Shown here piece by piece: positions 1 through 64,000 of a DNA stretch of 64,000 nt. The DNA comes from a virus (taxonomy: Duplodnaviria > Caudoviricetes), in the IMG/VR virus record IMGVR_UViG_3300013426_000029, positions 1 to 64,000 of that record; one strand, written 5' to 3'. Positions within the stretch are counted from its first letter, which is position 1; the number at the start of each line of letters is the position of its first letter. The position numbers and the translations under genes are program-made. The notes under the pieces are model-generated. The model searched no databases. It was not told the origin of the DNA and saw only the letters and a program-made list of their open reading frames with translations.

Positions 1-72
1 AATCGGTAGACACGAGGGACTTAAAATCCCTTGGTCATTGCGACCGTGTGGGTTCAAGTCCCACTGGTGGTA
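1..72 (+). tRNA. tRNA-Leu(UAA), 5' end cut by window edge
   Basis: Anticodon arm AGGGA-CTTAAAA-TCCCT, long variable arm GGTC-ATTGC-GACC, T arm GTGGG-TTCAAGT-CCCAC. Confidence 0.92.
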
Positions 73-176
73 CAATGTGTAGTAAGGCTATATAATTATT
101 GTGAAATAATTAATTAGTCAATAGTTATTGTGATTGATAAAAAAAAGAGTGCTATTGTGATAATAGTACTCTTTTG

Positions 177-240
177 CTTTTAATGCTACTATCATTAAAA
201 TGATAAGAGTTCCAAGTCTCTATAAAATGCAGAGGAAAAG
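177..240 (+). ncRNA. Twister ribozyme #1 (type P1)
   Basis: CUUU-UAA-UGCU-AC-[P3 UAUCAU/AUGAUA]-AGAG-UUCC-AA-GU-CUCU-AUAAAA-UGCA-GA-GGA-AAAG; P1 CUUU/AAAG, P4 AGAG/CUCU, T1 UCC/GGA, T2 AC/GU; predicted cut U181/A182. Confidence 0.85.
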
Positions 241-276
241 TTAACAAGATTAAATAAAAATAAAAACAAACAAAAA

Positions 277-570
277 ATGAACTCATTAATTAAGGTGAAA
301 GTAGAATTTAAAAACAACGGAAATCCAATAAATGTTCAAGACATTTTTAAGGATTATCCACAACTTAAGTGGTATCTTGATGATTTTATGAAAGTCAAAG
401 ATGGTTTTATTTCAAAAGCCGAAGTTGTGGATAATCAAGTCCGAAACTGTGATATACGTAATGCACTCTTGGATTGGTCAGTTAATGAAAGGGAGTCTGA
501 CAAGCTCTTCAAAATTGACCCAAAAGGGTTTCAATTTACATATACATTCTTATGTTATGTAGATTGTTAA
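277..570 (+). CDS. Hypothetical protein downstream of twister #1
   Basis: 97-aa ORF with A-rich leader. Confidence 0.75.
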   Translation: MNSLIKVKVEFKNNGNPINVQDIFKDYPQLKWYLDDFMKVKDGFISKAEVVDNQVRNCDIRNALLDWSVNERESDKLFKIDPKGFQFTYTFLCYVDC

Positions 571-725
571 ACGCATTTAGGAATAAATAGTTTGTCATAT
601 ATATATAAAATAAAACATATGAAATTATATAATTTTTTAAGTAAACATATCACAACCATATACTGGTTGTGTATATCTTATTGTATAGTATTTATTTTAG
701 TAGAATTTTTACATATTTTATTAAA

Positions 726-914
726 ATGAAGAATTACAAACTATATAGTCCTGGTGATGAAGTAATTATCATTAGGACACATAAAGATGACTTAAATAAA
801 AAAGGAATAATCATAGAAGTAAATTGTTCCTATTGTAAAATCAAAATTGGAGACAAAGTATATAATCATACTTATGCCCAATTTAAAAAAGTTAATAAAA
901 ATGAAAACGATTAA
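726..914 (+). CDS. Small KOW/SH3-like protein
   Basis: Probable start MKNYKLYSPGDEVIII...KKGIIIEV resembles a KOW motif; ATG at 726 overlaps the stop of a short hydrophobic ORF. Confidence 0.55.
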   Translation: MKNYKLYSPGDEVIIIRTHKDDLNKKGIIIEVNCSYCKIKIGDKVYNHTYAQFKKVNKNEND

Positions 915-1064
915 ATATATTGGGCAGCTACTATTAATGGTATTTGGAATTGTAGTAATGACTATTAGTATGTACTTCTTAGGAGCTGCCTTAAACATTA
1001 TATGATAAATATTTTCGTTGCAATAGGTTGTTAATACGGTCTGTGATAGATAGTATTAATATTT

Positions 1065-1138
1065 GTTCTAATAACTCAATTGGATAGAGTAACACTCTTC
1101 TAAAGTGTAAGTTGTGGGTTCGAGTCCCACTTAGAACA
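1065..1138 (+). tRNA. tRNA-Arg(UCU)
   Basis: Acceptor GTTCTAA/TTAGAAC, anticodon arm ACACT-CTTCTAA-AGTGT, T arm GTGGG-TTCGAGT-CCCAC. Confidence 0.93.
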
Positions 1139-1272
1139 CAGATGCGTTAAGGATGTTAATTGTTTTTGTTTTCTAAAATATTATGTTATTGAGAAATAAT
1201 ATATGGTTAGAGAATTTTATAATTTTTCGTGAATTAAAAAGTGTTATATTATTGTGAAATAATATAACACTG

Positions 1273-1336
1273 CTTTTAATGTAGCTTATCTTTATAAGAT
1301 AAAGAGTCCAAAGCCTCTATAAATACAGATGGAAAG
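1273..1336 (+). ncRNA. Twister ribozyme #2 (type P1)
   Basis: CUUU-UAA-UGUA-GC-[P3 UUAUCUU/AAGAUAA]-AGAG-UCCA-AA-GC-CUCU-AUAAA-UACA-GA-UGG-AAAG; P2 UGUA/UACA, T1 CCA/UGG, T2 GC/GC, all compensatory relative to copy #1. Confidence 0.9.
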
Positions 1337-1372
1337 TTAACAAGATTATTAATTAAAAAATAAGAAATCAAG

Positions 1373-1621
1373 ATGAAAAAGTATCCCAGAACATCAACAA
1401 TTGAAATTGATTGCGACCCTTGTACAGGTATGGGTCGTCAACAAAATCATTATGAAGCTATTTGTAAGCTTCTTAATGTGAAGCCAGAGCCAAGAATATC
1501 TGCTTTCTTTGGTTGCTGGGAATGGCCAATAACTTATAAAACAGCAGAAGATGAAGCAAAAGCCAAAGAGTTTTTGACAGACCTATATAACTCTGGGTTA
1601 TGTCGATACGCTTCTTGGTAA
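1373..1621 (+). CDS. Hypothetical protein downstream of twister #2
   Basis: 82-aa ORF with DCDPC motif. Confidence 0.75.
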   Translation: MKKYPRTSTIEIDCDPCTGMGRQQNHYEAICKLLNVKPEPRISAFFGCWEWPITYKTAEDEAKAKEFLTDLYNSGLCRYASW

Positions 1622-1663
1622 AATATATTTAATTAGTTGGATTCCTTTTTTTAATTTAAAATT

Positions 1664-2074
1664 ATGATAAAGATTATATTAGATAATGCATTGGTATTTG
1701 AACTCAAACTTGATTTTGTAATTGTTTCAGATTCAGATATTGAATATGCTACAACTACATTTAAAAATTTAGGTATTAAGTTTGAAACATGTAATGTTCT
1801 ACCACTTAACTTTGCGCCTGTCTCCCGCGATTTCATTGATTGCATTCGCCCAGTAAGAACGATTATTAATTTTCCAGTAGAAATATACCCTGATGATAAT
1901 AAAAAAGATATTCTTATGATTTCTACAAATACTAAATTATATCCATTTATAAAAGTATTTGGAAAAAGTAATAATAGGTTCTTTATAAGAATTGAAGAAG
2001 ATGATTCTTGTAAAATTCTCGGACTAAGAAATAATACAATTAAAATAGAATATACTAAAAATGTTGTTAAATAA
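1664..2074 (+). CDS. Hypothetical protein (paralog of 2422-2811)
   Basis: Shares VSRDFIxxIxP motif with 2422-2811. Confidence 0.7.
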   Translation: MIKIILDNALVFELKLDFVIVSDSDIEYATTTFKNLGIKFETCNVLPLNFAPVSRDFIDCIRPVRTIINFPVEIYPDDNKKDILMISTNTKLYPFIKVFGKSNNRFFIRIEEDDSCKILGLRNNTIKIEYTKNVVK

Positions 2075-2094
2075 TTAAGTTTTTGTTTGTTTTC

Positions 2095-2136
2095 CCAGGA
2101 TTGTCTATTAATTTAGGCAGTCCTGGTTTTATTTTT
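2095..2136 (+). terminator. Intrinsic terminator
   Basis: CCAGGATTGTCTA/TAGGCAGTCCTGG stem followed by a T tract. Confidence 0.75.
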
Positions 2137-2142
2137 AAAATA

Positions 2143-2409
2143 ATGAAACATTATATAGATTTAGAAAAAGTTTTAAAAAACTACACAGAAGTAGTAGTTC
2201 TTTCTTATGGTTATATGCAGTACAATCGCATATTTGGAAATCATTATGAACCATTTGCCCATAAAAGGCAAATTAAGTTTACTATTTCTAACGGAGAATT
2301 TTATAATCCTACATTTGAAATAGATGATTTACACCCAGAAGATTTTTATTTTTATATAGAAGATGGGGTTGTTTATGTAGACGATCCTAATATTTGTTGT
2401 TATGAATAA
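2143..2409 (+). CDS. Hypothetical protein
   Basis: ATG at 2143 (MKHYIDL) lies after the terminator; the ORF-track start overlaps the hairpin. Confidence 0.65.
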   Translation: MKHYIDLEKVLKNYTEVVVLSYGYMQYNRIFGNHYEPFAHKRQIKFTISNGEFYNPTFEIDDLHPEDFYFYIEDGVVYVDDPNICCYE

Positions 2410-2421
2410 AAAATTAGTAAA

Positions 2422-2811
2422 ATGAAAATATTAAAAATAAAATTTGAAAATAAAGTAAGAGTTAATAATACATATATTGAGTTTTTATATGTAAAAGACG
2501 ATGATATTCTTTATTTATTAAAGGAATCATTAAATAAAAACTTTAGATATACTGTAATTAAAAAACTCGAAAATATTGATACAGTATCTAGAGATTTTAT
2601 TAGAGAGATAGCACCTGCAATTGATGAAACTTTTAAAGCTAAAAAGGTATTTAATGCATTATGCAGACCCAATACAATTTTTGAAGTACTATTAAAAGAT
2701 AGCTATAAACCTTGTTTTAATATCGTAGGTTATAGTGAAAATGGTGTTTTAGTTACTGTAAATCAATATTATGAATACAAGTTTGAAAACGATAATTTAG
2801 TTGTTAAATAA
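2422..2811 (+). CDS. Hypothetical protein (paralog of 1664-2074)
   Basis: VSRDFIREIAP motif. Confidence 0.7.
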   Translation: MKILKIKFENKVRVNNTYIEFLYVKDDDILYLLKESLNKNFRYTVIKKLENIDTVSRDFIREIAPAIDETFKAKKVFNALCRPNTIFEVLLKDSYKPCFNIVGYSENGVLVTVNQYYEYKFENDNLVVK

Positions 2812-2816
2812 ATTAT

Positions 2817-2841
2817 GGGCATACTTTTTAGTATGCCCTTT
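2817..2841 (+). terminator. Intrinsic terminator
   Basis: GGGCATACT-TTTT-AGTATGCCC followed by TTT. Confidence 0.65.
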
Positions 2842-2853
2842 ATCTTTTTAATT

Positions 2854-3114
2854 ATGAAATATACTATTGCAAATATACAAGAAAAGGTATTTCTTATTAA
2901 AACAGATAATGATAACTATGAGGATGTGAAGAATGATGTTTTATCTATTATAACGCAAATAGTAGGATATAAACCTATTTCTAAAAAGAGATATGATATG
3001 CTAAATAGGTTTAAACCTTCTTTTGAAAACTATTTAAGAAGATATTATAAACTTAGATATAATAAAGATTTAGAATCTTATATATTTACAATAATTATTC
3101 CTATAGATAAATGA
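2854..3114 (+). CDS. Hypothetical protein
   Basis: ATG at 2854 (MKYTIAN); ATGA overlap with the next ORF. Confidence 0.65.
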   Translation: MKYTIANIQEKVFLIKTDNDNYEDVKNDVLSIITQIVGYKPISKKRYDMLNRFKPSFENYLRRYYKLRYNKDLESYIFTIIIPIDK

Positions 3115-3365
3115 ATTCAATAACAATCAATGAGAAATTCTATATAATATTAGATGAAACTCATAAATATAATGATGAGATAGATAAGGTGGAAAATAAT
3201 TATATTCTTTATAAAGATAATGCATTATTTAATGCTTATAATCAAACTTATGAAGAATGTGAATTTTCAGATAAAGGTCCAATAATACTTTCTATGGAAT
3301 CTAAATTTAATATTTATAAAATAATAGACGGAGTTTTTATTCCCGAAATAGAAAAATATCTTTAA
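3111..3365 (+). CDS. Hypothetical protein
   Basis: Translationally coupled 84-aa ORF. Confidence 0.65.
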   Translation: MNSITINEKFYIILDETHKYNDEIDKVENNYILYKDNALFNAYNQTYEECEFSDKGPIILSMESKFNIYKIIDGVFIPEIEKYL

Positions 3366-3372
3366 TTAAAGA

Positions 3373-3404
3373 TTTGTAAAATTACATTAATTATAATAAA
3401 TTTG
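3373..3404 (+). promoter_or_regulatory. Bacteroidota housekeeping-type promoter
   Basis: TTTG-N20-TAAATTTG matches the -33 TTTG / -7 TAnnTTTG consensus. Confidence 0.75.
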
Positions 3405-3460
3405 TTATTAGAATTAATTTTTTTAATATTTAAAAATAATAAATTAAATTTTTAAAAACT

Positions 3461-3628
3461 ATGAAAAAAATATTTTTTGCGGTAATTGCCGCTAGTTTAT
3501 TTATGGTATCTTGTGGTAATGCTAATAAAGCAAATACGATTAAAGATACTACGATTGTTGATACAGCTAATGTAGATTCTACAATGATTGATTCTCTTGC
3601 TGTAGATTCTGTATCAGCAGTTCACTAA
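3461..3628 (+). CDS. Small lipoprotein (55 aa) with repeated D-S/T motifs
   Basis: MKKIFFAVIAASLFMVS-C lipobox, then DTT, DTA, DST, DSL, DSV; below the ORF-track cutoff. Confidence 0.85.
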   Translation: MKKIFFAVIAASLFMVSCGNANKANTIKDTTIVDTANVDSTMIDSLAVDSVSAVH

Positions 3629-3677
3629 TTTAATATTCTGTTTTCTTAAAAGTTTCAGTAAAAAACTTTTAATTTTA

Positions 3678-3749
3678 GCTCTTGTGGAGTAATGGTTAGC
3701 TCGTCAGATTTTCATTCTGGAAATTTGGGTTCAATTCCCAACAAGAGTA
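3678..3749 (+). tRNA. tRNA-Glu(UUC)
   Basis: Acceptor GCTCTTG/CAAGAGT, anticodon arm TCAGA-TTTTCAT-TCTGG, T arm TTGGG-TTCAATT-CCCAA. Confidence 0.88.
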
Positions 3750-3815
3750 CTTTTTGTTTTCCATTTTGATTGTTATTTTATTATTATTCTTACTAGTAAT
3801 TAGTAGGAATAATAT

Positions 3816-3888
3816 GCGGAAGTAGCTCAGTTGATAGAGCATCAGCCTTCCAAGCTGAGGGTCGCGAGTTTGAGCCTCGTCTTCCGCT
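3816..3888 (+). tRNA. tRNA-Gly(UCC)
   Basis: Acceptor GCGGAAG/CTTCCGC, anticodon arm TCAGC-CTTCCAA-GCTGA; T loop reads TTTGAGC (non-canonical). Confidence 0.92.
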
Positions 3889-3928
3889 CTATAATTATAG
3901 TAAATTTTATTTAAAATTAAATCTTATT

Positions 3929-5143
3929 ATGCCAAATTTTTATAATGTAATTAAAAAACTAGCTGAAAGCGAGGCTGGTAAAAAAGTAGTAAATAAAACT
4001 ATTGGTTATGTTAGTAATCTTTTTACTAAAGGTACTAGTAAAGAAGTAAAATAGCTTGAAAGATTTATTAAGTTAGACAATAAGTTATAGAATTTATCTA
4101 AATTACGTATTTCAGATATTGACCAGAGTACTAAAGAAGGTGTTAAACTTGTAAATAAAATTCGTACCGCACGAAAAGCATTAAGTAATGCTTCTAAAGC
4201 ATAGAATACTTGGATAAAAAATAATACTGATAAAGCTACTAAAGTTTATAAAAGCGGTGCTATGGAATTTTTAAGTAATGACGCTAAAGCAAGCATTGCT
4301 GCAGCAAGAATGTAGGCTTTTAAAGACTCTGGTTTTGGAATAAATAAAAATGAACAATTTATTAAAGGACTAAAAAATCTTAAAGAAAATGGCCTTGATA
4401 AAGTTAAAAATAGTTGGAAATCAAATAAAAAATATCCAGTGATTATATCAACTATAGGTGTTCCTACATTATTATATGCATATAATCACGGTACTGGATG
4501 GACAAATACTCTAATAGATCTTATAGGTAATAATATCCGTAAAAAAGACGGAACTCCTTTATTTACAGTAAATAGAGATTTTGACGATATGTCTAGTAAC
4601 GCTCAGGCTTTTTTATAGGATGCTGTAGATAAAAAAGAAATTCCAGGATATTGGAAAACTCCAGAAGAACGTGAAGCATATTTCCAAAAACATCCAAATG
4701 ATACAATCAAAGCTAATTGGTATGGTAGATTGAATTCTAAGCTTAAAAGCAAAGGAATAACTTAGTCTGATTATAAGAAGTATTATGGAATTAATTATGG
4801 TACTTTAAGTTCTATGCCAGGTTTAACTGGATTTGGAATTAATCTTGTACCTAATAAAAATAGTAAAACTGGCTATGGCAGATTAGATCCTATTACGGCA
4901 GGTCTTTATGAAACTTAGCAATCTATGGGTTCATTTCCTCTTGCTTATGTAAAAGATGGAGTTTTAACAGATGGAGAAGGTTGGGATTTTAGAAAAGAAG
5001 ATAAACATACACCATATACTACAAGTTTACTTCAAAATTTACGTGTCTTTGCTGGTAGACACGGAACAAATGAAGCAGATGAAGTTCCAGCAATAGTAAC
5101 TTCTAATATGAAAATTCCATATAAAAAACGAGATAAAAAGTAA
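3929..5143 (+). CDS. TAG-recoded 404-aa protein, basic N-terminus and central hydrophobic segment (putative virion cargo/effector)
   Basis: One frame from ATG 3929 to TAA 5143 broken only by TAG (4052, 4088, 4202, 4313, 4616, 4763, 4916); includes ORF-track fragment 4925-5143. Confidence 0.88.
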
Positions 5144-5160
5144 TAAAATTAAGATAAATT

Positions 5161-5397
5161 ATGATAATTAATATATTAGCTATACTATTATATTGTATAG
5201 TATTACCTATATATATAGTTTTATATTATATAGTAGCTATCTTTAAAACTGGAAATATTTCATTTCTAAGTTTTACTGAAGATAGTATTTTAAATCCATT
5301 GTTTATTATTGGTATAATAGAATTAATAGTTATTGGTAATTATGTTAGATTTATTGTTTCAAAGTTGTTATGCTATTTGTGTAATAGGTGCAAATAG
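5161..5397 (+). CDS. Small membrane protein
   Basis: Two hydrophobic segments; ends at TAG, and readthrough would end at TGA 5418. Confidence 0.6.
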   Translation: MIINILAILLYCIVLPIYIVLYYIVAIFKTGNISFLSFTEDSILNPLFIIGIIELIVIGNYVRFIVSKLLCYLCNRCK

Positions 5398-5722
5398 TCT
5401 AAACTTATCCTATGGTGAGTTTTGTATTTTAATATTCTGTTATTTACAACCTATAATAATATTATTGTTTGGAATACTAAATATTAAACACTTATTTGGT
5501 AAATTGACTATAATGAGTATGATATTATATTTATGTTTTTATAGTCAATATTCTATTTCAACAGAATCATTTTATAGAATATATAGTGATCTACACCATT
5601 GGGCAATTTATATGGGAATAACATATATAGAAATAAATATATTACTTTATATTTTATTTCCAATAATCATAATTTTAATAAATTATATTCTATTTAAAAT
5701 AAATAAGAAATGTATTATTTGA
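5342..5722 (+). CDS. Multi-pass membrane protein with internal repeat
   Basis: Hydrophobic; LSYGEFCILIF...P and ITYIEINILLY...P are similar segments; ATG at 5342. Confidence 0.7.
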   Translation: MLDLLFQSCYAICVIGANSLNLSYGEFCILIFCYLQPIIILLFGILNIKHLFGKLTIMSMILYLCFYSQYSISTESFYRIYSDLHHWAIYMGITYIEINILLYILFPIIIILINYILFKINKKCII

Positions 5723-5786
5723 TAAATTATTCGGTTTAAGAAAATAGAATAATTTTATTTTATTAACTTTTAAAATTTTATTAAAA

Positions 5787-5888
5787 ATGAAACAAGTAAA
5801 GAAAGCAATTAAATGGTATTTAAAGAATGTAGAAAAATCTTATGTAAGTCTTCCTGAAGGAACTTTTCCTTATTTCTATATTAATTAA
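5787..5888 (+). CDS. 33-aa small protein
   Basis: MKQVKKAIKWYLKNVEKSYVSLPEGTFPYFYIN with AT-rich leader. Confidence 0.55.
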   Translation: MKQVKKAIKWYLKNVEKSYVSLPEGTFPYFYIN

Positions 5889-5923
5889 ATTATTTGTAAC
5901 AGTGTTAGAATATTTATTCTAAC

Positions 5924-5982
5924 TTATTGTAATATTAGCATTGAAGGTTACAACTCCTTATGAGAAAAATAGAGTACAATAA
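5924..5982 (+). ncRNA. Twister ribozyme #3 (type P1, no P3)
   Basis: UUAUUG-UAA-UAUU-AG-CAUUG-AAGG-UUAC-AA-CU-CCUU-AUGAGAAA-AAUA-GA-GUA-CAAUAA; P1 UUAUUG/CAAUAA, P2 UAUU/AAUA, P4 AAGG/CCUU, T1 UAC/GUA, T2 AG/CU; ends 9 nt before ATG 5992. Confidence 0.85.
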
Positions 5983-5991
5983 AAAATAAAT

Positions 5992-7062
5992 ATGAAGATT
6001 CCAACTTCAGAAGTAAATAAATTAATTTCATTATTAAGAAATAGTAAAAGTATACAAAATTTAACAAATAAATTAGAATCATCTTTATCTAAAGCTATAA
6101 ATTTAAATAAAGTTGATTTATTTGGTAAATTCTTTTCACAAAAAGAAAGATTTAATAGAGATAAAACATCTTATGATAAAATAGTTAAATATTTAACTAA
6201 TAATAATTTAGATTTTAATATTGCTACTAAGTTTAAAGATAAATACCCAGTAGTATAGTCTTATATGACTGAAAGGACAACTTTTAGACCAAACTTAGGA
6301 AATGAAGTTCTTGATATGTTTAAAAATAAGGGTAGAACTATTGAGACAACTATACCTAAAAGAAGTAAAGTAAGTCAAGAATACAATGATTTTACTAAAC
6401 AGATTAATGAATTAAGAGGTGGTCTTAAAGATTATTTTTAGTCAAAAGCATATCGTAAAAAATTACGAGATATACTTTTTAATAATCCAAATGATAGAAA
6501 ACAGGAAGGAAAATATATAAATGATATATTAAATACATTAGATGGAGTTGCAATAAATATAGGTCATAGCAATAAAAATCTTGGAGGCACTGCTAGTTTT
6601 GGTACTGTTTATTTAAATAAAAATTCTACTTTTGATGGTAATCCATTTACACTTCTCCATGAACTTATACATGCTTCCAAATAGTATGGAAATTATAACA
6701 TAAAAGGCAAATATCTTGATGCACATAATAGTGATATTGCAAATAGAGTTATGGATTATAATGATATGATTGGAGATAATTTATTTTCATCAGTAAATTT
6801 AAGTGCAGCAACTCCTGCGTAGCAAAAGTATATTAAATATCTAACAAACGGAAGGGAATTATCAGCAAATTTTAATCCAATACAAGCATTAATAGAAAAA
6901 AATGGTTGGTCTCCTAAACAAGCAGTAAGGCTTATTAAAGAAAGAAATTATTTAGGAAACACAACAATTAAAAATTATTATAATGTATTTGGAGAAAAAA
7001 ATGTAGAACGTTTAATATAGAATGTATTAAAAAATGGAGGTAAATTGATTAAAAGAAAATGA
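5992..7062 (+). CDS. TAG-recoded 356-aa zincin-like (HExxH) protein with C-terminal KNGGKLIKRK
   Basis: Frame open to TGA 7062 with TAG at 6256, 6439, 6682, 6820, 7018; TLLHELIHAS motif plus downstream GRELSA. Confidence 0.88.
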
Positions 7063-7208
7063 ATAAATTATTTGATATAACACCAGAACAAGAAAAAATA
7101 ATTGATAAATATTTAAAAGATATAGAATATTATAAAAAAAATAAAGAAAAAATAGATAAAGAAATAAAAGAAAATAAAAATATTAAATTTATCCCTTATT
7201 CACTTTAA
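7059..7208 (+). CDS. 49-aa charged protein coupled to the zincin gene
   Basis: ATGA overlap, no TAG, uses CAA for Gln. Confidence 0.6.
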   Translation: MNKLFDITPEQEKIIDKYLKDIEYYKKNKEKIDKEIKENKNIKFIPYSL

Positions 7209-7212
7209 TATT

Positions 7213-8547
7213 ATGGCAAAAATATGGCATGGTTTTACATACGATCCTAATAAAAAACGCTGGTTTAAAGCTAATGGATAGCAAGTAACATTGGGTAAAC
7301 AGATTAAAACTTCTGATGGTAAATATTATTAGTTAAATTCTGATGGTACTATTACTTATGCAGGAAGTGTTTCAGGAGGTGTAGATTAGAATTTTGTAAA
7401 TACACAAAAAAAGTATAAACGCAACGTAGACACTACATTATTAGATAGGTCTATGCGTTCTGGACTTATTGGTTCAAAACAAGGTTGGAGGTTTGATACA
7501 AACGCTAAAAACATAAAAATTAAAGAAGTAAATGGTAGACGATATTATTTAGCACCTAGTACGTATGATGGTAAAAATACTTGGTTTAGTTTTGATTCTG
7601 GTTTGAATATAGCATAGGATAAAGTCCAATAGTAGAAATTAATTGAACAAAAGAAAAATAAAATTCTTGGTCGTTCTAATGGAACAGGTTGGTGGGATTC
7701 TATAAAAAACGATGGAATAGCAGCTGGAGCAATTAATCATGTTTTAGATAGTGCAAATATTAATAATTAGTGGTTACGAAGTGCTGTTAATTTAGGATCT
7801 CTAGGTTTATATATGCTACCTGGCGTAGGTCAAGCTTTATCTTTAGCTGATGCTGGACTTGCTGCAGCTAGAGGCGATTGGGGTAATGCAGCATTAAATC
7901 TTGCATTTATGGTTCCCGGTGCACGTTTTCTTAAAGGTGCTAAAACTTTAAGTAAAGTTCCTATGCTTAGTAAATTAGGTAAAGTTTTTGGTGGAAGCGG
8001 AGCTACAAGATTAGAAAAAATGCAAATAAATGCAATTAAAAGTAGTCTTCCAAAATATGCAAAAGTTCAGAACAAAACAATTTTATCTCATATAAGAAAT
8101 AAATCATACGCGTGGACTCCAAATGTTACTAAAAAAGTTTTATCTCAAGCAGATCCGTATTTACACACTTCTGTAAAAAATTTATTTGGTTTTACAAAAG
8201 GAAATAATAAATTTTTTAATGCAACATTTAATCCAAATACTACAGGCTTTGGAGGAAATGTTAAACGCGCGTTAGGTTATGCATAGCCTGCAGCACTTAT
8301 AGGTGGTGGTGCATATGGATTTTATAGAGATAAGCAAGCAGAAAATGAGGCTAATACATGGTATCAAAATAATCAAAAACAAGATATTGAAAAGAATCAT
8401 TCTGCATATGTATTAGGTAGAATGTCTGACGATGAGATAAAGAGATTTTTAATTGATTCACATTAGATGACTCAAGAAGATGTATCTAAATTAACACCTT
8501 AGCAAATTAGTGATTTTAAAAATTTAGTATTAAACAACGAAATCTGA
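7213..8547 (+). CDS. TAG-recoded 444-aa protein with pre-toxin-like hydrophobic hairpin
   Basis: ATG 7213 to TGA 8547 with 9 TAG codons (including CAA-TAG-TAG at 7627-7635); LPGVGQALSLADAGLAAARGDWGNAALNLAFMVPG. Confidence 0.88.
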
Positions 8548-8711
8548 TTTTATTATTAAAGTAATTGAATATGAATATGATACTCTATTAAAAGATAAAT
8601 AAATTAGCTAATAAAAATTTTAGATTAGAAAAGTCATATTCTTATTCCAAAATTAAAAGAAACTATATTAAATAGAAAACAACTTATTAGAAATTCAAAT
8701 TAGTTGGTGAT

Positions 8712-8783
8712 TGCCTTATCGTATAATGGTTATTACACGAAATTTTGGATTTTGTAATCTAAGTTCGATTCTTAGTAAGGCAA
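8712..8783 (+). tRNA. tRNA-Gln(UUG)
   Basis: Acceptor TGCCTTA/TAAGGCA, anticodon arm CGAAA-TTTTGGA-TTTTG, T arm CTAAG-TTCGATT-CTTAG. Confidence 0.85.
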
Positions 8784-8799
8784 CAATTTTATTAACTTT

Positions 8800-8832
8800 A
8801 TCCCTGATTAGGTCGCTCTAGTCAGGGATTTT
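8800..8832 (+). terminator. Hairpin/terminator after tRNA-Gln
   Basis: ATCCCTGATTAG/CTAGTCAGGGAT followed by TTT. Confidence 0.6.
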
Positions 8833-8847
8833 AATTTATATACTATT

Positions 8848-9243
8848 ATGAAAATAAGAATTAATTTAATGAAGTTTAAGCACAGTGATAAAACCACTGT
8901 ATGTGTAATTAAATCAGAGTATTGTATAGATTGGAATGAAGCAAACACTCGTGGTAATATTAATGTAGCAAAACAATTAAATGTAACACAACGTAGTCTA
9001 AATGGCCTTGAAGTTGTTGTTACTGCTAGAACTACTTGTAAGTCTCCTGATAAATTTGATAAAGTATTAGGAGAACGCATTGCAGAAAGTAAAGCTAAAA
9101 TTAAATTAGGTAAAAAATTGAAAAAGATTAACGATATATTTAAAGAAAGTTTAGAAACTTCTATAGATATACTTACAGAAAATGATTCTAAATTTAATAG
9201 ATTTATTTCTATAGAAAAAAAGCATTTAAATGATCTCAAATAA
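8848..9243 (+). CDS. Hypothetical protein with CxxxDxFxxxxGxxxAxxxA motif
   Basis: TTCKSPDKFDKVLGERIAESKAK. Confidence 0.7.
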   Translation: MKIRINLMKFKHSDKTTVCVIKSEYCIDWNEANTRGNINVAKQLNVTQRSLNGLEVVVTARTTCKSPDKFDKVLGERIAESKAKIKLGKKLKKINDIFKESLETSIDILTENDSKFNRFISIEKKHLNDLK

Positions 9244-10128
9244 TGATTTACAAAAGCTTAAAGAATGGGCATCAGATAAAGAATTTACGTTACCTAATGG
9301 CCAAATATTATTAGCATCTGATTTTATAAATAAAAAGATATTTGATCATCATAATTGGTTTACTTCTTGGTTAATAGATAGATTACAGCTTTCTAAATTA
9401 CTTAACCCAAATTTTCTTATAATATATCCAGATATATTGATTGATTTTGGATTTAGATTTTCATCATCTTTTAATGGATTTAGATATAATTTCAAAAATG
9501 GATATGTAATAGCTAGACTTTTACCTAAAAATGAATGGATGTTTCAAATATTTGATTCTGAACACAATACTTTAGGTACTATCTATTTGCAGAAAATAAA
9601 TGTATTCAATAAGTTTTTTAAGTTTTTAAAAGAATGGCTAAGATAAATAATAATGAGATTGAAGAGTATATAGATGAAGAATTTACTCGCTCATATACTC
9701 CTGGAGCTTATAATTATTTTGAGAAGTACTGTGATGCTTGCGATAATTTTAAAACTCGTAACTGTCCTTTTAAAAGAATAGTTACGGAAAATACTCGTTG
9801 GCAAGATTTAAAGTGTAATAATTTTAATGATTAAATAATTATGTGGGCAGAAGATCAAGATTGGTATGGATTGGAAGAACTTATTAATGATGATTTATTT
9901 CATTATGAAGGACTTAAAACAATTCAAAAAGTAGTTAAAACAAATACTTGGGTAGTTCAAGAAACTATTGTTTGGGAAACTAAAAGTGGTGAATTATTTA
10001 GTATTACTGATATGGAAACAAGTCATATCAAGAATTGTATTAAACTTATTAAAGATAATAATTGGAGAAGAGTTTATCTTCCAATATTTATTCAAGAATT
10101 AAAAGATAGAGGAGAATGGAACAGTTAA
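9230..10128 (+). other. Three coupled hypothetical CDS (9230-9646, 9634-9834 with CxxC, 9841-10128)
   Basis: Overlapping start/stop codons, standard code. Confidence 0.7.
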
Positions 10129-10295
10129 TTGTATTTGATAGCGCAGAAGGAACTCTCACTATTTATAATGTAAAGAATTATCCTATTTTAGATGAACCAA
10201 ATATAGATATGGATGAAATCCTAACTCAATTTGGTTTTGATCCAACATATTGTACTACAATGTGGAGTAGAGATACTAATATTGAAATAAGATGA
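10116..10295 (+). CDS. 59-aa protein, paralog family with 30139-30342 and 42002-42181
   Basis: MEQLIVFDSAEGTLTIY...DEILTQFGFD; not in the ORF track. Confidence 0.7.
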   Translation: MEQLIVFDSAEGTLTIYNVKNYPILDEPNIDMDEILTQFGFDPTYCTTMWSRDTNIEIR

Positions 10296-10834
10296 TAGGT
10301 ACACATAATTCAATGACGTATCTTAAACCTAGAACTTGGTGGATGCGTTTAGTTAATAGATGGGCAAAATGTCAAGATAAAACATTAGAAGAACAATTAA
10401 AATCTTATAAGTGTTTCGATTTTCGAGTATTTTATTACAGAGGAAGTTGGTGTTTTGCACATGGCTTTTGTGAATATACTAGTACGACTATTTATCAAGC
10501 TTTAAATAAAATTGAAGAGCTTAAAGGTAATCATACTATATATGTAAGACTTATCTTGGAGAAATCTAATGATATGTCAAGTGCTTTTGTTAATCTTTGT
10601 AAGAAGTTAGAAACTCAATATTCTAATATTAATTTCTTTGGTGGCAATAGAAAGTCAGATTGGAAGAAATTATATACATTTAGTACTGGTATATCTGATA
10701 ATAAAGTTCATCAATATGTATCTTCTATGCAACCTTGTAGTAAATTAATTACTCCAAGAGAGTATGCTAAAAAACATAATGAAGAAAATTTAAAAAAGTT
10801 ATCAAAAGATATTGATTTATTCGATTTTATATAA
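10292..10834 (+). CDS. PI-PLC X-box-like phosphodiesterase
   Basis: IGTHNS, KCQ...EQL...FDFRV and FAHG motifs of the PI-PLC catalytic domain. Confidence 0.8.
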   Translation: MIGTHNSMTYLKPRTWWMRLVNRWAKCQDKTLEEQLKSYKCFDFRVFYYRGSWCFAHGFCEYTSTTIYQALNKIEELKGNHTIYVRLILEKSNDMSSAFVNLCKKLETQYSNINFFGGNRKSDWKKLYTFSTGISDNKVHQYVSSMQPCSKLITPREYAKKHNEENLKKLSKDIDLFDFI

Positions 10835-11476
10835 TGGAAAGAGATATTTTAATATGTTCTTGTGGAAGTCCTGAACATCAAGTAATTGTTAGTTATTTAA
10901 ATAATCAAGTGTATTTAACAATACATTTGGTTAGACTTCCGTTTTTTCAAAGATTATGGAAAGGTATTGCATATATCTTTGGATATCGTTCTAAGTATGG
11001 AGCATTCGATGAATTTATCTTAGATAAAAATGATTCAGATAAACTTCTAAAAATTAAAAAATATTTAGATGAAGTTTGATATTGATCCAGTTCTTACCTT
11101 AGACTTAAAAGATGATATATTTATGAATTATGATAAACATCTTTATGAGTTCTTAGGTAAGAACGTTTTAAATGCTTTCTATTTTGGATTAATTATAAAG
11201 AAAATATTTGATAAATTAGAACCAGAACAACAATATCTATATTCTAAAGAATTAAGACATTTAGTAAGGGATATTGAACGATATAATCCTCAAATTCAAT
11301 ACTGGACTAAAAAATACGCTAATAAAGATTTATTTAAAACTATAGAAGATATTTATAATAATATTATATGGTTTCCAGATACTGAAGATATAGATAAAGT
11401 AAAAGTTGCTTTATTTTTAGCAATTACAATTGAATCGGCAATAGATGAAGACAAAATCTTACCAAGTTTACACTGA
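10834..11476 (+). other. Two hypothetical CDS (10834-11079, 11069-11476)
   Basis: Coupled ORFs; the first has CSCGSPEH. Confidence 0.7.
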
Positions 11477-11864
11477 TGGGGCTTATTCTTCTTTAAGAGA
11501 TCAAGGTGGGGTAGGATTAGTAGTACTTAAAGATAATGAAAAAATATTATCATTTTCTCATAATTATAAACATACTACTAATAATCAAATGGAGTTATTA
11601 GCAATCATAATTGCATTAGCTACTATTAAAAAACCAATTGATGAACTTATAATCTATTCTGATAGTATGTATTGTGTTGGTTGTATTACTAAAAATTGGA
11701 AGCGTAAAAAGAATCCAAAATTATGGAAAGAGTTTGATAAACAATATTTAAGAGTATCTTCATTGTGCCCTAATATTATATTTCAACATATAAAAGGACA
11801 CAATGGAGATACTTGGAATAATTATGTAGATAAATTAGCAAATAAAGCAAGTCAATTATTATGA
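11445..11864 (+). CDS. rnhA: Ribonuclease HI
   Basis: YTDGA, TTNNQMEL, IYSDSMY, HIKGH...NNYVDKLA. Confidence 0.95.
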   Translation: MKTKSYQVYTDGAYSSLRDQGGVGLVVLKDNEKILSFSHNYKHTTNNQMELLAIIIALATIKKPIDELIIYSDSMYCVGCITKNWKRKKNPKLWKEFDKQYLRVSSLCPNIIFQHIKGHNGDTWNNYVDKLANKASQLL

Positions 11865-13626
11865 ATATAGATAATACAATTCGTGATATATTGGAGAAAT
11901 ATGATTTTAATAAGATAATGAAGCTTATTAATATTGAATTTCCTAATATAAAAGTATACGAAATAATGATGTATACTTTATTACTTTTAGAACAATCTAA
12001 AGATATTAATTGTGATATTGAATCATGGTTTAATGATAAGATTGTAATACAAGTAAATTATAGTGATAAATACATATTAATACACGTAATAATATGAAAT
12101 TAAATAATAGAGAAATATCTGCAATTGCAGATAAAGTTCATAATGAGCTAAGTAATGAATATACTATAGAATTACAAAGAGTAATTCACGAATATATTCC
12201 AAGTGCTAAATATATTAATACTCAAAAATTAATTGAAAAAGCTTTAAATATTTCTAAAGAATATAATCAACTATTACAAAGATGGGGTGAAATTAGAAGA
12301 GAACTTAATTTAGGATGCTATTATGATTTAGATAATATAGAAAGAGATAGTGATAAAATTCTTGAGAATATTATATTAAAAGAGCGTCCTATTAAAAACG
12401 TTCCTAATAAAGATAATATTGTAAATGATATTATTATTGCTAATATTGATCCTGAATTTAATGTAGATAATTTTATTAAAGAAGCTATAGAAAAATGGAA
12501 GATAAGTTTATAAACAAAGTAAAGAATGTGATTAGTAGAAAACCATTAAATGCAGAAACAGCATATACATTATCTGTTTATGGACAACGTATGTCTAAAG
12601 ATAATGTATATCAAAAAAGTATTTCTGATATTGAAAGTCGTATTGAATTAAGAAGTCAAAATAAAGGTACTTCTATACTTTACGAATTTGATAATAACTT
12701 TCCTACTATGGGAGAAGATATTATGAAATACTTTAAAGATTTAGGTTATATTGTATTAATGATAGATTCTTCGATTTTTAAAGAAATTAAAAATCCTAAA
12801 TTATTAATTAGTTGGGAGCGATGATAATAGAGGAAAAAGATTTTATACTTACTTGTAATCAAGGTTATTGTTGGGATTTAGAATTATTACAAACTATAAA
12901 GCCTAAAGGTAAACCGGAACGACAAGAATTTCAAATTGAAGGGTATTCTATGCCTTTAGAAAGATGCTTACAACATATCGTAAATTATCGCCTAAACAAA
13001 AAACAAGATACATATTCTTTAAAAGAATATTTACAATATTATAAAGAAGAAGTAAATAATATTAAAAAATTAATTAAAAATGAAGACTGATGTAAATAAT
13101 TCTAAATTGATGATTGAGCTTGGAATTCATCCTAAAGATTTGGAACCTCGTGATGAATCTGTCTGGACAAAAACAGACAAAGAAAGAAAAAAGTTAAAGA
13201 AGCTAAGAACTAAAGAAAAAATTCATTTTAATTCTAAACCTAAATCTTATATTCCATTAACTGCTAAATTAGTTGTTTATCTTAAAAAGAATAAAATATT
13301 TCCTAATACAACTTATTCTTTTATTTGTGGTCCACACGATGTCATAGAAATTATGGATCAATTTAAACAAATCATTAAAGGTAAATTAGTTAATTTAGTA
13401 AGTAAATATAAGTATAATAATATAGAATATGAATCAGACCAAAAACCTGTATGAATATAAAATAAATGTATATAAATACTGGGAAAATGGTTTTGGTTTA
13501 GTTAATAGTATAGAATTATATTCTACTAAACCTTTAAAAATTAAAAATAAATCGATTTTAAGAAAATATTCTGATTATATAATAGAAAAGGAAATTTATG
13601 AGAACTCACATTCAGCACTTACATGA
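11861..13626 (+). other. Run of six coupled hypothetical CDS (11861-12097, 12094-12513, 12495-12824, ~12821-13090, 13080-13454, 13429-13626)
   Basis: Tightly overlapping standard-code ORFs; no recognisable family. Confidence 0.7.
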
Positions 13627-14191
13627 TTCTTTTGTAGATTACAAAGGTAAAACACATTATTTAACTTTAGTAGCAATTAGTAAAGAACTTCCTACTAAGA
13701 ATTGTGAATTAAAGAATCCTGTTGAAGAATATAATCCAGATGATACAGTTACTTATGATGTTTGTGAATATTTAGATAACTTTGGATGCAATACTTATAT
13801 TGGGAAAGTTACTAAAGGATTAAAAATAGGCATTTCTGTTTGTAATCCATTAGATAAATTTGATCCAGAAATAGGACTTAAAAGAGCTACTGCTAAAGCA
13901 AAACAAAGTAACTATGTATTATTTGTAACAGATAAAGGTCTTATTAATACTGCACTGGTTACTGCTTTACTTCATCAAGAAGCTGAATTTATTAAGAATA
14001 ATCCTAATAAGATTATTAAAGGATATAATGAAGCTATGAAGAAATATCAAAAGCAACAAGAAGAAATTAGTAAGATGAAAACTTTTAAAAAGAATTTATC
14101 TGAAAATGAAAGAATTGCAGTTAAAGTAGCTAAAGAAAATCCGGGATTTCTTCATAAATTAATGTCTTATGTTGAATGGCTAAAGAAATAA
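13598..14191 (+). CDS. Hypothetical protein with CxxxDxFxxxxG motif
   Basis: SVCNPLDKFDPEIGLKRATAKAK. Confidence 0.7.
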   Translation: MRTHIQHLHDSFVDYKGKTHYLTLVAISKELPTKNCELKNPVEEYNPDDTVTYDVCEYLDNFGCNTYIGKVTKGLKIGISVCNPLDKFDPEIGLKRATAKAKQSNYVLFVTDKGLINTALVTALLHQEAEFIKNNPNKIIKGYNEAMKKYQKQQEEISKMKTFKKNLSENERIAVKVAKENPGFLHKLMSYVEWLKK

Positions 14192-14520
14192 AACTTTTAA
14201 ATATTGGAATAATTACAGTAATTGTATTGCTTGTTATTAATTTAGTAATACTTTATAAACAACCTACTAATGACTATAATAAGATAGATTCCTTATCTAC
14301 TAAAATAGATTCATTATCTTTAGTTAGAGATTCTATAGTTAGACAAGTAGATACAATTACTGTTAAACTAAAAGAGAATGATAAGAACTACTATAAAACG
14401 TTCTATATTATCGCTAATAATACTGTTACCGATGACTATGTTTTCTTCAGAAAATATCTTGCAGACAACAAAGCAAGACTCGACAGTATCAGTGACAGCA
14501 TTAGAGTTAAAGGAAACTAA
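14176..14520 (+). CDS. N-terminal TM coiled-coil protein (i-spanin-like)
   Basis: Single N-terminal TM helix then coiled coil with DSL/DSI motifs; overlaps the next gene by 143 nt. Confidence 0.55.
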   Translation: MAKEIKLLNIGIITVIVLLVINLVILYKQPTNDYNKIDSLSTKIDSLSLVRDSIVRQVDTITVKLKENDKNYYKTFYIIANNTVTDDYVFFRKYLADNKARLDSISDSIRVKGN

Positions 14521-14794
14521 TCTTATATTTATTGAGCATAATAAGTTTAGAATAGAAAATGATTTGTTAAATAAACAATGTGTTAATTATCAGAATATAA
14601 TTAATAATCAACAGCAAACAGATTCTATTAAAACTATTCAACTTAATTCTTATAAAAATAAAGTTAATTCTTTAACATTAGATAATAATAATCTTAACAA
14701 AAAAATAAATCATTCAAATAAGATTTTAACAATCTGGAAAGTTGGAGGATTTACTATTTTTGCAACATTATTAACTTTATTATTATTAAAATGA
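14378..14794 (+). CDS. Signal peptide + coiled coil + C-terminal hydrophobic anchor (spanin partner-like)
   Basis: Frame overlaps 14176-14520; ends WKVGGFTIFATLLTLLLLK. Confidence 0.5.
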   Translation: MIRTTIKRSILSLIILLPMTMFSSENILQTTKQDSTVSVTALELKETNLIFIEHNKFRIENDLLNKQCVNYQNIINNQQQTDSIKTIQLNSYKNKVNSLTLDNNNLNKKINHSNKILTIWKVGGFTIFATLLTLLLLK

Positions 14795-14952
14795 AGATAA
14801 TAGGAATTCAAAAAGATAGATTTGGAGTTAAATTAAAATATCCAAATAGAAGTTGTAAAGATTGTATAAAACGTCCATGCTTTAAAGGATTTAATTTATG
14901 TGTATCAGATTTTGCTAAATATGGATGTATTTATTATAAAGACCACAAGTAA
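14791..14952 (+). CDS. 53-aa Cys-rich protein
   Basis: SCKDCIKRPCFKG...CVSDFAKYGC; not in the ORF track. Confidence 0.65.
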   Translation: MKIIGIQKDRFGVKLKYPNRSCKDCIKRPCFKGFNLCVSDFAKYGCIYYKDHK

Positions 14953-15025
14953 TTACATTACTTGAAAAAGTATTAAATAATTACTGTTTAAAGATAAAAC
15001 TATATTTATTCTTTAAACAATTTAA

Positions 15026-15325
15026 ATGGTAGTATTAGTTGAATTACTAGAATCAGAAGATGATTGTGGTTATATTACATATGTATTTAAAGTATTAGAA
15101 AGCTATTATACTAAATATATTATGTGTACTAGATTCCCTAATTGGGAACATAGGCAATTAAAGAAAGGCGAGATTGGATATTTAAGTTATGTAGAAATAA
15201 GAGCAGGACTTGATAAATGGTATGATAAAGGGAATAATAATTTTGTTCCTTATAAGTATAATAACATACAATTTATTAAGTTTGTACAGAAAAAAGAAAA
15301 ATCAAAAAACGAATTTACAGTATGA
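15026..15325 (+). CDS. Hypothetical protein (beta-rich)
   Basis: ORF coupled to the next gene. Confidence 0.7.
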   Translation: MVVLVELLESEDDCGYITYVFKVLESYYTKYIMCTRFPNWEHRQLKKGEIGYLSYVEIRAGLDKWYDKGNNNFVPYKYNNIQFIKFVQKKEKSKNEFTV

Positions 15326-16173
15326 CTCAAATTAAAGAAAAATTAACAAAAGCTATTGAAGAAAAGAATAACGATATAAAATCTTTTGTATGGAAATTTG
15401 CTAAGAATTCAGAAGGAATTCAAGAAGAAATTAAACTTATTGATGCTACTCCTGAACAATTACAACAATTTTATAATCATTGCAAGTCAATGCTGTTTAG
15501 TAAAGATAAATTAAATCCAGGTAGATATGTATTACTTGATATTATTATTGAACAAAGAAATAAATGTAATGTAGAATTATTTCTTCGCAAACTTGAATCT
15601 GGTTCTATTTGTGCAGATGGTAAGCCTTATCCAAGACATCTTTATCTTCAAGATATAAGAAGTTATATGAATGCACATAAAGAAGATTTTCCATCTGATA
15701 AATTAGATAGTATTTCTATTGCTTCATGCACAGGAGGTCTTCCAAGAGAATTTGAACGCATATCAATCGAAGATGCACTAAATGCTTGCTTGGATCAATT
15801 AGGAGTCTTCAATAATAAGCACATTACTTTTAATTTTATCAAGAAGTTGGGAGTGTTTCTTACTCCTGATGAAATGAAAGAATTTAACAAAGAAGGTAAG
15901 AATAAACTTGAGCAGATTAAAGAGCGACTTGGAATTAAACAATCTATTAGACTTACTGTAAAGCCTTCTGGATTAAATTTCTCAGAACTTAGGGCGATGT
16001 TTAATCTTAAAGTTAAAAAGTATTCTGAACTTACTACGGATCAACTTATAACTTTAAGAAATAAAGTATTGTTTAAGCTTGAGAATGAAGTACAAGAACA
16101 TATTAAGCAATGGGAAGAGAAGATTAGACAGATTAAATTAGTAGCTAAAGAAAGAGATATAACTCTTGAATAA
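15322..16173 (+). CDS. Hypothetical replication-module protein
   Basis: 283-aa ORF directly upstream of the helicase. Confidence 0.8.
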   Translation: MTQIKEKLTKAIEEKNNDIKSFVWKFAKNSEGIQEEIKLIDATPEQLQQFYNHCKSMLFSKDKLNPGRYVLLDIIIEQRNKCNVELFLRKLESGSICADGKPYPRHLYLQDIRSYMNAHKEDFPSDKLDSISIASCTGGLPREFERISIEDALNACLDQLGVFNNKHITFNFIKKLGVFLTPDEMKEFNKEGKNKLEQIKERLGIKQSIRLTVKPSGLNFSELRAMFNLKVKKYSELTTDQLITLRNKVLFKLENEVQEHIKQWEEKIRQIKLVAKERDITLE

Positions 16174-17428
16174 TTCTAGAGATATTCGTCAAGCTATAGC
16201 TGTTAAAAAATGGTTTCAAAATAAATGTAAAGGAACATTAATACAACCTACTGGATGTGGTAAGACAAAAACTGCATTAAAAGCATTATCTAAAGTATTT
16301 AATAAATATCCTACTGTAAGAATATTAGTAGTAGTACCTACTGATAATCTAAAACAACAATGGAGAGTACAATTAGATGATCTTGGAATGCAATTTAATG
16401 CTGATGCACAAGTGATAAATTCAATAATTAAACATACTTGGGTTACAGATATTTTAGTATTGGATGAAATTCACCGTTATGCAGCATCAACTTTTAGGGA
16501 AGTATTTAATAAAGTCAAATATAAATATGTATTAGGACTTACCGCTACATTTAATAGACTTGATGGTAAACATGAATTAATAAAACAGTATTGTCCAATA
16601 ATTGATAAAATTACTTTACAAGAAGCAAAACTTAATCATTGGGTTTCTTCTTTTAAAGAATATCAAGTAATAATAGATGTAGATAATATTGAAGAATATA
16701 GAGAATATAACAAATCTTTTATTGCTTCCTTTGAATTCTTTAACTTTGATTGGAATTTAGCAATGTCAATGGTAGGTAAAGTAGGGTACAAATCTAGACT
16801 TACTTATCGCGATATATTATGCAAAAATGGAACTTTAGAACAAAAGAAGGAAACTTTAAAAAATATAACTTATCATGCAATGAATTTTATGAGAATGATT
16901 CAAAAGCGTAAAGCTTTTATTAATAATCATCCTAAAAAAATAGAAATTGCACGTAAGATTATAGAAGCTCGTTCTAATTCCAAGATTATTACTTTTTCTA
17001 ATAACATTAAAATGGCCGAAGCTATTGGTATGGGAGGTCAAGTTTATACGGGAAAAGATAGTAAAAAGAAAGCTAGAGCTAATTTAGAAGAATTCAATCA
17101 AGCTAAAACTGGGATAATACATTCAGTAGCTAAGCTTGATGAAGGAGCAGATATAAAAGGTTTAAGTGTTGCCATAATATTAGGTTTAAATTCATCTGAA
17201 ATTAAATCTACTCAAAGGAGGGGTAGATGTATCCGTTTTGAAGAAGGCAAAACTGCTGAAATCTTTAATATTATTATTAACGATACTGTAGAAAGTAAGT
17301 GGTTTGCTTCATCTCATAAGAATTCTACTTATATTACAGTAGATGAACAAGGTCTAGACGATATCCTTAATGGAAGAGAGCCTAAGCCATATGTTAAACC
17401 AATTAAAGATTATCAATTTAGATTTTAA
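16166..17428 (+). CDS. Superfamily 2 DExH helicase
   Basis: PTGCGKT, LDEIH, GLTAT, LDEGAD, QRRGR motifs. Confidence 0.93.
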   Translation: MNNSRDIRQAIAVKKWFQNKCKGTLIQPTGCGKTKTALKALSKVFNKYPTVRILVVVPTDNLKQQWRVQLDDLGMQFNADAQVINSIIKHTWVTDILVLDEIHRYAASTFREVFNKVKYKYVLGLTATFNRLDGKHELIKQYCPIIDKITLQEAKLNHWVSSFKEYQVIIDVDNIEEYREYNKSFIASFEFFNFDWNLAMSMVGKVGYKSRLTYRDILCKNGTLEQKKETLKNITYHAMNFMRMIQKRKAFINNHPKKIEIARKIIEARSNSKIITFSNNIKMAEAIGMGGQVYTGKDSKKKARANLEEFNQAKTGIIHSVAKLDEGADIKGLSVAIILGLNSSEIKSTQRRGRCIRFEEGKTAEIFNIIINDTVESKWFASSHKNSTYITVDEQGLDDILNGREPKPYVKPIKDYQFRF

Positions 17429-17511
17429 GATGTAATTCGTACATAATAAATACAATCTTAATAGATTATACATTATTATGGTTTAAAATAATTATTAATA
17501 ATATTTTAAAC

Positions 17512-18132
17512 TTGAAATTAAGTACGACTAAATTAGAAAGAGAGATAGCTTTTATGGAAAGATATGACTTAGATGCTAATGCATTACTTTTTATAAAGGC
17601 TTTATTAATATTACAAGATGAAAAAGATGAACAAATATTTATAGATATTCTTGAATTATTTCACCAATTAGATAAATCTATAGAAGATTTATTTAAATAT
17701 TTGAAAGATAAGGAAATAATACTTAAAAATTTTAAAGTACCTAAAACTGGAGAATCTTTTAATCCATATACTATCCCACTTAATAAAAACTTTTTAAAGA
17801 CTTATTATAAAGCTTCTTTTAAACTTGGTCAAGAATTATTTGAGGAATATCCTAAGTTCGCTATTATACAAGGTAATATGGTATCTTTAAGAGGAGTTGC
17901 AAAGAAGTTTGATTCTCTAGAAGATGCTTATAAAGTATATAGTAGAAAGATAGGTAATAACCCAGAAACTCATAATCATATAATAGAGTTAATTAAGTGG
18001 GCTAAAGAACATAACATTTTAAATTGTACATTAGCTACTTTTATAGTTGATGAAAAATGGAATGATTTAGATGCTATGAAGAATGGAGATAATGATTCTA
18101 TTATTAATTATGATGCAGTTAAACTTATATGA
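17512..18132 (+). CDS. Hypothetical protein (possible replication initiator/loader)
   Basis: Coupled to dnaB; function inferred from position only. Confidence 0.55.
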   Translation: MKLSTTKLEREIAFMERYDLDANALLFIKALLILQDEKDEQIFIDILELFHQLDKSIEDLFKYLKDKEIILKNFKVPKTGESFNPYTIPLNKNFLKTYYKASFKLGQELFEEYPKFAIIQGNMVSLRGVAKKFDSLEDAYKVYSRKIGNNPETHNHIIELIKWAKEHNILNCTLATFIVDEKWNDLDAMKNGDNDSIINYDAVKLI

Positions 18133-19226
18133 TTGCAGAATCCTTATTACATCAAATTGAATCTGGACGAGAAGGCAAACAATGGGGATATTCTATGGGC
18201 CTTCCTAAATTGGAAGGAATTATTGATGGAGTATCTCGTGGAGTATATACTTTAGTATTTAGTCCAACTGGAAGTGGAAAAAGTTCACTAGCATTATATT
18301 CTTATGTTTATTGTCCTCTAAGAGATCATTTAGACGACGGGAACTTTAAAGTAAGTTATTTTTCCTTAGAAATGTCTAGTGAGATGATTTATGCCAAATT
18401 ATTAAGTATGTATATATTTGAGAAATATGGTAAGGAATTGTCTCCTAAAGAATTATTATCTAGAAAAAAGAATTATACACTGTCTGATGAAAACTATCAA
18501 ATAGTTAAAGATTGTATGCCCTGGCTTGAAAAGGTTGAGAAAGTAGTACTCATACATGATAAATCTTTAAATGCAAATAGTTTATATACTATTTTAATGA
18601 AAGAATTAGAAAAGGATGGTCATTTTAAAGAACTAGAACACAGAAAAGTATACTATCCTAATAATGAGCAATTAACTCACTTAGTAGTTATTGATCATTT
18701 AAGTTTAGTAAGACGTTCTGAAGGTCGCTCTTTAAAAGAAGAAATGGATTTAATATCTTCATATTTAGTTACGTTACGTAATATATGTAAGATAAGCCCG
18801 TTAGTAATTATGCAAGCAAATCGTAATTCTACTTCAATGGACCGTAGACGAGAGGGATTAAACAATCTTAGAATAGATGATACAAAAGATACTGGAGCAC
18901 CAGCTCAAGATAGTGAAATAATTATATCAATTTTTAATCCATTTAGAGAAAAACTTAATACTTATCGTGGTTATGATATTAAAAGATTAGAAAGTAGATT
19001 CAGATCTATTACTGTATTAAAGAATAGATATGGTGAAGCAGATATAGAAGTAGGATGTGCTTTTTATGGTGCAGTATCTGTATTTGCGGAACTTCCTAAA
19101 CCAGATGAAATATATGATTACGGTAAGTATGAAACTTCTCAATGGATATTAGAAGATAATAAAGATGATATTAAAGAGAAAAAAGATACTAATAACAATA
19201 TTCAAAATACTAAATTTTTATTATAA
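18129..19226 (+). CDS. dnaB: DnaB-like replicative helicase
   Basis: SPTGSGKS, FSLEMS, VIDHL, MQANR, KNRYG. Confidence 0.92.
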   Translation: MIAESLLHQIESGREGKQWGYSMGLPKLEGIIDGVSRGVYTLVFSPTGSGKSSLALYSYVYCPLRDHLDDGNFKVSYFSLEMSSEMIYAKLLSMYIFEKYGKELSPKELLSRKKNYTLSDENYQIVKDCMPWLEKVEKVVLIHDKSLNANSLYTILMKELEKDGHFKELEHRKVYYPNNEQLTHLVVIDHLSLVRRSEGRSLKEEMDLISSYLVTLRNICKISPLVIMQANRNSTSMDRRREGLNNLRIDDTKDTGAPAQDSEIIISIFNPFREKLNTYRGYDIKRLESRFRSITVLKNRYGEADIEVGCAFYGAVSVFAELPKPDEIYDYGKYETSQWILEDNKDDIKEKKDTNNNIQNTKFLL

Positions 19227-21506
19227 TGGCTGAATTAATTGCAATTGTAGGAGAGAGTGGTCTTTAAGGAATTTTAACATTTTTATTTTGCCATAAATCA
19301 AATATTTTTATTATATAATGTATTATAATCATAATATAATACAAGTATGAAAAGAACTTATAAAAATTTAACGAAATTACACAAAAACCTGGAATTTATA
19401 TTATTTCTTGCACAGAGACCGATAAAGTATATATTGGGGAAAATTTAGATATTGATGCACGATAGGTTATGAAAGATGATACCGCAGGCCACTTTAACAA
19501 ATCCGTTTAAAATTGGAAAGCCTCGATTCAAATTATTGTGAAATAATTGAGGTAATCAATTACGAACTATATGAATAGCATAAAAGTAATATAGACGTTT
19601 AACGACTAGCAGATAGATAGCTAAATTAATTCTGCCACGAAATACGGACATTTTATAAATTGTATGTGAATATAAAATATAAAGTGAAGAGATAGTCTAA
19701 TCTACATATTAATGAATATAAATTGTAGAGTGTAAGATAAAGAGCTTACAGTTAATACAGTATGAGCGGAAAAACAACAAGTATTAGGAATTTGAATCCT
19801 AAAGAAACTTTTATTATTTCTACTACTGGTAAAAGACCTGGAATTAGGGGAGCTAAAAAATTATACCCTTCTGTAGAATTAACTAAAGATTCATTTAAAG
19901 GTAACTTTTATGAAACCTCTAATGTTGATAATATAGGAAAGATGATGGCATTAGTTTCTAGTAAAAGACCTGAAATAAAAGTTATTATTGTTGATGATTA
20001 ATAAAAAGCCACAAAATATTTTGAAAAGTCATAATATATTATATTTAATGTAATAAAAATATATAAATATAATGATATGAATAAAAAATATAATGACTTT
20101 GAAATTACTGAATTACATTCAAAAGGTTTAACAGATAAAGAAATTGCAGAAATTTTAGGAGTAAATCCTAATAATTTAGCAAGAAAAAGAAATAGATTAG
20201 GTTTAAAACCTAATAAAAATATCAGAGAAACTTATATATTAACTAAAGAAGAGTTAGAAATCATTTGGGGTACTCTTTTAGGAGATTCTACAATTAGATA
20301 TGTTCATAAAGGATGTAAATTTCCAAATTTAACTTTTATACACGGATTAAATCAGAGAGAATATTTTGATTTTTTATCTAATAAATTAGTTAATTTAAAA
20401 TTATCAGTTAAAGAATACGATTCTAAATATATAAGAACTAACAGAGAAATTGCTAAAAGATTAGTATTTACTGGAAAGAACATGAAATGTTTAGTAGATA
20501 TATATAATTCTTTTTATCCAGATAATAAAAAGATAATTCCTATGGCATTTGTAGAAAAATATTTTACAAAAAGGAGTTTATATTATTTATTTATGGATGA
20601 TGGAAGTTATGATGTTTCTAAAAATAGTTATATAATAAACACGCAATGTTTTTCATACGAAAATCTTCAAGAATTTGTTAGTTTTTTATTTAAAAAATTT
20701 AATTTAGAATTTAATATAAAAACTGATAGAAGTTTATATTTAAAACATGTTTCTAATGATATTATGTATAAAATTTTATCTGATAATAATGAATGTGATT
20801 CTATGAAATATAAATATGGTGATAGTCATCATAAAACTCCGTTAAACAAGGAAACTCCTGAAAAGGACAATCTTGTGCTAAACCCTCAAGAAATTGAGGA
20901 AAAAGCTAAACGACTAGAAGTGATGCCTAACGAGAAAGACGAGGCTATAAAATCTTCCACGAAAGCGGGGCACTGTTCAAAGTAAAATTCGTGAGAATAT
21001 GAAATGAATTAAAGATATAGTCTGAACTATACATATAAATAAAAGTATAGAATTGGAAGATAAAGAGCTTCCAAGATAACAAATTGTATCAATATATACA
21101 AGCATTTGAATCAATGGATCGAGTAGACGAGAAAGGGTTCTCAAAGTTTACTGATATGGCGAAACATGCCTATGAAGTTTTAAAGAAAGGAAAGAGTCTA
21201 AGGGATGATCTTTATGTATGTATTTTAACGCATAGTGAAAATATAGGGGATAATATTAATCCTTATTATAAGATTAAGACATTAGGCAAACTCCTAGATT
21301 CAGTAATTACTTTAGAGGGATTGTTTACGTATGTATTATTTACAAAAATTATAAAAGATCCAACTACTGATAAAATTATGTATAAGTTTATAACCAATTC
21401 GGATGGAACTTGTACTGCTAAAACCCCAATTGGTTTATTTGAAGACAATCTAATTGATAATGATCTTGATTTTGTTATTAAAAAGATAAAAGAATATAAT
21501 GAGTAA
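19226..21506 (+). CDS. AAA/Sak4-like ATPase (229 aa) split by two group I introns; exons 19226-19261, 19765-19998, 21087-21506
   Basis: Splicing restores Walker A GESG|SGKT and Walker B IIVDD|YQY in frame. Confidence 0.9.
19262..19764 (+). mobile_element. Group I intron 1 (in Walker A) with decayed GIY-YIG gene
   Basis: Exon ends in U, intron ends in G; IGS GCCACUUU pairs with exon AGAGUGGU; P7 GACUA/UAGUC; AAGAGAUAGUC J8/7 motif. Confidence 0.9.
19347..19510 (+). pseudogene. Frameshifted, truncated GIY-YIG homing endonuclease remnant
   Basis: KPGIYIISCTETDKVYIGENLDIDAR is out of frame with ATG 19347. Confidence 0.8.
19999..21086 (+). mobile_element. Group I intron 2 (after Walker B) carrying a LAGLIDADG gene
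   Basis: IGS GUCAUCA pairs with exon UGAUGAU; P10 UGAUA/UAUCA; P7 GACUA/UAGUC; ends ...AAAUUG. Confidence 0.92.
20077..20985 (+). CDS. Intron-encoded LAGLIDADG homing endonuclease with N-terminal HTH
   Basis: IIWGTLLGDS and LYYLFMDDGS motifs; GLTDKEIAEILGV HTH. Confidence 0.9.
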   Translation: MNKKYNDFEITELHSKGLTDKEIAEILGVNPNNLARKRNRLGLKPNKNIRETYILTKEELEIIWGTLLGDSTIRYVHKGCKFPNLTFIHGLNQREYFDFLSNKLVNLKLSVKEYDSKYIRTNREIAKRLVFTGKNMKCLVDIYNSFYPDNKKIIPMAFVEKYFTKRSLYYLFMDDGSYDVSKNSYIINTQCFSYENLQEFVSFLFKKFNLEFNIKTDRSLYLKHVSNDIMYKILSDNNECDSMKYKYGDSHHKTPLNKETPEKDNLVLNPQEIEEKAKRLEVMPNEKDEAIKSSTKAGHCSK

Positions 21507-22077
21507 TTACATGTTTGAAGAATTTACAATCGCTTTAAAGTATCAAGTTAAAGTAGATACTGATACAGGTGAAATGACTACTAAATGTATTAGTAGAAAG
21601 ATTGATAAAAGTAATTTTGAGGTTTCTGAAAATAAGAAAACTATAATAAAAAATGATACTTCAGAACCAATGTTATATTTAGATTCAAATAAATTTACTT
21701 TAAATCAATCTGCAATAAATCTTACTGGATTTAATCCAGAAAATAAAATAACTATTGAATATGGTAATATTGATGGTAATATAATTCCATTAATTAAAAT
21801 TGATGAAAAATCTGGTAATAGACTAACTAAATCACATACTGTATCTTACAGAGGAAATAAAAATAAAACATTATCAGAATATGGTTCTGAGTTTAAATTA
21901 GAAAAACATCCAGAATTAGATAATATATTTATTCTTAAATCTGATAAAGAACCTATTAAAGAAACAGGTAATGAAGATGTTAATCTTAATGATTTAGAAG
22001 AACTTATTGAACCAGATTCTTTAAATTCAGTAGTAAACGATACAACAGAAGTTAATAATAATTTATTTCAATTTTAA
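21499..22077 (+). CDS. Hypothetical protein with acidic C-terminus
   Basis: 192-aa ORF in the recombination module. Confidence 0.75.
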   Translation: MSNYMFEEFTIALKYQVKVDTDTGEMTTKCISRKIDKSNFEVSENKKTIIKNDTSEPMLYLDSNKFTLNQSAINLTGFNPENKITIEYGNIDGNIIPLIKIDEKSGNRLTKSHTVSYRGNKNKTLSEYGSEFKLEKHPELDNIFILKSDKEPIKETGNEDVNLNDLEELIEPDSLNSVVNDTTEVNNNLFQF

Positions 22078-22089
22078 AAATTTATAATT

Positions 22090-22809
22090 ATGTTCAATTT
22101 TAGTCTTAATGAAGTAAAACAATCAAATCAAAATTCTTATCTCAAGCCTTATACTATTTATAAAGATGTTTGTTTGGATAATGCTGAAATTGTAGAAGGA
22201 ACTTCTAAAGAAGGTAAAACTTGGAAAGCAATTCAAATAACTTTTAAATGTGATGAAGGAACATATAGTCATCGTATTTTTTGGGTTGATGAAAATGGTT
22301 TTACTAGAGGTGAAATGCAAACTTCTAATGGTGGTAAACGAGAACTTCCCAGTACTTGGGAAAGAACCCGTGATGAAATGGCTGCTATTGGTTTTGCATT
22401 CTTTCCTGATACTTTTGCTAAACTTCAGGAAGCATCTACTAAAGCAAAGACATTTGATGATATCGCTAAAGTTTATTTGAAGCTTCTTAAAGAAGCAATT
22501 GGCAAAGTAAAAACAGAAATGAAACTTGTTGGGCGTACTTCTAATGGTACTATTTATGCAAGTCTTCCTAATTGTACTGGTATTGCTTGTGCAGATAATG
22601 AAAAGAAAGCAGCATCTAATAATGTAAATGTTGGTGATTGGTATACTTGGATGGTTAGTCCGTTTGGTAAAAACTTAACATTTACAGCCTATGAACAAGG
22701 TAAAGCAAATGAATATCATAACGCTAAACCTACTAAGATGCCTGATGAAACTCCTATAACTAAAGATTCTGACAATATTAATCTTGACGAATTCGATCTT
22801 GATCTTTAA
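22090..22809 (+). CDS. Putative single-stranded DNA-binding protein
   Basis: OB-like N-terminus (GKTWKAIQITF), acidic tail LDEFDLDL, position between AAA ATPase and primase. Confidence 0.6.
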   Translation: MFNFSLNEVKQSNQNSYLKPYTIYKDVCLDNAEIVEGTSKEGKTWKAIQITFKCDEGTYSHRIFWVDENGFTRGEMQTSNGGKRELPSTWERTRDEMAAIGFAFFPDTFAKLQEASTKAKTFDDIAKVYLKLLKEAIGKVKTEMKLVGRTSNGTIYASLPNCTGIACADNEKKAASNNVNVGDWYTWMVSPFGKNLTFTAYEQGKANEYHNAKPTKMPDETPITKDSDNINLDEFDLDL

Positions 22810-22857
22810 ATAAATTTTTAGTTTTATAGGAAATTCTTAAATTTATAATTAAAAACA

Positions 22858-23880
22858 ATGGACTTTTCTATAAAACCAAAAATTACTAAATCATTAATTT
22901 TATCTGAATTTTCTGAGGAACAAATAATGTCATATTATCTAAATATTCCAATTAAGAAAGGATTATTTAGAAGTCCACTAAGAAAAGATATTAATCCGAC
23001 TTGTAGTTTATATCGTAATAAATCTGGGACTTTAATATTTAAAGATTTTGCAACTGGTCAGTATTTAAATTGTTTTGAAGTTGTACAAGCTAAATATAAC
23101 TGTAATTATTTTGAAGCTTTAAACATTATTGCAAATGATTTTAATATAGTACATAATAAAATTCTTCATAAAAATTCAGATAAAATTATTGATAATTCTA
23201 TAAAAATAAAAAATAATGAAATAGCTAAAATACAAGTAGAAATACAAAACTTTACACCTTATGAATTAAAATGGTGGAAGAAATATGGAATAACTTTAGA
23301 TTTACTTAAAAAGTATAAAGTATTCTCTTGTAAGCATGTATTTTTAAATGGAAATATAATTGCTGAATCAAGTCAAAATTGTCCAATATTTGGATATTAT
23401 GGTGGTAATATCAAAAAGAATAAAGAAAAGATTGAATTATGGAGATGCTATTTTCCAAAAAGGAAATCTTATAGATTTATTACTAATTGGCCAAGTAAAA
23501 AGATTCAAGGTTTCGATCAAATAATTGGTAAAGGTAAATTATTAATAATTACTAAGAGTATGAAAGATTTATTGTGTTTTAGATCAATAGGATTAGAAGC
23601 TATTGCCCCTAATAGTGAAACGCAATTTCTAACTGATTCTATACTTAATAATTTAAAACAAAACTATAAACATATTATAGTTTTATTTGATAATGATCAA
23701 ACAGGTATTTCTTTTATGAATAAAATTAAAAAGAAACATCCAGACTTATTATATACTTGGATTCCTTTTAAATATAAAGCTAAAGATATTTCTGATTTCT
23801 ATAAAAAGTATGGTAGAGATTTCACTATTAAAACAATTAAAGACTATATTATATGGCTAAAAAAAGTTAGAAAGATTTAA
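22858..23880 (+). CDS. DNA primase (Toprim)
   Basis: SPLRKDINPTCS, FKDFATG, ITKSMKD, LFDNDQTG, KDISD. Confidence 0.88.
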   Translation: MDFSIKPKITKSLILSEFSEEQIMSYYLNIPIKKGLFRSPLRKDINPTCSLYRNKSGTLIFKDFATGQYLNCFEVVQAKYNCNYFEALNIIANDFNIVHNKILHKNSDKIIDNSIKIKNNEIAKIQVEIQNFTPYELKWWKKYGITLDLLKKYKVFSCKHVFLNGNIIAESSQNCPIFGYYGGNIKKNKEKIELWRCYFPKRKSYRFITNWPSKKIQGFDQIIGKGKLLIITKSMKDLLCFRSIGLEAIAPNSETQFLTDSILNNLKQNYKHIIVLFDNDQTGISFMNKIKKKHPDLLYTWIPFKYKAKDISDFYKKYGRDFTIKTIKDYIIWLKKVRKI

Positions 23881-24419
23881 ATACATCTTGTAAATGTACT
23901 TATAAGGACGGTACAACTCAAGAGTTTACATCTATAGAAGAAGCTAGTTCAATTACTGGAATATCTATTCCCAGTATTAAGATTAGATGTAATAAACCTG
24001 GAACTTTAGGTAAAGATAAAACTGCTTTTGAATGGTTAGATAAAAAGACAGAACTTTACTATAGAGCAAAAAAGAGTCGTAATAAAGGGTCGGCTTTAGA
24101 AAATGATGTAGTGAACAAACTTAAAGAACTAGGTTATGATGGAGTATGTCGATCTGCTGGAGAAAGTAAGCACTTAGATAATGCTAAAGTTGATATTGCT
24201 GATATTAATCATGAGCTTGAGGTAGCAATTCAATGCAAGCATTATGCTAATACCCCAAATTATTTCAAAATTAAAGACGAATGCACTGATAATAGAGATT
24301 TTGTTTTAATATGGAAGAAAAGTGCTGAAGCGGGTACTATTAGTAAAGGAACTGTTGCTATTATGGATGTAAACTTCTTTTATAAATTATTAGATACATA
24401 TCATAAATGTAAAAAATGA
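23853..24419 (+). CDS. Hjc-like Holliday junction resolvase with N-terminal NUMOD1/HTH-like domain; single TAG at codon 6
   Basis: ATG GCT AAA AAA AGT TAG AAA..., then open; EFTSIEEASSITGIS (HTH-like) and SRNKGSALE...VDI...IQCK (PD-(D/E)xK). Confidence 0.82.
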
Positions 24420-24937
24420 AATTAGACATCTCAATGGACCTTGATGGTTGTTTGTGTAACTTCTACGGTCCATATTTAGAACGTTTTGGTACGCCTAAGA
24501 AAGATACAGACATTACTTATAATGTTGCTAATATTCTTAAATATGATAAAGAATTTTGGTTATCGTTACCTGTAATAAATGAACTTAATTGGTGTCCTAA
24601 ACAATATACAACTGCGAGAATAATTAAAAAGAATTGGATTAAGGAATATTTGAAGATTAATGGATTTCCTAAAGCTCCAATTTATCAAATATTTGGTTAT
24701 AGTTTAAGTAAGGCTAGTAAAATACGAATGGGAGGCTGTGATCTACATATAGATGACAGTCTTTCTGTGTTTATAGACCTAAATAAAAAAGGTATCCCGT
24801 GTCTACTATTAGATTCCCCAAATAATCAAGATTGGGGACCAATAGGCCGTATCTATTCATTAGATATAGATGAAATAGAGGATACTTATAATCTATTTAT
24901 TAATACATTATTTTCAAATTTTATTAATTTATTATGA
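24416..24937 (+). CDS. HAD-family 5'(3')-nucleotidase-like protein
   Basis: DLDGCL and HIDDS motifs. Confidence 0.8.
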   Translation: MKLDISMDLDGCLCNFYGPYLERFGTPKKDTDITYNVANILKYDKEFWLSLPVINELNWCPKQYTTARIIKKNWIKEYLKINGFPKAPIYQIFGYSLSKASKIRMGGCDLHIDDSLSVFIDLNKKGIPCLLLDSPNNQDWGPIGRIYSLDIDEIEDTYNLFINTLFSNFINLL

Positions 24938-25218
24938 ATAACGTAAAGAAATTAGTAATAAATGAACTTACTAAAGATACAATTACCATAGATTTAATTG
25001 ATGAAAGATTTCCAGGAATTATTATTGCTTTGAAAGATAATAATCCAGTAGGATTTATTAGCTTTTATGAAGATTATGGTTGGGTATTACATAATAATGT
25101 AGGAGATAATATTCTTGATAATGCGGATGAAACTATATATTCACTTAGTAAAGCTATTCAAAATATAATAAAACAAAATTTAGCTAATAATTTTAAAGTA
25201 ATAGAGTTTGAAGATTAA
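24934..25218 (+). CDS. Hypothetical protein
   Basis: Coupled ORF. Confidence 0.65.
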   Translation: MNNVKKLVINELTKDTITIDLIDERFPGIIIALKDNNPVGFISFYEDYGWVLHNNVGDNILDNADETIYSLSKAIQNIIKQNLANNFKVIEFED

Positions 25219-26224
25219 ACCATTATTAGATACTCTGAGGTTAGAAAAAATTTCAGATGAAACCTATTTCTCAAAAAAGTATTCTAATTATATTTCTAAT
25301 TCAAGATTAGGACTTATTAATCCTAAACAAGGAGGAAGTCCTGAGAAATTCTTTGCTGGATTTAAACCAATTTATAGCGGCTCATTAGATTTAGGTAGTG
25401 CAGTTCATCAGATGAGTCTTCAAAGTAAATTCTTTGAAATTTGTAAAACAGTTGATAAACCAACTGCTAAGGTAGGGGTTATTGCAGATAAAATATATAA
25501 TATCTTTAAAGGTAAAGTTCCTAATAAAGAAGATATATGCAAAATTGCTGCAGAAATTGATTATTATCACGGACTTCTTTCTGAAAAACAAATTGAAACT
25601 GTATTTACAAAATGTAAGCCTTATTGGGCTGATAGAAAGTTATTTGAAGACTCTTATACTGGAAATAAGGAGTTAATCTACTTAGATCCAAGAACTCGGG
25701 AGATAGCTTGTAATTGTATTGTAGCACTAAAAAAGAATCAATATATACAAAATTTATTATACCCAAAAGGTCTTATAGAAAATCCAATTTCTGAAAACGA
25801 ACAGGCAATTCTATTGGATGTTGAAATAGATGGTAAATTTATATTAAAGATTAAAGCAAAACTTGATAATTATACTATAGATAAAGAAACAAATACTATA
25901 GTAGTTAATGATATTAAAACATTAGGAAGAATTGTATCAGATTTCTCAATTAACGTAGATAAATATCGTTATAATAGGGAGCTTAGTTTATATTCTTGGT
26001 TATTAAGTTTATGTGCAAATAAATTCTATGATATGAAAGATCCTATTATTAAAGGAAATTATTTAGTAGTATCTACAATACCTCAATATTATACTAAGAT
26101 AGTTCCTATGACTAAATCTATGTATAATGAAGGATGGAAAGAATTTGTGTATCTTCTTAAATTAGTTGCTAAATCTGTAGAAACTGATTATAAAGATTTT
26201 GGAATATGGATTTCAAAGAAATGA
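25208..26224 (+). CDS. PD-(D/E)xK exonuclease (RecE/ExoVIII-like)
   Basis: ISNSRL, LGSAVH, KAKLD...VNDIKT, YNRELSLY. Confidence 0.82.
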   Translation: MKIKPLLDTLRLEKISDETYFSKKYSNYISNSRLGLINPKQGGSPEKFFAGFKPIYSGSLDLGSAVHQMSLQSKFFEICKTVDKPTAKVGVIADKIYNIFKGKVPNKEDICKIAAEIDYYHGLLSEKQIETVFTKCKPYWADRKLFEDSYTGNKELIYLDPRTREIACNCIVALKKNQYIQNLLYPKGLIENPISENEQAILLDVEIDGKFILKIKAKLDNYTIDKETNTIVVNDIKTLGRIVSDFSINVDKYRYNRELSLYSWLLSLCANKFYDMKDPIIKGNYLVVSTIPQYYTKIVPMTKSMYNEGWKEFVYLLKLVAKSVETDYKDFGIWISKK

Positions 26225-26526
26225 AAGAGAATTATAAAATATATTCTCTAGGTTATTTAAATACTGATATTAATAATAAGTTTGCTCTAATTTCATTAAT
26301 TGATTACTTAGTAATGCGATTAAAAGAAAAGAAACCAGATGTAACTTATTATCAAGTAATATATAAGATAGCTGGAGCTTCATATCCAGAAGACTTTATA
26401 AAAGCATTAGCTATAGTATGTGAAGATTTTGCATACGGATGTAAAGAATTTCCAACATTTGGAATTGCTCCTAAAGAAGTGCCTAAGAAAATAAAAGAAA
26501 TGTTAGATACTTATATACCTTTTTAA
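26206..26526 (+). CDS. Hypothetical protein
   Basis: 106-aa ORF. Confidence 0.7.
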   Translation: MDFKEMKENYKIYSLGYLNTDINNKFALISLIDYLVMRLKEKKPDVTYYQVIYKIAGASYPEDFIKALAIVCEDFAYGCKEFPTFGIAPKEVPKKIKEMLDTYIPF

Positions 26527-26614
26527 AAATTAACTTATTCCCTATTCAAAATATTTAATATAATTAAAGGTATACAAATGTGCTAGATAAAGTTTAGAAA
26601 AATGCAATTTTTAG

Positions 26615-26645
26615 TTTGTTATCTTAGCTAGAATTTATACATTTG
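26615..26645 (+). promoter_or_regulatory. Bacteroidota housekeeping-type promoter
   Basis: TTTG-N19-TACATTTG. Confidence 0.78.
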
Positions 26646-26696
26646 CATTGTTAGATAATTCTAATATGAATTAATGTTATTATAAATTTTTAAATT

Positions 26697-27248
26697 ATGA
26701 ATTTTATGAGTTTTAAGAAAATGGAAGTAATGGGTGCAACTAAGGACGAAGCAATGGCAAAGACACCCTTTGATAGAATCTTTTGTGATGCAACACAGGC
26801 ATTTAAGAATTGGAAAAGCAAGCAACATGACGGTTACACAGATGCAGATCTAAAGCAATTTATGCTTGATCAGCTTGAACTTAAGACTAAGAATGCACCT
26901 GGTCTTGGTATCTCAATTACTTTGGAATCAGCTGTTGTTGATAGTCGTACTCGTCCTTATACTATTACTGATAATAAGAATAAGAACAGTAAGCATCGTT
27001 ATAAGATGACTTATATGATTGTTGATAAAGATACACATGAGATTCTTGCTCAGACTAATGAAACTAAGGCTAAAGCTAAAGAACTTATGAAGAATCTTTA
27101 TACTAATAAGAGTTATAAGGGTAACGCTGAGTGCTGGTTCACAAAGCAAGTAATTGAAGGAGAGAAGGTTGCATTTGATGCTACTTATACTCCTTCTAAG
27201 AATACTCATCCTGGTAAGTATCTTGTATTTGGCATCGATAAAGACTAA
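26697..27248 (+). CDS. Monocistronic basic protein, probably highly expressed
   Basis: Own promoter and terminator; AAG/CTT-rich codon usage differs from neighbours. Confidence 0.8.
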   Translation: MNFMSFKKMEVMGATKDEAMAKTPFDRIFCDATQAFKNWKSKQHDGYTDADLKQFMLDQLELKTKNAPGLGISITLESAVVDSRTRPYTITDNKNKNSKHRYKMTYMIVDKDTHEILAQTNETKAKAKELMKNLYTNKSYKGNAECWFTKQVIEGEKVAFDATYTPSKNTHPGKYLVFGIDKD

Positions 27249-27270
27249 TATTATTTTTAAAATTTAACTT

Positions 27271-27313
27271 TAAATGGAGGTAACTTAGAAATAAGTTATC
27301 TCCATTTATTTTT
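27271..27313 (+). terminator. Intrinsic terminator
   Basis: TAAATGGAGGTAACTTA-GAAA-TAAGTTATCTCCATTTA followed by T5. Confidence 0.85.
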
Positions 27314-27344
27314 ATAAACGTAACTGTAATTTAAAACCGAAAGG

Positions 27345-28859
27345 ATGAAATCAGAAACTATTAATAAATTAATTAAACATTTAAAAGCAATTAAAGCCGC
27401 TGATATTACAATTAATCAGTATGAAAAAATAAACAACTTAAGTTCTACATTTATTAAAAATAAAATATATAGTATTAAAGTTGCCCATGAAGATGAAACA
27501 ATTTCTGACGAAGATTATAATACTATAATGAATTTATATGAATCTGTTAAACAAAAACATAGCAGAAATTCTGATATTGAAGACACTGATAATCGTTCTG
27601 AAGTAACTTTAGATAGAGATGACAATGGAAGAATAACTCAATACAATTTTAGTGTTAGTATAAGAGATAAAGTCCCTCTTACTGGACATTTTACTAGAGA
27701 TGAAATGAGTCTTATTTATAGACTTTATTCTAGTTATGGTAGTAATATTACTCAGAGGGAAGTATCTAGATTTTTTCCAGAATATTCTCTTTGTGATTTT
27801 AAAAGAATATTGAGAACTTTTAATATCACTAAAGCATCTGCCCCATTTCCTCAACATATTATAGAGGAGAATGATAAATCAACTCTTCTTGATATGCAAT
27901 TTAGAGAAAAAGAAAACGATTTCCTTAAATCTTATGAAGCTGATAAAGTTAGACAAATGGATCTGCAACTTAAGAAATACATGAAGGAAAATTATGATTT
28001 AAAGAATCAAATCCAATCATTTTCTAATATTAATCTAAATCTTACAGGCGGAATATCTGTAACACCTAAGCCAAGTAATTCTAAGAAAGATTTATTTATT
28101 TATCTTTCTGATATGCATATTGGAGCAAGTGTAGGAGAAAATTCTCTTTATAATAATACTTATGATGCTAAAGAAGTTCAGAATAGATTAAATAAAATAT
28201 ATAATACTGTATATAATGCCGATGGTTATGATTCTATAATTGTATGTAATATAGGAGATTCATTAGATGGGGAATATAATCAAACTACCAGAGGAGGACA
28301 TTATCTTCCTCAAAATATGGATGAAAAGCAACAAATTAAATGTTTCTTAGAATCTATGTATGGGTTCTTCACTAATTTATCTACTATACCTCATAATGAA
28401 ATTAAATATTATGCTGTAGGAGAATCTAATCATGGTGGAGTATATGAATATGCAAGTCAAATCGCACTAAGTAAAGTATTAGATACAATTAATGTTAAAA
28501 GTACAGTATGGGATAAGTTTATAGGTCATTTTATACATAAGGGGCATACCTATATATGCTCTCATGGAAAAGATAATAAAGATATGTTTAAAAATTGGCC
28601 TCTTACTCTCAACGATAAAACTGAAGGCATTATCAACGAATATATGGATATAAATAATATTTCAACAGCTACTGTAATTAAAGGAGATTTACATCAATCT
28701 GCAATTACGTATGGTAAAAGATTTGTTTATAGGTCTGTAGGTTCATTATTTGGAAGTAGTGGTTGGATTATGAAGAATTTTGGTAATACTCATGCTGCTT
28801 GTGATTATTCTATTGTTGATGAAAATCAATCATTAGATGGAAGAGTAATACTTAACTAG
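27345..28859 (+). CDS. Calcineurin-like metallophosphoesterase with N-terminal extension
   Basis: LSDMHIG, IGDSLDG, SNHG, SHG, GDLH motifs. Confidence 0.85.
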   Translation: MKSETINKLIKHLKAIKAADITINQYEKINNLSSTFIKNKIYSIKVAHEDETISDEDYNTIMNLYESVKQKHSRNSDIEDTDNRSEVTLDRDDNGRITQYNFSVSIRDKVPLTGHFTRDEMSLIYRLYSSYGSNITQREVSRFFPEYSLCDFKRILRTFNITKASAPFPQHIIEENDKSTLLDMQFREKENDFLKSYEADKVRQMDLQLKKYMKENYDLKNQIQSFSNINLNLTGGISVTPKPSNSKKDLFIYLSDMHIGASVGENSLYNNTYDAKEVQNRLNKIYNTVYNADGYDSIIVCNIGDSLDGEYNQTTRGGHYLPQNMDEKQQIKCFLESMYGFFTNLSTIPHNEIKYYAVGESNHGGVYEYASQIALSKVLDTINVKSTVWDKFIGHFIHKGHTYICSHGKDNKDMFKNWPLTLNDKTEGIINEYMDINNISTATVIKGDLHQSAITYGKRFVYRSVGSLFGSSGWIMKNFGNTHAACDYSIVDENQSLDGRVILN

Positions 28860-29000
28860 AAATGGAATTATTATTTATAGATGTAAAAAACGAAAAGATT
28901 CTTGGTAAATTGTTTATTGATTGTTCAAAAATCTTTCAAGAAAAAGAGTTAGATAAACTAAAAGAAAATTTAAAAAAATTAATATAATAATTAAAGAAAA

Positions 29001-29162
29001 ATGAGAAAGTCTGATTATGCATTTGGTAAGTATAAACCAAACAAAAACGCAGTTAAAGTAACTTATAAAGGTACAGAGTATCTTTCTAAAGCACAATGTA
29101 TGGCTCTTGAAGGAATTACAAGAAAACAATTAGATGAATATCTTATTCTTAATAAACAATAA
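29001..29162 (+). CDS. 53-aa putative DNA-binding protein
   Basis: VTYKGTEYLSKAQCMALEGITRKQL; not in the ORF track. Confidence 0.6.
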   Translation: MRKSDYAFGKYKPNKNAVKVTYKGTEYLSKAQCMALEGITRKQLDEYLILNKQ

Positions 29163-29168
29163 TAAATT

Positions 29169-29933
29169 ATGGAATTAAATCTCGAACAAGTACTTGCAGG
29201 AAAAGACACTCAAATTAAAGGTAAATCATATTTTAGTACCGATGCTTATGTATCTCCTTTTATAGAGAAGATGTCTAAGTATACTGATAACTTTATTTAT
29301 AATGGTATAATGCCAGATCAAATAACTTTATCTGAAGGTAGTACAGATGTTACATGGAACCGAATGTGGATTCAAGCAGTAATGCCAGATGAAAATGGAT
29401 TTGATAATCATAGCCGTGTAGTAGGAATGGTATATGGACTTGATATTCGTAAACCGGTAGTTAAATTTTATGTAGGAGGCCTTAATATGGCATGTTGTAA
29501 TCTTTGTGTGTTTTCTCCTTCATTCTTAGATGTACAAGAACTTGAACCAGATTCAGCTATAAATTATAAACCAGTTGATAGACTTCTTGAACAGGTAGAT
29601 AACGTTAGGGTTACTCTAGAAAAATTACGTAATACTACAGTTGATTATAATGAAGTTCTTATTAATGAGAATCTTGGAGATTGGGTTCGTAAAACTTTAA
29701 ATAGTACTTATTCTAATCAATATTCTAAAGTAAAGCTTGCAACATCTACTGCGATTGATGCTTATAAACTACTTTATGAAAATGAAGATTCTCCTTATTA
29801 TGTACCTAAAGATACAAGTACTGATATGTTTAATATCTATAATGCTTGGACTCAAGTAATTACTAACGATAAGAGAGATATTATAAATAAAGCTGAAAAA
29901 ACTTTGTTAATTGGTAATATTCTAGGAATTTAA
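29169..29933 (+). CDS. DUF932-like protein
   Basis: GLNMACCNL and C-terminal FNIYNAWTQ resemble DUF932/LGT_TIGR03299 motifs. Confidence 0.6.
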   Translation: MELNLEQVLAGKDTQIKGKSYFSTDAYVSPFIEKMSKYTDNFIYNGIMPDQITLSEGSTDVTWNRMWIQAVMPDENGFDNHSRVVGMVYGLDIRKPVVKFYVGGLNMACCNLCVFSPSFLDVQELEPDSAINYKPVDRLLEQVDNVRVTLEKLRNTTVDYNEVLINENLGDWVRKTLNSTYSNQYSKVKLATSTAIDAYKLLYENEDSPYYVPKDTSTDMFNIYNAWTQVITNDKRDIINKAEKTLLIGNILGI

Positions 29934-29935
29934 AT

Positions 29936-30589
29936 ATGTGGATATTTAAAGTAATATTAATTTTATATGCTTTAATTTATATTTTACTTGGAATCATTGT
30001 TAAATATAACATAGGTAATTCTCAATATATATTAAAAGAATATATTTCTAATGATAATTATATTAGCAATAATTTACCTATTAATTGCATTAATAATGGT
30101 TTCTTTTTATTAATAATTATTTGGTTAGCATTATTTAGTTGAATATGGAACTAGCTATAATGGATTATTCAAATGGTACTTTACATATTTATCCAGTACC
30201 TAAATTAAATATGGAAGAATCTGAAATATTAGACTATATAGAAGATCTGGGATTTAAATTAAGTCAGGTAGATTGGATGCTTGCATCTCATAAAATTGAT
30301 GTATTTGATTATGGAGTTAGCGATCGTATACAACAGCGATAAGCATAAAGACTTTTATAATTCTTTAATAAATTATTTATTACAAAATAATATTAAGAAT
30401 AGTAGCTTTGATGCTAAATATACTAAAGAAAGAAAGAAAAGTTATAGAGTTAAAGGAGCATTTAGTGCTAGATTAGATCCCTTTGTAGGAATATATGAGA
30501 ATAATAATCCTATAAAAGGATTTTATTCAGAAGCTAATGAATGTACTTTAGATAATATTATAAACTATATTAAAACTAATAATATATGA
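29936..30589 (+). other. Three small CDS (29936-30142 membrane, 30139-30342, ~30311-30589)
   Basis: Coupled ORFs. Confidence 0.65.
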
Positions 30590-31095
30590 GAGTAAATGTA
30601 ATTAATAATTCTGAAAATCCACTTCCTAAATATGAATCTGAGTATGCTGCAGGTTTAGATTTACGTGCTTCTTTTAAATATATTACTCCTGAGAATCCAT
30701 TAAAGCTTTACGGAGAAGGAGAAATTGTATTTGCTGGAGAACATCACGCTAAGACTATGTTACGGCTTGAACCTGGAAGTAGAGCAATTATTCCTACTGA
30801 TATGTTTGTGTCTATCCCAAGCGGACATTTTGCAGCAATATATCCAAGAAGTGGTCTTAGTATTAAAAAAGGTTTGGGTTTATGTAACTCTGTTGGGGTT
30901 ATAGATGCAGATTATAGGGGAAATATCGGTATTCCTGTAATTAATAATGGTTTAGAAACTATTTGGATAGAAGATGGTGAACGTATTGCTCAACTTATTC
31001 TTCAACCATATATTACAGTAGATTGGAATCAAGTAACTAGTCTTGATGAAACTAAAAGAGGAGAAGGTGGTTTTAATTCAACAGGAACAAAATGA
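30586..31095 (+). CDS. dut: Trimeric dUTPase
   Basis: AAGLDL, PRSG, GVIDADYRG, ERIAQL, RGEGGFNSTG. Confidence 0.96.
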   Translation: MRVNVINNSENPLPKYESEYAAGLDLRASFKYITPENPLKLYGEGEIVFAGEHHAKTMLRLEPGSRAIIPTDMFVSIPSGHFAAIYPRSGLSIKKGLGLCNSVGVIDADYRGNIGIPVINNGLETIWIEDGERIAQLILQPYITVDWNQVTSLDETKRGEGGFNSTGTK

Positions 31096-31255
31096 CAACA
31101 CAGGCACAGAATTCAATTAATCTATATAAAGGTAATAATCCTAGTAAAATTAAAATAGGATTATCTTTACAGAAACCATCAGTAGTTAAAGAACTTATGG
31201 ATTATTTTAAAGTAGATAGCAAAGACAAATTAGCACTTAAATTATCACAATTATA

Positions 31256-32386
31256 ATGGGACTTGATATTAGTTTTAGAAAAGTAAAAAGAACTGATTTA
31301 TCTTATTTTCGTAAGGTTAATTTTTTAGTTAAATTCTTTAATGATAAATACCCAGAATTAAAAAATTGTTATCCTATAGATATAACTAAAGAAGATTTAT
31401 TTGATCTTAAAAATCGATGTGAAGAAGTATTGCACGATCATACTAAAGCAGATAAATTGCTTCCAACACAAGATGGATTTTTCTTTGGGTCTGTAGATTA
31501 TGATGATGATTATTATAAAGATGTACAAGATGTATTAAATGCTGTAGCTGATATGTTATCAATAGATTTAGCTAATAATGAAAATATAGAATTTGAAATT
31601 TGGTATTAATTGTTTTATAAACGATGTGTGATGATTAAACAAGATTTCATTAAAATAATCCAAAGTCAACTTGATTGGGATGATAAAATAACTAAATTAG
31701 AAAATATTCTTCAAACAGAATTATATATGTCAGATATGTATTCTCATCCTACGTTTTTATTTGAGTATATTATTAGGGATAAATTTACCAAAGACGGGGA
31801 AGATATTATCTATACCTATATTTATGAAGAAGGAGAACGAGATCTAGAATATTTATGGAATAAAGTAAAAGATTATAGAAAATAATGGAATTTAATAAAT
31901 TAAATTCAGTAACTGATAAACTAGGAAAATACTTTTATACTAGTAATGATGATTATATTACTGTTACTAAATGGAGTAATGGAGAAGGATATGATATAGA
32001 TTTAAATGGAAAACTTGTTCAACTTCATGAATGTGAATTAGATGCTATTAATTATTTAGTTCAAACATTACGATATGAAGAAAAGTGATTTTTGTAAAGT
32101 AGCTACAACAATATTAACAATAGAAGATTTCTTTGATAAATCTTTTAAGTTAAATATAGATTTAATATCTTCTTCGGTTTCAGACTATTATGTTATTTCA
32201 AGTATCTTATTTGAAACTAATTACGGTATTAAAGGTAAAGAATTCCTTGATTGGTGGTTTTATGAAAGAGATACAAACAAATCCACAAAAGAACAATTAT
32301 GGGATGAAAATGGAGCTCCTATAGATGTAGACTCTATTTTATCTTTATATCAATATATGGAAGATAATTATAGAAATAATTGTTAA
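31256..32386 (+). other. Four hypothetical CDS (31256-31609 with LPTQDGFFFG, ~31631-31885, 31885-32088, 32075-32386)
   Basis: Coupled standard-code ORFs. Confidence 0.7.
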
Positions 32387-32398
32387 ATTAAATAATTT

Positions 32399-32721
32399 AT
32401 AGTATATTTGACTTTGACGTAGTGCTTCTTTGCAGATCAGTTCTAGCACATAATAAACATTAGAACCGTGCGTGTATTCGCTTGTCAAAGCTAACTGCCC
32501 TAGGAATCCCGCTCTGTCTTTGGCCCTGACAACGAGTGCTGGTATAAATCGGGGCGTGCCCAGCATCACAGTGTGTATACATTGGTTAGTAGCGATGACT
32601 CCTTAGTGAAAGTCTCAGACTTTTAACGAAAATAGTACCTAAGAAGGGGAAGGAGTTCAAGTTGGCATATATCAATAGAGTAAAAATTGATATTACCAGC
32701 ATAGGGGGCCCTATATACTAT
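32399..32721 (+). ncRNA. Unassigned large structured RNA (~320 nt)
   Basis: GC-enriched region with no + strand ORF, closed by AUAGUAUAU/AUAUACUAU; stems CUUUGAC/GUCAAAG, GUUCUA/UAGAAC, GUGCUGG/CCAGCAU, ACUCCUU/AAGGAGU, UAUCAAU/AUUGAUA; G-U pairs favour the + strand. Confidence 0.7.
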
Positions 32722-32730
32722 TGTTAATTC

Positions 32731-32770
32731 AGATAAGTCCTAAGTATTTTCTTAGGACTTATCTTTTTTT
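32731..32770 (+). terminator. Intrinsic terminator after the ncRNA
   Basis: AGATAAGTCCTAAG/CTTAGGACTTATCT followed by T6. Confidence 0.88.
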
Positions 32771-32778
32771 ATCTATTT

Positions 32779-33996
32779 ATGATTGAATATTTATTAGGAA
32801 AAAGTTCTGCTGGTAAATTTAGATTTGCCGTTATTGAATGTAACGAACAATGGAGTGAACCCGATAAAGGCTATGTTATTCAACGTAGTTATGGGCAAGT
32901 AGGCGGTAAAACAACTTTATCTCCTAAGATTATTGTAGATAGAACTAAACAGAAAAGAAATTGGAAGGAACAATATACTTTACAATTTAATTCGGAATTA
33001 AAGAAATTTCTAGATAAGGGTTATATCAAAGTATCTAAGCATCCTAATGAGTATACAAATGAAGAACTTAATTCTATCTTCGGTGAAGTTAAAACTAATC
33101 AATATGGAGTAATTAAACCTATGCTAGCTAAGCAAGCCGATAAAGTTACTAATAAAAAGATATTTGATAATGTTTGGATAGCTTCAAAAAAATTAGATGG
33201 CGTAAGATGTCTTATGTACTATAAAGATGGAGAAATACTTACTGCTTCTAGAGGTGGAGAAACATATCAACCATCTACAGTACATATTCGTAATGATGAA
33301 CGGTTATTAAATTACTTTAAAAATAATCCAACTCATATTTTAGATGGGGAATTATTTAAAAGATTTAAGAGCCTTCAGCAAATTAGTGGTGCTGCTAGAT
33401 TAGAAAAGAATGCTTATGATTGTGAATGGCTTCAATACTGGATATACGATGTATATGATACTTCTAATCATGATTGGAAAGCTGAAGATAGAATAAAACA
33501 TCTTCTTAATAGTTCAATTACTTATAATATTCCATTATATGCAGATACTTCCATGGATGAAGAAGATAGTAATATATTTATATTAATGCAAGAATCTGTT
33601 TCTGGTTGGGATAATATAGATAAATTACACGATCAATTTGTAAATGAAGGATTTGAAGGTGTAGTAATTAGAAATCCAGATAAACCTTACAAACCAGGAG
33701 GTCGTACAAATGATATGATTAAAGTAAAGAAATATAAATCTGAAGATTTTAAAGTAATAGGATATAAACTAGGTCTTAGAGGTTCTGAAGATATGACTTT
33801 TACTTGTGAATTAGAAGATGGTAGAACATTTGAAGCAATGCCTTGTGGAACAAGAGAACAGAAAGTAGAATATGTTAAGAATTTTGATTCTAAATATAAA
33901 GGACATAAAGCAGAATGTACTTTCTTTAATTATTCAGATGATGGAATTCCTACTCAACCTAAATTAAGAATCTTTAGATTTGACTTAGAGAAATGA
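32779..33996 (+). CDS. ATP-dependent DNA ligase
   Basis: KLDGVR, LDGEL, EGVVIR, KVK motifs. Confidence 0.95.
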   Translation: MIEYLLGKSSAGKFRFAVIECNEQWSEPDKGYVIQRSYGQVGGKTTLSPKIIVDRTKQKRNWKEQYTLQFNSELKKFLDKGYIKVSKHPNEYTNEELNSIFGEVKTNQYGVIKPMLAKQADKVTNKKIFDNVWIASKKLDGVRCLMYYKDGEILTASRGGETYQPSTVHIRNDERLLNYFKNNPTHILDGELFKRFKSLQQISGAARLEKNAYDCEWLQYWIYDVYDTSNHDWKAEDRIKHLLNSSITYNIPLYADTSMDEEDSNIFILMQESVSGWDNIDKLHDQFVNEGFEGVVIRNPDKPYKPGGRTNDMIKVKKYKSEDFKVIGYKLGLRGSEDMTFTCELEDGRTFEAMPCGTREQKVEYVKNFDSKYKGHKAECTFFNYSDDGIPTQPKLRIFRFDLEK

Positions 33997-35882
33997 TAAT
34001 TAAAAACAATATAGTATTTGTTTATGATATAGAAATATTTCCTAATTTATTTCATTGTACTATAAAAGATACAGAATCTAAACAATTATATTTCTTTGAA
34101 ATATCTGCGAGAAAGAAACAGGCAAAAGAGCTTGTTTCTTTCTTTTTGACTAAAGGTAGATTATTTTGTGGATATAATAATATACATTATGACAATCCAA
34201 TTATTAATTTTTTAATTGATAAAAAAAATTCTTTAGATAGTATCTCTTGGTATCATATGTGTAATGTATTATTTCAATTAAGTAATTTAATTATAAATAG
34301 TGAACCAGGAAAATATAACAAATGGAGTAAGTGGAAGTATGCTAATAATTATCCTACACTTGATTTATTAACTATGTTATATTCTTCTAAACTAAGAGTT
34401 GGTTTAAAAGAAATGCAAATAACAATGAAATTTCATAATGTTCAAGAGTATGATGGAGATTTTAGTAAACCATTACCTATATCGGAAATAGATCATCTAA
34501 TACAATATAATATTAATGATGTAGAAAGTACTGAAGAATTACTATATAGATGTAAAGCAGATATAGATTTAAGATTAGGTATTGAACAAGAATACGGAGT
34601 TGATGTTCTATCTAAAGATGGAATGACAATTGGTATGGAGATTATTAAACAGAAGTATCTTGAAAGAACTGGAAAAGAATGGAAAGATATTAAAGATCTA
34701 AGAGATGCTTGTGATTTAATTCCATTAAAAGATGTTATATTTAATAATATACATTTTAAAACTAAACAATTACAAGATATTCTATCTTGGTTAAAAACAT
34801 TAACTGTAGACCCAGGTAGAAAAGGATTAGAAAAACATTTCTTATTAGATAATCTTGAAATATCTTTAGGTGTAGGTGGTGTTCACTCTGTTAATACTCC
34901 TACTATATTTAAAGAAGATGATACTTGGAGTATTAGTGATGTGGATGTTGCTTCGCTATATCCAAGTTTAATTTGTAGTTATAATCTATATCCACCACAA
35001 TTAGGAGAAGCGTTTCTTGATGTTTATTCAGGTATTAGAAAAGAAAGATTAGAAGCTAAAAAGAATGGAGATACTGTAAAGAATCTTACATTAAAGTTAA
35101 GTCTTAACGGTCTTTCTGGAAATCTTCAAAATGCATATAATTTTTGTTATTCACCACGAACTGTTATGAAAATCCGAATGAATGGTCAACTAATGCTATT
35201 AATGTTGGCTGAAAGATTACTTGGGATAGGATGTAAGCTAATTCAATTAAATACTGATGGTATATTCTTGAAATGGCCTAAAGATAAAAGAAAGGACTTT
35301 GAACAAGTAATGAAGGATTGGGAAAAAGAAACTAAATTAACTCTTGAGGAAGATCAATATGAAGCATTTTATCAATTTGCAATTAATGATTATTTAGCTA
35401 TATCAAGAGGATATTCGGAATCTAAAAACCCTAAATTACTTAAAAAGAAAGGATTATTTATAGATACAGTACATCTTGGTAAAGGTATGCAACCAATGAT
35501 AATACCTAAAGCTATAAATAATTATTTTGCTAATAATATTCCAGTTGAAGAAACAGTATACAATGATAAAGATATTAATAACTTTATTACTTATCAAAAG
35601 GTGGCTAAAAAATTTAGAATAGAATATAACGGAGAGTTAATAACTAATACAAATAGATATTATATCTCTATCAATGCTCCTTATTTATTTAAATGTGAAG
35701 TAGATACTAATGGCGCAAGAAGTAGATATATTAATATGCTTAAAGGGCATGGTGTAATTATAGTCAATAATTTAGATGAAATTAAAGAATTTCCTAAAAA
35801 TATTGATTATAAATATTATATAGCAGAAGCTAATAAGATTATACAAAAATTTAAATGTGTACAATTGAGCTTGTTTGAATGA
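33993..35882 (+). CDS. Family B DNA polymerase
   Basis: Exo YDIE and GYNN..YD; polymerase DVASLYP, KLSLNGLSG, NTDG. Confidence 0.95.
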   Translation: MIIKNNIVFVYDIEIFPNLFHCTIKDTESKQLYFFEISARKKQAKELVSFFLTKGRLFCGYNNIHYDNPIINFLIDKKNSLDSISWYHMCNVLFQLSNLIINSEPGKYNKWSKWKYANNYPTLDLLTMLYSSKLRVGLKEMQITMKFHNVQEYDGDFSKPLPISEIDHLIQYNINDVESTEELLYRCKADIDLRLGIEQEYGVDVLSKDGMTIGMEIIKQKYLERTGKEWKDIKDLRDACDLIPLKDVIFNNIHFKTKQLQDILSWLKTLTVDPGRKGLEKHFLLDNLEISLGVGGVHSVNTPTIFKEDDTWSISDVDVASLYPSLICSYNLYPPQLGEAFLDVYSGIRKERLEAKKNGDTVKNLTLKLSLNGLSGNLQNAYNFCYSPRTVMKIRMNGQLMLLMLAERLLGIGCKLIQLNTDGIFLKWPKDKRKDFEQVMKDWEKETKLTLEEDQYEAFYQFAINDYLAISRGYSESKNPKLLKKKGLFIDTVHLGKGMQPMIIPKAINNYFANNIPVEETVYNDKDINNFITYQKVAKKFRIEYNGELITNTNRYYISINAPYLFKCEVDTNGARSRYINMLKGHGVIIVNNLDEIKEFPKNIDYKYYIAEANKIIQKFKCVQLSLFE

Positions 35883-36733
35883 AGGCATATACTATTACTA
35901 AAAGTATTACTAATAGAGATAATAATGCATTACGTATTTATTTTAAAGATATAAATAAACATTCATTATTATCTAAAGAAGAAGAATTAGATATTGTTAA
36001 AAAAATAAAATCTGGAGATGAACAAGCTAAGAATAAATTAATTACTTCTAATTTAAGATTTGTTATTTCTATTGCTAAAAAGTATCAAAATAATGGTTTA
36101 GATTTAAATGATTTAATTCAAGAAGGTAGTCTTGGATTAATAAACGCAGTTAATTTCTTTGATGAATCTAAAGGATATAAATTTATATCATTTGCAGTTT
36201 GGTATATACGACAAGCAATTACTAAAGCATTAACAGATACTTGTAGAGTAGTAAGAGTTCCTTTAAATCAAATTACAAATGTAAATAAAGTTAAACGTGC
36301 TATTAATAAAGTAGAATGCCAAACAGGTAAGAAAGCTTCTATTGAAGAAATATCTAAATTAACTAATCTTTCTTCTTCTAAAATTAATAATACTGAAACC
36401 GCTATAAAAACTTCAGTATCTTTAGATACACCTATTTCTGATTCTGAAGGAGATTGTTTAATTAATATTATTCCAGATAAAGAAACGCAAGAGACAGATT
36501 ATTTAGTAGAAAAAGACGATAAAAATAAAGCAGTTGAATATATATTATCCAAATTATCTCCTAGAAAAAGAGATATAATTAGAATGTCATTTGGTATAGG
36601 AATGTATCCTATGCTAAATGATGATATTGCTAATTATTTTGGAATAGGTAGTGAAAGAGTTAGACAAATAGAAAAAGAAACAATTGCCTTTTTACAAAAG
36701 AAATATAAAAACAAACTTAAAGACTTATTATGA
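35879..36733 (+). CDS. Sigma70-family factor of the Bacteroidota primary-sigma type
   Basis: ITKSITNR N-terminus, NLRFVISIAKKYQ, DLIQEG, KFISFAVWYIRQAI, SLD, ERVRQIE. Confidence 0.93.
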   Translation: MKAYTITKSITNRDNNALRIYFKDINKHSLLSKEEELDIVKKIKSGDEQAKNKLITSNLRFVISIAKKYQNNGLDLNDLIQEGSLGLINAVNFFDESKGYKFISFAVWYIRQAITKALTDTCRVVRVPLNQITNVNKVKRAINKVECQTGKKASIEEISKLTNLSSSKINNTETAIKTSVSLDTPISDSEGDCLINIIPDKETQETDYLVEKDDKNKAVEYILSKLSPRKRDIIRMSFGIGMYPMLNDDIANYFGIGSERVRQIEKETIAFLQKKYKNKLKDLL

Positions 36734-39700
36734 ATATAACTAAACGAGACGGATCGATTGAAAAATTTGATATTAATAAAATTATTAATGCTGTAAGTAA
36801 AGCATATAAATCAGAAGGATATACTATTAATGATGATATTATAGATGAATTAAAAAATCTTACTACTACATATATTTCAGATAATATTTCAGTAGAAAAA
36901 ATACAAGATGAAGTAGAGCAAATTTTAATGGATAATGCTCCTTTTGATGTAACTAAAGCATATATTACATATAGAGAAAAACATAAACAATCAAGACTTA
37001 TTAGAGAAAGAATTGATTATATGAATAAATATAGTCAATCAAACGATAATGCTGCATCTTCTAGTGAAACTGATGGTAATTCTAATGTTACCATTAAAAA
37101 TGTAGCTAATCTTGAAGGGGAAGTATATAAAACTACTAATAGAATCATTCAAAGACAACGAATGAAAGATAAGTTAAATGAAATGTTTCCAGAAGTAGCT
37201 AAACAATATGAAGAAGATTTAAATCATCATATTATATATACGCACGATGAAGCTAGTACTCCTGTTTTAAAGAATTATTGTATGGCAGTATCTTTATATC
37301 CTTTAATAGAATATGGTACTTCTACAATGGATGGATTAAAGGCTTCTGCTCCTAAAAACTTAGATAGCTTTTGTGGCCAATTTGTTAATCTTGTATTCTT
37401 ATTAAGTTCTCAATGTAAAGGAGCTGTTGGGTTTGGAGAGTTCTTTAATTTCTTTGATTATTATTGTGCTAAAGAATGGGGGCCTAATTATCATCTTAAA
37501 GAAGATATAATTGTAGATACAGATTATGTAGTTAATCCAAAAACTATTGGTCAAAAAATAGAACAATATTTTCAACAAGTGGTCTATTCATTAAATCAAC
37601 CAGCAGGTAATAGATCATATCAATCCCCATTTACTAACTTTAATTATTTTGACAGTAATTATTGGCATAGTTTATTTGATGATTTCTGTTTTCCTGATGG
37701 TAGTAAACCTGTATGGGAAAGAGTAGATTTTCTTCAAAGAAAATTTATGAATTGGTTTAATGAGGAAAGAACTAAAACTTTACTTACATATCCTGTAGAA
37801 TCTATGTGTTTATTACATGATGGTAAAGATGTAATTGATAAATCATATAAAGATTTAGCTGCTGAAATGTGGTCTAAAGGGCATAGTTTCTTTGTGTACT
37901 TATCTGATAATCCAGATGCGGTTGCAAGTTGCTGTTTTAGCAAGGATACTAAATTTTTATGGAAATCTTCTACAAGTGGGGTTCATATTAGTACCTTTAA
38001 AGAATTTCTTGATCTTCCCTATAAACAAACGAAAGAAAATTTTAAAGTATTTCATAATGGTTCATGGATAAAAGGTAAAATAATTTCTCTTCCAAATAGA
38101 CAAATGTATAAAGTTATCACTTATAATAATAAAGAATTTATTATGAGTGATAATCATATTAATGTTACGTATGATGGAGAAAAAAGAACAAAAGATTTAA
38201 CAACAGATGATTATCTTATGTTCAATACTTCGACACTTTCACCTGTTACAGAAAATAACGAACATTTAACTTATGAACAAGGTTTGTTAATAGGGTTATT
38301 CTTAGGTGATGGAACCTTTGGAAATTATGTATGTCTTGATGGTAGTGTTCATAGTTTTCAACTCTCTCTAAATAAAGAAAAATGGGAAAAAGTACAAAAC
38401 CATTTATCAAAAATTGGAGATTTTAGATTAGGTACTATATATAATAATGTATATCCTATTCATTGTTATAATAAAGAATTAACTACATTTATAGCGAAAT
38501 GGACTGGTAATGAACCTAATAAGACTTCTGCTTTAAATAAATCTTTAAATCTAGATTGTTTTTTACAGTCAGTAGAATTTAGGAGAGGTATTCTTGATGG
38601 TTGGTATATTACAGATGGAGGTAATTCAAATAGATGCTATACTATAAGCAAACATTTGGTTGAAAGAATGGAAGCTTTATGTACTACATTAGGGTTGCAA
38701 ACTATACTTAATATATCAGATAGGACAGATGAAGCTGTAATTATTAGAGGCCAAGAATTTAACAGAAATTACCCATTATATTGTCTTAGATGGTATGTTG
38801 ATGCTAATCATAGATGCAATAAAACTAAAGATAAATCTTGGAAGAAAAAGAATAATAGTATATATTGGAAAATTAAATCCATAGAGCCAATAGAATATAA
38901 AGATAATATATATTGTGTTCAATGTGATAATCAAGATGAACCCTATTTTACATTACCTAATGGGTTAATTACTCATAACTGTAGATTGAGGAATGAAGTA
39001 GTTAATAATACTTTTAGTTCAACTACTGGACTTACGGGTGTACAAACAGGTTCAGTTAATGTAATTACTCTTAACTTAAATAGAATAGTACAAGATTGGT
39101 ATAAAGAATATAATAAATCAAAAGATAAGTTTGATTTAGATACTTTGAAACCCAGTTTTAAAGCTTATTTATTAAAGATTCTTGAAAGAGTTTATAAATA
39201 TCAAGTAGCTTATAAAACAATGTTGTTTGAACTTGAGAAACAAGGTATGCTTACTGCTTCAAAGGCTGGATATATTTCAATGAAGAAACTATTTTCTACT
39301 ATTGGTGTAAATGGTTTTAATGAAATGGCGCAGTTTATGGGGTTAAAAGTAAGTAATAATGAACAATATAAAGACTTTATTGCTTATGTATTTAACATTA
39401 TATCTACTTTTTGTAAAGAAAAATCTACAAAGGATTATCTCTTTAATCTAGAAGTAGTGCCAGCAGAAAGCTTAGGTTCAAAAAATTATAATTGGGATAA
39501 GAAAGATGGTTATATTGTGCCAAATAATGAAGTATTGTATAATTCTTATATATACGATGCACACGATCCTAATACTTCTGTTCTAGATAAGTTTGTATTA
39601 CAAGGAGGTAAAGTAGCAAAAGCATCATCTGGAGGACAAGCACTTCATTGTAATCTAGAAGACCATTTAAGCAAAGAGCAATATCTTAAACTTATAGACT

Positions 39701-39924
39701 TTGCTATACAGAAAGGTACATCATATTTCACTTTTAATATTCCAAATAGTCAATGTGATAATTGTGGTTTTATTACTAAGCACCCAATAAAAAAATGCCC
39801 TATGTGTGGTAGTAATAATATTACTCAGTGGACAAGGACAATTGGATACTTAAGACCAATTAAAGCTATGGATTATTATAGACAAATAGAAGCAAATAAC
39901 AGAGTATACAGTAAAACAATTTAA
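36730..39924 (+). CDS. nrdD: Anaerobic ribonucleoside-triphosphate reductase (class III) with intein
   Basis: N-terminal ATP cone, IYTHD, ASC|CRL, CxxC..CxxC and RTIGYL glycyl-radical motif. Confidence 0.96.
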   Translation: MNITKRDGSIEKFDINKIINAVSKAYKSEGYTINDDIIDELKNLTTTYISDNISVEKIQDEVEQILMDNAPFDVTKAYITYREKHKQSRLIRERIDYMNKYSQSNDNAASSSETDGNSNVTIKNVANLEGEVYKTTNRIIQRQRMKDKLNEMFPEVAKQYEEDLNHHIIYTHDEASTPVLKNYCMAVSLYPLIEYGTSTMDGLKASAPKNLDSFCGQFVNLVFLLSSQCKGAVGFGEFFNFFDYYCAKEWGPNYHLKEDIIVDTDYVVNPKTIGQKIEQYFQQVVYSLNQPAGNRSYQSPFTNFNYFDSNYWHSLFDDFCFPDGSKPVWERVDFLQRKFMNWFNEERTKTLLTYPVESMCLLHDGKDVIDKSYKDLAAEMWSKGHSFFVYLSDNPDAVASCCFSKDTKFLWKSSTSGVHISTFKEFLDLPYKQTKENFKVFHNGSWIKGKIISLPNRQMYKVITYNNKEFIMSDNHINVTYDGEKRTKDLTTDDYLMFNTSTLSPVTENNEHLTYEQGLLIGLFLGDGTFGNYVCLDGSVHSFQLSLNKEKWEKVQNHLSKIGDFRLGTIYNNVYPIHCYNKELTTFIAKWTGNEPNKTSALNKSLNLDCFLQSVEFRRGILDGWYITDGGNSNRCYTISKHLVERMEALCTTLGLQTILNISDRTDEAVIIRGQEFNRNYPLYCLRWYVDANHRCNKTKDKSWKKKNNSIYWKIKSIEPIEYKDNIYCVQCDNQDEPYFTLPNGLITHNCRLRNEVVNNTFSSTTGLTGVQTGSVNVITLNLNRIVQDWYKEYNKSKDKFDLDTLKPSFKAYLLKILERVYKYQVAYKTMLFELEKQGMLTASKAGYISMKKLFSTIGVNGFNEMAQFMGLKVSNNEQYKDFIAYVFNIISTFCKEKSTKDYLFNLEVVPAESLGSKNYNWDKKDGYIVPNNEVLYNSYIYDAHDPNTSVLDKFVLQGGKVAKASSGGQALHCNLEDHLSKEQYLKLIDFAIQKGTSYFTFNIPNSQCDNCGFITKHPIKKCPMCGSNNITQWTRTIGYLRPIKAMDYYRQIEANNRVYSKTI
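37933..38979 (+). mobile_element. 349-aa intein with LAGLIDADG endonuclease in NrdD
   Basis: Starts CFSKDT, ends LITHN followed by C; LIGLFLGDG and GILDGWYITDG motifs; removal restores VASCCRLRNE. Confidence 0.95.
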
Positions 39925-39930
39925 TAACTT

Positions 39931-39951
39931 AGGTCTGATATCAGACCTTTT
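39931..39951 (+). terminator. Palindromic hairpin/terminator
   Basis: AGGTCTGATATCAGACCT followed by TTT. Confidence 0.6.
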
Positions 39952-41525
39952 ATGTTATATATGATAGATATTATATTAACTTATTCTGATTGTGTAATAA
40001 AATTATACAATGCAGATATAATAGCTATAGAAGATAATAAAGTTTATATAACTACTTCTGTAAATGTAGCGTTTAAGAATAGTATTACAGAAGAATTTAA
40101 AGAATATAAATTAAATGAATTAGATCAATGTAAAAAGATTTATGAAGATGAATATTTATTTAATTATCCTATTAGAATTCAAATACTTTAATTTATGATA
40201 TTTTATCAAGTAAATAGTGACTATCGTATTTTTGATTATCTTATTAATAATGGTATTACTAAGTATGTATTTATTGATAAAGAATCAAAAGATTATGAAA
40301 CTAGGATGATTTTTAAAGAATATAATAAGAATATAAATTCTTATATATTTGAATCAGACAATGAAAAAGTAAGTATTCCTAAAGAAGAAATTAATAAAAG
40401 AGTTCCTTGTGGTAGACTTATTGTAAAAATACCTATACTTTGTTTGGGTGATTGGATTGCAGTTAAGAAAGATAAAGGAGTTGTATATACAAGAATAGAT
40501 ACTCCAAAAGATATTAATTTTTATTCTAATTCCGTTAATTGGAGAGTTCTTACAGATAAAGAACTTGAAGATTGTAGAAAATCTTGGAGAGTAAATACTA
40601 TAATGTGTAAGACTATTGGAGACTTTAGAAATCTTAGAACTTATACAGATTTATTTACTAATGATATTCCTGTTAAAGTAGAAATAGAAGGTAAAGAATA
40701 TGAAATATCTTCAGTTACACTTACAGAAAATGATATTACAATCAAAGTTAATCAATAATGAAATTATTTGATATAGAAACTACAGAAGAAAATCTCCTAT
40801 CTTTATATCCAAAAATAGGAGATTGTTATAAATCTACTGATGGTAGTAAACATTATATTAAAGTACTTAATATATATGATAAAATAATAGAATATCAATG
40901 GATTACTATCTGGAAAGATTCTAACTCTATAAGTATTGAAGTAAGTCAAACTCGAAGATTATTTATGGAAAAAGATAATCCAAATAGTTTTGTATATCCT
41001 ATTATTTGTAATTTAGTAGAATATATTCCTACTGAAGAATATGATAAAATATATAATAAAATTAAAGCTTTGTGTTAATACTTATTTATAGTATAATTAT
41101 AATAAAAGATACTGATATTTATAATACATTATTTAGCTTTTTAGAATAAGCACAAAAAATATATAAACAGCAGGGAAAAGATAAACTTATTATGTTTGCT
41201 AGTCATATTAGAGATTATAATCTGCTTCCTAATACTAAAGAGTTCTTCAATACTTACTCTACAGAGTCTTTAATAGAGTATAGAAATGCTCTATTAGATA
41301 TAAAAATGTGTTTAGATAAGTATCTTGATGATAATAAACTATACAATTTTAATCATGTTAAAAACAACAGTAAAAACAACTAAGAAAGCTTCTTTAGATT
41401 TATTAAATAGAATTAATACATATCTATTTGAGCAGGAATATGATGAATTATCTGGAGTTAAACAAACAGATATTAAAAAACTTAAAGATGCTGCTAAAGT
41501 ATTAGTTAATATTATAAAGAAGTAA
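39952..41525 (+). other. Run of hypothetical CDS (39952-40191, 40195-40758, 40758-41078, 41192-41383, ~41355-41525)
   Basis: Standard-code ORFs; no recognised family. Confidence 0.65.
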
Positions 41526-41595
41526 ATGTTACTAACCATTTCTACCATATTATTCTCAATATTTTTATTGGGAGTAATATGGTTTTGTTTTAATA

Positions 41596-42009
41596 ATGAA
41601 GACTAAAAAATTAATTCTTAAAAATACTTTTAGTACAGGTAATCATGGTTGGGGTAATGGGTATGTAGCTGTACCTCCAGAACATCCTTTATATGGTAAA
41701 TCATATACGGATGAAGATTATCCCGATTTTAATGTACATGGTGGTATTACATTTACAGAACCTGTTATTTACAATGAAATTACCTTTGTAAGTAAAACTA
41801 AAATTAGAGAGAAATATATAGGTAAGAGAGCATATCAACTACAATATGGTATTAGTCTTGATGGTGAAATACCTGATAATTGGTGGCTAATAGGATTTGA
41901 TACTTGTCATAGTAATGATACTAATCTTAATTGGCCTAAAGAAAGAGTTATTAATGAAACTAATTATTTACAAAAAAGAATAAATAATTTATTTAATAAA
42001 AATGAATAG
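41596..42009 (+). CDS. Conserved phage hypothetical protein
   Basis: GYVAVP..HP, VHGGITF, W.IGFDT.H motifs common in phage ORFs. Confidence 0.75.
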   Translation: MKTKKLILKNTFSTGNHGWGNGYVAVPPEHPLYGKSYTDEDYPDFNVHGGITFTEPVIYNEITFVSKTKIREKYIGKRAYQLQYGISLDGEIPDNWWLIGFDTCHSNDTNLNWPKERVINETNYLQKRINNLFNKNE

Positions 42010-42181
42010 TACTGAAGAATTAGTTATAATGGATTACAATACAGGGAGTATTATTATTTGTAAAAACCCACCAGAAGATAAAAATACAGAAGAAATTCTA
42101 AAACATTTAGGCTTAGATATTAATAATTGTACTGTTATGTTCTGTAATAACCCAAAAATTAATTACGTGAACTATGATTAA
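42002..42181 (+). CDS. 59-aa protein, paralog of 10116-10295 and 30139-30342
   Basis: ELVIMDYNTGSIII...EEILKHLGL; not in the ORF track. Confidence 0.7.
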   Translation: MNSTEELVIMDYNTGSIIICKNPPEDKNTEEILKHLGLDINNCTVMFCNNPKINYVNYD

Positions 42182-42190
42182 TATAAAATT

Positions 42191-43343
42191 ATGGATATAA
42201 AAGATAACATTAAAGAATTTATCCAGAAAAGGAAAGATAGAAAACTATATAACAAAATAGCTAAATTTGATAAGAATAATATAAAAGAAATAATTCTTGA
42301 ACAAATTGAAGATATTTGTGCAGATAGCTATGACGATGGTTATGAAGAAGGTTTTATGAAAGGTATGGAAATTGTAGCTCAATATATAGATTCACTATAT
42401 GATACAAAGGATTCTTCTAAATCTGATATTATATTAAAAGAATTAAAAAACCTCCTAAAAAAATTAAACAATAATGAATAATATAGAGTTCAGTAAAACC
42501 GATTCTGAAGCATATAATTGGATTGTAAATAATCTTGATAAGCTTTCAGATAAAGACTTTACAAAAGTTCAAAATATAATGACCAGACTTTATAATATCG
42601 ATTCTAGATTATCAATGCTTAAAGCATTAGAATACAATCTATCCCATAGTGCAATTAAAGTATTAGTTAATCTTAAAAACGAATATAATAATTTAAAGAA
42701 TAAATGAGCATAGACGAACAAATTAAGATTTTACAAGCCTATAAGAACGGCAAGCTAATTGAAATAGAAGTCTTTGATAATGGATATTATTTATGGATAA
42801 CATTGAATTCTGATAAAGATTATACCTTTGATTTCAGGAATAATAACTATCGTATTAAGCAAAAACCTAAAATTCGTCCTTATAAAGATGCTAAAGAATT
42901 CTTAGAAGCAAGTAAGGAACATGGGCTATTCATTGATACCTCTCCCCTTCAGTTGAGCAACTGCTACAACTTACCTATTTATGTAAGTCCTGACGGTGTG
43001 AGGTTTGTTCATAGAGCATATTCGTTTTCAGAGATAAAGAAATATCATTGGCAAGATGGTACGCCCTGTGGAATTGTTGAATAATAAATTAATTAAAGAT
43101 GGTTATAAACTATTATTAGATACTCCTACTATACATATTTATTATAAGTGGTTTGATAATCTTAAAGTAGAAATTATAATAGAAGATGAAACTGAAGAAT
43201 GTGCAAAAGATATTAGATGTCATATTGATGATGATAAAGGTATATCTTTAGGAGATTTAACAGTTAATAACTATAAAGAATGTAAGAGATTTATTAAATT
43301 TGTATCTGAACTAATTAAAGATAGAAATGCTGAAATACACTGA
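42191..43343 (+). other. Four hypothetical CDS (42191-42481, 42474-42707, 42704-43084, ~43056-43343)
   Basis: Coupled ORFs; 42704 ends with DGTPCG. Confidence 0.7.
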
Positions 43344-43800
43344 TAGTCAAGTTACATTTAGCGAAGTACCAGATGAAATATCTTTATGTATTAATATAAG
43401 TAATTGTCCTAATAATTGTCCAGGATGCCACTCTAGCTACTTAAAGAATGATATTGGTACTTTATTAAGTAAAGAAGAATTATCTCGTCTTATAGAAACT
43501 AATCAAGGAATTAGTTGTGTCTGTATTATGGGAGGAGATTCAGAGCCTAAAGAAGTAAATAACATAGCTAAATTTATTAGAGATAAATATAAGCTTAAAA
43601 CTACTTGGTATAGTGGCAATACTGAATTAAGTAAAGATATAGATATTAGTAATTTCGATTTTATTAAGATTGGGCCTTATGATAGAAATAAAGGCCCATT
43701 GAATAATCCTAATACTAATCAAAAGTTTTATGAAGTAGTTACTATGTCTACTGGTAAACAAAAACTTCATGATATAACATTTAAATTTTGGAGAAAATGA
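43327..43800 (+). CDS. nrdG: Anaerobic RNR activase (radical SAM)
   Basis: EVPDEISL, CPNNCPGCHS, MGGD, IKIGPY, TNQ. Confidence 0.93.
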   Translation: MLKYTDSQVTFSEVPDEISLCINISNCPNNCPGCHSSYLKNDIGTLLSKEELSRLIETNQGISCVCIMGGDSEPKEVNNIAKFIRDKYKLKTTWYSGNTELSKDIDISNFDFIKIGPYDRNKGPLNNPNTNQKFYEVVTMSTGKQKLHDITFKFWRK

Positions 43801-43940
43801 CATTTATAATTCATTTTAAAGACGGTCATAGAGAGCAATATTCTAATCGATATGATGAGGATGATGAACAAGAAAGAGATGCTGCATGGGATGATGTATA
43901 TATGACATTCCCAGAAGCTGATTATATTGAATCTTTTTAA
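43797..43940 (+). CDS. 47-aa acidic protein
   Basis: MTFIIHFKDGHREQY...YDEDDEQERDAAWDDVY; ATGA-coupled. Confidence 0.65.
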   Translation: MTFIIHFKDGHREQYSNRYDEDDEQERDAAWDDVYMTFPEADYIESF

Positions 43941-43942
43941 TT

Positions 43943-44155
43943 ATGATAGAGATTAAAAGACTTGATGGTTGGAAATTAAATCCTAATGATAGAGTAGTTA
44001 ATGCTATTCTGCGTAGAGCTGAAAAGAATAATGGAATCTGTCCTTGTATTCATACTACACCAGAATATAAAGGTAAAGATTTACATTGTCCTTGTACAGA
44101 TTATACAGAAAGAAATAATTGTATTTGTGGTTTATATATAAAAGATGGGAACTAA
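43943..44155 (+). CDS. Ferredoxin-thioredoxin reductase catalytic-subunit-like protein
   Basis: LNP...GICPC...HCPC...CICGLY cysteine pattern. Confidence 0.8.
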   Translation: MIEIKRLDGWKLNPNDRVVNAILRRAEKNNGICPCIHTTPEYKGKDLHCPCTDYTERNNCICGLYIKDGN

Positions 44156-44863
44156 TTTTTATTTAAAAAGAAAAATAAACGAATCTACTAAAAAAGTTCT
44201 TAAAGATTGTATTGATAAAGATGATATAGATACAGTAAGAAGTATTCTTAATGATTATAAAGATATTCATATAGGTAAAAGAAGTGCTGGTTGGAAATTC
44301 TTATGGGATGCTCATTATTTTAAATATTTTGAACCAAATAAAGATAGTATTTTAAGATGGTTAATGTCTGGAATAATTTATGACGAATACGGAAGAACAT
44401 TTGATATAAATGACTTTCTTTATAAAGAATTAGATGGCTTTATAGATAAAGGATATGATATAGAAAGCTTTTATAATAAAGAAACTCCTAATTATAGTTT
44501 AGATTCAAATATAAAGGAATTTAAAAGAAGGGTTAGTGATAAATATCCTGCTATAAATAAGTATGGAGAATTTTATATTGATAATTTAAGGTTTACTGTA
44601 AATGAAGATTTTTCTTAAATATGAAAACTAAATTAGTAAATATTAAAGTAACTGTACCTATTGATACAGATTTCTATATAGAAGTTTCTGAAAAAGAAAC
44701 TAAAGAAAATATAATTGAACGTGCTAAGCAAGAAGTAAAATTTCCAACAGAATATCCTTTTATATTAGATAAGTATCTTAAAAGAAGAGGTATTAATATT
44801 GTTGGATTGGATAGTATGTTAAAATCTTGGAATCTTGGGGAAGTAAAGTATGAAGTCATTTAA
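44145..44863 (+). other. Two hypothetical CDS (44145-44618 with MGTNFY/HIGKRSAGWKF, 44621-44863)
   Basis: Coupled ORFs. Confidence 0.7.
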
Positions 44864-45042
44864 TATTATTATAGAAGATAATGGGATATTCAAATCATAC
44901 AATATAATTCCTACTTTATTAAAAGTATGTAAGAATATAAAGATTTAAAGGTAAAGTAGAAAAAAAGATTGATGTATATGATCAAGTGATAATGAATCTT
45001 GATATAATTGTTGATATATTAAAAGAAGAGCTTAATGAATGA
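44850..45042 (+). pseudogene. Probable internally deleted/frameshifted gene
   Basis: MKSFNIIIEDNGIFKSYNIIP stops early; another frame gives EKKIDVYDQVIMNLDIIVDIL to TGA 45042 with no start codon of its own. Confidence 0.5.
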
Positions 45043-45151
45043 ATTTCAATATTATGTTTAATAATATTTATATTCTTTCTAGATTATAGAGTTGAAAGAA
45101 GAATTAAGTTTTTAGAAAATGATATTGAAGAACTTAAAGAAAAAATAAATA

Positions 45152-45487
45152 ATGAAGATAAACTTTAATTATAAATTTAAAATTAAGAATCCTGTAGTAA
45201 TATGTTATATAAGTATTGCTAGTTCTAGATTTTATCTTACTGCTAGAGCAAAAGCATTTTGTTCTGAACATGATTCTTTTAATATTGAAAAAGGTAAAGA
45301 ACTAGCTTTAGCTAGAGCTAAAGAATTAGTAATAAAGAAAAGCATCAAAAAACTTCACAGGGATAGAATTAAACTTAATAAATCTAGATTTACGTTAGAT
45401 TCAGATATATTAGATATGTATCGTATGTCTGACTCTATCAATAAACACAGAACTAATATTGAACATAATTATGGGTTGGAGTACTGA
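45152..45487 (+). CDS. Hypothetical protein with CxxxDxFxxxxGxxxAxxRA motif
   Basis: AFCSEHDSFNIEKGKELALARAK. Confidence 0.7.
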   Translation: MKINFNYKFKIKNPVVICYISIASSRFYLTARAKAFCSEHDSFNIEKGKELALARAKELVIKKSIKKLHRDRIKLNKSRFTLDSDILDMYRMSDSINKHRTNIEHNYGLEY

Positions 45488-45881
45488 ATTATTTTGTAAT
45501 ATATCCTTTAATAAGGAAACTTTTAGTAGTAAGTTTGAAGTAGAAGATAAAATTGATGAAATCAAACAATATATACAAACTTGTAAAGATACATTACGGG
45601 ATTTAGCAATAATGACCGAACCTGAAAAGATGTTTAATAAAACAGAAGATAAACCAATTTATTATTGTGTATCAGATGAGTTTGAATCTCAATTTAGTCT
45701 GCTCCAAGAATATTATGTAGATTTATACAAATTAGAATTACTTTTAGATAATTGGGATAATTGTCATACTAAGGATGGTTTAGCAATAGATCCTCCAGAT
45801 AATATTCATTGGGACACAGCTTATCTTAGCGGTGATTTTATTAAAAGTGCAAAATATCCTAATAGATCTGATAAGTTTTAA
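45471..45881 (+). CDS. Hypothetical protein
   Basis: Probable ATG start MGWSTEL. Confidence 0.65.
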   Translation: MGWSTELFCNISFNKETFSSKFEVEDKIDEIKQYIQTCKDTLRDLAIMTEPEKMFNKTEDKPIYYCVSDEFESQFSLLQEYYVDLYKLELLLDNWDNCHTKDGLAIDPPDNIHWDTAYLSGDFIKSAKYPNRSDKF

Positions 45882-45921
45882 TAGATTATATTGATTTTTA
45901 CTTTTTAAATATTTTTTAATT

Positions 45922-46140
45922 ATGAACAAGAATTTGATTGATATTGAAGACGTAATTGATGATGTAACAATTATAGATGATGAAAATATAATTGACGATT
46001 ACGAGGATATTCCTGATGGTTTAGAACCAGATTTGATTGGCGATGAAAATTATGACCCTGAAGATGTTAATGAATATCTTATAAATAAGGTAGAACAAGA
46101 AGAACTTATTAATTCTTCAAGGAATGATATAGATTTCTAA
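45922..46140 (+). CDS. Highly acidic 72-aa protein
   Basis: 26 D/E versus 3 K/R residues. Confidence 0.7.
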   Translation: MNKNLIDIEDVIDDVTIIDDENIIDDYEDIPDGLEPDLIGDENYDPEDVNEYLINKVEQEELINSSRNDIDF

Positions 46141-46145
46141 TAAAA

Positions 46146-47767
46146 ATGATATTAGATTCAAATAAAGTGGGTATTTGGTTTACTTCAGATACCCATTTTT
46201 ATCATAAAAACATTATTAAGTTTGCTAATAGACCTTGGAATACAGTAGAAGAAATGAATAATACATTAATTAACAATTGGAATGAAGTTGTTAAACCTAA
46301 TGATACGGTATTTCATTTAGGAGACTTTGCTTTTACTTCTAATGGTAATTGGAAAAAACTTATTAATGAATTAAATGGAAAAATCTATCTTATATTAGGA
46401 AATCATAAAATTTACGAATTTTAACAAGGAAACCTGAGGAAACCTAATTATATTTGTGCTGTAATAAATTTATTATTTTATGAGACAGCACAAATTAAAC
46501 ATTGATTATTTTAATGAGATTAATTCTCATGAGAAGGCGTATGTATTAGGTTTCTTATATACAGATGGATCAAATAGGGGAGATGGTATAATATTTTCAC
46601 AGAATGTTGAAAGAATAAATATTCTTGAGAAGATAAAGAAGGCTTTAGATTCTGAAGCTCCTATTAGAGAACGAGTTTCAGGACTTTTTGTTCTTGAACT
46701 GTTTAGCAAAAAAATGGTTAAGGACGTTGAACGGCTAGGTGTTGTTAGAAACAAGTCCCTAATATTACAATTTCCAACTAAAGAGTTGGTTCCAGAGGAG
46801 TTTATGTCTTCTTTTATTCTCGGATATTTTGACGGAGATGGATACATTTGGAACGGTAAGAGAAAGAAAATGATAGTTAAAGATTCTTCACGCAAAGAAG
46901 GATTTAGAGAAAGGATAGTATATAATGTAAAATTTACTTTTACTGGATGTGTATCCTTTATTGCTCCTCTACAAGAGTATTTGGTTAAGGTAGGTATAGT
47001 AAAGAGAAAAACTAAATTAAACTACTCCAAAGCAAAGAATACAAATAATTCTACTTGTGACAAAGTGTGTACTATGGAGTACTCCGGCAGAGGACAGATA
47101 AAGAATCTCTATGAGTATATGTATTCAAAAGCCCCTATTTGGTGCAATGAAAAGAAGTTAAAATTTGAAAAAATATTTTGTGCTTCAGATGAGAAATCAC
47201 CTGTAGAAACTGTGTTAACTGAGGAAACGGCTGAGAGGCTAATCCTCAACCAAGCCTCTAATGTGGAGGAAGGCTCATCGACTATCCCTGAGATGGGAGT
47301 AGGACCAAGTGGTCCGAAATACACAGCCCCTAACGAGCAAAGTCGAGGGTGTGAGATAGTCAGTTCTCATATGAATAAAGAAGTATGAGCTATGGGTATG
47401 AGATACCCTATCGGTACTAGTCTAACGAACTAGTATAAACACCAAGGACGAATTACATAGTCCGGGTAAATATGTATTAGATTTATTTGAAGGGGTATAC
47501 AATCAATTGTTAATTAAAATTGATAATAGAAAAGTATATTTAAATCATTATCCTTTTCTTTGTTATGCTGGAACATATAGAGGTAAAGATTATAATACAA
47601 TACAATTATTTGGACATGTACATAGTAATAAAGAAAATACTCATGGTAAAGATAAAGATAGATTAAAATATTTATTTCCTACTCAATATGATGTAGGAGT
47701 AGATAATAATAATTATTATCCAGTATCTTGGAATCAAATATTAGAAATTATAAATAAATATGGCTAA
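46146..47767 (+). CDS. Metallophosphoesterase split by a group I intron; exons 46146-46406 and 47447-47767
   Basis: SDTH, HLGDF, GNH|D restored by splicing, NHYP, GHVH, DVGVD. Confidence 0.9.
46407..47446 (+). mobile_element. Group I intron 3 carrying a LAGLIDADG gene
   Basis: Exon ends CAU, intron ends G; P3 CUGUGU/ACACAG; P7 GACUA/UAGUC; IGS not confidently located. Confidence 0.87.
46480..47388 (+). CDS. Intron-encoded LAGLIDADG homing endonuclease
   Basis: AYVLGFLYTDGS and FILGYFDGDG; C-terminus runs through the ribozyme core. Confidence 0.9.
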   Translation: MRQHKLNIDYFNEINSHEKAYVLGFLYTDGSNRGDGIIFSQNVERINILEKIKKALDSEAPIRERVSGLFVLELFSKKMVKDVERLGVVRNKSLILQFPTKELVPEEFMSSFILGYFDGDGYIWNGKRKKMIVKDSSRKEGFRERIVYNVKFTFTGCVSFIAPLQEYLVKVGIVKRKTKLNYSKAKNTNNSTCDKVCTMEYSGRGQIKNLYEYMYSKAPIWCNEKKLKFEKIFCASDEKSPVETVLTEETAERLILNQASNVEEGSSTIPEMGVGPSGPKYTAPNEQSRGCEIVSSHMNKEV

Positions 47768-48305
47768 CGTTTGTAATAATACACTTAAAGTATATTCTGA
47801 TAATGAAAAGAATTTAGATTATGTATGTAAATTCTTTGATAATCCAAATATCAATTCAATTAGAGAGTGGGTAGATAATAACGAAATAGAATTTTATTTT
47901 GATTCAAAATGGATATTTCCAGAAGAATTAATGAATAAATTATATGAAGGATTACCAGATAAAAGTGATATTGATATGACCTGTTTATCAGTAGAACAAA
48001 TTAATTTATATTGTGAATTTCATACTTGTGATGAAGAAGGTTGGCATTCAATAAGGTAATTTATGAAAATAGTTTATAGTACTGGTTGCATTTCAGAAGG
48101 AATTACAATTGATAATAAAAATTATAATTCTTATTCTAAAGAGGAAATAAAAAAGATTCTTCATAAAATGTTAGATAAGGTAGATAATATCGCAGACTTA
48201 CAAGAAATTATGAGTAATCTATGTGAGATAGTAGGTTATTGTAAAGATCTTGGGCAATGCGAACAATGCGGAGATTGGGTGTATGATTATACTGTAGAAT
48301 TATGA
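47760..48305 (+). other. Two hypothetical CDS (47760-48059 MANVCNNTL/FDSKW type, 48063-48305 with CEQCG)
   Basis: Coupled ORFs. Confidence 0.7.
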
Positions 48306-48496
48306 AAAAAATATTATTATTAAGTTTACTTGGATTATGTAGTTGTGATATAGTACTTACAGAAGAACCTATAACTGTAAGATATTATCCACAACCATAT
48401 TATTATATTCCAGCTAAACCAATTCATCATCCTCCTAGGGTTTATCCATTAGATCCTCCAGGAAGATATTATCATTCTAAACCTCATAGACGATGA
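48302..48496 (+). CDS. Small Pro/Tyr/His-rich lipoprotein
   Basis: MKKILLLSLLGLCS-C lipobox. Confidence 0.7.
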   Translation: MKKILLLSLLGLCSCDIVLTEEPITVRYYPQPYYYIPAKPIHHPPRVYPLDPPGRYYHSKPHRR

Positions 48497-48954
48497 TTGA
48501 TATTAATAAACTTATTAGGGAAGCAATGAAATCTAATGATAGAGATGCATTGCGAACTTATCAAAACTTAAAAGCAGAAATACAATTAGTAAAAACTGCT
48601 AAAAATGCTAAAGAATATACAGAAGCTGTTGAGATACAACTGTTGAGTAAAATGTGTAAAAAATTAGAAGATGCAATTATAAGCTTCTCAGACGCTGGTA
48701 GAGACGATTTAGTTTCTTCTTATACAATTGAATTACATATACTACAAAAGTTGCTTCCTAAGCCTGTATCAGAGTCAGAGATATGTTCTGCTATTATATT
48801 ATGGTGTGCTAAAAATGGGTATTGTGATGGTGTTACTGCTGATTGTTCAATCCCAAAAAAGGAAATGGGAATAACTATAAAAGCCATTAAAGATAAATAT
48901 CCTAATGCCGATGGTAAATTAATTGCTAAAATTGTAAAATCTTATGTTGTATAA
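48493..48954 (+). CDS. GatB/YqeY domain protein
   Basis: AMKS.D, AGRDDL...E..IL..LLP, KEMG, ADGK motifs. Confidence 0.88.
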   Translation: MIDINKLIREAMKSNDRDALRTYQNLKAEIQLVKTAKNAKEYTEAVEIQLLSKMCKKLEDAIISFSDAGRDDLVSSYTIELHILQKLLPKPVSESEICSAIILWCAKNGYCDGVTADCSIPKKEMGITIKAIKDKYPNADGKLIAKIVKSYVV

Positions 48955-49426
48955 ATTTATATCTGAGGAACCTTTTTATTATTATGGTTCAAAGTTTGCT
49001 GAAAAGGGGAATATTTTAGAAACAAAAGGTAGAGATACAATTATTAATTTAGATACAGGTTGTAAAATAGAAGGACTCGATGAAGTCATTGGACAACTTG
49101 TAGACAGTTGTGAATTTTATCCAGAAGATATACATTCAATAGTAAGTAAATCGGGTGAAACTACAGCTACAATAGACAATGTTAATCATCCTAAACATTA
49201 CACATGGTTAAAAGATAAGTGTGGAATTGAGGTAATTGATATAGTAAGACACATGAACTTCAATTTAGGACAAATATTAAAATATATTCTAAGATTAGGG
49301 CATAAAAATGATAATAACTTTAGTAACTATGAGAAGATATTATCTGATTTGCATAAAGCTGAATATTATTTAAAAATGGAAATTAATAGGGTAGATAAAT
49401 TATGCAAGAACAATGGAAATCATTGA
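48944..49426 (+). CDS. DUF3310 (SaV-like) protein
   Basis: DNVNHPKHY, GIEVID, KYILRLGHK, DLHKAEYY. Confidence 0.85.
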   Translation: MLYKFISEEPFYYYGSKFAEKGNILETKGRDTIINLDTGCKIEGLDEVIGQLVDSCEFYPEDIHSIVSKSGETTATIDNVNHPKHYTWLKDKCGIEVIDIVRHMNFNLGQILKYILRLGHKNDNNFSNYEKILSDLHKAEYYLKMEINRVDKLCKNNGNH

Positions 49427-50163
49427 GTAAATACAAGGGTTTAATAGAAGTTAGTACTCTTGGTAGAGTTAGAAGATTACATAGAAAATCAGATATATTG
49501 AAACCTAAACTGGATAAAAGAGGATACTTATGTGTTCATATACGAATATCTAAATTGGGGATAAATAAAATGGTTAAAATACATAGGTTAGTAGCCGAAG
49601 CTTTTATACCTAATCCAAATAATTTACCTATTGTAAATCATAAAAATGAAATAAAAACAGATAATAGAGTAGGAAATCTTGAATGGTGTACCCATAAATA
49701 TAATGTAAATTATGGAACAGGATTAAAAAGAAGAGCTTATAATTCTAGAAATCAAGTACACAAAAGTTGTCCTATATTACAATATTCATTAAATGGAGAG
49801 TTTATACAAGAGTTTCCTTCATTTAAGGAAGTACAAAGGTATTTAGGTAAATCATATAGTAATGTTTGGAATGTATGCAATGGTAGGGGGATTAGTGCTT
49901 ATGGATATAAATGGAGTTATAAATACATAGAAGGTAAAAAAATAGAAATTCCTAATTCCTATACTTGGTTTAAAAAGAATTATGGTTTAGATTTATCAAT
50001 AATTTTACAAGACTTATCATTTGATATAGCTTGTGCCATTAAGTATATTCTTAGGTCAGGCCATAAGTCTGAGCAAGATGTACCTGATAAAGCTAAAGAA
50101 ATAGAAGATCTTAAGAAAGCTATTTGGTATATTAATGATAGAATTAAAGAACTAGAACAGTGA
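49402..50163 (+). CDS. NUMOD4-HNH-NUMOD1 homing endonuclease fused to a second DUF3310 C-terminal half
   Basis: EVSTLGRVR, HRLVAEAFIPNP, VNHKNE..DNRV.NLEW; tail KYILRSGHK...EDLKKAIWYI. Confidence 0.9.
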   Translation: MQEQWKSLSKYKGLIEVSTLGRVRRLHRKSDILKPKLDKRGYLCVHIRISKLGINKMVKIHRLVAEAFIPNPNNLPIVNHKNEIKTDNRVGNLEWCTHKYNVNYGTGLKRRAYNSRNQVHKSCPILQYSLNGEFIQEFPSFKEVQRYLGKSYSNVWNVCNGRGISAYGYKWSYKYIEGKKIEIPNSYTWFKKNYGLDLSIILQDLSFDIACAIKYILRSGHKSEQDVPDKAKEIEDLKKAIWYINDRIKELEQ

Positions 50164-50773
50164 AAGATATTATTATTAAAGGAAGATATAATACAGAACA
50201 TTTATTAAAGTATATAGAAGATAATTTATATAGTTTAGAAAATTGTTTATATTTTAGAACTATATTAGATAATGATAATAATATTATTGCAGTAGATCCA
50301 GATAGCGGACCATTTATGCAAGTAGGTGATAATATATCTAACTTTATAGAAAATTCTACAGATAAAATTATAGAATCAATAGAATATAAAAATAAGAAAA
50401 CTTTAATCAAATTAAAATAATTATGGACAATGGTTATCCTATGGGTGCTGAATTTGATCCAAATGCACCTTATAATCAAGAAGTAAACGAACCGAAAACA
50501 ATTAATGTAGTTATTGATTTATGTATTAGTAAATCAGTACCTATTGAAGTTACTGATTATACTGTAGATGAAGATGGTAATCCTGATTTTTATTCTTGTG
50601 ATTTATATGATGCAGTAAGTAATCAGATATATCTTCCTACGGAATTATCTGAAACAATTACCAAGTCTCTTGATTCAGTAAAAGATTTAAAAGAATTTAA
50701 GCACTATAATAAGAACGCTCTTATAGATGGATCAGATTGGGATATTGATGACTATACAATTACAGTAGAATGA
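50160..50773 (+). other. Two hypothetical CDS (50160-50420, 50423-50773 acidic, YPMGAEFDPNAPYNQ)
   Basis: Coupled ORFs. Confidence 0.7.
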
Positions 50774-51027
50774 AATTAATTAAATTTGGTGCGGATTGGT
50801 GTAATCCTTGTAAAATACAAAATTCAGAATTTGAAAAGAATCCTCCTAAAGTAGAACTACAAATAGTAGATGTTGATGAAGATACCGATAATCTAGCTTC
50901 TAAATATCATGTAAGAAATATTCCAGTTATTGTTCTATTAGATAATGATAAAGAAATACATCGTTGGACAGGATTTACTAAAACATATCAGATAAATGAT
51001 TATATTGATAATTTAAAGAAACAATGA
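50770..51027 (+). CDS. Thioredoxin
   Basis: FGADWCNPCK, VDVDE, VRNIP. Confidence 0.93.
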   Translation: MKLIKFGADWCNPCKIQNSEFEKNPPKVELQIVDVDEDTDNLASKYHVRNIPVIVLLDNDKEIHRWTGFTKTYQINDYIDNLKKQ

Positions 51028-51848
51028 AATTAATAAATCAATCTGTAAAGCAACTTAATCAAGAACTTACTCTAGAAGGGGCTATGAAGGCGGCTGAATA
51101 TGCTGGAAGAGTATGCTATAATTCCACAGATAAGATTACTGAAGATAGCTATAAAGGATTTATTAAAGGATTAGTAGCTAGAGGACACATGAGTCCTCTA
51201 GCTCATGGTATTATTTATTTTGATTTTCCTAAGGACTTTAATAATACTTATCTAACTATATTAAAGCATAATAATTTTAGTTATACTATTAGTTCTAAAA
51301 CTAGGGTATTTGTAGCTACTAATCTACGAGTATTGTATGAAAATTTTAATCAGAAAGAAATAAATACAATGCTCCCATATATTACTAATGATGATAAGGG
51401 AATTAAATATAGTTCATTTGAAGTCATTACTTCTATAGGAGTAAGTAGAGAATTAAATAGGCATGCAGTTTCTTTAGTTATATGTGAACAATCTACTAGA
51501 TTCTGTAATTTTAGTAAAGATAAATTTAATAGAGAGATTACTTTTATAAAACCAGAATGGTACTATAAGTGTAAGGATTATGTACAAAAAGAATTTGTTT
51601 CTACTTTAGGTCTTCTCGAAACTAATTATATGAACTGGTTAAACCTTGGATTAAAACCAGAACAAGCTAGAGCAATATTACCTTTAGAAACCGCAACAAG
51701 AGTTATATATACGGGTTTAAATATAGATTGGTTACATGTATTACTTCTTAGAAGTTCTAATATGGGGGCTAAAAATGTACACCCAGAATGTGCCGAGATA
51801 GCCAATTTGATTGCAAATAAATTTGATTTTAATATAAAAGACGTATGA
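51024..51848 (+). CDS. thyX: Flavin-dependent thymidylate synthase
   Basis: AGRVCY, GHMSP, ELNRH...EQSTRF, EQARAILP. Confidence 0.92.
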   Translation: MKLINQSVKQLNQELTLEGAMKAAEYAGRVCYNSTDKITEDSYKGFIKGLVARGHMSPLAHGIIYFDFPKDFNNTYLTILKHNNFSYTISSKTRVFVATNLRVLYENFNQKEINTMLPYITNDDKGIKYSSFEVITSIGVSRELNRHAVSLVICEQSTRFCNFSKDKFNREITFIKPEWYYKCKDYVQKEFVSTLGLLETNYMNWLNLGLKPEQARAILPLETATRVIYTGLNIDWLHVLLLRSSNMGAKNVHPECAEIANLIANKFDFNIKDV

Positions 51849-52410
51849 TAGTTCTTTGGTTTATTGCTGGAAGTATTCAGATTGCTCTTATTATAATGTT
51901 TATTAATATGACTCTTAATATTGGTAATATTAATCAAGTATTAATGAAAATATCTAAATCTGTATGTAAAGAAGAAAAAGCCGATATTGTAAAAGATAAC
52001 AAAATACAATCTACGACAAATACTGTGAAAGAAGATAGTATACTACTGTGGCATTAATTATTAGTTATGGATAATAAAAAATTTAAAAATATAGTTTTTA
52101 TCTGGTTATTAGTACTCACATTGTTTATAGTAGGAATGATAATGTGTTTTGGAGATATATATTCTAGATTTAAAGTATTAGATGAGGTATTTAAAACAAT
52201 TCAAAACTCCTTAGCTTATTAATTATGAAAGAAAATCAAGTAAGTACATTGGAGAAAGTTTTATCTTTCTTATTTCCTATTATAGGTATTATTCTATATT
52301 TTATTAATAAAAATAATGTAAAAGATAGTTCAGAATATCTTAAGTGGTCAGGAATAGGATTTTTAATCGGTGTAATTTGTCAATTAATATTAATATCAGT
52401 TATAAGTTAA
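51845..52410 (+). other. Small membrane-protein genes (51845-52057, ~52068-52222, 52225-52410)
   Basis: Short hydrophobic ORFs; the last has the LSFLFPIIGIILY motif. Confidence 0.6.
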
Positions 52411-52793
52411 TGAAGAAATTATTATTTATTTTAATAGCTTTAATTGGATTTAGTACTTCTATTTATGCAGGTACTTATGCCACTACTTTTAAAAGTAATT
52501 CAGTAGGAATTTGTTATTATATGGAATATGAGGATGCGTATGATTAATGGTGGGCAGTTGCTTGGAAGAATTCAGATACGGTTCTTATTGAAGGGACTGA
52601 CTTGCTTTTTAATAAACAATACACTATTGAAATAGTATCACGTACTTATAAATCTTATATCCGCTCTATTGCAATTTGGGGTAAAAAACATCCGAATGCA
52701 ACACATTTTCCCGATAGATATGTAGAAAAAATTATGTATTTCTGTAAATTAGTGAGTTGTAGAAAATTATCGAATCTTTCTAATGATTATTAA
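52410..52793 (+). pseudogene. Secreted protein gene interrupted by one in-frame TAA
   Basis: Signal peptide MKKLLFILIALIGFSTSIYA; TAA at 52545 followed in frame by WWAVAWKNSD... to 52793. Confidence 0.55.
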
Positions 52794-52957
52794 TAATTAT
52801 GATATATGAAACTATTGGTGTAATTATAATAGGTATTATAATTATTTATATTTTAGCTTGGTTATTCGGAGCAACTGAATGATTATACTATTAAGAACTT
52901 TGGTATGTATACTTATACTTTATGTATTTGTATACATACCTTTATTTATATTTTATT

Positions 52958-53458
52958 ATGCAGACGACAAAATTTACACAGAACGATATAAACGAAGGAA
53001 TAGAAAATCTTAAAGTAGGAATTTGTAATATAATTAATTCTTTAGCAAATAATAAAATATCTGAATTTACTTTAGAATTTCCATTTCCTACTACAGTAAT
53101 GTATGAAATGATAATTAAATTTACTAATGGTGTTAAAGTAATTGATTATAATGCAGTAACAATTAAATTAAGAATACATAATTCTGTTAATATTTTAATT
53201 ACTAAAGTTGGAAATAAGTATCATTTTGAATCTAATTTAATTAATCCTATTAAAGATAATCGAATAGTTAGTGATAAAACGTTTGCTACAAGATTAATTA
53301 GATTTCTAGAACAAGTTGAAGTTCAAGATATGATTAGTGAGGAAGAACAAAAATATCTACTTTCTGTAGCTAATAAATTAAGAAATTATCAATACTTAAC
53401 TAGAACAGAAGAAGAAGATGTTTATTTTAAGAATATAAGATTTCCTAATAAAAATTAA
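52958..53458 (+). CDS. Hypothetical protein
   Basis: Probable start MQTTKF. Confidence 0.65.
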   Translation: MQTTKFTQNDINEGIENLKVGICNIINSLANNKISEFTLEFPFPTTVMYEMIIKFTNGVKVIDYNAVTIKLRIHNSVNILITKVGNKYHFESNLINPIKDNRIVSDKTFATRLIRFLEQVEVQDMISEEEQKYLLSVANKLRNYQYLTRTEEEDVYFKNIRFPNKN

Positions 53459-53507
53459 GATATAATCTAATTTATATAATCTAATTCTTTCTACTCTGAT
53501 ATATTAA

Positions 53508-53539
53508 TTTGTAAAATTGATATTTAATTAGTAAATTTA
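53508..53539 (+). promoter_or_regulatory. Near-consensus Bacteroidota-type promoter
   Basis: TTTG-N20-TAAATTTA; shares TTTGTAAAATT with the promoter at 3373. Confidence 0.5.
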
Positions 53540-53575
53540 TATTTTCGTACTGCGCATAATTAAGAAAGGACAAAT

Positions 53576-53980
53576 ATGAAAACATTTTTCAAAATGCTAA
53601 CAATTTTAATTGTTGCGCTCATTTTTAGTAATGCACAAGCCCAGACCGCAAATCCTAGAGCTACTTATTATTATTGTGGTTCGCATGGAATGGGTTGGGG
53701 TGTAGCAGGAGGTGAACGACTAACTCCTCAAAAAGCAAAAGTCGTTAGATACATTGCAGTATCAAGAGATTTAGAAAGAAGAGGATTTAAATTAGGTATG
53801 TACGTAAAGGTTACAAGTAAATATTATCCGCACCTAAATGGTGTATGGAAGATAATGGACCGAATGTCTAGCAGAGTACATAATAGTATTGATTTTCTAT
53901 TACAGAACAAAAGCGATAGAAAGAAAATGACAATGCCAAGACGAGTAGAAATTGAATTATTAACCAGTAGTACGAAATAA
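53576..53980 (+). CDS. Secreted 3D/RlpA-like double-psi barrel protein (putative lytic transglycosylase)
   Basis: Signal peptide; ATYY, IAVSRD, G..V.V, IMDRM...IDF. Confidence 0.75.
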   Translation: MKTFFKMLTILIVALIFSNAQAQTANPRATYYYCGSHGMGWGVAGGERLTPQKAKVVRYIAVSRDLERRGFKLGMYVKVTSKYYPHLNGVWKIMDRMSSRVHNSIDFLLQNKSDRKKMTMPRRVEIELLTSSTK

Positions 53981-53984
53981 ACAT

Positions 53985-54032
53985 AATAAGGGGAAGAATG
54001 GCTATAGCAGCTATTCTTCCCCTTATTTTTTT
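53985..54032. terminator. Terminator at the convergence of the early (+) and late (-) arms
   Basis: AATAAGGGGAAGAATGGCT/AGCTATTCTTCCCCTTATT followed by a T tract, between converging genes. Confidence 0.88.
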
Positions 54033-57000
54033 ACTATTGCGATTTAAAATATGCGTTTGCTGTATCTTTTATTGATCTAGTAAGACCTGTATTATTAAGC
54101 AACAAATATTTCCAAGATTTATCTCCAAACAATGATTGCCCTGTCTATTTAACTATCTAAACCGGAGCGGTATAATATGGAGGATTCATATTTTCTCCAA
54201 AGAACTATATTACATTAATTGGACCTTTAAACTAATCAAAAGACCTTGAAGAAGACTTATAAAGTATTTCTGTAAAAAAATTTTTTAACATAGGATTATC
54301 TTTTGCTGTCTTTTTAAATTCTGTATATTTCGGGCCTAATATTAACTAATAAAGTAAACCCAATAATAACGCAGACAATGCATCACTACTTAATTTATAC
54401 ATATTAGCTTTAACCATTGGATTTCCTTTTATATAAGCAAGTCCAGCCTTTAAACCATCTTCTTTACAAAGACTTATAATAGAACCAATAGAAGGAAATA
54501 TACCCTATACAATAATAGGTATATCTTTATATACAGGACTACCAGTATCTTCTGTAGTTATATTACCAACTTCATCAAAAAATAGTTTATTACCTTTTTC
54601 ATCTGTTTCCTATTCAGATGTTAACTATGATACTCCATTTTTCTAAGTTGACATAAAATAATTATTCACAATACCATTCATCCAAGTAGAGAATGAACCA
54701 AATAAAAAACCATATGCTCTATGCTCAGCCATAGCTTTTTTACTTGTATCATAAGAACCATATATATTATCGCCCAATGCTCTTATCGCATTAATTTCAC
54801 GTTTAGAATATGGTTCTGGAAGATTATCGGTCATATTAATTGGCGCATCTAAATGGTCTTCATTATATTTTTTTACTTGAGAAAAATATAAAGCCCTAGC
54901 TTTTAAATATTCTTTAGAACCTTTAGCTCCATATTTAAATGCTTTAAATCTTTCATCCTTAGTCCAATCATATTTTAAATTACCGTTTTGATCTAAACTA
55001 AAAGCTTCCCATGAACCATCATGCATACATTTAGCTACAAATAAAGTCATACGATTTAAAAAGTCTGGACCTCTTAATGTACTATACATAAATGTTTCTC
55101 CATTAAGAATACCACTACGTCCAGTTTTTGCTCTTTCTGCAATACGCCCAATATCTGTATTTGAAATTCTATATTTTAAACAAAGTTTACTTAATAAATT
55201 CTAAGCCATTGGGTTTGCTGTAGAATATTTAAATACATATGCATATGCTTTTCTTACATTTTCTGGTTCTATATCAGTATTTAATTTTATAAACGAGCGC
55301 ATAAAATTTTGTTCAGCACCTTCAAATGTATCACGTAATGAACCAATAATATTACCACCTAAAAGCATGTGTGTTACAATTCTTTTTATTGGAGAAATTA
55401 CCCCGATTATTTTCTATTCTGTTTTAGACATAATAGAAGTATGAAATACATTTACTTTTAGATAATCTTGCATATATTTAATTTCTTTTTCTACTACTGA
55501 TTTATTACCATTATAATTCCCTGTAAGGTATAATTGAAGCATTAAAGCTTTGGAACAAACTAATAATTTATTTAATTGAGTTGTTGAAATATGTTTAGCT
55601 AAGAAATCAATTAATAAATTTTCAACATTGGTTTCAAAAAATGGAGTACCATATTTTTCAATCCAACGTTTTCTTTCTTGTAATGCACTATTATAATTAT
55701 TAGTACTTGTTACCATAGTAGTACTAAATGGATTTACTAAATGCATTCTATAAAAGTTTTCTGAATCTCTTGACATCATTTCTCTTTCTTCTTCAGTAAT
55801 ACCTTCAACAAATTCATCAAATGCAGTAGATGCGTCTCTAATTTTTCTTACAAAGTTTTTCATACCAGTTACTATGCCAGCAGCACTTGAGCGTTGTGTT
55901 CCTTTAGAAGCTCTTTCAAGTGGAACCCATAGATATTCTGGATGCCTTTTTATATACTCTTTGATTTTAGGATCTTCTGGAGATGTAAATATTGAATTTC
56001 CGTTTCTAGAAATACACTATATTTGATAAAGAACTTTCTTTAAAAGAGTTCTTTCTTCAGAATCCAAATCATTACTTTCGTCATATGGATTTTTAAACGA
56101 CATGGCATCAGAATCAGGATCGTATAAATTACGATATACTGATGCCTAATTACCTATAATCATATTCTAAGCAGAAGTATAATTTTTATATTTATAAAAA
56201 TCATCAAACATACCTCTAATCTTAGAATCATAATACTTTAAGAATTCTTCTGATACAGTATCATAAGTAATTAATAAATTATTTACTACTGTTCTAATAT
56301 TTTCATCATCTACTGTTGCAGCAGTAAAGAAATTTAAGTTAATACTACTTAAACTGTTTTTATTTATAGCAGTTTCTCCTCTTAACGTAAGTAATGCATT
56401 TACTGACATTACATATAGTGTAGCCAAGTTTTTATTAAATTTACTACTTCCCTCTAATGCTCTAGCTACTTTTTCTGGGTCTCCAAAATCTGGGCGAATT
56501 GTTTGAATTTTAGTAATAATATCGGTTAATGCTTGAATCTAAGTTACTTTTGTTTTAGCGTCTTTTAAAGTTTCAAAACCATAACGTTCATATTCTTTAG
56601 TTAAACTTAAATTTGCACCATCAGTAACTTTATTATATTCATTGAATATTTCTTCAATTGGGTCTGTAAAAGTAGTATTTAAAAAATTATTATTAATTTT
56701 ATTATCTGGATTTGCTTCATTAACTATAGAAAGAATTTTCTAGAAATAATTCTTATTAAATTCTCCAATATTAAAAGCTCTATACGCACCATTACCACAA
56801 GAACTAACCACTCCAAGTGTTCCTAATATAATATTATCTCCTAATTCTGGCAACATTTCATTAATAAGTTCCATAGTTCTTACAGCTTCAACATTACCAT
56901 AATCAGATTCAAGATCATTATATTCTGTATCTTGCTTATAAAAGCCTAATATGTTATTTCTATTTCTTCTTATATTAGCGTGCTATTTAATATTAAAATT

Positions 57001-58578
57001 AGATAGAGTAATTACATCAATAACTCCGTCTTTACTTTTAAAAATTAAAATTCCAGCATCAATTAAATCATCAAGTAATTTCCAATTGTGATTAATTACT
57101 TCTTTACCATTTACTTCCTCTTTTGTATAATCTAATAAATATTTACTAAATATACTTTCTAACTATTGAGATATAGTAGCCAAACCTGTAACTTTTTCAA
57201 AAGAAAGAAAACCTTTTTCATAAGCATTTTTAACTGCATCTTTTATTTTCTAAACTGTATAACCTTTATTATCATCTAATTTATCAAGATGTTTTGTTAT
57301 AAGTTCTTTAATTTCTTTATTCTTATTTTTATCAGTTTTTTCTTTAATGTCATACTATTTTCCATCAATAATTACTTCATACATATGATCAAGTTCATTG
57401 ACTTTCTTAATTATAATTGGTTCTATACCAGTTGGATCTTCAGATGGGGCATATTTAATCCAAGATTCTGCAGTTTGACCCAATCCATCTTCACGGAGAT
57501 TCATAGTTGGAAATATTAATTTACAATTATCAGTAGCTTTAACTATTACGTTTGAAGAAATAGTAATTGGAGTTGAATTATTTTCTATAAAATAAGATGC
57601 ATTCTTTACATACTTATGCATAGCAAAACCAGAATCTGATTTACGTGTACTATAATTTATAGTACCATGAACTTTAGCTTTAAGTAGATTACCATTCTAT
57701 CCATATTGAAGCTATACTGGAATTACGCTTAACTAAATATTTTTTGTATTAACTCCATTATATTCTAATATAGATTTTAAAAAAGCTAACTAATATTTAA
57801 TACGTTCTTTTTTAACTTGAGGCCATTCATTTGGATTAGAAGCAGTAGTTTTTATAACATATAATCTGATTGTACCATCATCACCAATAGTTATCCAATC
57901 AAAGTGTCCATAAATATCTTCTCCACTTGATTTTATTTTAGCTTTTAAATTTACACCTCGTATAGTCTATTTTTCAGAATTTAATTCACCAGTTTCGGAT
58001 ATAAATGTTTTTCTTAATGCATCCTATACTACTGCTAAATTAGGAATTTTTTCTTCAGAAATTCCTTTATTTTTTAATGCACCCTATACTTTAGCTCCAT
58101 CCTATTCAAATAATATTTTAGAACCAGCAATCATATGAACATATTTTGCATCCTTTTTAATTAATTCATTCTATTGCTTTTCTGTTTTTAAATGCTAATC
58201 TATCTATTCATCATTCCAGCCTTTAGCTGCTAATTCCTATTTTACCTTAGCATCATAATTTCCATCTTCATAAGTTGGAACTAGTAAATGATCATTAATA
58301 TTAAATGCTGAAGAATTAATAAATAACTAAACATTTAAACCACCTTCTGGGGCAGGAGAAGGGTCATTTGGGTCAACGGATTCTACTAATTTAAGATCCT
58401 TAACATTATTCTATTTTATTTTATCTATCTAACTTTTTTGTCTATCTTTACTAAATACAATATCAGTAATATCTGAAGCAAGTTCTTTATCCCTTAAATA
58501 ATTCATTAATTCAGTATAATTACCAAAGTTCTAAAAAACTTCACCATTTAATATAATTGCATAATTACAATAATTCAT
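54031..58578 (-). CDS. TAG-recoded 1515-aa virion/ejection protein with N-terminal PD-(D/E)xK-like domain
   Basis: ORF-track fragments 54643, 55414, 56167 and 57355 share one frame separated by TAG; GHFDWITIGDDG...VIKTT...YQLAF; ends CAA TAG TAA. Confidence 0.85.
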
Positions 58579-58579
58579 A

Positions 58580-60931
58580 TTAACAATCCTCCCTTATTCC
58601 ATTCTTCTAATCTTTATTATATTCACTAATCTATTGATTGATATAATTAGAAATACGTCTAGACTATTGTGTACTACCAAAATCTAAATCTTTTCTTGAC
58701 ATTAATTTAGCTACTTCTTTATTAAATTTATTAAATATGACAGTTAATTTAGAGCCATAAAAACTATTAATATTTTCTATTTTAGTATCAAAAATAGTTT
58801 CTGTAATGTTTTTTAATGTTTTATCATTAGTATCAAATACTTCTTTAGTTTCTAAATTAACATTACCACGTATATAATTACTAAACAAATTAGCAAAGAC
58901 TTCTTCTCTAAGATCCATCTCAGAAATTCCTGGATAAGATTCTTTTATTTTTTTATACATACGTCTTCCTTCATTAGTATTAATTACTAAATTAAGAAGA
59001 TTTTCATAGTTATTACCTAAGTCTGGATTTGATTTAATCATACCAAGAATTAAGTGTACATGTTCGTGTAATAAATCAGAAGGTCTTGCTATTGTACTAT
59101 TAACATATACTTTACCATTATAAATAAAAGCTTTATCTATATTCGGATCAAATAAATTACCTCCTATTTCTTTATTTAAACTTTCAATTTCACTTGCATT
59201 AATTAATTCAACATCAACATTAAACTAAGATTTTAATACATCAGAAATAGTAGTCATCCAAGTAATCATTGGAGTAGATTTTTTTTTAGTCTATTCCTTT
59301 ACACTATCGTCTGGAACTGGAATAACTTGATAAACAATATTTTTATTATATTTATATTTTTCATCAAATTCTCTACTTTCAATATAATACTTTTTAGTTT
59401 TAGCTTTATCTATTTTATTAGCAATAGTATCCATACTTTTACCATTTCTATTTGAAGTACCTAATTCTTCATTCATTTTATAAATAAATAAAGCTACTTT
59501 TTCTGGAGTATTAATCTTCTATAGAATATTTTCTCTATACTTTTTTTGAATACCTACTTCTTTTATATATTCTCTAAATGTCTACATATTAAAGTTTGGA
59601 TTAGTAACAAACTAATCTTCACCACCTCTAATATCTGTTTTTACATCAACAGGAATATCTATAGATTCTATAATTTGTCCAGGTTGATAAGAAGTTTTAC
59701 TGATTATTTTTTCGTTAACAAAACTTTGATATACTTTTTTACCATCTATAATTTCAACAGGTCTATATTTAAATTCTATTGCTGAATTACTGATAATAGG
59801 TTGTGCTTCTATTCTTTCGGCAATAGCATTATGAGCATCTTCTAATGAATCATATCTTGTTCCAAAAGCCGATGAAAGTAATGTACCTCTTGAGATATAA
59901 AATTTATCATTATCTTTATAAACATTATATCCAAGATACTTGCTTACTTTTAATGTATTAATAGTATCCTAAGTAATACCATATTTAGTTTCAATAGGTA
60001 TTGCCTTAGATTTTAATATAATTCCATTTTCTGTTTCTTTTAAATAACCATATCCAAAATCTGGAACTAATAAACGTTCTAAATAATCTTTACTTTTACC
60101 AGATTCTTGCAATTGTCTATAGCCTCTAATGTTTGCATCTTCTAATTCTTTTGGATGTTTTAATTTTAAAGCTTGATATAAATCATTATAAGTAATAAGA
60201 ATTTTAAAATCACCTAATGTTCTTTTTCTATAATTTAATTCTGTAGAAAATGGATCATCAAATTCTTTAATCTAATTCCAATTTCTTAAATTTCTTACAA
60301 ATTTTTCTAATATCTAAATGTTAGATACACCATCAGTAGAAGTGTTTCTATAATTCTTTTTATTCTAAAGATAATCAATAATCAAATCTTCAAAATTATC
60401 AAAGCCTTTATTCTTTCTAATTTTATTTAAAGGTTTATAATATTCAGAAGATTTATCAATATTTAAACCATAATCTCGGATTTCTTTTCTAATTTTTAAA
60501 AATCTTGCTAAACTTTGTAAATCGTATTTATTGTTTTTAAGAATAAATAATTCTTCTCCGTTGTTTTGAACAATTCTCTATTGAATTGTTTTACCTTCTA
60601 ATTTAAGTTCATCTACTAAAAATATATTAACATTTTCTTCTGGAAAATCAATATCACTATATTGTGACATACCTCTAAGTTCAGCTAATGAATAATTTCC
60701 TTGTAAACCATCAAGTCCAACTTTTTCTATATTGGATACTGTAATAGTTCTTTTTTTAATTTCTGATTTTTTTTCTTTTAATAAAGGAATTAATTGTTTG
60801 TAAACAAGGTCTTTATTATTTACTAAAGCTGAATATAAATCCGCTTCTTCAATATTGGTAGAGGGCGCTGAACTCTCATAATTCAGCACCACTTTCTTAC
60901 CATTAATTAATATTATAATGTTACAATCCAT
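58580..60931 (-). CDS. TAG-recoded 783-aa protein with zincin-like domain
   Basis: Fragments 60578, 59291 and 58664 are in frame across TAGs; DLLHEHVHL plus EEVFA. Confidence 0.85.
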
Positions 60932-63900
60932 TACTTACATATTTTATTTATTTGTGTAATAGTTCCCTCTTTTAAGAACTACTTAAAATAAGATATGATT
61001 TTTTCAATATCTTCTTCTGAAGCATTTGTTTCTAAACTTTGTTTTATAGTATTAATTATATTTTCAAAGTAATCAGAATACTTGCTTCCTAATACAAAAT
61101 ATCTTCTTATATTATTTACTCTTTCAAATAAATCATTTTCAGATTCACCTGGTTCTTGTATAATAAATGATTCATCATTCTTACCTTTCATTACAATAAC
61201 AGGAATAGAATTAGATTCCAGTTTAATAATACAAGGATCTTGATTACCAGAAGTACTTCGTACAATTCTTGCTGAATCTATTAAAACGTCTTGATAATTA
61301 AAGTAAAGAGGAATTTGATTTGATTCTAATTTTACATCTTTAGTTCCTTCTAATATTGGCACTCCATACCAATCTAAATTAGCTTCATAATCAAAGAAAT
61401 TACGAAGCATAGGGATATCTCTTAAATAAGAATTAAATAAACTAGTAATTCTATTCTTGCCATATTGGTTTCTATTTATAATAATATTATAAAGAACAAA
61501 AGCATCAGCTAATGTCATATTGTCAGTTATATAAATCTTATTTAAATCTCCAATTCCTTTTTTATAATTCTAGAATTTTTTCTAAGATTCAGAACTATCT
61601 TCAATTGTCTACATATTTAAAGATACTTTATAGAATGGAATGTCTTTTTCTATTGCTTTAATTAAAGCAGCAATAAATGGATTCTATGATAACCCTTTTA
61701 CTTGTTCAGTAATAATATTTCCATCTTTATCTACTTTAGTAACTTTACCCTATTTTAATTCGGGAATAATCTTATTTTCAAATATATATTTGAAAGAACC
61801 AATATTTGCTTTAGAATTTAAATTTAGTAAACCATCTTTTTCAAATGTATTTACTCTACCATTAATATCCAAATATTTAGTTCCTTTAGAAACAGGGAAA
61901 GAAATATTTTTACTTAAGATAAAATTATTGCAAATAATTTTATCAATAGATGTTAACACCCTAGCTTGGTATTGTTCTGGAATATAACTAAACTACTAAG
62001 ACATTTCTGAATATACTACATCGAATGCTTTTGATTTAAATGAAATATTATCATCTACTTCAAGTACGGTAGAAAATAATTTTCTAATTGCATCAAACTA
62101 AGGTATCTTAGTAAATGCATCAAATACATTTACACACTTCTTTACTAGGTCGTATTCTCTAGCAATTTTTTCTCTGTAGTCTTCATCTATAGTCCAACGT
62201 TTAACATCTAAATCTTTAATATTATTAATAGCTTCTAATTCTGAAGTTGTTTTACTTGAATCTTTTAAAGCATTCTTTTTAGCAGTAGCTAATATATTCT
62301 TCAACTGTATTACTTTTGCTTGTAAGTCAACTTTATTAGTAGGTATTCCCTAATTAAATCCATAAAGTCTACCAAGATTACTAAATTCATTAGCTGCTTG
62401 TAACACATTTAAGAATTCATTACAATCTGCTTGTAATTCTGCTTTATCCATAGTAGTTAAACCTAATCTTTCTTTTAATGCCTATGTTTGAAAATTATAC
62501 AATGAAATAGGTTTTCCATCTTCATCATATAATTTAGTTTCACTTCTTGCTTGTTTAACTGCATTTTCTAATGTAATTTGTTCCTAACCAGAATATATAT
62601 TTTCTTCTGTTAATTCGTAAACGAATCTAGCAACAGGAGATGTCATAAATGATACAATATCGTTAATATTATATCCCATTGTAATTAAGAATAAATACAT
62701 TTTAGCAAGCTTAGATCCACAATTAATCTAACCTAATATAAGCTCTTTTGCATTCAATTTTATTATTCTCATACTTTCATATAAGTTTAGACTATATCTT
62801 AATTCAATATATTTTGAATTCTCAGCACTTCGGATTTTTAAATCCTATTTTATTAAAATAGTCGTTGCACCATTGTATGGCTCAGAGATTACCCCAACCT
62901 TAAATCTTATTACTATAGTAAGGTAATTACTCTTACAAGTAATTTAAGTTTTTAACAGGGCTTTTCCTGAATTCACTGAGTATTTTATCCAACTGACTCT
63001 GCTTTATATATTTATTTTGGATCAGTTGCTGCAGAAAGCACCTAACTTATCATTAAGTCAACCTATAGGTTTCCTGTACTTCGTTTAGAGAAACTTTCAG
63101 CTATTTTTGGATCTACTCCTTCAAAATTCATCTAAGGTAATCCATTAAGTGTTAATGTTTTTGGATTATTCTTTGCTCTACCAGCAATTCTCTAAGTAGT
63201 AAAAGCAAATGTAGCATGTTCTATATTCTAAGTTCTTATAGCATCGTTTAAATAGTAATGCCAAAGGAATGATGCCTTTTCTGCATTAGCTGCAATACCA
63301 ATCACATTCTTACCAACCATGTTAATATACTACATTGTAAATTTAGTAATTGGATCTAATAAAGTAAGTTTAGAATTTTCTTCAGCTCCATTACCATATT
63401 TATTAGAAGCATTTCTAATTACATCCATATCAATTGGAGAATATGCAGTAATCATATTTCTTAAACTTTGAATAGTATTCTAAATATGAGAAGAAATAAA
63501 ATTCTTACTTATTTCCTATGAAAGTTTTGCAGGAATTTCTGTCTATTCGTGAGTTATTAAATTCTATAATACTTTATTTCCATACTTATTATGATATGAA
63601 ACATTTATATTATTTTTACCACCATGCTCATAAGGTTTAACTTTATACAATTTGTTTAAAAGATTAGCATAAAGTTCTATTCTTTTTGCTTTTAATTTAT
63701 TATTTTCTGGATCTTTCTTTATTAGATTATCGACCTTTTCTATATTATTTACGTCAATATTAATATCTACAATATTATTTAATGATTCTAATAAAGTTGG
63801 ATCAGTATTACTGCTAGTTAAACTAGCTCTAAGTTTAGCTTCATTACTAATAAAATTATATACTAAATGCTTTGGTTGAGGTAATTTTTCAGAAGCTTCT

Positions 63901-64000
63901 AATGTTTCAATAGAAGAAATATCAAATAAATTACTCCAACCTATATAACGCCCATTATCATCAAAACTTAAACCCATGATATATGCTTTATCAATATCCG
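60931..64000 (-). CDS. Virion RNA polymerase, catalytic (beta'-like) C-terminal part; TAG-recoded, partial; exons >63998-63021 and 62754-60931
   Basis: DIDKAY at the window edge (tail of the DxDID motif); GKNVIGIAAN; SAATD|NAKEL restored by splicing. Confidence 0.85.
62755..63020 (-). mobile_element. Group I intron 4 (266 nt, no endonuclease) in the RNAP gene
   Basis: IGS GUCAGUUG pairs with exon CAACUGAU; P7 GACUA/UAGUC; AAGAUAUAGUC; ends AAAUUG. Confidence 0.92.

Follow-up and report, generated by a model that had tools for sequence, protein, structure and literature searches.

Three twister ribozymes between hairpins and start codons in a tRNA-bearing region of a phage genome

Five tRNA genes lie within positions 1–8784 of the window, by which we denote the whole 64,000-nucleotide stretch of phage DNA analysed, and interspersed with them are three elements with the layout of twister ribozymes, a class that performs Mg2+-assisted self-cleavage at a U/A step to leave a 2',3'-cyclic phosphate and a 5'-OH. 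The features of this region are as follows.

1..72, + strand: tRNA-Leu (UAA), cut off by the record start (Rfam tRNA 34.5 bits, 5'-truncated)
143..175, + strand: 15-bp hairpin (by folding), loop of GUGA type, 1 nt short of P1 of twister 1 and followed by GCUUUUAAUG
177..240, + strand: twister ribozyme copy 1, type P1 with P3 (RF03160 match, layout descriptor match)
240..252, + strand: 13-nt leader motif GTTAACAAGATTA after copy 1 (exact match)
277..570, + strand: ORF of 97 aa headed by twister 1, no family match
1065..1139, + strand: tRNA-Arg (UCU)
1240..1271, + strand: 14-bp hairpin (by folding), loop within UUGUGAAA, abutting P1 of twister 2
1273..1336, + strand: twister ribozyme copy 2, type P1 with P3 (RF03160 match, descriptor matches)
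1336..1348, + strand: second instance of the 13-nt leader motif, after copy 2 (exact match)
1373..1621, + strand: ORF of 82 aa headed by twister 2, no family match, 100% identical in relative G001
3678..3889, + strand: tRNA-Glu (UUC) and tRNA-Gly (UCC)
5904..5923, + strand: 8-bp hairpin (fold of 5895–5991), abutting P1 of twister 3
5924..5982, + strand: predicted twister ribozyme copy 3, without P3, P4 extended and with a 2-nt bulge (relaxed descriptor match, relatives)
5992..7062, + strand: ORF of 356 aa headed by twister 3, with 5 in-frame TAG codons and an HExxH motif
8712..8784, + strand: tRNA-Gln (UUG), last element of the TAG-containing gene block headed by twister 3

The truncated tRNA-Leu has a complete counterpart, tRNA-Leu(taa), at the matching position of G001, a 152-kb relative that also carries a counterpart of copy 3. 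Predicted folds of the regions around copies 1 and 2 (140–276, -27 kcal/mol, z -4.1; 1236–1372, -25.1 kcal/mol, z -3.9) were equalled in stability by none of 200 shuffles in either case. Followed as it is by GCUUUUAAUG, hairpin 143–175 has the appearance of an intrinsic terminator, and it alone of the three was listed as terminator-like (G+C-containing stem plus U run), the hairpins preceding copies 2 and 3 being left out because they contain too few G-C pairs. Leaders in the window are A/U-rich, and the 13-nt leader motif, which has no exact match in the window beyond the two listed, also follows both counterpart copies in G001. From P1' to the start codon the distance is 36 nt for the ORFs at 277 and 1373 and 9 nt for that at 5992, so that the arrangement described in the initial annotation, each twister directly after a hairpin and 9–36 nt before a start codon, is indeed the one found, with the hairpins abutting P1. 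The 356-aa ORF gave a weak match to a PHROG metallo-protease family (E 6.8e-4) and no match in Pfam.

Comparison with the Rfam model of type-P1 twisters (RF03160) aligned copies 1 and 2 over its full length (positions 1–68), at 49.7 bits (E 4.9e-9) and 58.3 bits (E 1.7e-11), respectively, in a 7-kb search, with E-values of 1.5e-11 and 5.1e-14 on the whole record. As far as the available portions of PMC5408937 and PMC6765202, which summarise Roth et al. 2014, describe this type, the order of elements, P1-UAA-P2-T2-(P3)-P4, a loop U-T1-AA-T2', an A-rich junction, P2', GA, T1' and P1', is the same here, as is the four-pair P2. Both the coordinates and the full twister layout originally assigned to 177–240, 1273–1336 and 5924–5982 were confirmed, while the covariance-model check proposed along with them bore out copies 1 and 2 as significant full-length matches and returned no significant match for copy 3. 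All three fall short of the RF03160 gathering score of 67.2 bits, so that a default Rfam scan shows nothing at copies 1 and 2, and the same shortfall was seen in 18/18 other short-P3 phage twisters tested. AT-rich phage twisters as a class escape this cut-off, since their pseudoknots depart from the consensus in compensated fashion, and routine annotation therefore under-counts them. In copy 1 only three of four P2 pairs form, the other being a U-U mismatch, and changes in P2 may disturb the twister active site according to the accessible text of the review PMC5408937. Copies 1 and 2 are each 100% identical in G001 while the product of the ORF after twister 1 retains 65% protein identity, a constancy of both twisters next to a diverging gene that we count as a sign of selection.

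Further evidence comes from the pseudoknots, whose five pairs are complete in every copy and built from sequences that differ between copies, exactly as first proposed: UCC/GGA, CCA/UGG and UAC/GUA for T1, and AC/GU, GC/GC and AG/CU for T2, in copies 1, 2 and 3, respectively. The RF03160 consensus has CCC in T1, unlike any of the phage copies, and GC in T2, where two of them have AC and AG with the partner strand always altered too. Pseudoknots do not enter into the score of the Rfam model, and it is precisely there that copies 1 and 2 leave the consensus, both sides changing together. Among 50 unique phage twisters that were parsed without use of the pseudoknots (80/107 loci parsed), T1 is paired at 3/3 positions in 49 and T2 at 2/2 in all 50, whereas T1 and T1' drawn from different sequences pair in 42% of cases. 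Likewise, when 36 sequences are aligned, pairing holds in 97.4% of cells versus 72.4% in shuffles, and both sides vary in 17 of the 24 pairs. Outside the pseudoknots, all three copies keep the U/AA at the cut, the U before T1, the AA following it, the AAA junction and the GA; at least ten nucleotides of twister loops L1 and L4 are conserved at >97%, as reported in the part of PMC5408937 available.

Copy 3 is the most divergent of the three. Its only Rfam match is a non-significant partial one to Twister-P5 (11.8 bits, E 2), it departs from the consensus at all five pseudoknot pairs and at one junction base (before P2', G in copy 3 and A in G001, versus U in the Rfam consensus and copies 1 and 2), and its exact variant occurs in only one other viral contig, G001. 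These traits would suit a chance or decayed look-alike that does not cleave, leaving only two active twisters in the region, a reading made highly unlikely by several lines of evidence. A layout descriptor (P1 of at least 4 bp, UAA, P2 4/4, T2 2/2, P4 of at least 3 bp, loop U-T1-AA-T2', GA-T1'), whose relaxed form was written only after copy 3 had been seen, places it at exactly 5924–5982 and found one match in total on both strands of 100 mononucleotide shuffles of the 91-kb record. Between copy 3 and its G001 counterpart P2 changes from UAUU/AAUA to UGCU/AGCA, i.e., by two compensatory pairs, with the remaining ribozyme core unchanged. Metagenome matches to the P4/loop pattern of copy 3 show the full twister layout in 8/75 cases, and of the relatives sharing its P4 all six tested match RF03160 (E 3.6e-7 to 3.7e-3); a metagenome copy identical to that of G001 matches the model over its full length (28.7 bits, E 0.0037). 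The P3-less subgroup is thus connected to the twister family, via intermediates only, and in 9/9 of its members T1 and T2 are fully paired, with five T1 types and three T2 types represented. Absence of P3 has precedent, since it is dispensable in about 20% of twisters according to the available text of PMC5408937, and copy 3, like the P3-less twister of rice (O. sativa) as compared by description, has a short junction in its place. Copy 3 and its metagenomic relatives differ in that their P4 is longer and bears a 2-nt bulge, and in that their A-rich junction starts with G or A. Copy 3 also shares the hairpin–twister–start codon context of copies 1 and 2. Judged by its sequence and relatives, then, the element at 5924–5982 is a P3-less twister despite the absence of a significant Rfam match.

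A similar placement is seen in other phages. Among 36 unique short-P3 phage twisters a hairpin ends no more than 6 nt from P1 in 26, and an ATG ORF of 40 codons or more starts within 60 nt in 20, compared with 20% of 720 random positions at the same loci; the distance measure is crude (any ATG ORF, TAG read through), and the two counts are not independent because the sets were gathered with patterns from these copies and include related lineages. An association with tRNA genes is rarer, a same-strand tRNA lying within about 370 nt upstream in only 6/36, two of which belong to the phage's own relative, and upstream of copy 3 there is a 33-codon ORF and no tRNA. The predicted cut sites of copies 1 and 2 lie 109 and 138 nt past the tRNA 3' ends, respectively, so that the twister cut cannot create the tRNA 3' end. 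In this they differ from theta ribozymes (minimal HDV-like, PMC10879173), which are likewise small, self-cleaving and found in tRNA regions of stop-codon-recoded gut phages, but fold as an HDV-like double pseudoknot and, in the portion of that paper available, cleave at sites abutting the tRNA and are proposed to form its 3' end. No HDV-like family appears among the Rfam matches in the window, as far as Rfam represents such families, and a word search of the theta paper's available text returned neither 'twister' nor 'hammerhead'. The initial interpretation thus stands for twister identity, including divergent copy 3 (by Rfam, descriptor and relatives), for the position of twisters as leaders just upstream of start codons, which holds in the window and recurs elsewhere, and for their distinctness from theta ribozymes, and is not borne out where it made tRNAs central to the scheme. 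That the whole region constitutes one tRNA/mRNA polycistron is not supported, or can at most be inferred. The proposed cutting of read-through RNA into an upstream part ending in a hairpin and a twister-headed mRNA with a 5'-OH does agree with the local anatomy and with the layout that recurs in other phages.

With this in mind, we consider it rather likely that the three type-P1 twisters (two with P3, one without) are joints of hairpin–twister–leader–start codon units, which cut read-through transcripts and give their parts separate fates. In each unit a stable hairpin, the twister, a brief A-rich leader and the start codon follow one another in a compact intergenic arrangement. Because the hairpin abuts P1 there is no room for a promoter between the two, and the twisters must therefore arise on read-through transcripts from upstream. 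Once transcribed, each would cut itself at the U/A step of its UAA loop, the scissile bonds predicted from the Rfam alignment and sequence being U181/A182, U1277/A1278 and U5930/A5931. The upstream RNA, which at copies 1 and 2 is a tRNA trailed by 109 and 138 nt, respectively, would end in the hairpin, 5–7 nt and a 2',3'-cyclic phosphate, a 3' end resembling that of a terminated transcript, whereas the downstream mRNA would carry its 5'-OH buried in the folded twister body, 9–36 nt before the start codon. Upstream RNAs (tRNA precursors and early messages) and downstream messages could then follow independent fates. The comparisons establish the twister fold, its conservation and covariation, and its position, whereas read-through transcription, cleavage in vivo and any effect on stability or translation we infer; the twisters here probably do cut long transcripts into separate pieces. 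Counting against this reading is hairpin 143–175, which, if it is a terminator stopping most transcription, would allow little twister RNA to be made.

Alternatively, the twisters may mainly serve the upstream RNA as ribozymic makers of 3' ends that match terminated ones, with any downstream effect incidental; they would then belong to the upstream module and provide read-through transcripts with a hairpin-plus-short-tail end. The predicted copy 1 cut indeed lies 6 nt past the terminator-like hairpin, within its U-rich tail, and nucleotide similarity between the window and G001 continues through copy 3 to end at 5983, one base past the ribozyme, with different genes beyond, while after copy 1 it decays 13 nt beyond the ribozyme. 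Among 76 locus pairs whose twisters share 90% identity or more, pairs that are not independent and come largely from two lineages, the upstream flank alone is kept in 16 and the downstream alone in 0 (at least 80% on one side versus <60% on the other), but both flanks are kept in 21, and 38 fall in between. However, the short and clustered distance to the next start codon (20/36 within 60 nt) and a 13-nt leader conserved along with the ribozyme link the twister with the downstream gene too, and we hold this alternative to be unlikely as the main function, although it and the gene-joint reading are not mutually exclusive. Cleavage could also act as a translation switch, in which P1 or the uncut leader masks ribosome entry and self-cutting unmasks it. 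In some P3-less relatives (e.g., L224 and L197) a Shine-Dalgarno-like stretch rich in purines overlaps the P1 3' strand or comes immediately after it, and PMC13725137 reports, in the text available, that translation initiation in a chrysovirus requires self-cleavage within the 5' UTR. The window itself has no Shine-Dalgarno-like sequence within or beside P1', its leaders are A/U-rich, the start codons at copies 1 and 2 are 36 nt away from P1' and the published chrysovirus case is eukaryotic, all of which render such a switch distinctly improbable here.

The preferred reading, that of joints separating RNA fates, may be extended, tentatively and with rather low expectation, to a portable self-processing gene joint sitting at junctions where phages exchange downstream cargo. 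For copies 1 and 3, as well as in no fewer than two further lineages, similarity to relatives continues through the twister and is lost at or just past its 3' end. Since the hairpin tail would double as the P1 5' strand, terminated and read-through transcripts would share nearly the same 3' end, and the downstream message would be freed with its 5'-OH buried in folded RNA. Copy 3 in this case would release the TAG-recoded gene block ending at tRNA-Gln as a message of its own.

Processing of polycistronic mRNA has already been suggested as a role of bacterial and phage twisters. It is likewise proposed for the hammerheads and twisters that lie close to phage-like genes in bacterial genomes, where the available sections of PMC6765202 describe the same intergenic placement and the same proposed split of transcript fates; here the elements occur in a free phage genome, beside tRNA genes, in a fixed hairpin–twister–leader unit duplicated within it. 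Leader ribozymes of eukaryotic RNA viruses, twister variants included, are likewise located just upstream of a viral ORF and support translation initiation by cleavage, whereas the window derives from a DNA phage of a bacterial host with no such dependence shown. The three twisters are new examples of a known phage feature, real and fairly ordinary. Ribozyme insulators are in use in synthetic biology, and the layout described here, if it works as proposed, would be their natural counterpart. Little is understood so far of what twisters do in biology, according to the accessible parts of PMC5408937 and PMC6765202, and the locus offers a compact, testable case: in a gut-type phage that reads TAG as sense, 6 kb contain three ribozymes of a single class, which share a hairpin–ribozyme–start codon arrangement and two of which lie downstream of tRNA genes.

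The three elements that the initial annotation had assigned to the twister class keep that assignment, copies 1 and 2 through matches to the Rfam twister-P1 covariance model (RF03160), copy 3 through a layout descriptor written for this analysis and through its relatives. On the sequence evidence they add three predicted members to an established ribozyme class, and their context is one in which that class had already been suspected. The elements, their preceding hairpins (from folding) and the neighboring tRNAs are as follows.

143–175, + strand: 15-bp hairpin directly before twister 1
177–240, + strand: predicted twister, copy 1
1240–1271, + strand: 14-bp hairpin directly before twister 2
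1273–1336, + strand: predicted twister, copy 2
5904–5923, + strand: 8-bp hairpin directly before twister 3
5924–5982, + strand: predicted twister, copy 3, without P3
within 1–8784, all + strand: tRNA-Leu(UAA), truncated at the start of the record, tRNA-Arg(UCU), tRNA-Glu(UUC), tRNA-Gly(UCC), tRNA-Gln(UUG)

A default Rfam scan at the gathering threshold reported tRNAs alone and no twister, the RF03160 gathering score being 67.2, and copies 1 and 2 surfaced only under an E-value threshold. There the whole model was aligned to copy 2 (58.3 bits, E 1.7e-11) and copy 1 (49.7 bits, E 4.9e-9), with E-values of 5.1e-14 and 1.5e-11, respectively, in a search of the whole 91-kb record; in a control search of 14 well-known genomes, two had matches at E ≤1 and none exceeded the cut-off. 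The covariance-model search proposed initially was thus significant, below gathering score, for copies 1 and 2, and gave nothing significant for copy 3 in the window. The shortfall of copies 1 and 2 arises because pseudoknot pairing lies outside what a covariance model scores, and it is exactly there that they deviate from consensus, with both partners altered (T1 UCC/GGA and T2 AC/GU in copy 1, CCA/UGG and GC/GC in copy 2). The stricter form of the descriptor recovered both copies, with no hits in 20 shuffles, and beyond the three the descriptors found no twister, either in the 91-kb record or in the relative G001, which carries all three. Other ribozyme families were absent from 7001–64000 of the window at Rfam E ≤0.05.

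Relatives of copies 1 and 2 were sought on viral contigs with a degenerate P4-loop pattern, yielding 107 stretches, 94 of which are complete twisters by descriptor; most of the 13 unparsed ones fall within coding sequence, the others being L089, L103 and L072. Removal of duplicates leaves 62 different sequences among the parsed relatives: P3 is short in 36 and carries a 72–100-nt insert in the other 26. When Rfam was run on 20 hand-picked loci of the 107, RF03160 matched all 18 short-P3 loci (45.7–60.3 bits), every one under the cut-off, and neither of the two long-P3 loci at E ≤0.001. That the Rfam threshold is systematically blind to AT-rich phage twisters is a useful side result (G+C of the window is 26.6%). 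The long-P3 twisters, a type-P1 group comprising L004, L025, L099 and about 45 further loci, carry a strong hairpin 3' of the ribozyme.

The covariation of both pseudoknots described for the three copies, with T1 and T2 altered on both sides, was borne out and extends to these relatives. An alignment of 36 sequences (34 from other contigs and window copies 1 and 2, the identical G001 copies being omitted) showed both-side changes in 17 of 24 pairs and a covariation score of 0.625 versus 0.158; 97.4% of its cells pair versus 72.4% in shuffles, a value biased upwards because rows were chosen with T1 and T2 pairing required, and P4, fixed by the search pattern, is uninformative. Parsing free of the pseudoknots passed 80 of the 107 loci (50 unique sequences), in which T1 pairs fully in 49/50 and T2 in 50/50, whereas T1 combined with the T1' of another sequence pairs 42% of the time.

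Copy 3 was described with the relaxed descriptor as a 6-bp P1, UAA, P2 UAUU/AAUA, T2 AG/CU, a P4 (AAGG/CCUU) lengthened by CAU/AUG over a UG bulge, the loop U-UAC-AA-CU, junction AGAAA, GA, and T1' GUA. This descriptor returned copies 2 and 3 only, in the record and in G001, and one hit in total on 100 mononucleotide shuffles of the record. In G001 the P2 of copy 3 changes to UGCU/AGCA, two compensatory pairs, and the element otherwise differs by one junction base and one P1' base, the remaining core being unchanged. With T1 and T2 of copy 3 held exact and P2 free, 43 viral-contig stretches were matched, the twister layout occurring in G001 only. A metagenome scan for the copy-3 P4/loop pattern, with T1 and T2' free, gave 75 stretches, of which eight (L181, L183, L188, L197, L200, L224, L227, L228) showed the full layout by eye, L200 and L227 being identical to G001 copy 3 across the whole element; the remaining 67 were set aside as apparent chance matches. 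RF03160 gave full-model matches in all six tested of the eight, at E 3.6e-7 to 6.5e-4 and, for L200 with the sequence of G001 copy 3, at E 0.0037 (28.7 bits). Across nine P3-less sequences T1 (3/3) and T2 (2/2) are paired in every one, with T1 types UAC/GUA, CCG/CGG, CAC/GUG, CGC/GCG and CCA/UGG and T2 types AG/CU, GC/GC and AC/GU. P3 is dispensable, being replaced by a short junction in ~20% of twisters, according to PMC5408937. We conclude from these comparisons that copy 3 is a predicted twister of the P3-less subgroup, although its predicted activity can be asserted with less confidence than for the other two copies. Rfam also revealed second twisters in L181 (63–114 and 383–437) and L224 (150–205 and 386–441), each pair on one strand and 180–270 nt apart; paired in this way on one contig, P3-less twisters may excise short RNAs or small genes at both ends.

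Folding and ORF positions confirmed that each twister stands behind a hairpin and 9–36 nt ahead of a start codon (36, 36 and 9 nt for twisters 1, 2 and 3). Hairpin 143–175 is terminator-like, with GCUUUUAAUG 3' of its stem, and one shared cassette, which starts with the hairpin and extends ~30 nt past the ribozyme, is present at both copy 1 and copy 2; it contains a 13-nt motif, GTTAACAAGATTA, whose exact copies in the window occur only after these two twisters; near matches being at chance level, it was rejected as a genome-wide signal. PMC5408937 names an optional P0 stem of twisters. Loops of GUGA or GAGA (GNRA type, motif UAUUGUGA) recur in the tRNA-twister hairpins at 100–175 and 1181–1271, and also in L008 and L016, two other lineages with the tRNA-hairpin-twister order. 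Terminator-like hairpins are frequent in the tRNA region, where they separate small ORFs (651–671, 2095–2126, 2817–2838 and 8800–8829 among them), with 12 such sites in 9 kb versus 1.5 expected from shuffles. The led ORFs (97 aa, 277–570; 82 aa, 1373–1621; 356 aa, 5992–7062) could be placed in no Pfam or PHROG family; the third alone has a weak metallo-protease hint and an HExxH motif, and no relative of it was confirmed in viral contigs.

In the set of 36 unique phage twisters with a short P3 (counts that include related, non-independent sequences), 26 have a hairpin ending ≤6 nt before P1 with a 50-nt fold of ≤ -8 kcal/mol, the mean upstream fold energy being -11.2 versus -7.5 for 207 control 50-mers, and 20 are followed within 60 nt by the start of an ATG ORF of ≥40 codons, versus 20% of 720 random positions. 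This recurrent hairpin-twister-start codon unit is a useful side result and supports the proposed placement as leaders near start codons, and with it part of the initial interpretation; the proposed link to tRNAs is not general, since a same-strand tRNA lies within ~370 nt upstream in only six of the 36 and copy 3 follows a 33-codon ORF. Two of these six are G001's own copies, three belong to one lineage and one is L008 (the tRNAs of L016 and L008 were confirmed by Rfam), so that the tRNA-hairpin-twister order recurs in few lineages and most such twisters lie away from tRNAs.

As the hairpin abuts P1, there would be no promoter between them and the ribozyme would depend on transcription reading through from upstream. 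Self-cleavage of such a transcript would give, on the 5' side, an RNA that terminates in the hairpin plus a short tail with a cyclic phosphate and, on the 3' side, an mRNA with a 5'-OH start inside the folded twister; from what is known of RNA decay, such ends may alter RNA stability or translation. A sigma-70 scan gave 56 sites versus 69 in shuffles, and no TAnnTTTG, the Bacteroidota-type promoter motif, was seen by eye between tRNA and twister, which neither supports nor excludes a promoter. In two reviews twister functions are still speculative, and bacterial twisters and hammerheads are noted to adjoin phage genes, polycistronic mRNA processing being suggested (PMC5408937, PMC6765202). HDV-like theta ribozymes have a cleavage site abutting phage tRNAs (PMC10879173, the text of which lacks the word twister), whereas the predicted cuts of twisters 1 and 2 lie 109 nt beyond the tRNA-Leu end and 138 nt beyond the tRNA-Arg end. 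DNA-phage ribozymes are treated as already described in PMC13725137, and a literature search, with subscription journals mostly outside its reach, found no paper with phage-genome twisters, or twisters beside phage tRNAs, as its main subject.

G001, complete at 152,026 bases, is colinear with the window across the region of interest; the two genomes have the same sequence at twisters 1 and 2, and the 97-aa ORF is 65% identical. At copy 3 nucleotide similarity spans 5759–5983, stopping one base 3' of the ribozyme, and the downstream genes differ. Among 76 locus pairs with twisters ≥90% identical, mostly from two lineages, both flanks are kept in 21, only the upstream flank in 16, only the downstream flank in none and neither in one, 38 being intermediate. 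Similarity to G001 likewise ends at or just after the 3' end of twister 1 (240–277 compared with its locus L014), the gene downstream having diverged, and upstream-only conservation was also seen in two other twister lineages. A 136-aa ORF (1664–2074) and an ORF block at 3929–5758 (404, 85 and 129 aa) have no G001 counterpart; by this comparison the two segments are insertions or replacements in an otherwise colinear tRNA region.

The IMG/VR record comprises 91,133 bases (completeness ~60%), the window being its first 64 kb, and encodes a replication module of helicases, primase, ligase, DNA polymerase and anaerobic ribonucleotide reductase. Such a genome would fit a large phage infecting an anaerobe, possibly crAss-like; the GenBank phage collection held no close relatives, its matches being tRNA-sized only. 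TAG must be sense for long ORFs, one frame of 1515 codons containing 37 in-frame TAG, and long ORFs of this kind are numerous in 3929–8547 and 54031–64000 and throughout G001. Neither the 91-kb record nor G001 yielded a credible suppressor tRNA; the calls that ARAGORN made at low threshold have introns >200 nt and are seemingly spurious. Copy 3 heads a series of TAG-containing genes that extends to tRNA-Gln, and the G001 copy does likewise, its series consisting of different genes. The sole tRNA-Gln, with anticodon UUG, directly follows the series that copy 3 heads.

Follow-up and report, generated by a model that had tools for sequence, protein, structure and literature searches.

The DNA analyzed here (the window) covers the initial 64 kb of a contig of 91,133 bp from a gut crAss-like phage in which TAG is recoded to glutamine. 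The contig, with a GC content of 26.6%, begins inside a tRNA gene (a 5′-truncated tRNA-Leu [taa], positions 1 to 72), finishes in recoded minus-strand genes, and is not self-closing; contigs that carry identical proteins reach 148 kb. The products of the plus-strand arm include helicases, a primase, DNA polymerase, ligase, NrdD, dUTPase, and thymidylate synthase, and TAG was absent from 49 of its 57 ORFs of at least 100 aa located before 54 kb, even when read as a sense codon. A combined ARAGORN and Rfam search recovered a tRNA-Arg (1065 to 1139) besides the tRNAs described below, while no suppressor tRNA(CUA) was found on the incomplete contig.

Positions 3929 to 8547 are a compact second recoded block, lying on the replication-gene strand in an otherwise TAG-free arm. 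The whole cassette is co-oriented on the plus strand and starts with tRNA-Glu (ttc, 3678 to 3750; ARAGORN, Rfam tRNA 64.6 bits) and tRNA-Gly (tcc, 3816 to 3889; 66.6 bits), followed by recoded gene 1 (P0001, 3929 to 5143, 404 aa), two small membrane protein genes, a 269-nt spacer, recoded gene 2 (P0002, 5992 to 7062, 356 aa), a gene of 49 codons, recoded gene 3 (P0003, 7213 to 8547, 444 aa), tRNA-Gln (ttg, 8712 to 8784; 58.5 bits), and a terminator-like hairpin (13 pairs, five of them G-C) with a T-run at 8800 to 8829. The gaps along this order are 39, 17, 269, −4, 4, and 164 nt. Terminator-like sites were frequent in the first 12,000 nt (12 versus 2.2 expected), but between 3929 and 8700 the plus strand had only a weak 5-pair site (4536 to 4552) and no strong one. 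Given the common orientation, the small gaps, the strong hairpin at the end, and the lack of a strong one inside, we treat the cassette as one transcription unit, of which the hairpin is likely the end. A Bacteroidetes-type promoter motif at 3373 to 3404 carries no weight, as four such motifs occur in the window versus 4.9 expected.

The three large ORFs are complete only if TAG is a sense codon. Re-reading them in this way gave the 404, 356, and 444 aa of the preliminary description, which had also placed them correctly among tRNAs on the early strand; its TAG counts were exact for genes 1 and 2 (seven and five), while gene 3 has 10 rather than nine. Under table 11, the same stretches yield only fragments of 41 to 157 aa, and code-11 gene callers recorded pieces of 34 and 88 aa, as would be expected if the TAGs were true stops in pseudogenes or in chance frames of an AT-rich genome. 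This reading is already contradicted and we give it almost no credence. Full-length homologues of nearly equal length were found for all three ORFs, mostly on phage contigs of 130 to 175 kb, with identities of 30 to 67% and dozens of invariant columns in the alignments, and identical copies of the recoded proteins were present on 4 and 13 other contigs. The homologues do carry Gln at the TAG positions (54 of 197 cells, compared with 77 of 244 in columns where the phage uses CAA or CAG), far above the 3 to 5% background frequency of Gln. Besides, runs of 404, 356, and 444 codons free of TAA and TGA at 26.6% GC argue against decay. The possibility that the homologues were themselves artifacts of the same read-through translation was excluded by the conservation in the alignments. 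TAG makes up 22 of the 52 Gln codons (42%) of the three ORFs, and 257 of 583 (44%) in the minus-strand arm, counted over 13 genes. Altogether, we regard the three ORFs as very probably real, code-gated genes. They are not paralogous to each other or to any other protein of the contig (best non-self blastp E value of 0.22).

P0001 has a conserved C-terminal domain (residues 183 to 404) preceded by a variable helical N terminus. Its 12 homologues (E values of 1e-266 to 8e-69) come from contigs of up to 175 kb, and in the alignment of 11 of them the TAG at codon 230 corresponds to Gln in all, and that at codon 330 in nine. The AF2 model reached a pLDDT of 59 overall and 80 to 93 across residues 220 to 350. 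P0001 is an orphan, with no family match and no fold match among the rows listed, which were mostly helices.

Gene 2 codes for a predicted zincin-type metallopeptidase, a call based on an HExxH motif (residues 223 to 227) and on subthreshold family matches. A phmmer search against 1.84e9 representatives gave 15 hits at an E value of ≤1e-3. In the alignment with 10 homologues, H227 is invariant, and at least 90% of rows keep both H223 and E224; P0002 and nine of the 10 homologues retain H-E-x-x-H. A near-invariant Glu (residue 289) stands 62 residues after the motif, an arrangement typical of gluzincins. The TAG at codon 231 is Gln in eight of the 10 homologues, and the family ends in a conserved tail, L-K-x-G-G-K-(L/I). 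HExxH is shared with the zincin metallopeptidases of Pfam Peptidase_M78 (ImmA/IrrE) and PHROG 87, although the matches fall under the curated thresholds: phrog_87 ("metallo-protease") was hit with an E value of 6.8e-4 over 67 residues and Peptidase_M78 with 0.18 (12.1 bits, with a cutoff of 22). Unlike ImmA/IrrE, gene 2 has no HTH partner of that kind nearby. A sequence search of the PDB chains gave no relative of solved structure.

P0003, also an orphan, combines an N-terminal β-hairpin repeat domain (residues 1 to 145) with an invariant Gly/Ala-rich stretch, "PGVG...DAGLAAARGDW." All nine of its homologues (405 to 415 aa, E values of 1e-44 to 1e-53) have Gln at the TAG of codon 40. The AF2 model has a pLDDT of 70 to 85 over residues 1 to 145 and is poor elsewhere. 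Foldseek hits, all weak, were to repeat proteins of the choline-binding, glucan-binding, and CROP types (E values of 0.03 to 0.2), and the modeled hairpin repeats weakly resemble choline- or cell wall-binding repeats.

The small genes are as had been described: two membrane proteins after gene 1 and an ATGA-coupled 49-aa protein after gene 2. The first (5161 to 5397, plus strand) encodes 78 aa with two predicted transmembrane (TM) segments and no Gln codon; it stops on TAG, and read-through would add seven residues (to 5418). The second (5342 to 5722, plus strand, ATG at 5342) encodes a multi-TM protein of 126 aa with three Gln codons, all CAA, and overlaps the first by 56 nt. The third (7059 to 7208, plus strand) encodes a charged protein with one Gln codon (CAA), its start overlapping the stop of gene 2 (ATGA). 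None of the three matched a family in Pfam, PHROGs, NCBIfam, or PADLOC. They indeed lack internal TAGs, but this is unremarkable with only four Gln codons in total: at the TAG usage of their neighbors, the probability of finding none in genes with zero, three, and one Gln codons is 0.11.

Regarding expression, the first in-frame TAGs lie at codons 42 (gene 1), 89 (gene 2), and 23 (gene 3), so host termination at UAG would leave only stubs of the three proteins. Full-length products would arise only once the phage capacity for decoding UAG is present. Recoded crAss-like genes have been read as late translated in a preprint (Borges et al., 10.1101/2021.08.26.457843), and the same reading would apply here; as in the minus-strand arm, the full-length products need UAG decoding. 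Judging from the codons, the block would thus be translated late, alongside the virion and lysis genes, despite its location in an otherwise TAG-free arm. Every small gene sits downstream of early TAGs within one transcription unit, the first TAG of gene 2 being 806 nt upstream of the coupled 49-aa gene. In translationally coupled genes, premature termination is expected to reduce downstream expression (nonsense polarity). The ATGA coupling would bind expression of the 49-aa gene to read-through of gene 2, and the small genes would share the late timing rather than precede it.

The best overall explanation, to which we assign a probability of about 0.4, is a second recoded block, translated late, that forms an envelope or lysis module. 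It may be a divergent lysis-associated cassette composed of a peptidase, a protein with cell wall-binding-like repeats, and two holin-sized membrane proteins. The hints are the HExxH motif and Glu of gene 2, the hairpin repeats of gene 3, and the 2-TM and multi-TM proteins of 78 and 126 aa; none of the six proteins had a match to a peptidoglycan hydrolase, holin, or spanin family, and the envelope or lysis role by itself is a tentative assignment. No recognizable lysis gene was found elsewhere on the 91-kb contig, and canonical ones may lie in the ca. 57 kb absent from it.

The preliminary description had proposed a polymorphic effector/immunity-like system whose timing is set by the genetic code, with small partners made early and toxic large effectors after the code switch, perhaps to be packaged and injected. 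What holds of it is that the large proteins would be full length only after the switch, as all three require UAG decoding. The adjacency of large and small genes is real, including one overlapping pair, TAG is absent from the small genes, the protease motif of gene 2 could be a toxic activity, and one of 11 members of its family had a subthreshold match to Pfam eCIS_core (E value of 0.008). Against this, no toxin, immunity, defense, or secretion domain was found in the three large proteins, the three small ones, or the homologues (Pfam, PHROGs, NCBIfam, and PADLOC), and the contig has neither paralogous copies nor orphan cassettes. Polymorphic toxins have a conserved N-terminal trafficking domain and swapped C-terminal toxin modules, which are missing here. 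The expected C-terminal variability was in fact reversed in two of the three families (identity in the C-terminal half versus the N-terminal half of 70 to 76% versus 50% for P0001 and 34% versus 16% for P0002); for P0003 it was 47% versus 73%, yet all homologues span the C terminus, with no domain replacement or cassette swap. Early synthesis of the partners has no statistical basis with four Gln codons, and it conflicts with the gene layout, in which coupling and position after early TAGs favor co-late partners. We therefore consider this proposal very improbable.

A less remote alternative, though still unlikely, is that the three proteins are made late and packed in the capsid or tail, like gp45 and gp46 of crAss001, to be ejected into the next host, where the peptidase, together with the Gly/Ala-rich protein, would assist in crossing or remodeling the envelope. 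Crassvirus virions hold several cargo proteins, in sets that vary between groups (Bayfield et al. 2023, PMC10172136). The three proteins share with gp45 and gp46 a medium size, folds that are partly helical and of low confidence, a central hydrophobic or Gly-rich segment, and late-type codon usage. TAG usage in the cassette equals that of the virion arm. The tail of gene 2 recurs at the C termini of minus-strand proteins of 956 aa (GG at 940 and 941) and 111 aa (GG at 102 and 103), and K/Q/N-x-G-G is found near the N termini of, or inside, three neighboring minus-strand proteins, compared with only two loosely similar sites among 91 plus-strand ORFs, the motif having been defined after looking at the sequences. 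The hydrophobic Gly/Ala segment in the middle of P0003 resembles segments in a minus-strand protein of 571 aa and in the N-terminal extension that one gene 2 homologue has (hhalign E value of 1.9e-4, probability of 47%, 48 columns). However, hhalign was nonsignificant for the 571-aa (E value of 0.33, 17 columns) and 956-aa (0.034, 10 columns) proteins, blastp detected no similarity to minus-strand proteins, and the large proteins have no strong TM helix. A profile search of the three families against all PDB chain sequences (E value of ≤1), in a copy possibly without the crAss001 virion chains, gave one chance row and no similarity to gp45 or gp46. Besides, the cassette lies on the opposite strand and outside the virion gene block. 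Between them, action on the envelope (lysis) and transport in the virion probably cover the role of the block.

As in the late blocks that crAss-like phages read in code 15 (Yutin et al. 2021, PMC7886860; Borges et al., 10.1101/2021.08.26.457843; Mgcod, 10.1101/2022.06.29.495998), in-frame TAG is used for Gln next to a code-neutral replication arm, with the TAG share of the virion arm and a translation that would await the code switch. In the maps described there, recoded structural and lysis genes form one cohesive unit after the strand switch, whereas the recoded block described here, 4.6 kb in size, is located on the opposite strand, in a tRNA block and among TAG-free genes. A lysis cassette at such a position would be unusual with respect to those maps, since they keep these genes in a single unit. 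Islands of this kind would have been missing from the Mgcod results, as that work is described as excluding any contig divided into more than two code blocks. The distance of about 45 kb to the recoded late arm given earlier holds in window coordinates only, the contig being incomplete and those with identical proteins reaching 148 kb. We regard the second recoded block as a variant of a known phenomenon that differs in position. Other recoded phage clades have several separate recoded modules, as well as standard-code tRNA genes that lie directly 5′ of recoded genes and in the same orientation; the cassette described here, by contrast, is flanked by ordinary tRNAs (Glu, Gly, and Gln), and none of its recoded genes has a match to a lysis family. 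Recoded homing endonucleases are a further case in which single genes with TAG or TGA stand in an early arm that otherwise lacks such stops. The three genes differ from them as orphans of 356 to 444 aa without an endonuclease family match, grouped with genes for small membrane proteins in an operon-like cassette. The phage Agate is described as having a recoded intron endonuclease inside its standard-code half (Borges et al., 10.1101/2021.08.26.457843), and a distant relative, MT835492.1, has a GIY-YIG-like ORF with two TAGs inside its tRNA cluster.

Three open reading frames on the plus strand of the tRNA-rich region are complete only when TAG is read as a sense codon, as the preliminary description had claimed: gene 1 (3929-5143; 404 aa, 7 TAGs), gene 2 (5992-7062; 356 aa, 5 TAGs) and gene 3 (7213-8547; 444 aa). 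Translation with table 11 leaves only fragments, and code-11 gene callers retain stubs of 34 to 88 aa. The earlier counts for the first two frames stood, while the third has 10 TAGs rather than nine. Three small plus-strand genes accompany them and have the features ascribed to them: two strongly hydrophobic proteins of 78 aa (5161-5397) and 126 aa (5342-5722), with hydropathy windows peaking at 2.7 and 2.1 and at 2.6 and 2.8, respectively, and a 49-aa protein (7059-7208) whose start lies within the stop of gene 2 (ATGA). This island is bounded by tRNA genes, with tRNA-Glu and tRNA-Gly ending 39 nt ahead of gene 1 and tRNA-Gln(ttg) beginning 164 nt after gene 3; no terminator-like hairpin in the region is stronger than the one that follows the latter (8800-8829). 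No break in base composition marks the island.

By comparison with their homologues, the trio are real genes in which TAG stands for Gln. Protein 1 has 12 homologues (E values of 1e-266 to 8e-69; one further weak match was kept out of the alignment) and protein 3 has nine (1e-44 to 1e-53). For protein 2 a word search returned only an identical copy; exhaustive phmmer comparison with 1.84 billion representatives gave 15 matches at E ≤ 1e-3, ten of which were aligned after leaving out four fragments of 62 to 88 aa and an 862-aa protein matching in multiple stretches. Alignments of the protein 1 and protein 3 families contain 35 to 70 invariant columns. The preliminary description had named homologues lacking Gln at the TAG positions as one outcome that would speak against it; we found Gln in 54 of the 197 occupied homologue cells at the 22 TAG columns, compared with 77 of 244 at columns where the trio itself has CAA or CAG and a Gln background of 3 to 5%, bearing in mind that homologue Gln is known from protein only and some of it may come from TAG codons translated by a gene caller set to code 15. 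Residue 230 of protein 1, residue 231 of protein 2 and residue 40 of protein 3 are TAGs on an invariant or nearly invariant Gln. The trio thus has the attributes of code-15 recoded genes, being interrupted in table 11, continuous with TAG as sense, full length with homologues, and aligned with Gln at TAG positions.

Relatives were found as proteins. Neither megablast of the region nor tblastn of the three proteins and two homologues gave a match among GenBank phages, and no relatives' DNA was recovered by protein-pattern scans of IMG/VR, by searching viral, metagenome and genome collections with degenerate DNA patterns, or by a scan of GTDB genomes with an NCBI-sourced homologue. A single metagenome match was discarded as a high-GC bacterial contig in which the peptide occurs fortuitously, within an unrelated enzyme. 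Among GenBank records, the nearest relative by a late-arm protein, MT835492.1 (30% identity), has no homologue of the trio. This distant TAG-recoded relative does carry a GIY-YIG-like ORF with two in-frame TAGs (12704-13201) between tRNA-Met and tRNA-Tyr, within a tRNA cluster on the strand of the replication genes.

The contig (91,133 bp; GC content of 26.6%), of which the window makes up the first 64 kb, is organized in two arms. Replication and nucleotide-metabolism genes occupy the plus strand up to ca. 54 kb, where 24 of the 70 ORFs scanned matched PHROGs, including two helicases, a primase, DNA polymerase, ligase, a sigma-factor-like protein, NrdD, dUTPase and thymidylate synthase. The minus strand (54,031-91,052), which we refer to as the virion arm, holds 13 large ORFs open only with TAG as sense, with 3 to 70 TAGs each; none of these 13 matched a PHROG. 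Since the DNA polymerase is 50 to 53% identical to Crassvirales polymerases (e.g., "uncultured phage cr10_1," Suoliviridae) and a 1515-aa minus-strand protein matches only two unannotated gut phage records (24 to 30% identity), the phage is, by these resemblances, crAss-like. No capsid, portal or terminase gene was identified along the 91,133 bp. The contig is incomplete: it begins within a class II tRNA-Leu(taa) (1-72) whose acceptor stem is not rebuilt by joining the contig ends, so the assembly is not closed at position 1. Exact copies of proteins 1 and 2 occur on contigs as long as 128 and 148 kb, and trio homologues sit on contigs of 131 to 175 kb. None of the five tRNAs on the incomplete 91-kb contig is a suppressor tRNA(CUA), a gene seen in only about 40% of TAG-recoded genomes according to a 2023 review (PMC10136315).

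Of the Gln-type codons, 22 of 52 in the trio and 257 of 583 across the 13 genes of the minus strand are TAG. Among the 57 plus-strand ORFs of at least 100 aa located before 54 kb and called with TAG as sense, 49 have no TAG at all. The eight exceptions are the trio, an ORF lying within nrdD in another frame, two genes ending on TAG with a back-up stop 1 to 8 codons later, an ORF whose TAGs precede its standard start, and the ORF at 23853-24419, with a TAG at codon 6. When ORFs were called with TAG as stop, 59 of 95 (leaving out four trio fragments, two island genes and 30 short ORFs) had 0 TAGs among 332 Gln codons, a figure that is partly true by construction. Given these TAG shares and TAG-free neighbors, the trio resembles the virion arm in its coding habit, and not its own neighborhood. 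Usage equal to that of the virion arm suggests late expression of the trio, and gating by the code is a sound inference by analogy with that arm.

Two further features of code usage were seen on the plus strand. The 188-aa ORF at 23853-24419, located between the primase gene and the one that follows, has an HTH-like N terminus and no ATG, GTG or TTG until codon 87, and may be a fourth TAG-dependent gene of the replication arm. Outside the trio, only three plus-strand genes stop on TAG (5395-5418, 28857-28886 and 42007-42015), each with a second stop 1 to 8 codons on, so that they would gain 7, 8 and 1 residues, respectively, after the code switch; PMC12386605 describes this back-up-stop pattern in other large crAss-like phages.

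The Bacteroidetes -33/-7 promoter consensus occurred four times against 4.9 expected, i.e., not above chance, a sigma-70 scan gave fewer sites than shuffled sequences, and the fold of the spacer at 5720-5995 was not unusual (z = -0.15). The 15-mer TTATTGWGAAATAAT, present elsewhere in the arm in four exact plus-strand copies (96-110, 1186-1200, 1249-1263 and 19533-19547), was not found ahead of the recoded genes. Near the contig start, two twister-P1-like ribozyme matches (177-240 and 1273-1336; 58.3 and 49.7 bits, E values of 3e-11 and 8e-9, below the gathering score of 67.2 bits) each follow a tRNA and a copy of the 15-mer and stand just before a small ORF (at 277 and 1373), making a tRNA/15-mer/ribozyme/ORF unit repeated ca. 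1.1 kb apart.

No significant family in Pfam, PHROG, NCBIfam or PADLOC was assigned to the six island proteins or to 30 homologues scanned singly, the sequence profiles of the three families matched no solved structure, and the trio are not paralogous to one another or to any other ORF of the contig. Protein 2 carries an H-E-x-x-H motif at residues 223 to 227; across the 11 rows of its family H227 is invariant, and H223, E224 and E289 are each conserved in at least 90%. With E289 as the inferred third zinc ligand, the family has the conserved motif and additional ligand of zincins, and on this motif protein 2 is likely a zincin-type zinc peptidase. Its weak matches were to a PHROG annotated as metallo-protease (phrog_87, E = 6.8e-4) and to Peptidase_M78 (E = 0.18; 12.1 bits for a cutoff of 22); a profile search of the PDB with the family returned nothing. 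The family ends in a conserved L-K-x-G-G-K-(L/I) tail. Protein 3 starts with a domain of beta-hairpin repeats (modeled pLDDT of 70 to 85), followed by an invariant Gly/Ala-rich segment. The best, nonsignificant fold neighbors of the hairpin domain in Foldseek were choline-binding, glucan-binding and CROP repeat proteins (CbpF, alternansucrase, LytA and CROP repeats; E values of 0.026 to 0.2, TM scores of 0.08 to 0.12), and the Pfam GW match was weak (E = 0.12). Protein 1 has a well-modeled C-terminal domain with many invariant polar residues and no fold match among match lists filled by helical entries. Matches naming ADP-ribosyltransferases, anthrax lethal factor or clostridial toxin repeats were at noise level and were disregarded.

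The island had been interpreted as a set of polymorphic effector/immunity pairs timed by the genetic code, with the small partners translated early and the TAG-locked effectors only after the code switch. The small genes do lack internal TAGs, the observation from which that timing was drawn, but they hold only 0, 3 and 1 Gln codons; their code status is uninformative because the chance of finding no TAG in four such codons is 0.11 at the trio's share of 0.42. Moreover, each of the small genes is preceded by an early TAG in the co-oriented unit that it shares with the trio, and the 49-aa gene is overlap-coupled to gene 2, an arrangement that argues against early partners. Through translational coupling and nonsense polarity, a premature stop upstream lowers the output of downstream genes, by which the output of the small genes should fall, not rise, before the switch. 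Polymorphic effectors combine a conserved N terminus with a variable or swapped C-terminal toxin domain, a pattern seen in none of the three families. Mean pairwise identity runs the opposite way in family 1 (0.50 in the N-terminal half, 0.70 to 0.76 in the C-terminal half) and family 2 (0.16 and 0.34), and family 3 is at best neutral: its identity declines from 0.73 to 0.47 toward the C terminus, and all nine homologues cover the C-terminal part and share an invariant motif there. Recognizable toxin or immunity domains were absent from the Pfam, PHROGs, NCBIfam and PADLOC results for the six window proteins and 30 homologues, searches that would miss an unfamiliar toxin fold. The toxin/antidote idea, the source of the initial excitement, is not supported, and we regard code-timed effector/immunity pairs as very improbable.

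We consider the island a small, separately placed set within the known class of recoded late genes, encoding three orphan families, one of them likely a zinc peptidase by its motif. Its most plausible function, to which we give a probability of roughly 0.35 to 0.4, is that of a late envelope- or lysis-associated cassette. Small proteins with two or more transmembrane segments adjoin an enzyme gene, as in lysis cassettes, a likeness of size and topology only; no island protein matched a peptidoglycan hydrolase family, and fold searches barely covered the relevant domains. The cassette reading is favored over transport of the three proteins as virion cargo, which we judge unlikely. Cargo would be in keeping with several sequence links to the virion arm, which are leads only. 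The G-G-K tail of family 2 also ends minus-strand proteins of 956 and 111 aa, and x-G-G-like motifs lie near the N termini of, or inside, three adjacent minus-strand proteins. Short K/Q/N-x-G-G motifs, defined only after their observation, recur near the N or C termini of five consecutive minus-strand proteins (contig positions 81406-90057) and at the C terminus of the island peptidase family (7036-7062), and could be a processing or targeting signal. In hhalign, the Gly/Ala segment of family 3 aligned with the N-terminal extension of one family 2 homologue (E = 1.9e-4, probability of 47%); it did not align with a second homologue of that kind or with a 571-aa minus-strand protein. Against cargo, the trio shows no paralogy with virion-arm proteins. 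As to homology with crassvirus cargo of the gp45/gp46 type, the three family profiles gave no match among the solved chains compared.

More specifically, though only as a long shot, the cassette might be a lysis timer set by the genetic code and built into the tRNA block. Until the switch, ribosomes would halt at codons 42, 89 and 23, the first TAGs being at nt 4052, 6256 and 7279; termination there would leave 0.8 to 1.3 kb untranslated, and these stretches would silence the entire unit by polarity, the downstream tRNA-Gln included. The switch would then allow the peptidase, the wall-binding-like protein and the membrane proteins to be made together, and the 78-aa protein, which is of holin size and itself ends on TAG, would acquire a 7-residue tail, its "dual-stop" forms being a counterpart of the dual-start holin/antiholin pair.

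In published accounts (PMC7886860; 10.1101/2021.08.26.457843; PMC10136315; 10.1101/2022.06.29.495998), late structural and lysis genes of crAss-like phages are recoded from TAG to Gln in one block located after the switch of strand. Either code can be used to read the other block, and TAG bias is strongest in the lysis families. Several recoded modules are described for the Jade, Sapphire, Agate and Lak clades, Jade having a standard-code module of tRNA, synthetase and release factor genes directly upstream of a recoded lysis cassette (10.1101/2021.08.26.457843). Contigs with more than two blocks were left out by Mgcod (10.1101/2022.06.29.495998). In the large "Zeta" crAss-like phages reported in 2025, a tRNA block opens the forward, replication-gene block, and lysin and holin genes are recoded (PMC12386605); the lysin and holin positions in Table S1 of that paper may bear on whether large crAss-like phages have lysis genes close to their tRNA block. 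Within the limited set of sources searched, and the parts of them accessible, no recoded non-endonuclease island inside a crAss-like replication arm was described, which is not proof of absence. Contrary to current descriptions and to block-based annotators, stop-codon recoding in a crAss-like phage is not confined to one strand-defined late block, and a short recoded island can hide within a "standard-code" arm. Only with TAG taken as Gln does the island yield its three small protein families, among them a candidate zinc peptidase; restricted to relatives of 130 to 175 kb, they would be natural targets when lysis or ejection functions are sought in large crAss-like phages. The island gives the study of code switching one more case, not a principle.

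Other genes of the contig deserve mention. In the replication arm, the sigma-factor-like gene (35879-36730; phrog_351, E = 4e-66) comes directly after that of the DNA polymerase. The N-terminal (19762-19998) and C-terminal (21114-21503) parts of a Sak4-like annealing-protein gene stand on either side of a LAGLIDADG endonuclease ORF (20077-20985), suggesting an intron or intein. A GatB/YqeY-type "tRNA amidotransferase" PHROG match (48493-48951), which could bear on the charging of a Gln-inserting suppressor, adjoins a nucleotide-kinase-like gene (48944-50160) that seems to be either interrupted by an HNH endonuclease or fused to one. Lastly, a LAGLIDADG homing-endonuclease gene on the minus strand (contig positions 64048-64743, or 48-743 of the contig piece that starts after the window) lies between recoded ORFs of 321 and 2401 aa, which probably represent a single giant gene that has been split; none of the endonuclease gene's 7 Gln codons is TAG (P = 0.017 at the TAG usage of the late arm).

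What the first reader, a model, noticed from the sequence alone, without database searches (positions are those of the whole stretch)
32399..32770. Large pseudoknotted non-coding RNA of unknown class before the ligase-PolB-sigma genes
Seen: ~320 nt, visibly GC-richer than the genome, with no + strand ORF, closed by a 9-bp terminal stem and followed by a strong terminator. Helices include CUUUGAC/GUCAAAG, GCUAAC/GUUAGU, GUGCUGG/CCAGCAU, ACUCCUU/AAGGAGU, AAAGUC/GACUUU, and GUUGG/CCAGC around UAUCAAU/AUUGAUA. GUGCU/AGCAC crosses GUUCUA/UAGAAC. The loop GGCCCU (32522-32527) of a UGUC/GACA hairpin can pair with GGGGCC (32705-32710). An ATTG-N20-TATATTTG promoter-like box overlaps the 5' end. I cannot match it to tmRNA, RNase P or group I/II introns. 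Inference: a candidate new ribozyme, scaffold or regulatory RNA.
Basis: partly seen in the sequence, partly recalled or inferred. Interest (0 to 1): 0.82.

Follow-up and report, generated by a model that had tools for sequence, protein, structure and literature searches.

The report
New pseudoknotted RNA gene in phages
A roughly 320-base GC-rich stretch between two phage genes encodes a conserved, intricately folded RNA that matches no catalogued RNA family, and its function is still unknown.

Summary
Window 32399-32721 is a non-coding island (45% GC against 26%), followed by a strong terminator (32731-32771). It matches none of the 4227 Rfam 15 families, and ARAGORN finds no tmRNA.

I found homologues in 8 records that fall into 4 sequence types (W, X, Y, Z), all from large AT-rich uncultured phages. 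Core identity between types is 85% to 59%, while the flanking genes are only about 51-55% identical.

All 16 helices recur in the same order in all four types. In my hand alignment, 33 of 75 homologous base pairs show compensatory changes. The tool counts gave 12 pairs changed on both sides against 5.3±1.5 in shuffles, and 7 against 1.8±1.1 (0 of 500 shuffles in each).

One proposed helix (CUUUGAC/GUCAAAG) and the proposed promoter are not conserved. Folding energy of the core alone is unremarkable (z -0.3).

The RNA is an accessory gene. It is present in 5 of 34 related phage records and sits at three different junctions among DNA-metabolism genes. No Rfam family, partner gene or antiterminator was detected.

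My best reading is a free-standing, trans-acting structured RNA of a new family. A cis-acting leader and a self-assembling RNA remain possible. No expression data could be obtained.

The parts
32399..32405 (+). P1, 5' strand (AUAGUAU) of the 7-bp closing stem
   Evidence: Pairs with 32715-32721. All 7 pairs differ between types but stay complementary: W AUAGUAU/AUACUAU, X UAUGAAU/AUUCAUA, Y AUUAGAU/AUCUAAU, Z AUAUAUA/UAUAUAU.
32406..32419 (+). Linker found only in the window's type.
   Evidence: Types X and Y have gaps here in alignments A2 and A4. The linker is 2 nt in X, 8 nt in Y and 11 nt in Z.
32420..32490 (+). 5' domain. Hd is CUUUG 32428-32 with CAAAG 32486-90. Hb is GUUCUA 32440-45 with UAGAAC 32461-66. 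Hc is GCG 32470-72 with CGC 32479-81. The local pseudoknot Ha is GUGC 32422-25 with GCAC 32446-49, which lies in the Hb loop.
   Evidence: Nearly invariant in W, X and Y. In Z, Ha changes G-C to C-G and Hb changes G-C to U-A. Hd has one U-U mismatch in Z.
32490..32590 (+). Central domain, closed by He (GCUAAC 32490-95 with GUUAGU 32585-90). Hf is CCCG 32508-11 with CGAG 32533-36. Hairpin A is UGUC 32515-18 with GACA 32528-31, loop 32519-27. Hg is UGCUGG 32537-42 with CCAGCA 32560-65. Hh is CAGUGU 32569-74 with ACAUUG 32579-84.
   Evidence: Hf: CCCG/CGGG in X and L003, CCUCG/CGAGG in Y, CCAUG/CAUGG in Z. Hg: CCAG/CUGG in Z. Hh: A-U becomes C-G in X and Y.
32496..32501 (+). Pseudoknot PK1, 5' strand UGCCCU. 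It pairs with GGGGCG at 32551-32556 inside the Hg loop, giving an H-type pseudoknot.
   Evidence: X UGUCCG/CGGACG, L059 UGCCCU/AGGGCG, Z AACGUG/CACGUU; 6 of 6 pairs covary.
32551..32556 (+). Pseudoknot PK1, 3' strand GGGGCG
   Evidence: See the PK1 5' strand.
32522..32527 (+). Kissing-loop strand in loop A (GGCCCU)
   Evidence: Pairs with 32705-32710; 5 of 6 pairs covary across the 4 types.
32598..32656 (+). 3' domain. Hi is ACUCCUU 32598-604 with AAGGAGU 32650-56. It encloses hairpin Hj (AAAGUC 32609-14 with GACUUU 32618-23) and a conserved purine-rich strand. ACCUAAGAAGGG at 32637-48 is invariant in all 4 types.
   Evidence: Hi: Y ACCUCUU/AAGAGGU, Z GGCCUC/GAGGCU. Hj: X AAGAC/GUCUU, Y GAGUC/GACUC, Z an 8-bp AU stem. 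The 28-nt stretch 32624-32651 is identical in W, X and Y.
32661..32700 (+). Variable stem Hk. The base is GUUGG 32661-65 with CCAGC 32696-700. The distal part varies in length.
   Evidence: In Z the base is CCAGC/GCUGG, so the strands are swapped. X carries an insertion of about 60-80 nt here.
32701..32714 (+). Hairpin B: AUAG/CUAU with the 6-nt loop GGGGCC (32705-32710), which is the partner of loop A. It is stacked directly on the 3' strand of P1.
   Evidence: The loop covaries with loop A. The stem is invariant in W, X and Y and is UAG/CUG in Z.
32715..32721 (+). P1, 3' strand (AUACUAU)
   Evidence: See the P1 5' strand.
32731..32771 (+). Intrinsic terminator: a 14-bp hairpin followed by a run of 7 U. 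It ends 8 nt before the ligase ATG at 32779.
   Evidence: Non-homologous hairpins followed by U-runs sit after the RNA in X (-20.9, z -5.0) and Y (-22.3, z -5.8). Z has none.

Best explanation
Window 32399-32721 is the gene for a stable, compactly folded non-coding RNA of about 320 nt. It belongs to a previously uncatalogued family and is carried as an accessory gene by a clade of large (about 150-190 kb) AT-rich uncultured phages.

Shown: it is RNA-level and on the + strand. It folds into a multi-helix junction closed by a 7-bp stem P1. From this stem emerge a 5' domain with a local pseudoknot, a central domain with an H-type pseudoknot, a 3' domain that presents an invariant purine-rich strand (ACCUAAGAAGGG), a stem of variable length, and a terminal hairpin. 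The loop of that hairpin pairs over 6-7 bp with a hairpin loop of the central domain.

Inferred: it is made as its own transcription unit, or cut out of the operon transcript at P1, and ends at the intrinsic terminator. It then acts in trans through its three-dimensional fold, as a protein- or ligand-binding scaffold or as a ribozyme, rather than by antisense pairing. Its terminator also lowers read-through into the next gene as a side effect.

What it binds or catalyses is unknown.
For: 1. Non-coding, and a compositional outlier.

2. No Rfam 15 family and no tmRNA.

3. Homologues in 8 records of 4 types:
- W: the window, G001/L003, L057 and L063.
- X: G018/L042.
- Y: G019/L046 and L059.
- Z: G009/L069.

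4. Covariation:
- On A2 (W, X, Y): 76 pairs, 98.5% of cells paired, 12 pairs changed on both sides against 5.3±1.5 in shuffles (0/500) and 0-3 in slid controls.
- On A5 (with Z, 5' and central domains): 7 against 1.8±1.1 (0/500).
- Hand-aligned table of 4 types: 33 of 75 pairs compensatory, 4 one-sided, 38 invariant, and 4 positions with a mismatch in one type.
- Paired positions per type: 84/85, 82/83, 84/84 and 75/76, against 26-37 when the partner is slid.

5. Strand. G-U pairs number 6, 3, 5 and 2 in W, X, Y and Z, against A-C pairs of 1, 0, 0 and 0. The terminators are on the same strand.

6. Constraint. RNA core identity W-X is 84.9% and W-Y is 82.4%. The adjacent ligase gene is 54.8% identical in nt (41.8% aa) and ORF103 is 50.8% in nt (30% aa).

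7. A module independent of its neighbours. There are three different downstream genes: ligase, nrdD and an exonuclease VIII-like gene. Most ligase-linked relatives have ORF103 abutting the ligase with no spacer. The RNA is found in 5 of 34 records.

8. In 3 of 4 types a strong hairpin followed by a U-run comes after the RNA, and these hairpins are unrelated in sequence.

9. The terminator arms pair with the RNA body no better than shuffled arms do; the fraction of shuffles at least as good is 0.15-0.73 in W, X and Y.
Against: - No transcript evidence of any kind; no sequencing run could be listed.
- The 5' end is not mapped. The only sigma-70-like match next to it in the window (TTGTTA-17-TATATT) would start transcription downstream of the 5' strand of P1. 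The -10-like boxes I see by eye upstream of P1 in W, X and Y are weak.
- In the window the terminator ends 8 nt before the ligase ATG. The ligase must therefore be transcribed through the RNA and its terminator, which is what a cis-acting leader looks like.
- Type Z has no terminator.
- No gene co-occurs with the RNA. The best candidate is present in 4 of 4 RNA-bearing and 1 of 6 RNA-lacking genomes, so no protein partner is indicated.
- Only four independent sequence types exist. The registers of some Z helices were set by eye.
Confidence: 0.55

Rival explanations
1. It is a cis-acting leader: a very large riboswitch-like or T-box-like attenuator. The folded RNA senses a ligand or macromolecule and sets how much transcription passes the terminator into the downstream DNA-metabolism gene (ligase, nrdD or exonuclease).
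For: - Its layout is that of an aptamer closed by P1 and followed 9-25 nt later by a terminator, then a gene on the same strand, in W, X and Y.
- In the window there is no room for a promoter between the terminator and the ligase ATG.
- All three downstream genes act on DNA or nucleotides.
- Junctions closed by P1 with a long-range kissing loop occur in the lysine and cobalamin riboswitches; this point is recalled, not tested.
Against: - No antiterminator is detectable. The terminator arms pair with the RNA body no better than shuffled arms in all three types.
- The spacing between P1 and the terminator is not conserved, and type Z has no terminator.
- About 320 nt with three tertiary pairings is well beyond known aptamers (recalled).
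- No riboswitch or T-box model matched at E<=10.
- The downstream gene differs between types, and relatives express the same genes without the element.
Confidence: 0.27
2. It is a selfish or mobile RNA element: a ribozyme-based or intron-like insertion that spreads between phage genomes and lands at gene junctions in the replication module.
For: - Patchy presence, in 5 of 34 related records.
- Three different insertion junctions.
- It lies precisely between a stop and a start codon that overlap in relatives.
- The RNA is much more similar between phages than its flanks are.
- The same phage carries another mobile element: an intein in nrdD. A weak group I intron-like signal overlaps an endonuclease ORF.
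Against: - No group I or II match in the element, although the same kind of search did pick up a weak group I signal elsewhere in this window.
- The 5' and 3' ends pair with each other in P1, which is unlike group I or II introns.
- There is no ORF for an endonuclease, reverse transcriptase or transposase in the element or conserved next to it.
- There is one copy per genome.
- I saw no target-site duplication by eye.
- It lies between genes, so there are no exons to splice.
Confidence: 0.1
3. It is not a functional RNA. It is a foreign GC-rich DNA fragment, a decayed gene, or a DNA-level site such as an origin, and the complementary runs arose by chance.
For: - The folding energy of the core is no better than shuffles: z -0.29 on +, -0.85 on -.
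- Only one near-identical copy was found among the 28 ligase-linked loci at first.
Against: - 33 of 75 pairs show compensatory changes, including long-range pairs.
- G-U pairs occur on one strand only.
- Conservation is far above that of the flanking coding DNA.
- All frames are closed.
Confidence: 0.02

Closest known systems
ROOL and GOLLD (large ornate RNAs of phages and prophages, function unknown)
   Same: - A large, GC-enriched, multi-domain non-coding RNA carried by phage genomes as an accessory gene.
- Covarying loop-loop pairings.
- No associated protein gene.
- Function unknown.
In ROOL and GOLLD, kissing loops first read as tertiary contacts from covariation turned out to be intermolecular bridges of homo-oligomeric cages (PMC12286853; passages read).
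   Different: - No match to either Rfam model.
- About 320 nt, against roughly 580 and 800 nt (sizes recalled).
- A different helix layout.
- Not next to tRNA genes here; the nearest tRNA in the window is about 23 kb away.
phi29-family packaging RNA (pRNA)
   Same: A phage-encoded structured RNA whose two loops are complementary and covary between phages. In pRNA that pairing is intermolecular and builds a ring (recalled knowledge; the papers appear only in the reference list seen).
   Different: pRNA is about 120-174 nt, has no H-type pseudoknots, and belongs to small protein-primed podoviruses (recalled). Several related phage records here, including two that carry the RNA, have direct terminal repeats and are 160-190 kb. 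No sequence or model match; Rfam gave no hit.
Large riboswitch or leader RNAs with a terminator (lysine, cobalamin, T-box)
   Same: A closing P1, a multi-way junction, a long-range kissing loop, then an intrinsic terminator and a downstream gene.
   Different: No model match, no detectable antiterminator, about twice the size, three tertiary pairings, and a downstream gene that is not conserved.
RNase P RNA and tmRNA
   Same: About 300-400 nt, ends paired in P1, several pseudoknots, GC-rich islands in AT-rich genomes. A 4-bp hairpin stacked on a 7-bp terminal stem loosely recalls an acceptor/T-arm minihelix.
   Different: No Rfam hit to any RNase P or tmRNA model and none from ARAGORN. There is no T-loop, no CCA and no tag reading frame. 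None of the RNase P conserved regions is seen (motifs recalled).

Membership tests
Any Rfam 15 family (4227 models, including ROOL, GOLLD, raiA, OLE, HEARO, riboswitches and ribozymes) | Covariance-model score at or above the family's gathering score | tested here: not met
   In the window only 5 tRNA matches reach gathering score. At E<=10 on 32250-32900 there are 4 matches of 10-17 bits against gathering scores of 40-99, all on AT-rich flanks or the terminator. There are 0 matches at E<=1 on the X, Y and Z loci.
tmRNA | tRNA-like domain (acceptor stem plus T-arm, 3' CCA) and a tag reading frame | tested here: not met
   ARAGORN finds 4 tRNAs and no tmRNA in the window. No Rfam tmRNA hit. The bases after the 3' strand of P1 differ in all four types and include no conserved CCA.
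RNase P RNA | P4 pseudoknot with the universally conserved regions CR-I to CR-V | tested here: not met
   No hit to any RNase P model at E<=10 or E<=1. I also saw no CR motifs by eye, but those motifs are recalled.
Group I intron | P3-P7 pseudoknot core with a G-binding P7; location inside a gene with a P1/IGS pairing at the 5' splice site | tested here: not met
   No RF00028 match at E<=10, whereas the same kind of search gave 32 bits (E 6.6e-6) at 47150-47381 in this window. The element lies between a stop and a start codon, and its own ends pair with each other.
Group I intron | Self-splicing activity | not testable with these tools
   Needs in vitro transcription and a splicing assay.
Riboswitch or attenuator leader | Mutually exclusive terminator and antiterminator pairing coupled to the aptamer | tested here: not met
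   RNAduplex of each terminator arm against the RNA body, compared with 300 shuffled arms. The fraction of shuffles at least as good is 0.15-0.73 in W, X and Y. Z has no terminator.
Riboswitch or attenuator leader | Conserved association with genes of one pathway | tested here: inconclusive
   The downstream genes are ligase (W, X), nrdD (Y) and an exonuclease VIII-like gene (Z). All act on DNA or nucleotides, but they are not one pathway.
Riboswitch or attenuator leader | Ligand binding | not testable with these tools
   Needs in-line probing or ITC.
Self-assembling ornate RNAs (ROOL, GOLLD, pRNA-like) | Intermolecular loop-loop bridges that build a homo-oligomer | not testable with these tools
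   The loop A-loop B pairing covaries, but covariation cannot tell pairing within one molecule from pairing between molecules.

The most novel reading that the evidence does not exclude
This is the founding example of a new class of large phage RNA that works as an RNA machine in its own right. The 6-7 bp loop A-loop B pairing changes in every lineage while staying complementary. In this reading it is an intermolecular bridge that joins copies head-to-tail into a homo-oligomer, as in phi29 pRNA rings or the ROOL and GOLLD cages. Alternatively, the invariant ACCUAAGAAGGG and CUUCUUUG strands, held in place by three tertiary pairings, form a catalytic pocket of a new ribozyme that acts during phage DNA replication.
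Probability: 0.2. Interest if true: 0.92.

Novelty: categorically new. Interest (0 to 1): 0.78.

Why it matters
Large RNAs with many conserved helices and several pseudoknots are rare. The ones whose function is known are nearly all ribozymes or cores of RNA-protein machines, and the recently solved ornate phage RNAs form RNA-only cages.

This one is small enough (about 320 nt) for chemical probing and cryo-EM. Four natural variants already supply compensatory "mutants" for three tertiary contacts. It sits in phages that have no cultured relatives and that co-bin with a Melainabacteria genome.

If it is trans-acting, it adds a new RNA tool to phage takeover of the host. If it is cis-acting, it would be the largest attenuator aptamer known. 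In either case the family is absent from Rfam 15, and a seed alignment and model can be built from the coordinates given here.

Tried and rejected
- Coding region, including recoded stops: all six frames are closed.
- Rfam at gathering and permissive thresholds on the window and on the X, Y and Z loci: nothing.
- ARAGORN: no tmRNA.
- blastn of the element against 50,697 phage records: only a 42-nt terminator-like match to two Listeria phage fragments.
- nhmmer against 28 ligase-linked loci: only L003.
- BLAST against 16 whole related records: only G001.
- Pattern scans. GCCCTAGGAATCCCGC and TCGGGGCGTGCCCAGCA found only G001 plus chance hits in GC-rich phages. These loci were chance matches, since nhmmer gave no significant match (best E 0.038 for L064, 0.17 for L045) and several lie in coding sequence: L040, L041, L043-L045, L047-L056, L058, L060-L062 and L064.
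- A 22-bit R1 hit in genome G071. Rejected because the central domain was deleted and five further E<0.1 hits appeared in the same 3-kb AT-rich locus.
- Host homologue. R1 against 151 genomes of the class of G017, and R2 against 151 genomes of its order, found only G017's own phage contig. The RNA was not found in the genomes searched, which are a sample.
- Partner gene by co-occurrence in 4 RNA-bearing and 6 RNA-lacking whole phage genomes: none with a 4/4 against 0/6 pattern.
- Antiterminator search: negative.
- Thermodynamic stability of the core: not significant.
- My first version of helix Hf (CUC/GAG, used) was replaced by CCCG/CGAG after type Z and type Y showed the true register.
- A possible extra pairing CUUCUU (32425-30)/AAGAAG (32641-46) competes with Hd. 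Both strands are invariant, so it is untestable here.
- The look-up of sequencing runs: busy twice, then no run was listed and no RNA holder was listed.
- Literature. Five full-text searches and passages of PMC8040213 turned up no description of such an RNA. Sequence cannot be searched that way, and the supplementary tables of candidate-RNA catalogues such as PMC8040213, which could hold this motif, were not visible.
Full report
**1. What is in the window.**
The window is part of a 91-kb viral record (G000) with 26% GC, genes tightly packed on the + strand, and several tRNA genes.

Between a 103-aa ORF (32075-32386) and an ATP-dependent DNA ligase gene (32779-33996; Pfam DNA_ligase_A_M, 7.7e-20) lies a 392-nt gap. 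GC reaches 0.455 in 32400-32599. Of the 21 gaps of at least 120 nt without a + strand ORF, this one has the highest GC (0.38 against 0.16-0.31). All six frames are closed.

A 14-bp hairpin followed by T7 at 32731-32771 is the only terminator-like site in 31800-33300 (-20.5 kcal/mol, z -7.4).

Folding energy does not make the case:
- The 372-nt stretch has z -2.98 on + and -3.91 on -.
- Without the terminal stem and terminator, the core has z -0.29 on + and -0.85 on -.
- Sixteen ordinary windows of this genome range from -4.56 to +0.92.

**2. Known families.**
Rfam 15 (4227 models) gives only tRNAs at gathering score. At E<=10 it gives four meaningless low scores on the flanks. It gives nothing at E<=1 on three homologous loci. 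ARAGORN finds no tmRNA.

As a control, the same kind of permissive search picks up a weak group I intron signal elsewhere in the window (47150-47381, 32 bits, E 6.6e-6).

**3. Homologues.**
The ligase brought in 28 related viral loci. nhmmer found the element in only one, L003 (97% ligase identity), which differs at 3 of 392 positions. In most of the others the ORF103 homologue abuts the ligase with no spacer; in the junctions I read, the stop and start codons overlap or touch (TAATG, TAAATG, AAATGA). The element is therefore an insertion relative to them. blastn against GenBank phages and against 16 whole related records found nothing further.

Exact-pattern scans with stretches of the element found more:
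- L042 (a 187-kb phage, same ORF104 | element | ligase order; nhmmer E 6.6e-53).
- L046 (a 180-kb phage).
- L057 and L059, from metagenome contigs.
- L063, a contig of a MAG titled Candidatus Melainabacteria.

A covariance model of the 5' and central domains (R1) then found a much more distant copy in G009 (61 bits, E 8e-15), which BLAST had missed.

A second model that included this copy (R2) found the RNA in 5 of 34 phage records, or 4 of the 18 that are at least 90% complete. There was one copy in each and nothing new.

In all there are 8 records of 4 types:
- W: the window, G001/L003, L057 and L063.
- X: G018/L042.
- Y: G019/L046 and L059.
- Z: G009/L069.

The pattern hits not listed above gave no significant nhmmer match, and several lie in coding sequence; I treat them as chance.

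**4. Structure and covariation.**
I mapped 16 helices in window coordinates (see parts). All recur in the same order in the four types. Paired positions are 84/85, 82/83, 84/84 and 75/76, against 26-37 when the 3' partner is slid by 1-3 nt. That control is weak, because the structure was derived from these same sequences.

The strong evidence is compensatory change:
- On the MAFFT alignment of W, X and Y (A2; 7 rows, 6 distinct), 76 pairs are 98.5% paired. Twelve pairs changed on both sides, against 5.3±1.5 in shuffles (0/500) and 0-3 in slid controls. One helix in that run was an earlier, wrong register.
- On the model-fitted alignment with Z (A5, 5' and central domains; the pseudoknot Ha was not part of the model), 7 pairs changed on both sides against 1.8±1.1 (0/500).
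- In my hand-aligned table of all four types, 33 of 75 homologous pairs show compensatory change, 4 change on one side, 38 are invariant, and 4 positions carry a mismatch in one type. The registers of some Z helices were set by eye.

Three tertiary pairings are supported:
- Ha, GUGC/GCAC, crosses Hb.
- PK1, UGCCCU/GGGGCG, joins the strand after He to the loop of Hg. It is UGUCCG/CGGACG in X, UGCCCU/AGGGCG in L059 and AACGUG/CACGUU in Z. This one is new here.

The closing stem P1 is 7 bp in every type, with four different sequences. It follows hairpin B directly.

G-U pairs (6, 3, 5 and 2 in W, X, Y and Z) far outnumber A-C pairs (1, 0, 0, 0). The folded molecule is therefore the + strand RNA.

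The 5' strand of CUUUGAC/GUCAAAG lies in a linker found only in W. The ATTG-N20-TATATTTG box is not conserved and would start transcription inside the structure.

**5. Constraint and distribution.**
The RNA core is 84.9% identical between W and X, 82.4% between W and Y, and 58.6% between W and Z. Between W and X, the neighbouring ligase gene is 54.8% identical in nt (41.8% aa) and ORF103 is 50.8% in nt (30% aa). A 28-nt stretch is identical in W, X and Y, and ACCUAAGAAGGG is identical in all four types.

The RNA sits at three different junctions:
- ORF103 | RNA | ligase in W and X.
- 264-aa unknown | RNA | nrdD, a thioredoxin-like gene, then an nrdG-like gene in Y (only nrdD was tested against Pfam; the other two are named from their sequences by eye).
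- a deoxyribonucleotidase-like gene | RNA | an exonuclease VIII-like gene in Z.

It is always on the coding strand. Hairpins followed by U-runs come after it in W, X and Y. They are unrelated in sequence (z -7.4, -5.0, -5.8). Z has none.

No ORF of the W-type phage is present in all four RNA-bearing genomes and absent from all six RNA-lacking genomes I fetched. The best candidate is an 81-aa ORF, at 4/4 against 1/6.

The models found nothing in 151 genomes of the class, or 151 of the order, of the MAG that holds L063, apart from that MAG's own phage contig. The RNA was not found in those searched, which are samples. At least six contigs of that MAG are 100% identical to the window. The phage was binned with a Melainabacteria genome. 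That is a lead to the host, not proof.

**6. How it most likely works.**
Shown: this is a conserved + strand RNA fold of about 320 nt, with a closing stem, four domains and three tertiary pairings. It is accessory to the phage and independent of any one neighbouring gene.

Inferred, confidence about 0.55: it is a stable trans-acting RNA that works through its shape, as a scaffold, ligand binder or ribozyme, and ends at its own terminator.

In favour of that reading:
- The terminators are non-homologous but always present in 3 of 4 types.
- The neighbouring genes vary.
- The terminator arms pair with the RNA body no better than shuffled arms (0.15-0.73 of shuffles at least as good).

Against it:
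- There are no expression data.
- The 5' end is unmapped.
- In the window the ligase start lies 8 nt after the terminator, so the ligase must be read through it. This keeps a cis-acting leader alive at about 0.27.

A selfish or mobile ribozyme (about 0.1) fits the patchy, junction-hopping distribution. But the element has no ORF, no splice context and no group I or II signature. A non-functional fragment is excluded by the covariation.

Covariation cannot say whether the loop A-loop B pairing forms within one molecule or between molecules. In ROOL and GOLLD, kissing loops first inferred from covariation proved to be intermolecular bridges of RNA cages (PMC12286853; passages read). The same could hold here.

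**7. Comparison and novelty.**
The nearest in kind are the ornate phage RNAs ROOL and GOLLD, the phi29 pRNA, and large leaders closed by P1. The RNA is a member of none of them (see membership tests).

Five literature searches and passages of two papers gave no description of it. Supplementary catalogues of candidate RNAs could not be seen and might list it. I rate it a new RNA family with no detectable link to any known class.

**8. Limits.**
- There are four independent sequence types only.
- The full-length alignment with Z is by hand.
- E-values of the models are rough.
- No sequencing run could be listed.

Noticed in passing
window 46480-47506: A second GC-rich island. A 302-aa ORF matches a phage endonuclease family (phrog_4645, 6.1e-34). 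Its 3' part overlaps a sub-threshold group I intron match (RF00028, 47150-47381, 32 bits against a gathering score of 50, E 6.6e-6). After it comes a structured-looking 118-nt tail. This is probably a group I intron carrying a homing endonuclease; I did not identify the host gene.
   Followed up: partly
window 36730-39924: The anaerobic ribonucleotide reductase NrdD (1064 aa) carries an intein-splicing domain match between residues 450 and 750 (Pfam PF14890, 3.7e-9). The Y-type phage's NrdD is 737 aa and has no such match.
   Followed up: no
window 33979-36980 compared with L003: The near-identical phage G001 (about 99% identical from 29.8 to 33.9 kb) becomes unalignable right after the ligase gene. 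The window's DNA polymerase (33993-35882, phrog_1252, 9.7e-145) and sigma-70 factor region are replaced by different DNA there. This marks a recombination boundary at the ligase stop codon.
   Followed up: no
L027, L028, L030 (positions about 2250-3000): In three related phages only ligase residues 161-404 matched, and the region upstream is broken into small ORFs. The ligase gene may be split or interrupted there.
   Followed up: no
G017 contigs C87, C108, C119, C136, C209, C236: A 2.4-Mb MAG titled uncultured Candidatus Melainabacteria holds at least six contigs 100% identical to parts of the window. The phage genome was binned with that MAG. This is a host lead only.
   Followed up: partly
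window 1-8784: Four tRNA genes by ARAGORN (Arg-TCT, Glu-TTC, Gly-TCC, Gln-TTG), plus a fifth Rfam tRNA match cut off at the window start. They lie among long stretches without ORFs (3629-4438, 6442-7452).
   Followed up: no
L042 about 11570-11680 (minus strand): The X-type RNA carries an AU-rich expansion of about 60-80 nt in the variable stem Hk. This stem evidently tolerates large insertions, which makes it a natural site for tagging the RNA.
   Followed up: no
window 53981-63318: Five long stretches (1.3-2.0 kb each) have no + strand ORF of at least 50 aa and only short minus-strand ORFs. This is unusual for such a tightly packed phage genome. I did not examine them.
   Followed up: no
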